A DNA stretch of 60,276 bases from Candidatus Woesearchaeota archaeon (lineage in GTDB: Archaea > Nanobdellota > Nanobdellia > Woesearchaeales > JABMPP01): assembly GCA_013202955.1 (NCBI GenBank), contig JABMPP010000101.1:1-60276 (forward strand), in the 5' to 3' direction. The notes under the pieces are model-generated. The model searched no databases, was not told the DNA's origin, and was given only the letters and a program-made list of their open reading frames with translations. Of this stretch, positions 1-60,276 are shown piece by piece. The position numbers were made by a program, and so were the translations under genes. Numbering within the stretch: position 1 is the first letter of the stretch; each line of letters begins with the position of its first letter.

Positions 1-1392
1 GCATTAAGATTAGCTCTTCATGAAGTGGAAGGAACATATGGTATAATGGCATTTCATTTAAATGAAGACAAGATTGTTGCTGCCAGAAATGGTTCTCCTA
101 TTGTTTTGGGTATTGGGAAAAATGAATTTTTTGTTGCAAGTGATGCCTCTTCAATAATTGAACACACAAAAGATGTTGTTTATCTCGACGATGGAGAGAT
201 CCTTGAAGTAAACAAAAAAAATTATTCAATTAAAAACCTAAAAAACTCACATATTGATAAAAAGGTTGAAAGATTGAACATGAAACTTGAACAAATGCAA
301 AAAAATAATTTCAAGCATTTTATGCTCAAGGAAATATTTGATCAGCCAGATGTCATAAAAGATACAATGAGGGGAAGAATACAAAAAGAAGGAGCCATAA
401 CAAAGTTTGATGGCCTGTCAGATAATTTTACAGATAATGTTTCAAGAATAATCATAACAGCATGTGGAACATCATGGCACGCTTCATTGATTGGTGAATA
501 CCTTATAGAGGATTCCTCAAGAATTCCTGTTGAGGTTGAATATGCATCTGAATTTAGATATAGAAATCCTGTTCTTGGTAAAAATGACCTGGTTATTGTA
601 ATAAGCCAGTCAGGAGAGACAGCAGACACATTAGCAGCTCTTAAAGAGGCAAAGAAACATGGAGCAAAAACAATGGGTATTATAAATGTTGTTGGAAGCA
701 CAATAGCCAGAGAAGCAGGCAGAGGAATTTATATTCATGCAGGTCATGAGGTTGGGGTTGCAAGCACAAAAGCATTTACCTCTCAAATAACCGCTCTTTT
801 ACTCTTAAATCTATTTTTGGGAAGAAGAAATAAAAATATATCTGCTGAAAATGGAGAGAGGCTGATTGATGGTTTAGAAAAAATACCTGAACAAGTGGAA
901 AAGATTCTGAAGAACAGTGATAAAATAAAAGAAATAGCAAAAAAATATTATAAAAAAAATAATTTCCTTTATTTAGGAAGGGGGATAAACTTCCCAGTAG
1001 CTCTTGAAGGTGCTTTAAAGCTTAAGGAGATATCTTATATTCATGCAGAGGGATATCCAGCAGCTGAGATGAAGCATGGTCCAATAGCTTTGATTGATGA
1101 TAATATGCCTGTTGTTTTTATTGCCAATAAAGGACCAGGATATAGAAAGATAATGAGTAATATGGAAGAAGTAAAAGCAAGAAATGGAAGAATAATTGCA
1201 GTAGCTACTGAAGATGACAAAGAGATAACAGAGGTTGCAGATGATGTTATATTTGTTCCAAAAACTTTAAATGAGTTAACACCTTTACTAAACACAATCC
1301 CTCTACAACTATTGGCTTATTATATTGCTGATATGAGGGGGTGTGATATTGATAAACCAAGAAACCTAGCAAAGAGTGTGACAGTAGAATGA
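1..1392 (+). CDS. glmS: glutamine--fructose-6-phosphate aminotransferase (isomerising), 5'-truncated by window edge
   Basis: Frame 1 is open from base 1. SIS-domain motif SQSGETADT is present, and the canonical GlmS C-terminus ...DKPRNLAKSVTVE. Confidence 0.93.
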   Translation, partial: ALRLALHEVEGTYGIMAFHLNEDKIVAARNGSPIVLGIGKNEFFVASDASSIIEHTKDVVYLDDGEILEVNKKNYSIKNLKNSHIDKKVERLNMKLEQMQKNNFKHFMLKEIFDQPDVIKDTMRGRIQKEGAITKFDGLSDNFTDNVSRIIITACGTSWHASLIGEYLIEDSSRIPVEVEYASEFRYRNPVLGKNDLVIVISQSGETADTLAALKEAKKHGAKTMGIINVVGSTIAREAGRGIYIHAGHEVGVASTKAFTSQITALLLLNLFLGRRNKNISAENGERLIDGLEKIPEQVEKILKNSDKIKEIAKKYYKKNNFLYLGRGINFPVALEGALKLKEISYIHAEGYPAAEMKHGPIALIDDNMPVVFIANKGPGYRKIMSNMEEVKARNGRIIAVATEDDKEITEVADDVIFVPKTLNELTPLLNTIPLQLLAYYIADMRGCDIDKPRNLAKSVTVE

Positions 1393-1850
1393 AAATAAGA
1401 GAAGCAACAGAACAAGATGCTGAACCAATAGGAAAGATCTTGATGGAATCCTATAAAATTGATTCAATACAAGAAGGAATAGATGTTTTTATGAAAGAAA
1501 GAGAAAAATTCAATTACCTTGTTGCAGAAGATGATAATGTTATTGGTCTTGTTACATGGTTACAACATGGTTTGCCAAAACACGGGTTAGCAGAGCTGGA
1601 CAGAATAGCTGTTTTGCCTGATTTGAGAGGCAAAGGTGTTGGCAAACAACTCTTTAATACTATGCTCGAAAAAATAAAAGAATATTATGAGAAGAATGAC
1701 TCAAAATTAAGAAAGCTATATCTTATGACTCATAAATCAAACATAAATGCTCAAGAGTTCTACAAGAAATTGGGATTCAAATATGAAGCAACTTTAGAGA
1801 ATCATTTCCACCCAGGAGAACACGAATATATTATGAGTATCTTCATGTAA
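1389..1850 (+). CDS. GNAT-family N-acetyltransferase
   Basis: Acetyl-CoA binding motif LRGKGVGKQLF (R-x-x-G-x-G). The start overlaps the glmS stop as ATGA. Confidence 0.8.
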   Translation: MKIREATEQDAEPIGKILMESYKIDSIQEGIDVFMKEREKFNYLVAEDDNVIGLVTWLQHGLPKHGLAELDRIAVLPDLRGKGVGKQLFNTMLEKIKEYYEKNDSKLRKLYLMTHKSNINAQEFYKKLGFKYEATLENHFHPGEHEYIMSIFM

Positions 1851-1870
1851 GAATTAGGCACCAGAAACTC

Positions 1871-2413
1871 TTATCCAGTTTCAACATTACTTAACACTTC
1901 TCCATTCATTGTGTGCTCAAAAAGAGAGTTTGCGTCATCAAAATACCATTTCATTGCTATGTCTGCTTTTGTTTTTCCTATTTTGCTTGTTGTTGAGCAA
2001 TTAGTCTGAATTTCAGTAGTATTAGTCATATTGATTATTACTGAACGTCCATTACTTAAATGTAAACCGCTATTACTATTATAACAACTGTCCCATGGAT
2101 TTGTACTAGGACATCCACTCCCATTAGCAAAAAGAACCACACAATCAATTAAATCTCCTGTCATAGTTAAAGATGTTAATATTATTCCTTTTCCCATTCC
2201 ATTCTCAAGCTCTAAAAAAACTTGATTATTATCAAACACTATATGGTTTTTGCAATATAACCCCATCTGCAGCGAACATTTTTCAGGAAGAAGAATCGTT
2301 GGATTCAACACACCAAAATAAGCTAATGCACCTATTACAACAAGCACAACAAGAATAGCCCAACCATAGGTCATTAAGAATTCCAATGCTGCTTGAGATT
2401 TTTTATTACTCAT
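1871..2413 (-). CDS. secreted protein with archaeal class III (pilin-like) signal peptide
   Basis: The internal Met gives MSNKKSQAALEFLMTYGWAILVVLVVIGALAYFG, which fits the QxxxEFL class III signal pattern. The upstream 27 codons of the tracked ORF look like a spurious extension. Confidence 0.6.
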   Translation of the reverse strand: MSNKKSQAALEFLMTYGWAILVVLVVIGALAYFGVLNPTILLPEKCSLQMGLYCKNHIVFDNNQVFLELENGMGKGIILTSLTMTGDLIDCVVLFANGSGCPSTNPWDSCYNSNSGLHLSNGRSVIINMTNTTEIQTNCSTTSKIGKTKADIAMKWYFDDANSLFEHTMNGEVLSNVETG

Positions 2414-2468
2414 TTTACCTCTTTTAATTAACAAATACCTCTTTATACATATATAAATTTTGTGTTTT

Positions 2469-2969
2469 TTAAAAACTCTTGAATTTTCTCTCAAATAATA
2501 TTATAAACACATTATTTGGGATTTTTACCCCTGCATCAACAAACACATTTGCAAGTTTAAATCCAGTGTCTTCTTCATCATCCTCTGGCTTGAAATTTAA
2601 TATCTTCTTTATTGTTTCACTGCACAAAAACCCTTCATTAATACCTAAAACAACATCTCTTTTTCTGCTTGTTATTCCATCTTTAACATCTAAAACAAGC
2701 TTTTTCTGCTTAAACTTCCCATTATTTTCATTAAATCCGTGCTTATGTAGTTCCCATTTTATTAAATAATCAATAATTTCTCTGAAACTGGTTTTTGAGA
2801 TATTTTTTTTCTTTGTAAAATCATCAAAACTCACATCTCTTGTTTTTTCTGGCTTGTGGATTCTTCCTAAATATCCAACAATCTTCTGTCTTGTGCCATT
2901 TTTAGTCCATTTATTCTTAACTTTATATGCATACTCAAATTTTTTTATCTTTTTTGTTCTAATAAACAT
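2469..2969 (-). CDS. hypothetical protein (basic N-terminus, no recognised domain)
   Basis: A 166-aa ORF in AT-rich DNA, where random ORFs are short. No motif recognised. Confidence 0.5.
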   Translation of the reverse strand: MFIRTKKIKKFEYAYKVKNKWTKNGTRQKIVGYLGRIHKPEKTRDVSFDDFTKKKNISKTSFREIIDYLIKWELHKHGFNENNGKFKQKKLVLDVKDGITSRKRDVVLGINEGFLCSETIKKILNFKPEDDEEDTGFKLANVFVDAGVKIPNNVFIILFERKFKSF

Positions 2970-3112
2970 AAAAATTATACATAAACTCTAATATAATAAA
3001 TTTTTCTTCAGAAGCATAAAGTTTATTAAATAAAATCCCATTTCATGTTAAATAATGTTATCTGAAAGGGTTAGGATATTACAAGAGCAGGATTGATAAG
3101 GGGATTTTTGGG

Positions 3113-4126
3113 ATGAAACTCAGCTCATTAGATCTGCATAATCTTATTGAAGAATTTGATAATTTGAAGTTTGCAAAAGTCAGCAAAGTATTTCAACCAA
3201 AGAAGAAAGAGTTATTATTTCAACTACATATGAAAGCGGATAAAAAGATATTAAGAATAAATGCTCCTGATTATTTGTTTCTGACAGATTTTAAGGAAGA
3301 CCAGCCTGAAAAACCTTCTAATTTTTGCATGATCATAAGAAAATACTTTACAAACTCGTTTATCAAAAAAATAGAGCAAAAGGGTTTTGAAAGAGTGGTT
3401 GAGATTGTTTTTCAAACAAAACAAGAAGATTTTATTCTGATTGTTGAGTTGTTTAGCAAAGGAAACATTATTTTATGTAAAAAAGATTATGAAATTTTAC
3501 TGCCCCTGGAAAAACAAATGTGGGGAAATAGAAAAATAACAAAAGGTGAAATTTATAAATTTCCTGAGAAAAAATATAATTTCCTTGAACTAACAAAAAA
3601 AGAGATGAAAGATCTTGTTGATGACTCTGATAAAGAAAACATTGTGAAAATATTGGCTATTGAGCTTGGGCTTGGTGGTGAATATGCTGAACAACTTTGT
3701 TCAATGGCAGCTGTTGATAAAAACAAGAAAAAACTTGATGAAAAAGAACTCAGCAGTTTATTTAATGCTGCTGTTAAGCTAAGAAAAACTAAGATTAAAG
3801 GAGTAAACAAAAAGTTTGATGATTATTTTTCAGGAGAGATAAAAACTAGCCAGGTTGCAAAGAAAACAGATGCCTCAACAAAAAAGTTTGATGCAACTAG
3901 GAGAGTGATTGAAACACAAGAAACCCAAATAAAAAAGCTTAAGGAATCAATTGAGGAAGAAACAAAAAAAGGAGAATATATTTATGAGAATTATACAAAG
4001 ATAAATTCTTTGCTTGAAAAAGTAAAAGAATTAAGAAAAAAATATTCTTGGAAAGAGGTTAAAGATAAAATAAAAGAGATACAAGAAGTAAATGAAAAAG
4101 AAGGAAAAATAATTGTTAAGTTATGA
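3113..4126 (+). CDS. NFACT-N / Rqc2-FbpA-like protein, short form (N-domain, HhH-like segment, coiled coil only)
   Basis: The N-terminus MKLSSLDLHNLIEEF...VSKVFQPKKKELLFQLH resembles the NFACT-N domain. ILAIELGLGGEYAEQLC is an HhH-like segment. The C-terminus is a Lys/Glu coiled coil, and no NFACT-R (DUF814-like) part is seen. Confidence 0.5.
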   Translation: MKLSSLDLHNLIEEFDNLKFAKVSKVFQPKKKELLFQLHMKADKKILRINAPDYLFLTDFKEDQPEKPSNFCMIIRKYFTNSFIKKIEQKGFERVVEIVFQTKQEDFILIVELFSKGNIILCKKDYEILLPLEKQMWGNRKITKGEIYKFPEKKYNFLELTKKEMKDLVDDSDKENIVKILAIELGLGGEYAEQLCSMAAVDKNKKKLDEKELSSLFNAAVKLRKTKIKGVNKKFDDYFSGEIKTSQVAKKTDASTKKFDATRRVIETQETQIKKLKESIEEETKKGEYIYENYTKINSLLEKVKELRKKYSWKEVKDKIKEIQEVNEKEGKIIVKL

Positions 4127-4990
4127 TTTCTCTAACAACTCAACCCTTTTCTTTAATGCTTCATTCTCTGCTTTGAGCTCTTTTATAGCTTCAACAAGCA
4201 CTGCAGTCATTTTACTGTAATCCATTGCCATATATCCTTCTTCATTTGTTGATATAAGCTCAGGATACACTTTATTAACTTCTTGTGCAATAAGCCCGAT
4301 TTGTCTTGATTCTTTTTTATCCTTCCAATCAAAATAAACTCCATTTATGTTATCTATTTTATCAAGAACACCAGACAGCTTAACAATATTTGTTTTAAAT
4401 CTTAGGTCAGATGGTACAAAAGTACCACTAGCATAAATATCACCATTAACATCTATCTTGTAAGTTGAACTAATTTTTGAATCTCCAACAATAATGCTTC
4501 CAGAAGACATAACTGCATAAATATTACCTGTGTTTCCATCAGCCCCCCCAAAACCTCCTAATCCACCACTTCCTGGTTCTAAAAAAATATTTCCACCTAC
4601 ACCACCTTGACATGCTCTGCCACCATCATTACATGTTCCTCCATCTCCTGATGTAATTGATACCCCACCACCATCCCCACCAATAGCATCAACCTTCCCA
4701 TTTTCTGCTACAACAATAAGACCGTCTGTTCCCCCATTGGCCACTGTTTGAATGTCTAATAATGCTGAAGGACTATCTGTCCCAATTCCAACATTACTCA
4801 TTACATGAAACTCTCCATTCATCTCAACACTTCTTCCTGATGGGAAATAAAAATTCTGGCCATCATCATTAAATGTTCCACCACCTATTTGTGATGCAGA
4901 ATGTCCCGGGTTTGGGTAAGCTGTTGTTAAAAAAACACAAGCCAAGACCAGCACAAAGAACATTGTTATTCTTTTCATAATATTTTTCAT
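4121..4990 (-). CDS. secreted Gly-rich tail-fibre-like protein with C-terminal Peptidase_S74-type intramolecular chaperone domain
   Basis: Signal peptide MKNIMKRITMFFVLVLACVF. NVGIGTDSPSALLDIQ is a tail-fibre-like motif, followed by a Gly-rich core. The C-terminus SDLRFKTNIVKL...GVYFDWKD...IGLIAQEVNKVYPELIS...MDYSKMTAVLVEAIKELKAENEALKKRV matches the endosialidase/tail-fibre chaperone signature. Confidence 0.7.
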   Translation of the reverse strand: MKNIMKRITMFFVLVLACVFLTTAYPNPGHSASQIGGGTFNDDGQNFYFPSGRSVEMNGEFHVMSNVGIGTDSPSALLDIQTVANGGTDGLIVVAENGKVDAIGGDGGGVSITSGDGGTCNDGGRACQGGVGGNIFLEPGSGGLGGFGGADGNTGNIYAVMSSGSIIVGDSKISSTYKIDVNGDIYASGTFVPSDLRFKTNIVKLSGVLDKIDNINGVYFDWKDKKESRQIGLIAQEVNKVYPELISTNEEGYMAMDYSKMTAVLVEAIKELKAENEALKKRVELLEKS

Positions 4991-4991
4991 T

Positions 4992-5402
4992 TTATAACAC
5001 CTCAAAACCATCTTTACATTCGGACTTTAAATCCTTTTCTTCTATATTATCACATAATGATACATCTTTTCTGGCAACTGCTTTATTATGCCAATCTTTG
5101 TCAATATCCAAAGGGACAATCCCTTCTGTGGTTTCTGTTGCAGATTCTTTAGAAGACATAACTCCAATGTCTGTAAATTTTAACAGAACAACAATAAGGA
5201 TTATTGTGAAAACAACTCCTGCTATCAAGATAATCTTAATTGGATCACTTCCTTTCTTTTTTTTGCCTTTTACATGAACTATTGCTTCTTCGATTTCTTT
5301 AATATCATGTCCAACATCAAGAAGTGCTTTTTTTACAATATTAATATGAATTCCACGAGCAAGCTCTTTCTCTACATATTTAATTAAATCTTTTCTTGCC
5401 AT
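4992..5402 (-). CDS. single-pass membrane protein (helical N-domain, TM, Cys-pair C-terminus)
   Basis: N-terminus MARKDLIKYVEKELARGIHINIVKKALLDVGHD, TM segment IKIILIAGVVFTIILIVVLL and C-terminus LCDNIEEKDLKSEC. It is a paralog in architecture of the ORF at 48373-48969. Confidence 0.5.
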   Translation of the reverse strand: MARKDLIKYVEKELARGIHINIVKKALLDVGHDIKEIEEAIVHVKGKKKKGSDPIKIILIAGVVFTIILIVVLLKFTDIGVMSSKESATETTEGIVPLDIDKDWHNKAVARKDVSLCDNIEEKDLKSECKDGFEVL

Positions 5403-5424
5403 TTTTCACCTCTCTTTGAAAAAT

Positions 5425-5577
5425 TTACTTCTTCATTCCTTCTTTTTTTATCTTGATTTGAACAATATTGCCTTCCTTTAACTTTAAAACCCCACAAACA
5501 GCTTTAGGGACTGTTACAATAAGGCTTGATCCTGATTTTGATACAAACGCGTCGAAAACTCTGTATTCTTCTTCCAT
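5425..5577 (-). CDS. small AbrB/SpoVT-fold DNA-binding protein (50 aa; below ORF-track cutoff)
   Basis: Manual translation gives MEEEYRVFDAFVSKSGSSLIVTVPKAVCGVLKLKEGNIVQIKIKKEGMKK. It has the same F-D-A-x-x-x-K-x-G-x-S-x-x-V-T-x-P ... LK-x-G pattern as both halves of the ORF at 58555-58830. Confidence 0.55.
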   Translation of the reverse strand: MEEEYRVFDAFVSKSGSSLIVTVPKAVCGVLKLKEGNIVQIKIKKEGMKK

Positions 5578-5624
5578 ATATAATCTATTTAAATCTAATA
5601 ATATATAAATATATCTGTTTTAAT

Positions 5625-5993
5625 CTAACTTAGAATAACACCATTATTTAGAAGATAAGTATCTAATCCTTCTATTTGGCTTAGTTTTGTTTTTTTGATA
5701 AGAAATTCTCTAAAGTAATTGTCTATCTCAACACCCATGCTCCCCAAACCAGAACTCAGCTTTCCGTAAAGCTTTTTGCCTTCTTTATCTATATCAGTTA
5801 GGATTATTGCTTTTTTATTTTTTTGAGCCACATCTTCTATAATTTTGTATAATGGATGTTTGCTAAGAATTATTATATCTGAAACACCAAAAGATTCCAA
5901 AGCTTTTTTGTCATTTTTTCCTTCAACAATTATTATCTTGTCAGTTTCCTTTAATCTAGAAATCCAGTCATTAAGCTCTTCCTGGTATTTCAT
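5625..5993 (-). CDS. Toprim domain protein (RNase M5 / small primase-like)
   Basis: Toprim motifs IIVEGKNDKKAL (conserved Glu) and ILTDIDKEGKKL (DxD). Confidence 0.7.
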   Translation of the reverse strand: MKYQEELNDWISRLKETDKIIIVEGKNDKKALESFGVSDIIILSKHPLYKIIEDVAQKNKKAIILTDIDKEGKKLYGKLSSGLGSMGVEIDNYFREFLIKKTKLSQIEGLDTYLLNNGVILS

Positions 5994-6045
5994 AATCTGT
6001 TCTCAAAACAAAAATGTTATAAATAATTTTTTATTCCATTCTCTA

Positions 6046-7428
6046 ATGATTCATTTAAGCACAATTCTGCAACATTATAAAAAAAGAGAAATCCAAGAGG
6101 AGATTCTAAAAAATGCTAGAAATAAAGAGGTAGCAGTTAAATTTGGAGACAAAGGATTTGGTAAAAGACCTGATGTTTTGGAATATCCACAAGATGTTCT
6201 TGAGTTTGCAAAAAAAGGTGTTACATCTTTTCATGCCTCTGAGGAGTTATGGGAGAATCCATTGAGGTTGTCTCCAGAAATGAAGAGAAAGGAGATGGAA
6301 GAATTAAGAACAGGTTGGGATCTTGTGCTTGATATTGATTGTTATGATTTAGAATATTCAAAACAAGCAGCTTATTTGATTATCGAAGTTTTAAAGTTTT
6401 ATGGCGTGAAAAGCATAAGTTGCAAATTTAGTGGAAACAAAGGGTTTCATGTTGGTGTTCCTTTTGAGACATTTCCTGAGAAAATAGGTGGAAAAGAAAT
6501 AAAAGAACTGTTTCCAGAGGCCCCAAGACGTATTGCAATCTTAATAAAAGATTTAATTAAAGAACCACTGGGAAAAAGAATAATTGAATATGAAATAAAA
6601 AATGGGGTAGATCCCAAAGATGTATTTACAGTAATAGTAAACAAATTAAAAAAAGCTGGTTTATCCATAAAAGAAGAAAACATAATTTACATAAAAGAAG
6701 ATGAATATGGAATGAAACGTGAACTTCTCAACGTAGAACCTTTTTTAGGTATAGACACGATTCTTATTTCATCAAGACATCTCTGTAGAATGGTATATTC
6801 ATTCAATGAGAAATCAAAACTTATTTCAGTTCCAATAAATCCTGAAAAGGTATTAGAGTTCAAAAGAGAAAATGCAGAACATCCTGTTGAAGTTTCTAAA
6901 TACAGATTCCTTGATAGAACAAAGGTTGAAAAAGGAGAAGCAAAAAAACTCATAATACAATCATATGATCACAAGCCAGAAACAGAAGAGAATATTAAGA
7001 TAGAAAAAAAGGAGTATGAGCTTCCAAACTCTCCTTTGCCTGTTGAGCATTTTCCTCCATGCATGAAACTTGGTTTGAACGGATTATCTGATGGAAGAAA
7101 AAGATTCTTGTTTGTGGTCACTAATTTCCTTGTTACTGTTGGTTGGGATTATGACAACATAGATATTCTGTTAAGAGAATGGAATAAAAAAAATGATGAT
7201 CCATTAAGAGAAACCTATCTTGTTGGACATCTCCGTTATCATAAAAGCAATAAGAAAAAAATATTACCTCCAAATTGCGATAATATGATGTATTATGTTG
7301 ATATGAGAATATGTAAACCAGATAACCTATGCAGAATGATTAAAAATCCTGTAAGTTATACACGAAGAAAAACACAATACCTTAATGAAGAAAAATCACC
7401 TAAAAAAAATCCTCCCAAGCCTAAGTAG
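6046..7428 (+). CDS. priS: DNA primase, fused catalytic PriS plus PriL C-terminal Fe-S domain
   Basis: PriS motifs WDLVLDIDCYD (DxD) and SGNKGFHVGVP. The C-terminal HFPPCMKLGL...GRKRFLFVVTNFLVTVGW...PPNCDN...RICKPDNLC resembles the PriL-CTD (PPC motif and 4 Cys). The start is set at Met 6046, because the tracked ORF start at 5845 overlaps the Toprim gene. Confidence 0.8.
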   Translation: MIHLSTILQHYKKREIQEEILKNARNKEVAVKFGDKGFGKRPDVLEYPQDVLEFAKKGVTSFHASEELWENPLRLSPEMKRKEMEELRTGWDLVLDIDCYDLEYSKQAAYLIIEVLKFYGVKSISCKFSGNKGFHVGVPFETFPEKIGGKEIKELFPEAPRRIAILIKDLIKEPLGKRIIEYEIKNGVDPKDVFTVIVNKLKKAGLSIKEENIIYIKEDEYGMKRELLNVEPFLGIDTILISSRHLCRMVYSFNEKSKLISVPINPEKVLEFKRENAEHPVEVSKYRFLDRTKVEKGEAKKLIIQSYDHKPETEENIKIEKKEYELPNSPLPVEHFPPCMKLGLNGLSDGRKRFLFVVTNFLVTVGWDYDNIDILLREWNKKNDDPLRETYLVGHLRYHKSNKKKILPPNCDNMMYYVDMRICKPDNLCRMIKNPVSYTRRKTQYLNEEKSPKKNPPKPK

Positions 7429-8043
7429 ATTGCTTCCTTCTTCTATTGCTACCTCAAAATCATTTGACATTCCCATTGAAAGATATTTTAGCCCTAACTC
7501 ATTATTTATCTGCTTTAATTTTTTAAAACAAATTCTCGATTCTTCAGCTTCTGCAAGAGGAGCAATTGTCATTAACCCATCAACTTTTAGATTTGTTAGT
7601 TTTACTAATTTATTATAAAAATCAGAAACTTCTTCAGCATTTATCCCATATTTTGATTCTTCTCCAGAAACATTTACCTCAATAAACACAGGCATTATTT
7701 TATTTATCTCAAAAGCTCTTTTGTTTACCTCTTTAGCTATCTTTAATGAATCTATTGTTTGAATAACATCAAATATCTTTACAGCAAGCTTTGCTTTATT
7801 GCTCTGCAAATGACCAATCATATGCTTTTCAACATCAGGAAGTTGTTGGAACTTATTGTCTGCTTCCTGCACCCTGTTTTCTCCAATAACTTTTATTCCA
7901 GACCCAATAAGCTCTTTTATCTGCTCAACATCAGCATATTTTGTTGCTACTAATAGCTTAATATCTTCATAATTCTTTCCAGCACTCTCGGCTGCTTTCT
8001 TTATTCTCTCATTCACTGATTCAACATTCTGTTTTATTGACAT
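7396..8043 (-). CDS. yggS: YggS-family pyridoxal-phosphate homeostasis protein
   Basis: LLVATKYADVEQI...VIGENRVQE...HMIGHLQSNKAK, with a length of ~215 aa typical of the family. Confidence 0.88.
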   Translation of the reverse strand: MSIKQNVESVNERIKKAAESAGKNYEDIKLLVATKYADVEQIKELIGSGIKVIGENRVQEADNKFQQLPDVEKHMIGHLQSNKAKLAVKIFDVIQTIDSLKIAKEVNKRAFEINKIMPVFIEVNVSGEESKYGINAEEVSDFYNKLVKLTNLKVDGLMTIAPLAEAEESRICFKKLKQINNELGLKYLSMGMSNDFEVAIEEGSNLLRLGRIFFR

Positions 8044-8127
8044 AATACTTGCTAAACATGGATTTTTTAAAAGTCTTGCTATGTTTTAGAAAAATATAAA
8101 TATGCTGTTTCTTATTTTCATGTTAAA

Positions 8128-8658
8128 TTGAAATTAAAACAGTTTTTTGTTATAATATTTGAATTGTTTATTATTTTAAAGCTATATGAATGGTGGGATA
8201 ATAACACAAATCTTTCTTTAGGAGCTTATCTTCTGGTTATCTTTATATTATTCTGGATATTGAATTATCTTCTTGGAAAATTAACTCTTACAAGACCAAT
8301 CCAAAGCACAATGATGTTTAAAATTGTTCCTCGGGCTTCATTTACAAAGGAATGGTTTGGAATAATTGTATTAGCAGTTGTTTGTGCAGGATTTTTTCTG
8401 TCAAGAGCATTAGTTGGAAGCAAATTCCTGACATATCTTCTTGTACTGATTGGTGCTTTAGCAGCCTACAAGGTTTATGTAAGCAAGAATATTCCAATAC
8501 ACCATGATATAACTCTATGGATAGTTGGCTTTATCTTTGGAATAGCAATAGGAAGCAGATTTACAAGTGGTTGGTTTATCATAACAATATTCGTGCTTGG
8601 ACATATATTCCTTTATTTCTTATCTGAACCTGGCGAAAGAGAGAAACATTTAAAATAG
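8128..8658 (+). CDS. polytopic membrane protein, unknown function
   Basis: Several hydrophobic helices throughout. TTG start in the track. Confidence 0.5.
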   Translation: MKLKQFFVIIFELFIILKLYEWWDNNTNLSLGAYLLVIFILFWILNYLLGKLTLTRPIQSTMMFKIVPRASFTKEWFGIIVLAVVCAGFFLSRALVGSKFLTYLLVLIGALAAYKVYVSKNIPIHHDITLWIVGFIFGIAIGSRFTSGWFIITIFVLGHIFLYFLSEPGEREKHLK

Positions 8659-8679
8659 CCTCTTTCCACCTTATAGAAA

Positions 8680-10425
8680 ATGACACGAATAGCTGTAGTT
8701 GACAACTCAAAGCTTAAGGATATGGATAAAAAGAAGCATATCCAGAGCTTGTGTCCTGTAAACAGATCAGGAAGTGAATGTATTAAATTAGGGGATTCAA
8801 AGCTTTCGATAGATGAATCCTTATGTATTGGTTGTGGTATATGCGTGAATGCTGCTCCAGATTCAATAAAAATAATTAATCTTCCTGAATCACTTACCAA
8901 GGATCCAATTCATCGCTATGGTGAAAACCAATTTTCTCTTTATAATCTTCCAACACCTATTTTTGGTAAGGTTACAGGCATTTTAGGAGTGAATGGAATA
9001 GGAAAAACAACTGCAATAAACATTCTGGCAGGTGTTCTTAACCCAAATCTTGGTGATTGGGAAAAAGAAGCAGATCACAAACAGCTTATAGAGTTTTTCA
9101 AAGGAACCGAAGCCCAACTTTTTTTTGAAAAAGTTGAAAAAGGAGATATAAAAGTATCTTACAAGCCACAGAATGTTGATATGATCCCAAAAACATCAAA
9201 AGGAAAAGTAAGAACCCTTCTGGAAAAAGTAGATGAGAAAAAAGAGCTTGAAAAAATCTCAAAAGAACTAGAGATTGAAAAAATACTTGATAATGATATA
9301 AAGAATATTTCTGGAGGAGAGCTCCAAAGAGTTGCAATTGCTGCTACTATTCTAAAAAAAGCAAATGTTTACATCTTTGACGAACCAACATCATATCTTG
9401 ACATAAAGCAAAGAATAAAAGTAAGCAAATTCATCAGAAATATGGTAAATAATGAAACAGCTGTTCTTGTTGTTGAACACGATCTAATAATTCTTGATTA
9501 TATGACTGATCTTGTTTACATAATGTATGGTAAAGAATCTGGGTTTGGTGTTGTGAGTCAGCCAAAATCAACAAAAACAGCAATAAATGTTTATTTATCA
9601 GGATATCTGAAAGAAGAAAATGTAAGATTCAGAGATCATGAGATAAAATTTGAGGTTCGTCCACCAACATCCTTAAAAAAACAACATTTGCTTACCACAT
9701 GGCATGACATAAAAAAGAAGTTAGGGAATTTTAATCTTGAAGCAGACAAAGGAGAGCTTCATAAAAATGAGGTTATTGGGGTTCTTGGTGAAAATGGAAT
9801 AGGAAAAACCAGTTTTGTGAAAATTCTAGCAGGTGTTCTAAAACAGGACAAAGGAAAAATAGAAACAAAAATAGTTGTTTCTTACAAACCACAATATTTA
9901 GAGACTTCTAATGAGCTTGTTATGAATATTTTAAAAGAAGCAGTTAAAAATTATGAAACTCAAATCATCAGACCACTGAACATAAAACCATTATTATTGA
10001 AAAAGATAACCCAACTTTCTGGAGGAGAGCTCCAACGAGTTTCTATTGCTTTATGTTTATCAAAAGAAGCAGATCTTTATCTTATTGACGAACCTTCTGC
10101 TTATCTTGATGCAGAGCAAAGATTGATTGTGTCAAAGATTATAAGAGGTTTTATAGAAGAAAAAAATAAAACTGCACTGATTGTTGACCATGATTTGTTG
10201 TTTATGGATTATCTTTCTGAAAAATTGATTGTGTTTGATGGTGAATCAGCAGTTAATGGTGTTGTTAATAATCCCTTGGATATGGAGAAAGGAATGAACA
10301 AATTCCTGAACACTCTACAAATAACATTCAGAAGAGATGAAGAATCAAAAAGACCAAGAGCAAACAAACTTGACTCACAGATGGATAAAAAGCAGAAAAG
10401 TGAGAATAAACTGTATTATACTTAA
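8680..10425 (+). CDS. abce1: ABCE1 / RNase L inhibitor-type ribosome recycling ATPase
   Basis: N-terminal ferredoxin-like segment CIGCGICV. Two ABC cassettes are present: GVNGIGKTT and GENGIGKTS as Walker A, and LSGGELQRV twice as signature. Confidence 0.93.
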   Translation: MTRIAVVDNSKLKDMDKKKHIQSLCPVNRSGSECIKLGDSKLSIDESLCIGCGICVNAAPDSIKIINLPESLTKDPIHRYGENQFSLYNLPTPIFGKVTGILGVNGIGKTTAINILAGVLNPNLGDWEKEADHKQLIEFFKGTEAQLFFEKVEKGDIKVSYKPQNVDMIPKTSKGKVRTLLEKVDEKKELEKISKELEIEKILDNDIKNISGGELQRVAIAATILKKANVYIFDEPTSYLDIKQRIKVSKFIRNMVNNETAVLVVEHDLIILDYMTDLVYIMYGKESGFGVVSQPKSTKTAINVYLSGYLKEENVRFRDHEIKFEVRPPTSLKKQHLLTTWHDIKKKLGNFNLEADKGELHKNEVIGVLGENGIGKTSFVKILAGVLKQDKGKIETKIVVSYKPQYLETSNELVMNILKEAVKNYETQIIRPLNIKPLLLKKITQLSGGELQRVSIALCLSKEADLYLIDEPSAYLDAEQRLIVSKIIRGFIEEKNKTALIVDHDLLFMDYLSEKLIVFDGESAVNGVVNNPLDMEKGMNKFLNTLQITFRRDEESKRPRANKLDSQMDKKQKSENKLYYT

Positions 10426-11702
10426 GAGCCTGTTCCTACTATTGATATTGAACCAGAATAACTTCCAGCAACTGCATCATTAGGAACATTTATTCTAAAT
10501 GTTATATCACCGAATGAATCAATCCCTGAATTTAGATTCAGATTCAGATCTTTTGGATTTTTCCCTAAATTAAAAGATACCTCCTCTTCATCTGTGAAGC
10601 TTACCTCAATATTCTCAATATTAATAATATTTGACCCAAATATTAAATCAGCTCCAAAAATCTCAACATCTAAATTTACATTTCCCATGTTAATAATTCT
10701 TACATTGCTTTCCAAGCTCTGTCCTGGAATAACATCATATGATGCTAAAGAGCCTTCAACATCAAAACCAATAATTGGCATATACTCAAAATACATTGTT
10801 GTGTTTGTGTTATCATTTACACTTAAGTAAATAACATAATCTGCTGCTGATTCATAATATTCTATCTCAATAAAACCTTCATATATTTTGTTTCCATTGG
10901 TTGTGTTTACATAACTCAACCCAAATACTTCTGACCCAAAAATAGCAGAAACATCTGATATATCATTATTAAAATCCTGTATTGTTGCTCTGATATTGAT
11001 ATTCCTGTTTTCTCCTGGAGAAGGATTTATCTGATTACCTTCAATATTTAAGTAATCATCATCAATTATCTCTGCAGATATTATTGTTATATCACTGCTT
11101 GTTATACTTGTTGTGACCTCAATCTCATAAAAACTATCTTCTGTGAATGTCTGAATATAAGAGCTGTTTCTGAATATTGGAGCAGATGAAAAGAAATCAT
11201 CACTATTATTGTTTGTATCCACAAAACCATCGCTTGTTATTCTTCTTTTCAAGCTAATCCCTTCAATAATATTTGGATGAGGAGTTCCCTCGTAGTCAGA
11301 GTCTATACTTGAGGGGTCACCCCAACCAACAGCGTCTACTGTAGTGCCATTATAGATTAAAGCAATTCCAGAATCAGAATTTGACATTGTTATTGTTTCC
11401 TCATAATCAGCTTCCACCCATTTTTGATTATCTTTATTTATTGACCATCCTGAATCAGCAACAAGAAAAAACCCATAAGGCCTTATTAATGCATTTTCTA
11501 TTATAGCATCTGTTGCAGAACTTTCAGTTAAAATCACATAACCAGAAATATTGATGTACTCTTCAGTTGGATTGTAAAGCTCTACTGCTTCTCCTCCTGC
11601 TTCAGTGTTTTCTGGATTAAACAACACTTCTGTTATTATTATATTATCCAGGGCATTCACTCCTGAGATAACCAATAAAAACATAATTATTACTTTTTTC
11701 AT
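10422..11702 (-). CDS. secreted lamin-tail-domain (LTD) protein
   Basis: Signal peptide MKKVIIMFLLVISGVNA, then ITEVLFNPENTEAGGEAVELYNPTEEYINISGY, which is typical of an LTD. The C-terminal part looks beta-rich and Ig-like. Confidence 0.65.
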   Translation of the reverse strand: MKKVIIMFLLVISGVNALDNIIITEVLFNPENTEAGGEAVELYNPTEEYINISGYVILTESSATDAIIENALIRPYGFFLVADSGWSINKDNQKWVEADYEETITMSNSDSGIALIYNGTTVDAVGWGDPSSIDSDYEGTPHPNIIEGISLKRRITSDGFVDTNNNSDDFFSSAPIFRNSSYIQTFTEDSFYEIEVTTSITSSDITIISAEIIDDDYLNIEGNQINPSPGENRNINIRATIQDFNNDISDVSAIFGSEVFGLSYVNTTNGNKIYEGFIEIEYYESAADYVIYLSVNDNTNTTMYFEYMPIIGFDVEGSLASYDVIPGQSLESNVRIINMGNVNLDVEIFGADLIFGSNIINIENIEVSFTDEEEVSFNLGKNPKDLNLNLNSGIDSFGDITFRINVPNDAVAGSYSGSISIVGTGS

Positions 11703-11858
11703 AGGTTTGTTTAATATTTAGTTTTTTAAGTGTATTTCTGAGAAAAAACCAAAGAATTTTCATTGGTTACAAAAATATTTCGAAGCTTATAGAAAATTCA
11801 ATAGAAAAAAATTAATTTTATCTGATTTTTCCGATAATTAACAAGAATTGTTCCTTAC

Positions 11859-12086
11859 TTATTTGGCAACAATCATAGTGCTTGTTAAATTAACTTCAGG
11901 AAGATTTCTTATATTGCTCATTACAAAGCTTCCAAGTTCTTCCGCAGATTCTATCTCAAGCTTGACAATTAAATCCCACTCACCGAACAAGATATTGACC
12001 TCTTTTACTTCTTTCATTTCCTTAAGGTCATCATAGATATTTTGTTCAGCTGTTTTCTTTAAAGATACTAATACATATCCAAACAT
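11859..12086 (-). CDS. stand-alone Lrp/AsnC ligand-binding (RAM) domain protein
   Basis: 75 aa: MFGYVLVSLK...VKEVNILFGEWDLIVKLE...IRNLPEVNLTSTMIV, the characteristic RAM-domain pattern. Confidence 0.7.
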   Translation of the reverse strand: MFGYVLVSLKKTAEQNIYDDLKEMKEVKEVNILFGEWDLIVKLEIESAEELGSFVMSNIRNLPEVNLTSTMIVAK

Positions 12087-12125
12087 AAAAACACCCCCAC
12101 AATAAACTAAAATTATTGAAAGTTT

Positions 12126-12854
12126 TTAAACTTTTCTCACAAATACCAAAAATCCTGTATGAGCAATCATCTGATTCTTTGGTCTTGCTATTCTGCCTTG
12201 TATCTTCCATTCTCTTTCCAGAATCTCAACAGTCCTTAGATAAACAAACCCCTTATTCTTTTCAATCTCTTTAACAAAATCTGATACTTGAGGTACAGTA
12301 GGAACATAAGCAGCAACAAACCCTCCATTTTTTAATGCTTTAGAAGCAGATTTAACAGCTTTCCACGGTTCTGGCAAATCTAATGTTACCAAATCAACAT
12401 TCTTTTCATCTATCCCATTGTAAACATCCTTATTTTTTATTTTTATATTCTTTAATCCAAAGGATTCTATGTTTCTTTCCACAACCTTGATATGATCCTT
12501 TCTTTTTTCATATGTAACAATCTCTTTTACATGGTGAGCTAGAAAACATGCTAATGCTCCACTGCCTGCACCTGCATCCACAACCTTGCTTTTGTGGTTG
12601 ATCCCTGTTTCTACAATTATCTGTGCAATATCTTTTAATATCATTATCTGTGCATCTCTTTTTATTTTCTTGTAAGCATCAATAAATGATGACTCTAGAA
12701 TTGAGAATTCTTTTCCAGTGTTTGTTTTTACTTTTCCTGACTTCTTCTTTAGATCTTTTGCTTTTACAAATCCAAACTGTGTATGAAAATCTTTAGATAA
12801 ATCCTTTACAAAAAATTCTTTTTCCTGTCCTATTAATACTCTTTTTATTTCCAT
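12126..12854 (-). CDS. trmI: tRNA (adenine-N1)-methyltransferase TrmI (m1A57/58)
   Basis: SAM motif VVDAGAGSGALACFLA and DLPEPWKAV, with GCD14/TrmI layout. The start is set at MEIKRV, because the upstream 20 codons of the tracked ORF read through the tRNA-Cys gene. Confidence 0.85.
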   Translation of the reverse strand: MEIKRVLIGQEKEFFVKDLSKDFHTQFGFVKAKDLKKKSGKVKTNTGKEFSILESSFIDAYKKIKRDAQIMILKDIAQIIVETGINHKSKVVDAGAGSGALACFLAHHVKEIVTYEKRKDHIKVVERNIESFGLKNIKIKNKDVYNGIDEKNVDLVTLDLPEPWKAVKSASKALKNGGFVAAYVPTVPQVSDFVKEIEKNKGFVYLRTVEILEREWKIQGRIARPKNQMIAHTGFLVFVRKV

Positions 12855-12865
12855 TTTGAAAGAAA

Positions 12866-12974
12866 AGCGAGGGGAGGGACTCGAACCCTCGAATAATCGG
12901 GATCTACTAGTCATCGCCGAAGCTCATCATCCCAGATTTGCAGCCGATCGCCTTAGCCGCTTGGCCACCCTCGC
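12866..12974 (-). tRNA. tRNA-Cys(GCA) with a ~36-nt intron in the anticodon-loop region
   Basis: Minus-strand sequence is GCGAGGG-TG-GCC-AAGCGGCTAA-GGC-G-ATCGG-CTGCAA[intron]-CCGAT-TATTC-GAGGG-TTCGAGT-CCCTC-CCCTCGC-T. The acceptor, D, anticodon and T stems all pair. U33 precedes GCA, and discriminator U73 is the Cys identity element. It forms a GC-rich island in AT-rich DNA. Confidence 0.8.
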
Positions 12975-13287
12975 AATGGTTTCGTCCATTGACACCGAAG
13001 TGAGACATGCACTCACTCTGTTCGCTTAGTCTCACGAAGCACTTCATTTTTGCTTCTTCTGTGAAGCTTACAAGAAAGGATAAAATAGATATTAATAAAG
13101 GTTTTGTTGTTAATCTTTAGCTTTTCTAGCTTGTGTTAAGTTCTTTTCCAGTTACGAGCAAACGAAATGAGACGAGTTCTGGGAAACTGCGTCCGAAGAG
13201 TTTGAGTTGGCGAGCGTTTAAAGAAGTAAAGGGCTGGGCTTAAATAATAAAAAGATTTATAATAAAATAAATTCTTTAATATAAGAT

Positions 13288-13986
13288 ATGAGAATAATTA
13301 TAATGGTATTATTATTTGCTATATTAATTTTAAATAGTGGGTGTAATGAATTGATTGAATCAACCGAAAAAGAAATTATAGTTCTAGAAAAAATTGATAA
13401 AGATAAACAAGAAACAAAGAATGAAGAAGTTATTTTAAAATCTGAAAAGAAATTTTTTGATTGGAATGTATTGTTAGTTGGGTGTTCAGGATGTAGTAAG
13501 TCTGAAATTGTCAATTTTAGGGATAAGATACTTTTAGCATTGCCTGAAGGGGAATACCAATTTGATGGTTATAGTATGATTGTTGATCATGTTCCAACAA
13601 AATTCAATGATTTATCTGAAAATTATGCAATAAATGGAATATACCTTAATCTAACATATGAGGGAAATAACAAATTAAACGAACTAGATTTAAGTGAATA
13701 TGGAGTGAGAACAGTATATTTTAACAGAATTATTGATAAAAGTATTCAAGCAGAACCAGAAAACGATACTGAGTTGAGATATTGCAAGGAAGAAAGAGAG
13801 TGCATTATGGTTGGTACTAATTGTTGTGCAAGTGCTAATTGTGGATATACTGCAATCAACAGAAAATTTCATGATTATTGGGAATCTCAGTTTGATTGTA
13901 GTGATATTGCTTGTATTGCAAGTATTTGTATGAAAACATTTAATGTAAGATGTTTAAACCATCAGTGTACTCTTATTGAAGGTTAA
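13288..13986 (+). CDS. Cys-rich lipoprotein-like secreted protein
   Basis: MRIIIMVLLFAILILNSGC is a lipobox-like signal. The C-terminus carries many Cys residues (CKEERECIMVGTNCCASANCGY...CSDIACIASICMK...CLNHQC). Confidence 0.5.
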   Translation: MRIIIMVLLFAILILNSGCNELIESTEKEIIVLEKIDKDKQETKNEEVILKSEKKFFDWNVLLVGCSGCSKSEIVNFRDKILLALPEGEYQFDGYSMIVDHVPTKFNDLSENYAINGIYLNLTYEGNNKLNELDLSEYGVRTVYFNRIIDKSIQAEPENDTELRYCKEERECIMVGTNCCASANCGYTAINRKFHDYWESQFDCSDIACIASICMKTFNVRCLNHQCTLIEG

Positions 13987-14193
13987 GATCTGTAATGGAA
14001 ATTTAATTGCGAGTCCAGCCCTAATTAATAAACCCTTTTTCTTTTTAACATTAAAGCGAGTCAACTCAAATTGAACTCCAATTACCATTAAGCTTACTTT
14101 TTCAGTTTATTCTCGGAAATTTTTCGATTTTTTTAGGACAAGACATATAAAGAGCATTATCTACTATCCTATAGAATTAAATTTGTGGTTCTA

Positions 14194-14920
14194 ATGGAAT
14201 TTAATTTAACAAAAATAAAATTTAGTAATAATGACTTAAAGAGTGGTATAAAAATTCCTAAAATTCTAACTAAAGAGCTAGCAGAATTCCTTGGTATAAT
14301 GATTGGTGATGGGCATATCGGGAAATATAAAAATAAATTAGGAAAAAATAGTTATTTACATTACGAAATGAATATATGTGGTAATATTAAAGATAAAAAT
14401 TATTATAAAACTCATGTGAATAATCTGTTCTTTGAAATTTTTAACACAAAATTTAATTTTTTTACAATAAAAAAGAAGAATGCAATTATTCTCAGAAAGG
14501 ATTCTAAAGCAATATATTTTTTCTTGAGTAAGATAATTGGGATACCTTCAAGAAAAGATAATGTTTCTATTCCTTCTTGTATTTTGAGAGGAAGTAAAAA
14601 AGTAAAATCATATTTTCTTAAAGGTTTTGCAGATGCAGATTTTTGTTTAACTGTTAAATATAAACCTAACAAATATCCTGTTATTCATGGAACTTCTAAA
14701 TCTAAAACTTTAATAACTCAATCTTCAAAAAATTTTAAATGAACTAGGCATAAAAAATAATTTTCAAACTGAAAATAGCTACTATGAAAAAAGAAATAAA
14801 AATTATCTGAGACACAGAGTTTATGTTAATGGATTTTTTAGGGTTGAGAAATTTATGTGTCTGGTTGGTTTTAGTAATGATTTTAAAATAAAAAAGTATG
14901 AAAGGCTAATAAGTTCTTAA
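14194..14920 (+). pseudogene. LAGLIDADG homing endonuclease, interrupted by a +1 frameshift in an A6 run (~14727-14732)
   Basis: Two LAGLIDADG motifs are present: LAEFLGIMIGDGHI and YFLKGFADADFCL. After the stop at 14742 the reading continues in frame 2 as QKILNELGIKNNFQTE...VNGFFRVEKFMCLVGFSNDFKIKKYERLISS, ending at 14920. This is the expected C-terminal part of the family. Confidence 0.7.
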
Positions 14921-14932
14921 TTTTTGCAAATA

Positions 14933-14940
14933 TTTAAATA
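14933..14940 (+). promoter_or_regulatory. TATA box for tRNA-Arg
   Basis: TTTAAATA lies 25-32 nt upstream of tRNA position 1, the canonical archaeal spacing. Confidence 0.4.
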
Positions 14941-14964
14941 TATTCATCTAAATCTATGACACAG

Positions 14965-15064
14965 GGGCCCGTAGCCTAGGCTGGACAAGGCGACAGCCTT
15001 CTAAGCTGAGAAGCCCTAATAAGCTTCGCTTAATAGATCGGGGGTTCAAATCCCCCCGGGCCCG
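14965..15064 (+). tRNA. tRNA-Arg(TCT)-like, 100 nt, with a 25-30-nt insertion between anticodon stem and T-arm
   Basis: GGGCCCG-TA-GCCT-AGGCTGGACA-AGGC-G-ACAGC-CTTCTAA-GCTGA-[GAAGCCCTAATAAGCTTCGCTTAATAGATC]-GGGGG-TTCAAAT-CCCCC-CGGGCCC-G. U33 precedes the TCT anticodon, followed by A37. The 27:43 pair is an A-A mismatch. The extra segment contains the hairpin GAAGC/GCTTC. Confidence 0.65.
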
Positions 15065-15070
15065 CTTTTC

Positions 15071-15595
15071 TTAGAACTCATATATTTTTAAATCTTCATA
15101 AACAGGTCCTTCTGGAGTCAATATGCTCTTTTTTAATCTAAAATCTTTAACCTCAAATTCTTTTTCCTGTATTTTTAAACTCTTTAAGGTTTCTTTAAAT
15201 TTATTCTTATCAGGAATGAACTTTACTCTTCCTAATGTTATGTGTGGATGAAACTTGTGATCATTAGGGAAATCTTTTAATTTATCATCAACCAATCTTT
15301 GTAATTCTTTTATTTTATCACCTGGCTCTAATCCAACCCACACAACTCTTACATAATCCTCATTTGGAAAAACACCTATTTCAGATGTTTTTAGCTTAAA
15401 CCCCTCAAATTCCACTTCTTTAAGAACATTTTTTACCTTTTCAACCTTATCTTCATGAATCTCCCCAAGAAACTTTAGTGTAAGATGGAAATCCTTAGAA
15501 AAAGCTATTTTTGCATCTTCTTCTAATCTTTTCTGCAACCCAACAAAATACTTTTTTAATTCTTCAGGAACCTCAACAGCAATGAATGTTCTCAT
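15071..15595 (-). CDS. thpR: RNA 2',3'-cyclic phosphodiesterase (2H family, ThpR/LigT)
   Basis: Two H-x-T-x motifs are present: FHLTLKFLGE and HPHITLGRV. Length is ~174 aa. Confidence 0.85.
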   Translation of the reverse strand: MRTFIAVEVPEELKKYFVGLQKRLEEDAKIAFSKDFHLTLKFLGEIHEDKVEKVKNVLKEVEFEGFKLKTSEIGVFPNEDYVRVVWVGLEPGDKIKELQRLVDDKLKDFPNDHKFHPHITLGRVKFIPDKNKFKETLKSLKIQEKEFEVKDFRLKKSILTPEGPVYEDLKIYEF

Positions 15596-15656
15596 ATCTA
15601 TAAAGAATTAAAAGCAATATAAAAAAGTATAGAAAAAAAAATTATAAAAAAATAAT

Positions 15657-16223
15657 TTATTTCTTGGCTTTTTCTTCATCACCAAAATCTTCAGTGTCTT
15701 CAGCAGATTTCTCTTCTTCTGCTTCTTCAGAAGGTTTTTCTTCAGCTACTTCCTCAGCATCTTCCTGCTTTTCCTCTTCTTTTGCAGGTTCAGCTTCTTC
15801 AGCAGTCTCTTCTTCTGATGTTTCTTCTTTTTCAGCTGCATCCTCTTGCTTTTTCTCTGTCTCTTCAGCATCCTCTTGCTTCTCTTCCTCAGCAGCTGGT
15901 TCGTCACCAAAGTCTTCAGTATCTTCCTGCACTTCTTCAGTTGCTTCCTCAGCAGGCTCTTCAGTTGTTTCCTCAGCAGCTTCATCCTGTGTCTCTTCAG
16001 CAGGAGCTCCTTCACCGACAACATCAGCAAAGCCAACCCTTCTTAAAACTCTGTTCACTTTAACTTTTACAGTCTGTCCTTCTTGTGTGTTTGGTACAAA
16101 CAAAACAAAACCATCTTTCTTAGCTATTCCGTCTCCTTTTGCACCTACAGCCTCTATCTTAACTTCTAATTCGTCTCCTTCTTTTACAGGCACAAATCCG
16201 CCTGATCTAAAACCGTCTCTCAT
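15657..16223 (-). CDS. TRAM-domain protein with long acidic low-complexity C-terminal tail
   Basis: VKEGDELEVKIEAVGAKGDGIAKKDGFVLFVPNTQEGQTVKVKVNRV is a TRAM domain. The tail is Glu/Ala-rich, with EDTEDFGDE and EEEKQEDAEE each present twice. An ATG at 16223 is preceded by GGTGA, and the tracked start at 16235 is a GTG inside that SD-like element. Confidence 0.8.
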   Translation of the reverse strand: MRDGFRSGGFVPVKEGDELEVKIEAVGAKGDGIAKKDGFVLFVPNTQEGQTVKVKVNRVLRRVGFADVVGEGAPAEETQDEAAEETTEEPAEEATEEVQEDTEDFGDEPAAEEEKQEDAEETEKKQEDAAEKEETSEEETAEEAEPAKEEEKQEDAEEVAEEKPSEEAEEEKSAEDTEDFGDEEKAKK

Positions 16224-16319
16224 ATTACATCTCACCTATTATTTTATTTATTCACCCTAGAATCTTTCTAAAGCGTATCAGCTAGACTTCTCCCATACTT
16301 TATAAAGTTAATGGAAAAA

Positions 16320-17267
16320 TTATATGTCTTTTAACCCAGATTCTTCCACATAAAATCCACATTCTCCCTCGGGCAGATTTGGTGAATCCACTAATTTAGC
16401 AACCCTGCTTCCTTTTTTCCCTTTTCTTAGATATAATCTAAATGTTGATGCATGGGCAACAATGTGACCACCAATGGCTTGTGTTGGGTCGCCAAAGAAA
16501 ACATCTGGTTTTGCCATTACCTGGTTTGTGACAAAAACACACAGATTATATTTATCAGCAAGCTTTAATAGAACGTGCATATGTTTGTTCAATTTCTGCT
16601 GCCGTTCAGCTAATGTCCCTCTTCCTATAAATTCTGCTCTGAAATGAGCAATAAGAGAGTCAACAACAATCAATTTGACGTTCATTCCCTGTTTTTTTAT
16701 CAAATCCTCAATTTTTTCTGCTAACAACATTTGATGATCTGAATTAAATGCTCTTGCTACTTTTATGCTTTTCAATATTTTATCAGGATCTAATTTAGCG
16801 CCTTTGGCTAACTGTTGTATTCTTTCAGGCCTGAATGTGTTTTCAGTATCAATATAAACAGCAATAGGTTTCTTCTCTTTTTCAAGTAATTGGACATTTA
16901 CTGATAATATGTGTCCAATCTGTGTTTTTCCTGAACCAAATTCTCCAAATGCTTCTACAATAGCCCCTGTTTCAAATCCACCACCAAGCAATTCATCAAA
17001 AGATTTATTCCCAGTTGTTATTTTTTCAACTTTCTCTCTTCTTTTCAACAAATCAGTTCCGGATTCAAAACCCATCTCCAGCGAGCTTCTTGCAGTTGCT
17101 ATTATTTTTTTTGCTGCAGCTGCTGTAACACCTGCAGAGTCAACCAGATCGCCTGGTGAGGCGACTGCAATAGACATAAGATCAGTATAACCTACATTTC
17201 TTAATTTTTCAGAAGTGGCAGCTCCTACTCCTGGTAATGTTTCAATACTCTGTTTTTTCTGTTCCAT
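16320..17267 (-). CDS. radA: DNA repair and recombination protein RadA
   Basis: N-terminal HhH segment ([15 protein letters not shown]), Walker [10 protein letters not shown], and overall RadA/Rad51 layout. Confidence 0.93.
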
Positions 17268-17314
17268 TATATACACCTCGTATTAGGAAAAAAGGGAAAG
17301 ATAAAAATCTTTCC

Positions 17315-17602
17315 TTAAACAACCATTTCTTCCCCAACTTCAACATCAAGGTTTTTTAGCACTAAATGTTCATATGCTTTGTTCAAAACCAGTGATGCTT
17401 TTGGCAGGTCATTTACTCTTAATGAGTTTGTTGACTGCCATTCATCGTTTTTGTCCTTATACCTTCTTTGCAGGCTTATTGTTCTAAATTCAGTTGGTTC
17501 GCCTGTCTTTGTTTTGCCCTCATTTACCCACACAGCAGCAGATATTGCTCCTGTTGTGAATCTTTTTTCAGGCATTTTTTTTTCTTCAGCCATTTTCATC
17601 AC
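17315..17602 (-). CDS. small putative ssDNA-binding protein (PC4/YdbC-like), tentative
   Basis: ISAAVWVNEGKTKTGEPTEFRTISLQRRYKDKNDEWQSTNSLRVNDLP resembles PC4/YdbC-type folds. It lies between radA and RPA. The call rests on weak recall only. Confidence 0.35.
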   Translation of the reverse strand: MMKMAEEKKMPEKRFTTGAISAAVWVNEGKTKTGEPTEFRTISLQRRYKDKNDEWQSTNSLRVNDLPKASLVLNKAYEHLVLKNLDVEVGEEMVV

Positions 17603-17635
17603 CTATCAAAAATTTTTAAAATTATTGGAGATGCT

Positions 17636-17652
17636 GGAAATCTTTGATTTCC
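17636..17652. promoter_or_regulatory. perfect inverted repeat GGAAATC-TTT-GATTTCC upstream of the 17315-17602 gene
   Basis: Read directly. It lies 34-50 nt upstream of the ATG at 17602. Further GATTTC(C/T) copies occur at ~17710 and ~17731. Confidence 0.35.
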
Positions 17653-17924
17653 ATCACCTATTATAATTTTGATATTATTGTTTTTTTAGTTTTTTAAATG
17701 GGTTTCCCGGGATTTCTCGTGGATCTTTCATGATTTCCAAAATAACCCAAAATATTTTTGGAAGAATAATTAAATAAGAAATATTTTCTGAAGATCCTTT
17801 GTGTTTTTCCAAAAATTCTCAATTTAATCACCCTTGCTATTCGCTTTTATTTCAATGGGTGAATTAAAGAAAGGATATTATTCTTTAAATAGTCTGTGTG
17901 AGAATTTGTCCAGTGTCCAGTGGT

Positions 17925-19022
17925 CTAAATTTCATCAATAGAAGGAATCTTTTTTTCCTGCTCTTCTTCAACAGCTGGTTCAACAACTGTTTCTTTTTTT
18001 TCTTCAATAATAACAGCAGGTGCTTCATTTATGATATCTTCTTTTTCTTCAGCAGCCACTTGCTTTTCTACAGGTGCTTCTTTTACTTCTTCAGCATTTT
18101 CTGTTAATCTTTTTATCTCTTCATCAGGGTTTATATCAGTAAAAACCATGTTTGCAATAAACTCTAATCTATCGAACATCTCGTTTTTTGTCACTCTTCC
18201 TTTGAATTTAATAATATTTCCCATGAGTTCTGTTTTCATCTCCTCAAATGTTTCAGGAGCATCCTTGTAAGCCATTACTTCATCATGTGTTTTAGTAAGA
18301 AGCTTTTGAACCTGGTTTCCAAAGCAAACAACTCTTAGATTATCAGTTCCGTCATCAACAAAAGTATTGATAACATATGATGTTACACTTCCCTCACCCT
18401 GTTTTCTCTCAAAAAACCTAGGATCAAATAGCTGTACAACAGTTCCAACAATCTCAACATTATCATCAGTCTCTACAAGATTCTTTATTGTTTTTCTTTT
18501 TGGAGCATTACTTATCACATTATCTACTTTTTCCCCAGAAGGATTTATCGCAAAAGTGCTTTTATCATTAAGATGAATCTCTTTTCTTCCATTATTATCT
18601 CTGACATAACCATTTGTTATTTTAACAACATCATCTGCGTTCAGATTTTCAATATTGCTTACCTGGTCATTCCAAAGCACAATTCTTATGCTTCCTGTAT
18701 CATCAGCCATAACAAAAGAACCTACTTTTCCCTGCCTGTTTGCAGTTGTAAATTCTCTTATATCAAACACTTGTTGAACTTTCCCAACAGTCTCTATATT
18801 TCTCATTCCGCTAAGTGCCTTGTTTATCTTGATTTTTCCTGTCACACTGTCAAAAAGCTTAACTCCAAGCTCATTTGCAATAATATGAGCAGCACCCTCT
18901 TTAGAAATAAGACCAGAAAGCTGATCCATCTTCTTCTTTATCTTGTCATTTATAACTTCTGTTGATAAATTACTTGTTTCCTCTATTTTCTTCAGTATAT
19001 CCTCAAAAGGCATATTAATCAT
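17925..19022 (-). CDS. rpa: replication protein A (RPA, OB-fold ssDNA-binding protein) with acidic C-terminal tail
   Basis: The N-terminus ...DQLSGLISKEGAAHIIANELGVKL is typical of archaeal RPA. Two OB-like segments follow, then a C-terminal Glu-rich tail. Confidence 0.8.
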   Translation of the reverse strand: MINMPFEDILKKIEETSNLSTEVINDKIKKKMDQLSGLISKEGAAHIIANELGVKLFDSVTGKIKINKALSGMRNIETVGKVQQVFDIREFTTANRQGKVGSFVMADDTGSIRIVLWNDQVSNIENLNADDVVKITNGYVRDNNGRKEIHLNDKSTFAINPSGEKVDNVISNAPKRKTIKNLVETDDNVEIVGTVVQLFDPRFFERKQGEGSVTSYVINTFVDDGTDNLRVVCFGNQVQKLLTKTHDEVMAYKDAPETFEEMKTELMGNIIKFKGRVTKNEMFDRLEFIANMVFTDINPDEEIKRLTENAEEVKEAPVEKQVAAEEKEDIINEAPAVIIEEKKETVVEPAVEEEQEKKIPSIDEI

Positions 19023-19118
19023 TAGTAACCCCTAAAACCAGAACCTTATTTTCTTTTTTATATTTTATGGTTTTTAAAAATAGGTTTTAGAAAATGCTAA
19101 TAGGAGTGGCATCTTTAT

Positions 19119-19952
19119 CTATATAAATCCAAGAGCAAACCCAATTGTTATGTTCCTGAACTTATTCTCACCCTCATCATAATCATAAACAGAAAAAACA
19201 TCACCAGTTTTAACAGAAAAACTCACAAATCTCTCTTCAGTGCATTTATCATTTGGAATATTGGAGCTATTACCACATCCAACAACCTCCCACTCAACAC
19301 CATCTTGTTTATACTCTTGTATTTTTGTGTTTATACATCCCATAAACCCATCCACATCAAAACAACTCCAAATTAACTCAGTAGATTGTGTTTTTAGTTT
19401 ATCATAAATAGATAAATCATAATCCATCTCTGTTGTGAATGAAGGCTTTATCGAATATGTTATGTTGCTCTTGTTTAAAAAAATATTTCTTGTGGCAATT
19501 CCTGTTATTTTTGTTTTCCCAACAACAAAATCATAGTTGTTTAATGATATGTTGTATGGGGTTATCCTTAATTGTTCATCCAGGTTATACTCAAAAAATC
19601 CAATAAATGAGTTATAAACATCTGGGAAGCATTCATCTGTTGAGTTTTTCCATACTTTTACTCCCATATATTCACCACAACCTTGTTCATAAAAAAAACC
19701 GGAATTTTTTCCTAAATCATACACACTCTGTTTAGCAGCAAATTTTGAGGCTAGATCAACATACAATAATACTTTTTCACCTTGATTATAAATATTAAAA
19801 AGTTTGAATTGCCTTTCACCTATAACCAAATCATTCCCCTTTTCATCTCTAAACTTGGCTTTTTTTTCACTAACAACAATTAATCCAGAAATTAAGATAA
19901 CTATGCTTATGAGAACCAATCCAATACTAAATATATGTGCTTTTTTATTCAT
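19119..19952 (-). CDS. pilin-like/N-terminally anchored protein, last gene of giant operon
   Basis: MNKKAHIFSIGLVLISIVILISGLIVV. The start overlaps the upstream stop. Confidence 0.6.
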   Translation of the reverse strand: MNKKAHIFSIGLVLISIVILISGLIVVSEKKAKFRDEKGNDLVIGERQFKLFNIYNQGEKVLLYVDLASKFAAKQSVYDLGKNSGFFYEQGCGEYMGVKVWKNSTDECFPDVYNSFIGFFEYNLDEQLRITPYNISLNNYDFVVGKTKITGIATRNIFLNKSNITYSIKPSFTTEMDYDLSIYDKLKTQSTELIWSCFDVDGFMGCINTKIQEYKQDGVEWEVVGCGNSSNIPNDKCTEERFVSFSVKTGDVFSVYDYDEGENKFRNITIGFALGFI

Positions 19953-20539
19953 TTTGTCTGAATACCAGGCGTTCCTCTAAATTCAATAACCTTGAGATTT
20001 ACTTTAACCTTTTCTTCATAACCTATTGGAACAGGAATGAATAATTCACTTTCTATTAAAGAACCTTCATCACACATTCTATAATCTCTCATCTCTTCTA
20101 TCTCATTTGAGAATCCTTTTTTTTTGTAAGAAAATGTTTTTTCCTCTTCATCCTTCAAAATATTAAACTCAACCCCACAAAAAAACCCTCTTTGATTATC
20201 CCAAAGCATGCTCAGAATCTTTTTTGTTTTCTCCATTAATAATTTGTATGCTTCTGAGTCATCATCCTCAAGATTAGTAAAAACAACCAACTCACCAACA
20301 GTCATATTTTCTTTTATATTATCATTATTAATATCAATCTCAACAGGAGATCTTACAAAATTAATCAGTGTTGTTCTAACATTCATGTCACTTCCCTCAC
20401 TGCTGATTGTTTCTGTTATTCCCCCTTTCACAAACTGGAAAAGTATAGCAAATATAATTATAACAAACACCCATGCACCATATGCATAAAAATCAACTAA
20501 TATGCTTCCAACTGAACCTTTTTTTCCTTTCATTTTCAT
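19949..20539 (-). CDS. N-terminally anchored protein, operon member
   Basis: MKMKGKKGSVGSILVDFYAYGAWVFVIIIFAILF. There are 4-nt overlaps on both sides. Confidence 0.6.
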   Translation of the reverse strand: MKMKGKKGSVGSILVDFYAYGAWVFVIIIFAILFQFVKGGITETISSEGSDMNVRTTLINFVRSPVEIDINNDNIKENMTVGELVVFTNLEDDDSEAYKLLMEKTKKILSMLWDNQRGFFCGVEFNILKDEEEKTFSYKKKGFSNEIEEMRDYRMCDEGSLIESELFIPVPIGYEEKVKVNLKVIEFRGTPGIQTK

Positions 20540-21054
20540 CTGTTTTGAATTATCATCATAACATTTAATGTTCCTTCTAATGTTCTATTTCCATCTTTTA
20601 TAACCACATAAAGCTCCTTTTCTTTTCCCTTAACTCCTCCCAATCCTTTTGTAAATCCTGCTTCCAGTAAAACCTCTTTTTCAATGAAAAAATCTCTGTT
20701 ATACATTATTTCCTCATTTATACTTCCATTAAAATCTTTTAATGATATTCTTGCTCCAACATCTCTATTTTCTTCACCATAATATATTAGGTTATCAAGA
20801 TCAGTACTCTTAAACTTATCAAAATCAACCATTCCAGGATACAATCTTCCTGTTACTTCATCAAAATATGAAAAATGATTTCCATAAACCAATCTTTGGA
20901 AAAATACTTCTGCCTGAGCATCAAAAACATCTATTTCTGTTTTTATATTTGCACCCAACAACACGACTATTGAAAGAACCACAACTATAAGAAACCCAAG
21001 TCTCGGCAGAAACGCAAGCAGGTTAAGTGTGAACATTGCTCTTTTGTTTTTCAT
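20536..21054 (-). CDS. N-terminally anchored protein, operon member
   Basis: MKNKRAMFTLNLLAFLPRLGFLIVVVLSIVVLLG. Confidence 0.6.
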   Translation of the reverse strand: MKNKRAMFTLNLLAFLPRLGFLIVVVLSIVVLLGANIKTEIDVFDAQAEVFFQRLVYGNHFSYFDEVTGRLYPGMVDFDKFKSTDLDNLIYYGEENRDVGARISLKDFNGSINEEIMYNRDFFIEKEVLLEAGFTKGLGGVKGKEKELYVVIKDGNRTLEGTLNVMMIIQNR

Positions 21055-21056
21055 TT

Positions 21057-22070
21057 TTACTCAAAATAATCTTTTATTCCATCAATTATTGATAATGCTG
21101 TTTTGTCTTTTTTATTTAGGATATCTTTATCAGCTTGAATATTTCCAAGCTCTAACAACACAGATACTGGTTTTTGAAGAATAATATCTTCTGATGGTAT
21201 TATTGAAGCACCAGTGATATCATCATATTCATCCAGCAAGGAATTTATTATGTTGCATGCGAGTTTTACGCTTTTCTTGCTCTCAAAAGGCACAAACGCC
21301 TTTATGTTGTTTATCTCTTCATCATCTTCTCCCACGTGCATACTTATTAAAATATTTGAGGAAGATTGTCCAATCACCAATAACCTTTTATCCATTGGTC
21401 TCTCAGAATCATACCTTACATCTCTTGTGAACTCAACAAAAAAACCCTCATCTTTCATATCTTCCATATACAAACCAAAAACTCTTGCTATCTGTTGTGT
21501 TATCTTTGATTCGTTTAATGCATCATTTGTGTTTACAAAGCCAGAATCACTCCCACCATGTCCTGCATCAATTATCATTCTCTTTTTATCTTCTTTTGTT
21601 TCAACAACAGGGCAATCAATCTTGTTTAGGTTTTCCTTTATATCTCCTCCAATCCTTAATCTATTTGAGGATCTGATGAATATTAGCTCTCCTGTTCTCA
21701 TAAACCCAATACTTAGAGGAGAAAAGAATATTTTGTTGTCAGCATATGGAAATTTAATTGTTTGTTCTCCATTTTCTTCCAGAACTCCTGCTCTTTGCTC
21801 ATTAAAACCAAAGCTAAAATCCAATAAATCTATGCTTCCAAAAGAATAACCAACATTAATCTTTCCAGGAGCAGCATAAACAGAATCAACCATTAAAGCA
21901 ACATCTCTTGCAAGATAATTCTTTTCCAGTAATGTGTTATCTCTTATTGAGTTAACATAAGCAAGCAGAATAACAAAAACCATCACTGTTAATATTAGCT
22001 CAGCAATAAAAAAGAAAAGCTCTTCATTTACTTCACCCTTTTTCGAACTAAATAACCCTCTTTTTCTCAT
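21057..22070 (-). CDS. membrane-anchored N-acetylmuramoyl-L-alanine amidase (Amidase_3-like catalytic domain)
   Basis: N-terminus MRKRGLFSSKKGEVNEELFFFIAELILTVMVFVILLAYV. The C-terminal domain has MIIDAGHGGSDSGF (Zn His), NESKI (Glu), ILISMHVG (His) and LLELGNIQADKD...ALSIIDGIKDYF, the complete signature of MurNAc-LAA. Confidence 0.7.
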   Translation of the reverse strand: MRKRGLFSSKKGEVNEELFFFIAELILTVMVFVILLAYVNSIRDNTLLEKNYLARDVALMVDSVYAAPGKINVGYSFGSIDLLDFSFGFNEQRAGVLEENGEQTIKFPYADNKIFFSPLSIGFMRTGELIFIRSSNRLRIGGDIKENLNKIDCPVVETKEDKKRMIIDAGHGGSDSGFVNTNDALNESKITQQIARVFGLYMEDMKDEGFFVEFTRDVRYDSERPMDKRLLVIGQSSSNILISMHVGEDDEEINNIKAFVPFESKKSVKLACNIINSLLDEYDDITGASIIPSEDIILQKPVSVLLELGNIQADKDILNKKDKTALSIIDGIKDYFE

Positions 22071-22111
22071 AACATAGAATCTGTTGTAAATTGTATATAT
22101 AAATTTTGCTT

Positions 22112-23305
22112 TTAACTCTCTGGACACAACTCATCTTCAGGCATATTTTCTAGAATCCCAACAGAATCAATATATTTTTTGAAATGAATAATCTTTTCTC
22201 CTGTAATCTGGAAAAAAGTATCACTTAGAAACTCAGCAGGAACATCTTCATGCACATATAATGCATCAATAACAGCTGTTTCAAATTCAGGAAATCTATT
22301 CTCAACAATTTCAGTATTCAAGCCCTCATTTACTATTTCTATGGATTCAGGATCTTCTAGGGTTATTTTATCATATCCAACAGTTATTGTGTAATTTTTT
22401 GGTAGTTTTATAGGTAAAGAGCTACAATAACAACTTTCACTACTCTCATTTATATTTCTGGAAACACATTCATCAAAAGAATCCAGTATTTTCTTAAACT
22501 CAAGATACGCCTTGATATTTGAGCTTCTCTTTTTAATGTCATCAGTTCTTAAAGTTATCAAAATATTTATTTTATTATCATCTCTTTCAAATTTTTCCAA
22601 ATAAACTGTTTGTGTTCCCCACGACTCTTCACATCCAATATCACCGTCGCTACTATATTCTCCATATCTGAATAAATAGCTGTAAGGAACATCTACATCT
22701 TGCAATGACATATTATAAGAATCTATGATTGAATCTGAATCCCATTTTACATAGGAATTCCATGTACTTCCTTCTGATGTTCTCCATTCTTTATTAAAAA
22801 GTCCTGTTAAAGATATGCTTCGCCTGAAAAAAACAATATCTTCATCAAACATCTTACAATCAACTGGTCCACCCTCTTCAATATTAAAATTATTTCCTAG
22901 TCTTTGATTATAATTAAAAATACAAATGCATGCATTCTCCCCACAAATAAAAGGTTTTTCCAGTATTTCTCCTGCCCCACATTCAGTTCTAACCGTATCA
23001 TCTCCAGCAAACTTCTTACTTCTCAGAGTAGAATCCCATTCTTTGTCAAATCCAACTATAACATATTCTTCTTCAACATTTAATGGAGTAATTTTAGACT
23101 CAAATCTTTCATCATTTCTAAGAAGATCCTGGATATTATAATACAAGTCATTAAGATTTGTTCTGGAAGCCAATCCCTCTGGCTCTTCTTCTATTATCGG
23201 AGTACATTTTATAAACAGAGCTAATGAGAAAAGAACAATAACAATTCCATATCCAAGGCCGCCTGCGTCAGTAACACCAATCCCTTTTTTAAAGAATTTC
23301 TTCAT
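22112..23305 (-). CDS. N-terminally anchored protein, operon member
   Basis: The internal Met gives MKKFFKKGIGVTDAGGLGYGIVIVLFSLALFI. ~397 aa with scattered Cys. Confidence 0.6.
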   Translation of the reverse strand: MKKFFKKGIGVTDAGGLGYGIVIVLFSLALFIKCTPIIEEEPEGLASRTNLNDLYYNIQDLLRNDERFESKITPLNVEEEYVIVGFDKEWDSTLRSKKFAGDDTVRTECGAGEILEKPFICGENACICIFNYNQRLGNNFNIEEGGPVDCKMFDEDIVFFRRSISLTGLFNKEWRTSEGSTWNSYVKWDSDSIIDSYNMSLQDVDVPYSYLFRYGEYSSDGDIGCEESWGTQTVYLEKFERDDNKINILITLRTDDIKKRSSNIKAYLEFKKILDSFDECVSRNINESSESCYCSSLPIKLPKNYTITVGYDKITLEDPESIEIVNEGLNTEIVENRFPEFETAVIDALYVHEDVPAEFLSDTFFQITGEKIIHFKKYIDSVGILENMPEDELCPES

Positions 23306-23310
23306 CTTTT

Positions 23311-23733
23311 TTACCCAAACAAACCAGGTTCTTTGCATTCAACTGTTTCTGTTAAAGTTATGCTATACTCAATCTCTTCAGCACAGCAATAATCATTATA
23401 CTCAGATTTTGCTACATATTTGCATTTAGCTATGTCTGCATCATCTTTATCCTTATCACACGCATCAGGAATTTTATCACCATCAGCATCTTCCTCATTA
23501 TTCCCACCAAGACAATCATCATATTTATCACATATATTGTCATTATCATTATCCACTACATCTTCATCATCTTCACAACTACTTATCTCAATATCTGAAA
23601 TAGCAGATTTTGTGAAATCCATAGCAAACAAAGTCCCCCCAGATAAAAAATAAATAGCAAAGCCCACCACAGCAAATACCAAAATAAAATCTCCTATTGT
23701 TCTCAACATTGACGCGGCTTTTTTCATTTTCAT
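23311..23733 (-). CDS. pilin-like protein with Asp-rich thrombospondin-type-3-like Ca-binding repeats
   Basis: MKMKKAASMLRTIGDFILVFAVVGFAIYFL, then DNDNDNICDKYDDC...DADGDKIPDACDKDKDD. Confidence 0.6.
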   Translation of the reverse strand: MKMKKAASMLRTIGDFILVFAVVGFAIYFLSGGTLFAMDFTKSAISDIEISSCEDDEDVVDNDNDNICDKYDDCLGGNNEEDADGDKIPDACDKDKDDADIAKCKYVAKSEYNDYCCAEEIEYSITLTETVECKEPGLFG

Positions 23734-23954
23734 CATGTTATGCTTATACAACAAACCTCCTCATTCTCACACCCTGCTAACAACAGTGTTTTTCCATTAC
23801 AGTCTTCTGTGCAGCTTCCACCTCTTTCCTCGCAATTGTTTGACTGTTCAAAAAGAGAAAATTTGTCATAAACTAAAAATAATAATACCCCAACAACTGC
23901 TAAAACAAGCACAAACTTGATTATTGTTTCTATTGTCATATCAGCTTTTTTCAT
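23733..23954 (-). CDS. 6-Cys mini-pilin (class III signal plus Cys knot)
   Basis: MKKADMTIETIIKFVLVLAVVGVLLFLVY...CEERGGSCTEDCNGKTLLLAGCENEEVCC. Confidence 0.65.
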   Translation of the reverse strand: MKKADMTIETIIKFVLVLAVVGVLLFLVYDKFSLFEQSNNCEERGGSCTEDCNGKTLLLAGCENEEVCCISIT

Positions 23955-24238
23955 CTTTCCAGTGGCAGACAGCATTGTCCAAACCCTTTTCCTTCTTCCT
24001 TAGTCCCATTATAATTATAATAAGCACAGTCTTTTGCAAGAACCTTTATTGGGTAAGAAGATTCATCACATTTTCCGCTTGTTGAACATTTTCCACCCTG
24101 TTCATCACATGTTCCTCCAACATTGCTGCTGAATATCTTTACCTTGTCAGTAAATATTGCTAAAAGAACAACAAGCACAACTAACCCAATTGCCGCAACT
24201 ATTAGAATATTTATTGTTAAATCCGCTTTTTTCTTCAT
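23951..24238 (-). CDS. 6-Cys mini-pilin
   Basis: MKKKADLTINILIVAAIGLVVLVVLLAIF...CDEQGGKCSTSGKCDES...DCAYY...GQCC. Confidence 0.65.
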   Translation of the reverse strand: MKKKADLTINILIVAAIGLVVLVVLLAIFTDKVKIFSSNVGGTCDEQGGKCSTSGKCDESSYPIKVLAKDCAYYNYNGTKEEGKGFGQCCLPLER

Positions 24239-24260
24239 TTTAACCTCATTATTTATTTTT

Positions 24261-24722
24261 TTATGTAAAACCTAATTCAAAATCAACCTGCTTTAATAAT
24301 AAATCAACATCTTCTGAGTTTTCATCTTCCCCAAGCTCTTTTTTATACTTTAAAAGAAGTTTTTTTGCCTGTATATAATGTTCTGCATTAAAATCTGCTT
24401 CTCCAAGGAAAAAAAGCTCTTCCTTAGTTAGTTTTAACTGCTCTTGGATTTTTTCATTTGGAAAGCATCCAACAAATTCATTATGCAGTTCAGCAGATGC
24501 AACACTTTGTTTGTTTTTTATTGACTCCTTAATATTTGTTTTATAATAACTATATGTTTTCTCTGTTTCAATACATTTTGTGATTATTCCTTCTGCTACC
24601 CTGGATGTATCTCTTATTCCACCAAGATTAATATAAAAAGCTAAACTCAATGTAGCCAAAACTAGTATTATTGCACCAATCTCTTTAGGTCCTACTGCAC
24701 CTTTGTTCCCAATCATTTTCAT
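24261..24722 (-). CDS. pilin-like N-terminus, helical C-terminal domain, operon member
   Basis: MKMIGNKGAVGPKEIGAIILVLATLSLAFYI. Confidence 0.6.
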   Translation of the reverse strand: MKMIGNKGAVGPKEIGAIILVLATLSLAFYINLGGIRDTSRVAEGIITKCIETEKTYSYYKTNIKESIKNKQSVASAELHNEFVGCFPNEKIQEQLKLTKEELFFLGEADFNAEHYIQAKKLLLKYKKELGEDENSEDVDLLLKQVDFELGFT

Positions 24723-24877
24723 ATAAGTCTCTCAAATATATCAAGATTGTTTGACATGTATAACCATAAAATTCCCACAAGCACCATAAGAACCGCACCC
24801 AATATTACCCAAAAAATTGTCTGTCCAGTGAATTCCATTCCCCAAAATGCTTTTTTATTAAATCCCATTTTATTCAT
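24719..24877 (-). CDS. 52-aa single-TM protein (below ORF-track cutoff), operon member
   Basis: Manual translation gives MNKMGFNKKAFWGMEFTGQTIFWVILGAVLMVLVGILWLYMSNNLDIFERLI. Its stop overlaps the next start as ATGA. Confidence 0.5.
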   Translation of the reverse strand: MNKMGFNKKAFWGMEFTGQTIFWVILGAVLMVLVGILWLYMSNNLDIFERLI

Positions 24878-24901
24878 ATTGTATCCTAAACTATATATTT
24901 T

Positions 24902-25747
24902 TTATCTATTCCTCTCTTGTCCAACAGGAAGGTATGTGCAGCTTAGATTATATAAAATCTCTGGAATATAAGGTGTTAACACTAAACTTGAGTTCCAATC
25001 AGCTGTTTTGTCACTTCCCATGGTATAACCCAATATAGCTCCACTTGCACCACCAGCTGCTCCAGCAACCCCAACTAAAGCGGATCCACCACCTGTAAAA
25101 GGTATTAATGCAGCACCAAAAATTATTGTACCTAGACTTCCACCCAAAGCTCCTGATGCCCATTTTGACATATATCCTTCTTTTCCATACACAAACAATG
25201 TTGAATAATCCATTTCAGTGTTTATGTCAGGAAAAATTGTTTGTGTTGGCTCGCTCTCATCATATGTTGAATACCCAACAAAGAACTCCTCAAAACTCAT
25301 CTCACCTGTTGGAATATTATGTGTTTTTAGGTATCTCCTAAATCTGTCCGAGCTTATCTTCTTTTCTTTGTCTCCAAACTCAATAACACTGCACACTGCA
25401 CAATGTTTTTCCTCTTTATAATCATTTGAAAATAGGTTTAATTCTCCTCTATGAAACTGGTCAAAGCATTTATACATTGCCATAGCTATCTTATCCATTA
25501 TTATCTCATCATCACTTTCAGGAATAACTAAATTCTCACTTGGACAGTTTATCTCAGAGCCAAACTCCATTCCCAATGATCTTGATTTTGAGTATGCAAA
25601 AACAGTTGATTTGCAGATTGCTGTTCCTAATTTTTCATCCTTTAATTTATCAACTCTTGCTTGAAATAACATCAAAACAAGCATAAGTGCTAATACAACA
25701 ATCAATCCAATAACCATTTGCATAGATATGTCTGCTCTTTTCTTCAT
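24902..25747 (-). CDS. pilin-like N-terminus, Cys-containing domain, Gly-zipper C-terminal segment (paralog A)
   Basis: MKKRADISMQMVIGLIVVLALMLVLMLF; CPSENL; CAVCSVIEF. C-terminus: GALGGSLGTIIFGAALIPFTGGGSALVGVAGAAGGASGAILGYTMG. Confidence 0.6.
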   Translation of the reverse strand: MKKRADISMQMVIGLIVVLALMLVLMLFQARVDKLKDEKLGTAICKSTVFAYSKSRSLGMEFGSEINCPSENLVIPESDDEIIMDKIAMAMYKCFDQFHRGELNLFSNDYKEEKHCAVCSVIEFGDKEKKISSDRFRRYLKTHNIPTGEMSFEEFFVGYSTYDESEPTQTIFPDINTEMDYSTLFVYGKEGYMSKWASGALGGSLGTIIFGAALIPFTGGGSALVGVAGAAGGASGAILGYTMGSDKTADWNSSLVLTPYIPEILYNLSCTYLPVGQERNR

Positions 25748-25748
25748 T

Positions 25749-36100: not shown

Positions 36101-39100
36101 TGACATAATACTCTCCTTCCCAAGTATATCCTTGGATGTTTATCATTATGACTGATATTTCTGACGATTCATTCTGTGTAACACTCACATCAATCATACC
36201 AAGTGTTTCAGAAGCAGTAACATTTATTGGTATTAATCCTTGTTTTGCATACTCAACAGATGATATCTCAAATTCTGGTATGGTTTCATCAATCTCAAAC
36301 ACATATCTATACATTATCCAGTTCCCAACATTTGTTACAACACTTACCTCAATCCAATACTGCTCTTCCTGTAACTCACCCAATTCTAATTTTATAATTT
36401 TTTCTGTTATATCAATATCTTGGTATGATCTCTTGCTCATATTGCTGAACACATAGCTTAGATCATCAAACACAATGTTTTCTCCATAGAACTCAACAAC
36501 AAGATCTGCTGAATCACTAACAGAAACATAGTTTACATAATCTGTTCCACAAACAGATGGATCAAGGAAGATATTCTCATTTAGTTTTACAAGAGGAGCT
36601 GAAGGCAACCTTGTGTCTATTGTTATTTCCCAAGATTCAGAGTTAGAGTTTCCATGAACATCTTCTGCACTCACATTAACAGAGAAGGTGGTTTTGTTGT
36701 ATCCACGTGATAAGTCTGTTGTTGGATTATATATAAGCTCTCCAGTGCTCTTATAATATATTAATCTTCCATGATAAAAACTATATGTAAGATCATATGT
36801 TATGTTGTGTTCTGTTTCTATTTTTGAGTTAGTTAGAGGCATTCCTCTTAATTCCATAACAATTGTACTTGCATTTACCCCAGACGAATCAGTTAATATT
36901 GTTTTTATTGTTGTATATTGGTTATTTGTTATGTGGTCACCCATGGGGCTCTCACCAGGCTCGTCCAATTCTATCTCAGGACCAACAATATCATACTCAA
37001 CCTCTAATTCTTCACTGCTCTGCAATCCTGCTGGATTTGTTGCTTCAACAGTTATGTAATTAACACCATCATCAAGATTAATTGTTAAAGAGAACACACC
37101 ATCATCACTGGTTTCATAATATTCATCATAATCAACAGCTTCAACAAATGTTTCATCAGTTGTATAAGTTGATGTTGCTGTTCCAGTTATTGTTAACTCC
37201 TGAACATCTGTCTTAAAATTATTTTGGGGGTGAGATATACTTATTACAGGAGCATTGCTATCTCTTGTTATTGTTATTGGATCACTTTTTGTGTTTCCGG
37301 CTCTGTCAATAATTGTTGCGGTTATTGGATTTTCTCCATTTTCTAATAATATGTTAGCAGAAAAATCACCTCCAGCAATGATTGCGATTGATGTATAATT
37401 ATTTGCGCTGTTTGTTATTGTGATTGAATCTGAATCAACATTATAATTATCACTAAATGTTCCTATTATTGTTATATAATCATCTGAAACAGTTGTGTCT
37501 ATGTTATTTATTAGAATTGAAGGGAGAGTTATATCATAAATAATCTCCTTAGATCGTTTAATACTTAACCAAACACTATCTGTTGCTATGTAGTTCAGCT
37601 CATTAACTTCTTCAGCAAGATTTAAATCATAACTAAACGTATTATCTGTGAGATTCTCTGACAGATTAATTGGGTTTTCGTTAATATAAAAATACAATAT
37701 TGTTTTATCTTCACCAGGTATAACAGACCCTGTTGTTGTGAATATTTGCTCATTCACATATGTTCTTGGAAGTGAAGGAGAGCTAATTTGTATATCTGGG
37801 AGATCATTGTTTAACTCAAATGTTGTTGTTTGTGTTATAATATTTCCCGCATTATCAACAGCTGTAACATTAAAGATATACTGGCCGTTTATCAATCCTT
37901 CATCAGGCGTGAATCTTAGGTAAGAGCCAAATATGCTAACTGTTCCATTAATAGTTGTATTATACCAACTCAACAATATTTCTGAAGCTTCATAATCAAC
38001 CCTAGATAATGAATCATAAAGTTCAGCATACACTATTTCAGCATTAGCCAACATTGTTAAATTTTCAGGCGCAATATTTACAATTTCAGGTTCTGTTTCG
38101 TCATAAAGAACTGATGTGGAGTTTAAGCCGGTGTTGTTTGCGGAATCATTCACAACAATCTCAAAATCATATATTTTTTCTAGAGTCATGTTATACTCTA
38201 TTGAAAATACCCCATCCTCACTTTCAATATCATATGTTGCAATAACATCTTCCACAAACACACCATTAACATATAATTCCACAATTCTTCCATTTGTTGC
38301 TCCAGAAATCACAACTGTTTCCTGATTTGTTGGGGTGTCTACATCATCCAGCATAACATATGGGTCAACAGTGTCAACAATAAATGTTGTTGAACCCTCT
38401 CCATTATTTCCTGCAGCATCTGTTCCTGAGGCTGTTATAACAGCATCACCCTCATAACCAGCTCTTACTGAATAATCTCCTTCCCAAGTATAACCAATTG
38501 TGTTGGTCATGCTTACACTTCTTTCTGATGATTCATGTTGTTCAACAACAACATCTATTTCATCAAGAGGTTCAGAAACAACAACAGTTATTGGAATGGA
38601 TTCTTGTTTTGCATAACTAACAGTTGATACTAAGAATTCTGGATCTGTTATATCAATCTCAAACACATATCTATATGTTACCTGATTTCCAACATTTGTT
38701 TCAGCATAAACCTCAATAAAATAATATGGTGTCTCAGTCAGATTAGATAAAGTTAAATATATTTGTTCAAGTGTTACATTTACAGTACTGTCAGTTATCT
38801 TTTGATTTGGGCCGAATGTATAGCTTAATCCAGAAAGCTCAATATTATCAGCCCCAAAATTCACACTCAATACAGCTGTTTCATATATATCAATATAATT
38901 TATATAATCACTTGGTCCTGTTGTTGGTGTGAGTGTTTTGCCCCCAACAACAACATTGGGTGGTGATGGAATCCTGTTGTCTATTGTCACACTCCAGGTT
39001 ACTGAAGCAGTATTTCCTATTGAATCATCCGTTTCCACATATATTATGTATATTCTTCTATCTTCTCCATTCAATAAATCTATTCCAGGAACATATACAA

Positions 39101-42100
39101 GATCTCCTGTGTTTTTGTAATAAGTCAGAGTTCCTTGATAAAAATAACTTGATAGATTATATATTATGGTATCACCAGAGTCTGTTGGATGTCCTGTTAT
39201 TTCTATACCACCAGTTTCTCCAATTCTCATAACAATGCTCTGCCAGTCTATTCCAGAACCATCATATAAATTAGATGATATTTCCACATAAGGATCATTT
39301 GTTATTGTTTCGCCTGTGTTTATTATTGTTGGAGATATTGTGTCATCCACAAAAAACAATATTTCTGTTGAGCTAAACTCTCCAAATGTATCAGTTGCTG
39401 TTAATATTAATGTGTAGTTTCCATATCCTAAAGCAAGAACTTGATCTGAGAAAGCATATGGATCAACAACACCAGCAACATTCTCTGTTTCTTGCCTTAC
39501 TATATTATCATCTTCATTTTTTATAATATACTCTATTATCATATCCGGGCTTTTTTCAGAAATATCAGAGGTTATTGTAAAATTATCTCCTGCTTCTATA
39601 TCATCCCTAACAAAAACATTATCTATAAATGGTGCTGTTGTATCTAAAACAATATTAATGCTGTCTGGAAGCTCTCTTCCAAGTGTATAGTTGATTATCT
39701 TTTTTGCAACAATCTCAAACAAATAATTATTATCAGTTAATCTATCTGCTTCAAAATAAAATAATGTAAAATTCTCTAATGTAGATATGTTTATATTTTT
39801 TGATACACCTTCCAAACTTAACTCATATGAATCAATTGAAATATCTTCATTGAAGCTAGAGTTTATATCAAACTTAGTATCATTTGTATACCATGTTGAC
39901 CTTGCTTCGCTGTTAAAATAACCAGCATCAAAAGCCGAATTAACAGAATATTCTGGATAATCAGGCACACTTTGATCTATTGTAAAGCTCCATAAATCTG
40001 TTCTTGGGTTCCCAGCTCTATCTTCCATGTATAGCTCAACATCATAATCTCCATCACCCAATATTCCTGGCTCAAGCTCAATAGAATATTCTTCACTAAA
40101 GTCATCTGATGGTGTGCATGTTATCTCAGCATCACCACATCCATAAGAAGTGCTGTTGAAAGTTAACTCAATTGAACTTTTTATTATTCCTGAAACATTT
40201 GTTACAGAATTATCTGCATCATTTATTGTTATCTCAATATTTGTGTTATTATTCTTTAGAATCATATTATTATTTGGATATTTGTTTGTAATCACTGGAC
40301 TAGTTATATCATAAATTATATTTCTTACTTCTTCTTGTGCTTTACTTCCCTCAACACCATGCTCATCAAATCCAACAGCATAAATCCAGTTGTTTCCTTC
40401 TGTTAATGAATTAAGATTAAATCCAAACCATCCAGTTGGATATAATAAGGGGTATAAGTTAACAAAATCATTTTCACTAACCACTTCTTCCAAATCTGGT
40501 GTGAACTCTAAATATGTTAAATCTGAATGAATTATGTTTGTTATTGTGTAATATTCTCTGTTAAATCTTGGATAACTTATAAACTCAATATAGCTTCCGT
40601 CTCTTGAACCATCTAACACAACACTGTTGTTTTCAATATCTATAGAAAAAATATCCACATTAAGCTCAGCAGCATTGTTTTGTGCAGCACTCATGATTGA
40701 ACCAAATGTTCCCCAATTATGTGGAACCCCTATATTATCTGTAACTATGTTTGATCTTAATGTTACATTTTGATTTGGAATAGAAAATATACCTATTTTA
40801 GAAAATCCAGCAACAAATATTGGATTGTTTGTGTATTCCTCCAATCCAATATTATCTATTTTTGGCTGTTCTGGTCCTCTTGTGTCTATAACAAATAATT
40901 CTGGAGTTATTAGGTGTCCTGTGTTGCCATGAGAATCAGTTCCTGTCATAATCCATCTTGTGTTGTTTTCATTATCATCCAATCTATTGAAAAAACCAAT
41001 TGTTGGAACTTCTGTTGTTCCTGTGAAACTATACATTCCTTGAACATTGAAAAGCACAACTGATTCACCTTCATAATAATCAGCAGCGTTAAGTGGTTTG
41101 TATCTCAAACTAGGTATTTTACTTAATGGCTCACTTGAAAAAATATTTATTGTATAAACCTTGTTCCTTATCATTAAGTCTGTTTGTTGACCATTTTTAT
41201 CAAGTATTTCTACAATGAATTCTGGTACTGTGTTATCTTGAACATTGAACCATTGCTGTAATATTCTTTGATTATTGAATCTGTCTTTTGTGGTGTATGT
41301 AATATTCCATGTTCCTGTTTCTTCAGTATAAGAGCTAGGTAATGTTCCTTGATTAAACTCAAATGTTTTTATGAAATTTTCATTATCTAATTTATCAAGA
41401 TCCGCTGTCCAAGTTCCATCAGGATAATCTATATCAACAGAAACAGTGTTGTCCTGATATCCAAGCGCTGTGTATTGAGTATCACTTATCCAAGCCTCAA
41501 TTGTTATGTTTGATCCCCATTCAACATAATTATCATTATCATTTTGAACCTCAACACCAAATACATCTTCTCTTACCTCGGGCTCTTGTGTGAATTCAGG
41601 ACCAACTAAATCCAGATAAACAGTTATTGAATCACTTCCATCATTTCCTGCAAGATCCCAACCATAAACCATAATAACATTCCAGCCAGGAGAAAGTAAT
41701 GGAAGATCCCCTGAAAATGAGTTTCCAGTAATGCTGAGATTTGAGATTCTATCAAATAAACTTTCATTTGTAACAACAACTCTTAGATACTGTAATCCAC
41801 TATCATCTGACCATGTTCCATCAACAGTGTGACCAGTAGCAATGTTTGTCATATAATTTTCAAGAGGATAATCAATTGTTATATTCAAAAGCTGATTGTC
41901 TATGTTTATGAAAGCATGATTAACCTCTTCAAAATTATCCTTCCAATCAACAGATCTATAATAGAAATCCTGTGAATTTTCAATAATGATTGGTTCACCA
42001 TTGTAAACTGAATAACTATTACAATCAATATCATCACAAATATATATCTCTTTGCAACCAGCTTCTCCAGGATACTCAAAGCTTGAGCTTAGGTTTTCGT

Positions 42101-45100
42101 CATCACACTCAAGATAAAAATCAGTTTGATCTGTTATATAATATGCTAATGGATTGAATAAATGAGAGCCATAATTATTAGTGTATGTTAAGGTTGTTTC
42201 AGGGGGAATTCTATCAACAGTGAATAAATACCATGAGGTGTCAAGAATATTACCATCACCCCCGTAGCACCCTATAGGGAAAAAGTAGGTTCCATTTGTT
42301 CCAACATTATAGCTTTTGTTGTGTAGTTTGCTATTTCCTGGTCCCTCTCCAACAAAATCCATAGATATCCATGTGTTTGTGTCATCATAAAATCCACATA
42401 CTGCAGTACCAAGTGCAGATGGTGTCTTTAGATGAAACATTATTGTGTTGTATGTGAAAATATTATTCAGTCTTTCTTCATCATCTATTTCTGTTGTTAT
42501 ATTGGTGTCTGGGAACTCATCATAAATTACTTGAATTCTATCAACATCAATCAGCTCTCTAACTGTTTCTATATTTCCACTTTCATCAACACAATTAACA
42601 GTATATATATATAATCCATCTTCTAATCCAAAGTAGTCTGCATTAAAGCTTGTTTTATATAAGTTGCCTATAATATCATCCCCTGTTATTGGAGTTTCAT
42701 AAGCATCAGTAAGAATATCATCAGAGCAATCCGACTCTACATCAGTTGTTATATTTATAGAGAGTATTGATTCAAATGGGTCAGAATCATTTAATCTTGC
42801 CCACTCAACATCTATGACAGGACCTTGTGTGTCAATATACAATGCAACAGACTGGATCTCTTCAGTGTTTTTGTGATAATCACTTGAAAAGAATCTTATA
42901 TAAGATACACCTTGTGGAAGATTCTCATCATAATCATTATTTGGAAGAGCAAGAGATATAGTGAAATTCTCTCCTTGGGTTTTTTCCAAATTATTGAAAT
43001 CAAATTTCTTATTAGGATTACATGAATTATCATTATCAATACAGTATCTTATCTTTATATTATTATAAAATCTCATTCCAACTGTGTCATCACCCAATCC
43101 TTCAATATTGAATATTAAAGTGTGTCCATTAGAATTTATAATAGGAATATTATTTGTGAGTGTTGTGATTGGTGGTTCACTATCCTCCCTACACAATCTG
43201 TCAATATTTGAGTTTTCTCTACAATCATTTTCACTGTCCCCATCTCCATCCTTATAACATCTTGGTATGCCGTCATGCTCAGGATCTCCCCATTTACATC
43301 TGTTTAATTCACATGCATCTAAACTGTAATCAAAATAATCATAGCTTTCCCAGCCTTGCTCAAAAAATGGAATCTCAAAATCCTGTGTTTGACTAAAACT
43401 GTATTTGTCTATTCCATTACAGCTTGTTTCATCATCATATAATTCACATGTTGCACTCTCATCACACTCAGCGCAATAATCACCATTATCATCCGAATAA
43501 CACATTCCTAATCTTGAGCAAACATTATAATCACATAATGGATTATCAAATGGAGTGTTTTCTTCTTTATTGCACAAACCACACTGATCTGTTTCTTCAT
43601 AATATGGTTTAAAGCAAACTCCTTCATTAAAATCAGGGTATCCATAATATTCATACCATGTGCATGCTTCATTATATGGCTCTAGACTCCATGCTGAATC
43701 GCATCTGTCTTCATCACATGCACCCTCTGACCTGTATCCAAAGCAACTGATATCAGGATCACAATTATAACATGAATCAACTGTTGTGTTGGAATAATCA
43801 TAATAACAATAATTATCATCATTTTCGCATGACTCAGCTGTGTGATATAATCCAAATGGCTCTCCTCCTTCATAGCTGCATGAAATCGCATTCATACAAC
43901 TTGCCTGTCCTAAAAATTCAACACAAACATAACTCTCTCCTCCATTTTCTGGATGTGTACAATTTATTTCATTCTCTAACTGATTAAACTCATCACAATA
44001 AACACCTTGTGTAAGTGGGGGTGGAGTAAAACTATAACCAGTGTTTAGGCAAAACTCATCTCTTAAACCCTTGTTTTCACATAATGGATTACCTGGATTT
44101 CCATTTCTTGTAACTCCATTAGTTAATCTTGGCCCATATAATCCAACAGTGTATCTTGCCCATATTGTGTATTCATAATCTATATCCCACATCACATCTT
44201 CATCAACATAACCTGTTTCCTGATTGTCAAAAATAATAACTTTCTCAACTTCTCCTGAACCAACAATTGTTTTATTTATATAAAATACCTCAACCCAATC
44301 AGCGCATGCACTATACCATTCTAAGTTAAGCACTCTCTGCCCTTGCACATTGGTTACTGAGAAATCAACTATCTCAGGAGGATCATCATAATCACACCCA
44401 ACTCCTTCCTGAAGTGTAAAATTATAATAATTGTATCCTGGCCCAACAGTTATCAATGTTCTGTTTCTTATATATCCGTTCTTAAAAACATCTGCAGTCC
44501 ATGTTCCAAAAGGCACTCCAAGTAATTCATAATAACCAAGAACATTTGAGATATCAGATACATCCGCTACATTAACATCCACTCCATTAACAGCATCTCC
44601 ATCAGTGTCTTTTACATAACCATAAACAGTTGCTGTATCAGCAGGTGTTGGGCAATCACCATCTTCCATATATCCACCAAGCTCACAGCAGAATCCAGTG
44701 TCAGCTCTATTGAAATCTACTTGTGATCCATCCCAAGCTGTGTCAAACTCATATTCCTCATTTCCACACCAGCAAACAGTGTTATTTTGAAATAAATATC
44801 CTGTTGGATTTATGTTCCCTATATCTGAAATATTTGTGTTAAGAATACAATTAGGGATAATACAATCAGTAAAACATGCTGTTATGCTTCCGCATGAACC
44901 TTGGTGAACATCATCAGAAACAATATCATTGCATGACCAATCATATTCACAGCATCCATAACTATAATCCAAATAACACCCATTGTCACAACACTTCTGT
45001 CCATCACTGCAATCATATTCAGTTAATTCATCTAATTCGTCAGCACATAAATAACAGCAGCTTTCACCTGCTGCCTGACATGAATTACTACATTGAGAAT

Positions 45101-59835: not shown

Positions 59836-60261
59836 CTAAACCTTATTACTATCTTCACTCTGTTGTTTTTTACCCTCAACCAGCTCTTTTATTTTTTTAT
59901 ACTCTGTTTCCAGATTATTTACATAATCTACTTTTATAGCTCTCAATACTTCATCTTGAACTAATAATGTGATGCTTCCAAAATTAAACCAATTGATATA
60001 TTTGTCATAGCTTATATTTTTTATTCTTGAAAAACCAACACTTCTCTCTTTCTGAAAAATCTTTCCCTGCTTATACACCATTTTATCAGCATAAAAATAA
60101 CATCTTGTACCCAAAATACTCACAACAACTAAAAAAAGCACAGCTATTATCTGAACCCATATATGCGTTAAAATATCTTCAACAACATATATTGAAAGCT
60201 CATACGCATCTAACCCAACACCACCAAAAGCCTCACTAACAATAGAAAAACTGTCTTTCAT
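59836..60261 (-). CDS. membrane protein with bacterial-type PH (YdbS/YdbT-like) domain
   Basis: TM segment IWVQIIAVLFLVVVSILG is followed by YFYADKMVYKQGKIFQKERSVGFSRIKNISYDK...FGSITLL. Confidence 0.5.
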   Translation of the reverse strand: MKDSFSIVSEAFGGVGLDAYELSIYVVEDILTHIWVQIIAVLFLVVVSILGTRCYFYADKMVYKQGKIFQKERSVGFSRIKNISYDKYINWFNFGSITLLVQDEVLRAIKVDYVNNLETEYKKIKELVEGKKQQSEDSNKV

Positions 60262-60276
60262 TATCTCCCATAAAAA

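What the first reader, a model, noticed from the sequence alone, without database searches (positions are those of the whole stretch)
21057..22070. Intact peptidoglycan amidase (MurNAc-L-Ala amidase, Amidase_3-like) embedded in an archaeal pilin-like operon
The C-terminal ~175 aa carry the full signature: IIDAGHGGSDSGF, NESKI, ISMHVG and LLELGNIQADKD...IIDGIKDYF. The three Zn ligands and the catalytic Glu positions are therefore conserved. Archaea of this type are not expected to have murein, so the likely substrate is foreign (bacterial) cell wall. The enzyme is membrane-tethered by a pilin-like N-terminus and co-encoded with a giant adhesin. This fits a contact-dependent wall-breaching or host/prey-interaction role, or a horizontally acquired bacterial gene put to a new use.
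Basis: partly seen in the sequence, partly recalled or inferred. Interest (0 to 1): 0.65.

Follow-up and report, generated by a model that had tools for sequence, protein, structure and literature searches.

The report
Pilin-anchored cell-wall amidase in DPANN archaeon
A tiny symbiotic-type (DPANN) archaeon, which should have no bacterial-type cell wall, encodes an apparently intact bacterial-wall-cutting enzyme fused to a pilus-subunit-like anchor, inside a conserved 20-gene surface-appendage cluster that in relatives carries four other kinds of wall-cutting domains, which points to bacteria as its targets.

Summary
Window 21057-22070 (minus strand) is a 337-aa ORF. Its C-terminal 170 residues match Amidase_3 over the full profile (E 7e-13). 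It keeps the Zn ligands H171/E187/H245 and the catalytic E307. A confident AF2 model (pLDDT 93.6) matches CwlD, AmiC2, CwlV and LytH.

The window is archaeal and DPANN-like: RadA, RPA, a fused PriS-PriL primase and long, probably intron-bearing tRNAs. Relatives lie in Woesearchaeota/Nanoarchaeota MAGs.

The gene is number 17 of a tightly packed 20-gene array behind a 5589-aa adhesin. All 20 genes begin with [KR][GA] plus a hydrophobic helix, as prepilins do.

New findings:
- The two-domain protein defines a large family (496 representatives at E<=1e-10).
- Only 46% of the 138 aligned representatives keep the full catalytic tetrad; this member does.
- The array is syntenic next to RPA-RadA, so it is chromosomal and old, not a recent transfer or a phage lysin.
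- In 8 of 14 related arrays the last gene carries SLT, GH73, M23 or M74 peptidoglycan-hydrolase domains.

Best reading: a modular prepilin-like protein that displays a murein amidase for contact with bacterial walls. Enzyme activity, prepilin processing and the target organism are untested. It is a new variant of known kinds. Interest 0.62.

The parts
21057..22070 (-). Gene for the 337-aa bimodular protein: a prepilin-like N-terminal part plus an Amidase_3 catalytic domain.
   Evidence: ORF list. Pfam Amidase_3 E 7.2e-13. AF2 model pLDDT 93.6, pTM 0.86. Foldseek top hits are all Amidase_3 enzymes.
22035..22070 (-). Residues 1-12, MRKRGLFSSKKG. This is a basic leader with two [KR][GA] motifs. 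The putative class III (prepilin) cleavage site is after G12.
   Evidence: Read from the sequence. 123 of 138 family representatives have [KR][GAS] 1-13 residues before the hydrophobic helix. Cleavage is inferred, not shown.
21942..22034 (-). Residues 13-43, the hydrophobic N-terminal alpha-helix (alpha1-like). E16/E17 sit at +4/+5 from the putative cleavage site.
   Evidence: AF2 helix 16-43. E16, F20 and E24 are invariant among the close homologues.
21591..21941 (-). Residues 44-160, the conserved carrier domain: helix 47-66 followed by seven beta-strands. It contains the EKNYLARD motif, D56 and Y75 (95% conserved) and C153.
   Evidence: AF2 secondary structure. Conservation. No Pfam or PDB sequence match.
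21072..21575 (-). Residues 166-333, the Amidase_3 (MurNAc-L-Ala amidase) catalytic domain. Key codons: H171 at 21558-21560, E187 at 21510-21512, H245 at 21336-21338, catalytic E307 at 21150-21152, and C272 at 21255-21257.
   Evidence: The domain aligns end-to-end with the CwlD-type amidase 4rn7 (query 165-336); matches to AmiA/B/C cover only its first part (query ~155-247), which fits an extra segment in those enzymes that this one lacks.
20536..21054 (-). Downstream prepilin-like gene, 172 aa (MKNKRA...). It lies 2 nt after the amidase stop.
   Evidence: Orthologues sit in the same position in L003 and L004.
19949..20539 (-). Downstream prepilin-like gene, 196 aa (MKMKGKKG...). It overlaps its upstream neighbour by 4 nt.
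19119..19952 (-). Last gene of the array, 277 aa, prepilin-like. It has a conserved N-terminal part of about 175 aa. Its orthologues carry variable C-terminal cargo (GH73, SLT, M23, M74, fn3). No hydrolase domain is recognisable in the window's copy.
22112..30171 (-). Fifteen further co-directional prepilin-like genes, of 47-408 aa. They include four paralogous Cys-rich proteins of 80-95 aa, which are candidate major subunits. All gaps are 59 nt or less.
   Evidence: Gene order is conserved in L001, L003, L004 and L045.
30168..46937 (-). Giant 5589-aa surface protein at the head of the array. It has CarboxypepD_reg, Big_13 and Glucodextran_B repeats, a basic-plus-hydrophobic N-terminus and a C-terminal transmembrane segment.
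22096..22103 (-). TTTATATA box 26-33 nt upstream of the amidase ATG. It may be an internal archaeal promoter for the four-gene module.
   Evidence: Read from the sequence. This is inference only, and the genome is AT-rich.

Best explanation
The gene encodes a modular, prepilin-like surface protein. It has four parts:
- a short basic leader (MRKRGLFSSKKG), probably removed by an archaeal class III signal (prepilin) peptidase;
- a hydrophobic alpha1-type helix that anchors the protein in the membrane or in the core of a type-IV-filament-like fibre;
- a small conserved alpha/beta carrier domain;
- a C-terminal zinc-dependent N-acetylmuramoyl-L-alanine amidase of the minimal CwlD/CwlV/AmiC2 type, which does not show the extra segment that interrupts alignments to AmiA/B/C.

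It is a position-conserved core component of a 20-gene array: a giant adhesin followed by 19 prepilin-like proteins. The array is inherited vertically next to RPA-RadA in Woesearchaeota/Pacearchaeota-type DPANN archaea.

The array most likely builds a surface appendage or tip complex that contacts bacterial cells. The amidase then strips stem peptides from the glycan strands of the bacterium's murein at the contact site. In relatives it is joined by glycan- or peptide-cleaving modules on the last gene of the array.

Shown here: the fold, the catalytic residues, the N-terminal motif, the operon structure, the synteny and the hydrolase cargo in relatives. Inferred: prepilin processing, filament incorporation, enzymatic activity and a bacterial target.
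For: - Amidase_3 HMM E 7.2e-13 over the full profile.
- H171/E187/H245/E307 are identical to the aligned residues of CwlD 7rag and 4rn7.
- AF2 pLDDT 93.6. Foldseek to CwlD, AmiC2, CwlV, LytH and AmiB gives E 1e-13 to 1e-11 and TM(target) 0.73-0.81.
- 19 of 20 array genes carry the [KR][GA]-plus-helix motif at the called start, and the 20th carries it at the start its orthologues use. Only 2 of 32 other ORFs in the window have it.
- Intergenic gaps are 59 nt or less.
- Gene order is conserved down to 31% identity and lies beside RPA/RadA in five loci.
- A related array contains a T2SSG pseudopilin-domain protein.
- The last gene of related arrays carries SLT (L004, L011, L013, L047), GH73 (L001; sub-threshold in L045), M23 (L012) or M74 (L036).
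- 12 of 14 arrays keep at least one plausibly active murein hydrolase.
- The window is archaeal and relatives sit in Woesearchaeota/Nanoarchaeota MAGs.
- The literature already suspects bacterial targets for DPANN SLT proteins (PMC8204110, PMC9723730) and shows that archaeal peptidoglycan hydrolases can kill bacteria (PMC12352652).
Against: - No enzymatic data exist.
- 75 of 138 family representatives lack one or more of the four catalytic residues, and 72 lack at least one Zn-binding His. Hydrolysis is therefore dispensable for whatever the family always does.
- Two arrays (L034 and the P0015 locus) have no recognisable active hydrolase.
- No curated pilin HMM recognises any array protein.
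- The carrier domain could not be searched structurally on its own.
- No assembly ATPase, platform protein or prepilin peptidase lies in the 60-kb window.
- The closest structural relatives, CwlD and LytH, need partner proteins for activity.
- The host or prey of these archaea is unknown.
Confidence: 0.55

Rival explanations
1. The amidase-like domain is mainly a non-catalytic module. It would be a peptidoglycan- or glycan-binding adhesin, or a purely structural minor subunit of the appendage. On this view the retained catalytic tetrad in this member is ancestral baggage or gives only marginal activity.
For: - Only 63-64 of 138 representatives keep the H-E-H-E tetrad.
- Both Glu residues, the LE[LI]GNI motif and the C153/C272 pair are kept far more often than the two His.
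- The N-terminal carrier domain is at least as conserved as the active site.
- The degenerate orthologues (L001, L004, L011, L013, L036, L045) occupy the same operon position.
Against: - This member and about half of the family retain every catalytic residue and the canonical DxGHGGxDxG, TRD and SxH motifs across deep divergence, as low as about 25-30% identity. That implies purifying selection on catalysis in those lineages.
- The window's array has no other recognisable hydrolase that could substitute.
Confidence: 0.25
2. The enzyme is active but works on a non-murein substrate. Candidates are pseudomurein of a methanogen host, a glycopeptide of an archaeal envelope, or the organism's own surface glycoproteins during appendage assembly.
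For: Woesearchaeota have been proposed to partner with methanogens (background from the DPANN literature, e.g. PMC5994134 listed, and my own knowledge). Amidase_3 belongs to a broad zinc-hydrolase fold: the more distant Foldseek hits include aspartoacylase-type enzymes.
Against: - All significant sequence and structure matches are to murein amidases.
- Related arrays recruit four further murein-specific folds (SLT, GH73, M23, M74) to the same module. That is hard to explain unless murein is the substrate.
Confidence: 0.12
3. The gene is a recent bacterial or phage import (an endolysin or autolysin), or bacterial contamination of the contig, with no integrated role in the archaeon.
For: Amidase_3 is overwhelmingly bacterial or phage-borne. 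BFVD structural hits are phage endolysins. A Peptidase_S74 tail-fibre-type domain occurs elsewhere in the window.
Against: - There is no tblastn hit in 50,697 phage records.
- No close relative lacking the carrier domain was seen: the word-indexed protein search returned only three two-domain relatives, and the top 150 profile hits are family members, nearly all spanning both domains.
- The gene is translationally packed between archaeal prepilin-like genes.
- The array lies beside RadA/RPA and is syntenic in many contigs.
- GC content is uniform at about 0.32.
Confidence: 0.03

Closest known systems
Minimal Amidase_3 murein amidases: CwlD (7rag, 4rn7), CwlV (1jwq), AmiC2 of Nostoc (5emi), LytH (7tj4)
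   Same: They share the fold (TM to target 0.73-0.81), the H-E-H zinc site, the catalytic Glu and a catalytic domain of about 175 residues; the alignment to 4rn7 runs end to end (query 165-336), whereas matches to AmiA/B/C stop at about residue 247.
   Different: Sequence identity is only 18-25%. This protein is fused to a prepilin-like helix and a novel carrier domain instead of a Sec signal, lipobox or cell-wall-binding repeats. It is encoded by an archaeon. A conserved Cys153-Cys272 pair links the linker to the catalytic domain. CwlD and LytH need GerS and ActH; no such partner is known here.
Bacterial modular type IV pilins, e.g. PilB/PilC of Streptococcus sanguinis (PMC8179133)
   Same: The architecture matches: a leader, a hydrophobic alpha1 helix, a small pilin module, a short linker and a grafted functional module. 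The gene also sits among several minor-pilin-like genes.
   Different: The module here is a murein hydrolase rather than a vWA or lectin adhesin. The organism is archaeal. The N-terminus does not match IPR012902/N_methyl or any curated pilin HMM. Incorporation into a filament is untested.
Large SLT-domain extracellular proteins of Pacearchaeota/Woesearchaeota (fam00969 in PMC8204110; also PMC9723730)
   Same: They come from the same lineages and carry the same inferred target, bacterial murein. The SLT proteins found here (L004, L011, L013, L047) are encoded three genes downstream of the amidase-like gene in the same array.
   Different: The catalytic class differs: an amidase against a lytic transglycosylase. 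The window's own array has no SLT domain. Those papers describe neither the amidase family, nor the prepilin-like N-termini, nor the operon context.
Secreted modular archaeal peptidoglycan hydrolases, e.g. Woldo/Danwoldo of Halogranum (PMC12352652)
   Same: These are archaeal proteins with bacterial-type murein hydrolase domains and conserved catalytic residues. Nanoarchaeota are highlighted as rich in them.
   Different: Those proteins were defined by a catalytic domain plus a known cell-wall-binding domain, carry Sec or Tat signals, and show a patchy, plasmid-biased distribution. This protein has no known binding domain, has a prepilin-like anchor, and is a vertically inherited operon component.
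Sulfolobus bindosome substrates: sugar-binding proteins with class III signal peptides (PMC3047682)
   Same: They show that archaea use prepilin-type signal peptides to install functional, non-filament proteins at the cell surface.
   Different: The cargo there is solute-binding proteins served by a dedicated Bas system. No Bas homologue was found here; the only hit was BasB at E 0.42.

Membership tests
Amidase_3 (PF01520, N-acetylmuramoyl-L-alanine amidase, MEROPS-unassigned zinc amidase) | HMM match above the curated threshold over the whole domain | tested here: met
   49.4 bits against a gathering cut-off of 27, E 7.2e-13, profile positions 2-173 of 174. 89 of 114 family members also match.
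Amidase_3 (PF01520, N-acetylmuramoyl-L-alanine amidase, MEROPS-unassigned zinc amidase) | Alpha/beta fold of the catalytic domain | tested here: met
   AF2 pLDDT 93.6. Foldseek probability 1.00 to 34 Amidase_3 chains, with TM(target) up to 0.81.
Amidase_3 (PF01520, N-acetylmuramoyl-L-alanine amidase, MEROPS-unassigned zinc amidase) | Zinc ligands His-Glu-His | tested here: met
   H171, E187 and H245 align with identical residues of 7rag and 4rn7.
Amidase_3 (PF01520, N-acetylmuramoyl-L-alanine amidase, MEROPS-unassigned zinc amidase) | Catalytic glutamate in the xxExG motif | tested here: met
   E307 in LLELGN aligns with the Glu of LIECGF in 7rag and 4rn7. It is kept in 119 of 138 relatives.
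Amidase_3 (PF01520, N-acetylmuramoyl-L-alanine amidase, MEROPS-unassigned zinc amidase) | Hydrolysis of the MurNAc-L-Ala bond of murein | not testable with these tools
   This needs recombinant protein and sacculi.
Type IV pilin-like proteins / archaeal class III signal peptide substrates | Short basic leader ending in [KR][GA], immediately followed by a hydrophobic helix of about 20-30 residues | tested here: met
   The N-terminus reads MRKRGLFSSKKG|EVNEELFFFIAELILTVMVFVILLAY, with an AF2 helix at 16-43. 123 of 138 relatives have the motif, as do 19-20 of the 20 array genes against 2 of 32 ORFs elsewhere.
Type IV pilin-like proteins / archaeal class III signal peptide substrates | Match to a curated pilin, archaellin or class III signal model (Pfam or NCBIfam) | tested here: not met
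   No such hit was found for the amidase protein or for the other array proteins scanned against Pfam (17 proteins plus the giant one) and NCBIfam (10 proteins). The only hit of this kind is a T2SSG domain in one related array.
Type IV pilin-like proteins / archaeal class III signal peptide substrates | Globular beta-rich head packed on the C-terminal half of alpha1 | tested here: inconclusive
   The model shows helix 47-66 followed by seven strands at 71-141. That is compatible with a pilin head, but the domain could not be searched separately and has no PDB sequence match.
Type IV pilin-like proteins / archaeal class III signal peptide substrates | Genomic association with a prepilin peptidase, an assembly ATPase and a platform protein | tested here: not met
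   None was found in the 60-kb window, and the window holds no polytopic membrane ORF. The rest of the genome was not available.
Type IV pilin-like proteins / archaeal class III signal peptide substrates | Leader cleavage and polymerisation into a filament | not testable with these tools
   This needs biochemistry or cryo-EM.
Modular archaeal peptidoglycan hydrolases as defined by Strock et al. 2025 | Catalytic domain plus a recognised cell-wall-binding domain (LysM, PG_binding_1, SH3 and similar) | tested here: not met
   Pfam finds only Amidase_3, and the N-terminal domain is unassigned. The protein would have been missed by that survey.
DPANN large SLT-domain proteins (fam00969, Castelle et al. 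2021) | Lytic transglycosylase (SLT/GH23) domain | tested here: not met
   No SLT domain was found in this protein or in any array gene of the window scanned. It is present in the orthologous last gene of L004, L011, L013 and L047.

The most novel reading that the evidence does not exclude
Woesearchaeota/Pacearchaeota-type DPANN archaea possess a conserved, vertically inherited appendage related to type IV filaments. Its minor subunits act as a plug-and-play platform for murein hydrolases. One is a fixed amidase-like pilin, which is active in about half of the lineages and has been converted to a binding or structural module in the rest. The other is a terminal pilin that swaps between SLT, GH73, M23 and M74 cargo. 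This would be a dedicated organelle for breaching bacterial walls. It would imply that bacteria, not archaea, are the ancestral hosts or prey of this very large DPANN clade.
Probability: 0.35. Interest if true: 0.82.

Novelty: new variant of a known kind. Interest (0 to 1): 0.62.

Why it matters
Who the hosts of the huge, uncultured Woesearchaeota/Pacearchaeota radiations are, and how they attach to them, is an open question. The only published clue has been scattered large SLT-domain proteins.

This analysis places an apparently intact murein amidase, and in relatives four other murein-hydrolase classes, inside one conserved, chromosomal cluster of prepilin-like genes headed by a giant adhesin. 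That turns a loose hint into a concrete molecular apparatus that can be tested:
- expressible enzymes with named active-site residues;
- a predicted peptidase cleavage site;
- natural active and inactive variants for comparison.

It would also extend the 'modular pilin' principle from bacteria to archaea and to enzymatic, wall-degrading cargo. Finally, it points to a class of archaeal peptidoglycan hydrolases that domain-architecture surveys requiring a known wall-binding domain would not have captured.

Tried and rejected
- AF2 with only the four close homologues gave pLDDT 35 and was discarded. The 114-sequence alignment was needed.
- The search for related loci with the 114-sequence alignment failed because no stretch was conserved enough. 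It was rerun with 11 sequences.
- The N-terminal 160 residues have no PDB sequence match even at E<=10. No Pfam or NCBIfam pilin model hits any array protein scanned. Pilin-likeness therefore rests on the motif, the operon and the model, not on homology.
- The homologue search for the 277-aa last gene returned only the L003 orthologue. No cryptic hydrolase could be shown in the window's copy.
- Hypothesis tested and not supported: that degenerate amidases are compensated by a hydrolase on the last gene. The counts were 6 of 8 degenerate arrays against 2 of 6 intact arrays, Fisher p=0.28, and the loci are phylogenetically non-independent.
- The phage-endolysin or provirus origin was rejected. 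There is no phage tblastn hit and the chromosomal context is syntenic.
- ARAGORN found no tRNAs, whereas Rfam found two long ones.
- No donor lineage for the amidase domain could be named. The nearest non-family relatives are too distant and the libraries carry no taxonomy.
- No assembly ATPase, platform protein or peptidase was found in the window or in the fetched flanks.
Full report
OBSERVATION. The ORF lies on the minus strand from the ATG at 22070 to the TAA at 21057-21059 and encodes 337 aa. An alternative in-frame GTG at 22127 lies inside the preceding gene. The three close homologues and the public gene call begin at the ATG.

Pfam Amidase_3 (PF01520) matches residues 166-333 over profile positions 2-173 of 174, with E 7.2e-13 and 49.4 bits against a gathering score of 27. 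NCBIfam gives sub-threshold similarity to CwlD, AmiA and AmiB. phmmer against PDB sequences finds CwlD (7rag, 1.6e-7), a C. difficile amidase (4rn7) and CwlV (1jwq). In those alignments H171, E187, H245 and E307 pair with the identical residues of the GHGG, SxH and xxExG motifs. These are the zinc ligands and catalytic Glu of this family (established knowledge of Amidase_3).

With a 114-sequence alignment AlphaFold2 gives pLDDT 93.6 and pTM 0.86. Foldseek returns only Amidase_3 enzymes at the top (CwlD, AmiC2, CwlV, Cwp6, LytH, AmiB, AmiP). E-values are 1e-13 to 1e-10 and TM(target) is 0.73-0.81. The viral library returns phage amidase endolysins.

The domain aligns end to end with the CwlD-type amidase 4rn7 (query 165-336 to chain 6-182). 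Matches to AmiA/B/C stop at about residue 247. This fits an extra segment in those enzymes, which I take from memory to be their auto-inhibitory helix, being absent here. The absence was not examined in the model.

ORGANISM. The window encodes RadA, an RPA-like OB-fold protein with an archaeal DUF2240 segment, a fused PriS-PriL primase, ABCE1, NFACT and a Trm61-type methylase. It also holds two tRNAs of 100 and 109 nt that Rfam finds but ARAGORN does not, which fits intron-bearing archaeal tRNAs. GC content is a uniform 0.29-0.39.

Family members found in species-representative genomes sit in MAGs labelled Candidatus Woesearchaeota and Nanoarchaeota. Two more are in TPA MAGs labelled Methanosarcinales, a label I did not check. 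The window's own contig is a 66.7-kb JGI metagenome contig. A DPANN archaeon of the Woese-/Pacearchaeota type is the reasonable assignment.

THE ARRAY. From the 5589-aa protein (30168-46937) down to 19119, twenty genes lie on the minus strand with gaps of -38 to +59 nt. The giant protein carries CarboxypepD_reg, Big_13 and Glucodextran_B repeats and a C-terminal transmembrane segment.

Nineteen of the twenty genes begin with a short basic leader that ends in [KR][GA] a few residues before a hydrophobic stretch of 18 residues or more. The twentieth shows the same motif at the internal Met where its orthologues start. Elsewhere in the window only 2 of 32 ORFs of 90 aa or more show the motif. Four proteins of 80-95 aa are Cys-rich paralogues and are candidate major subunits.

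This is the layout of a pilin or pseudopilin gene cluster. However, no curated pilin model recognises any member. The window contains no polytopic membrane protein, ATPase or peptidase that could be the assembly machinery. One related array contains a protein with a T2SSG pseudopilin domain.

The amidase protein starts MRKRGLFSSKKG|EVNEELFFFIAELILTVMVFVILLAY. The model has a helix at 16-43, a second helix at 47-66 and seven strands at 71-141, followed by the catalytic domain. Among 138 relatives, 123 have [KR][GAS] 1-13 residues ahead of the helix.

THE FAMILY. The word-indexed search of 5.8 billion clusters found only three relatives, at 57, 51 and 41% identity, all full-length. A profile search of 1.84 billion representatives found 3116 hits at E<=1e-3, 496 at E<=1e-10 and 56 at E<=1e-30. 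The best 150 are almost all proteins of 310-370 aa that span both domains. Pfam recognises Amidase_3 in 89 of 114 of them and nothing in the N-terminal domain.

In a MAFFT alignment of 138 near-full-length representatives, conservation of the catalytic residues was:
- H171 kept in 74;
- E187 kept in 109;
- H245 kept in 77;
- E307 kept in 119;
- the full tetrad kept in 63.

A lenient recount that allowed small misalignments gave 64. The usual replacements are Y, F, G or D for the first His and R, S, N or K for the second. C153 and C272 are each 94% conserved, which suggests (inference) an extracellular disulfide between the linker and the catalytic domain. D56 and Y75 of the carrier domain are 95% conserved.

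The window's protein is therefore one of the 'intact' half of a family in which catalysis has been lost repeatedly, while the scaffold, both Glu residues and the operon position are kept.

SYNTENY AND CARGO. Gene order is conserved gene-for-gene in L001, L003, L004 and L045. The array ends next to RPA, and usually RadA, in the window, L001, L045, L047 and the P0015 locus. The array is therefore chromosomal and old.

Downstream of the amidase-like gene there are always two small prepilin-like genes followed by a larger one. That last gene shares an N-terminal part of about 175 aa with the window's 277-aa protein, but its C-terminus varies:
- Glucosaminidase/GH73 in L001 (E 4.6e-8), and sub-threshold in L045 (1.6e-5);
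- SLT in L004, L011, L013 and L047;
- Peptidase_M23 in L012 (2.2e-14);
- Peptidase_M74 in L036 (2.9e-21);
- fn3 only, or nothing recognisable, in the window, L003, L016, L019, L034 and the P0015 locus.

Five different murein-specific catalytic folds recruited to one small module is the strongest argument that murein is the substrate of this apparatus.

I tested whether degenerate amidases are compensated by such cargo. The counts were 6 of 8 degenerate arrays against 2 of 6 intact arrays, Fisher p=0.28. The loci are not phylogenetically independent, so the idea is not supported. Twelve of 14 arrays retain at least one plausibly active hydrolase.

MECHANISM. The most likely sequence of events is as follows. 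The protein is inserted into the membrane and its leader is removed by a class III signal peptidase. It is then either retained in the membrane or incorporated through its alpha1 helix into a type-IV-filament-like structure, alongside the other 18 prepilin-like products. There it presents a zinc amidase that cleaves the MurNAc-L-Ala bond of bacterial murein at points of contact that the giant adhesin helps to establish. Of these steps, only the sequence and structural features and the genomic associations are shown. Processing, assembly, activity and target are inferred.

RIVALS.
(i) A mainly non-catalytic binding or structural role. The family-wide loss of the zinc ligands supports this. Strict retention of the whole active site in this lineage, and the absence of any other hydrolase in this array, argue against it.
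(ii) A non-murein substrate such as pseudomurein. This cannot be excluded, but the murein-specific cargo domains of relatives disfavour it.
(iii) A recent bacterial or phage import, or contamination. Synteny, gene packing, uniform composition and the lack of any phage hit reject this.

COMPARISON WITH WHAT IS KNOWN. Archaeal peptidoglycan hydrolases are documented, and one kills bacteria. Nanoarchaeota are noted as rich in them, but that survey required a known wall-binding domain, which this protein lacks (PMC12352652). Large SLT-domain proteins of Pace-/Woesearchaeota have been proposed to attack bacterial walls (PMC8204110, PMC9723730, PMC10936187, PMC11537232). Here they turn out to be the last gene of the same array.

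Modular type IV pilins that carry grafted functional modules are established in bacteria (PMC8179133). Archaea are known to use class III signal peptides for non-filament surface proteins (PMC3047682). Two surveys of archaeal type IV filament systems do not mention amidase or peptidoglycan. Among the papers returned by my full-text query, none co-mentioned the amidase's name with these taxa.

The finding is therefore a new variant that joins known kinds, not a new category. It is an enzymatic, murein-directed modular prepilin-like protein family in DPANN archaea, embedded in a conserved appendage operon.

VERDICT.
- half of the family is catalytically degenerate;
- the gene is anciently resident rather than recently acquired;
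- the pilin assignment rests on motif, context and model, not on homology or on nearby assembly machinery.

Interest is 0.62. The most novel reading still open is a dedicated organelle for breaching bacterial walls that defines the host range of a major DPANN clade. I give it a probability of about 0.35.

Noticed in passing
window 14965-15064 (+) and 12866-12974 (-): Rfam finds two tRNAs of 100 and 109 nt (53 and 51 bits) that ARAGORN misses. They are probably intron-bearing archaeal tRNAs. The second overlaps the 5' end of the Trm61-like ORF 12126-12914, so that ORF's true start is likely further downstream.
   Followed up: no
window 5845-7428 (+): A single 527-aa ORF combines DNA primase small-subunit (PriS / Prim-Pol) and large-subunit (PriL) domains. 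It is a fused archaeal primase, a fusion I recall being reported for Nanoarchaeum (from memory, not checked).
   Followed up: no
window 4121-5011 (-): A 296-aa protein has a C-terminal Peptidase_S74 domain (E 3e-16). This is the intramolecular chaperone of endosialidases and phage tail fibres. It suggests a self-cleaving trimeric fibre protein in an archaeal genome.
   Followed up: no
window 23733-23975, 23951-24238, 26898-27173, 27195-27452 (-): Four paralogous prepilin-like proteins of 80-95 aa share a Cys-rich C-terminal part (GG.C...C...CC). They are candidate major subunits of the appendage and have no match in any curated family.
   Followed up: partly
window 24902-25786 and 25749-26693 (-): Two paralogous prepilin-like proteins of about 290-310 aa (27% identity) end in Gly-rich hydrophobic segments. 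They are conserved in L001, L003, L004 and L045. Their function is unknown.
   Followed up: partly
window 22096-22103 (minus strand): A TTTATATA box lies 26-33 nt upstream of the amidase ATG, in a 41-nt intergenic gap. It may be an internal archaeal promoter giving a leaderless transcript for the four-gene module (amidase, 172 aa, 196 aa, 277 aa). The genome is AT-rich, so it could be chance.
   Followed up: no
window 48970-53559 and 53595-58583 (-): Two more giant surface proteins lie upstream of the array. One is a 1529-aa Cys-rich protein that starts MKRGQ plus a hydrophobic helix (prepilin-like). The other is a 1662-aa protein with fn3, purple-acid-phosphatase-N and BNR repeats.
   Followed up: partly
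L001 12122-14476; L004 12410-16075; L011 9264-12068; L012 12158-13966; L013 12285-15167; L036 12722-14950; L045 10261-13230; L047 10132-12300: The orthologues of the window's last array gene (19119-19952) share a prepilin-like N-terminal part of about 175 aa. They carry interchangeable murein-hydrolase cargo: GH73, SLT, M23 or M74. This looks like cassette-style swapping of the C-terminal module.
   Followed up: yes
locus of P0015 (JGI 3300072015, no DNA held), genes at 3838-5676 (-): A 612-aa protein with a T2SSG (PF08334) pseudopilin domain lies on the opposite strand inside a related array. It is the only curated pilin-type signature seen in any of these clusters.
   Followed up: no
window 46913-47677 (-): A 254-aa soluble, Lys-rich protein with no Pfam match overlaps the start of the giant adhesin gene by 25 nt. 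It may be a regulator of the array.
   Followed up: no
window 16000-32000: GC skew is strongly negative (-0.22 to -0.40) across the array, matching the minus-strand coding bias. It is much weaker elsewhere in the window.
   Followed up: no
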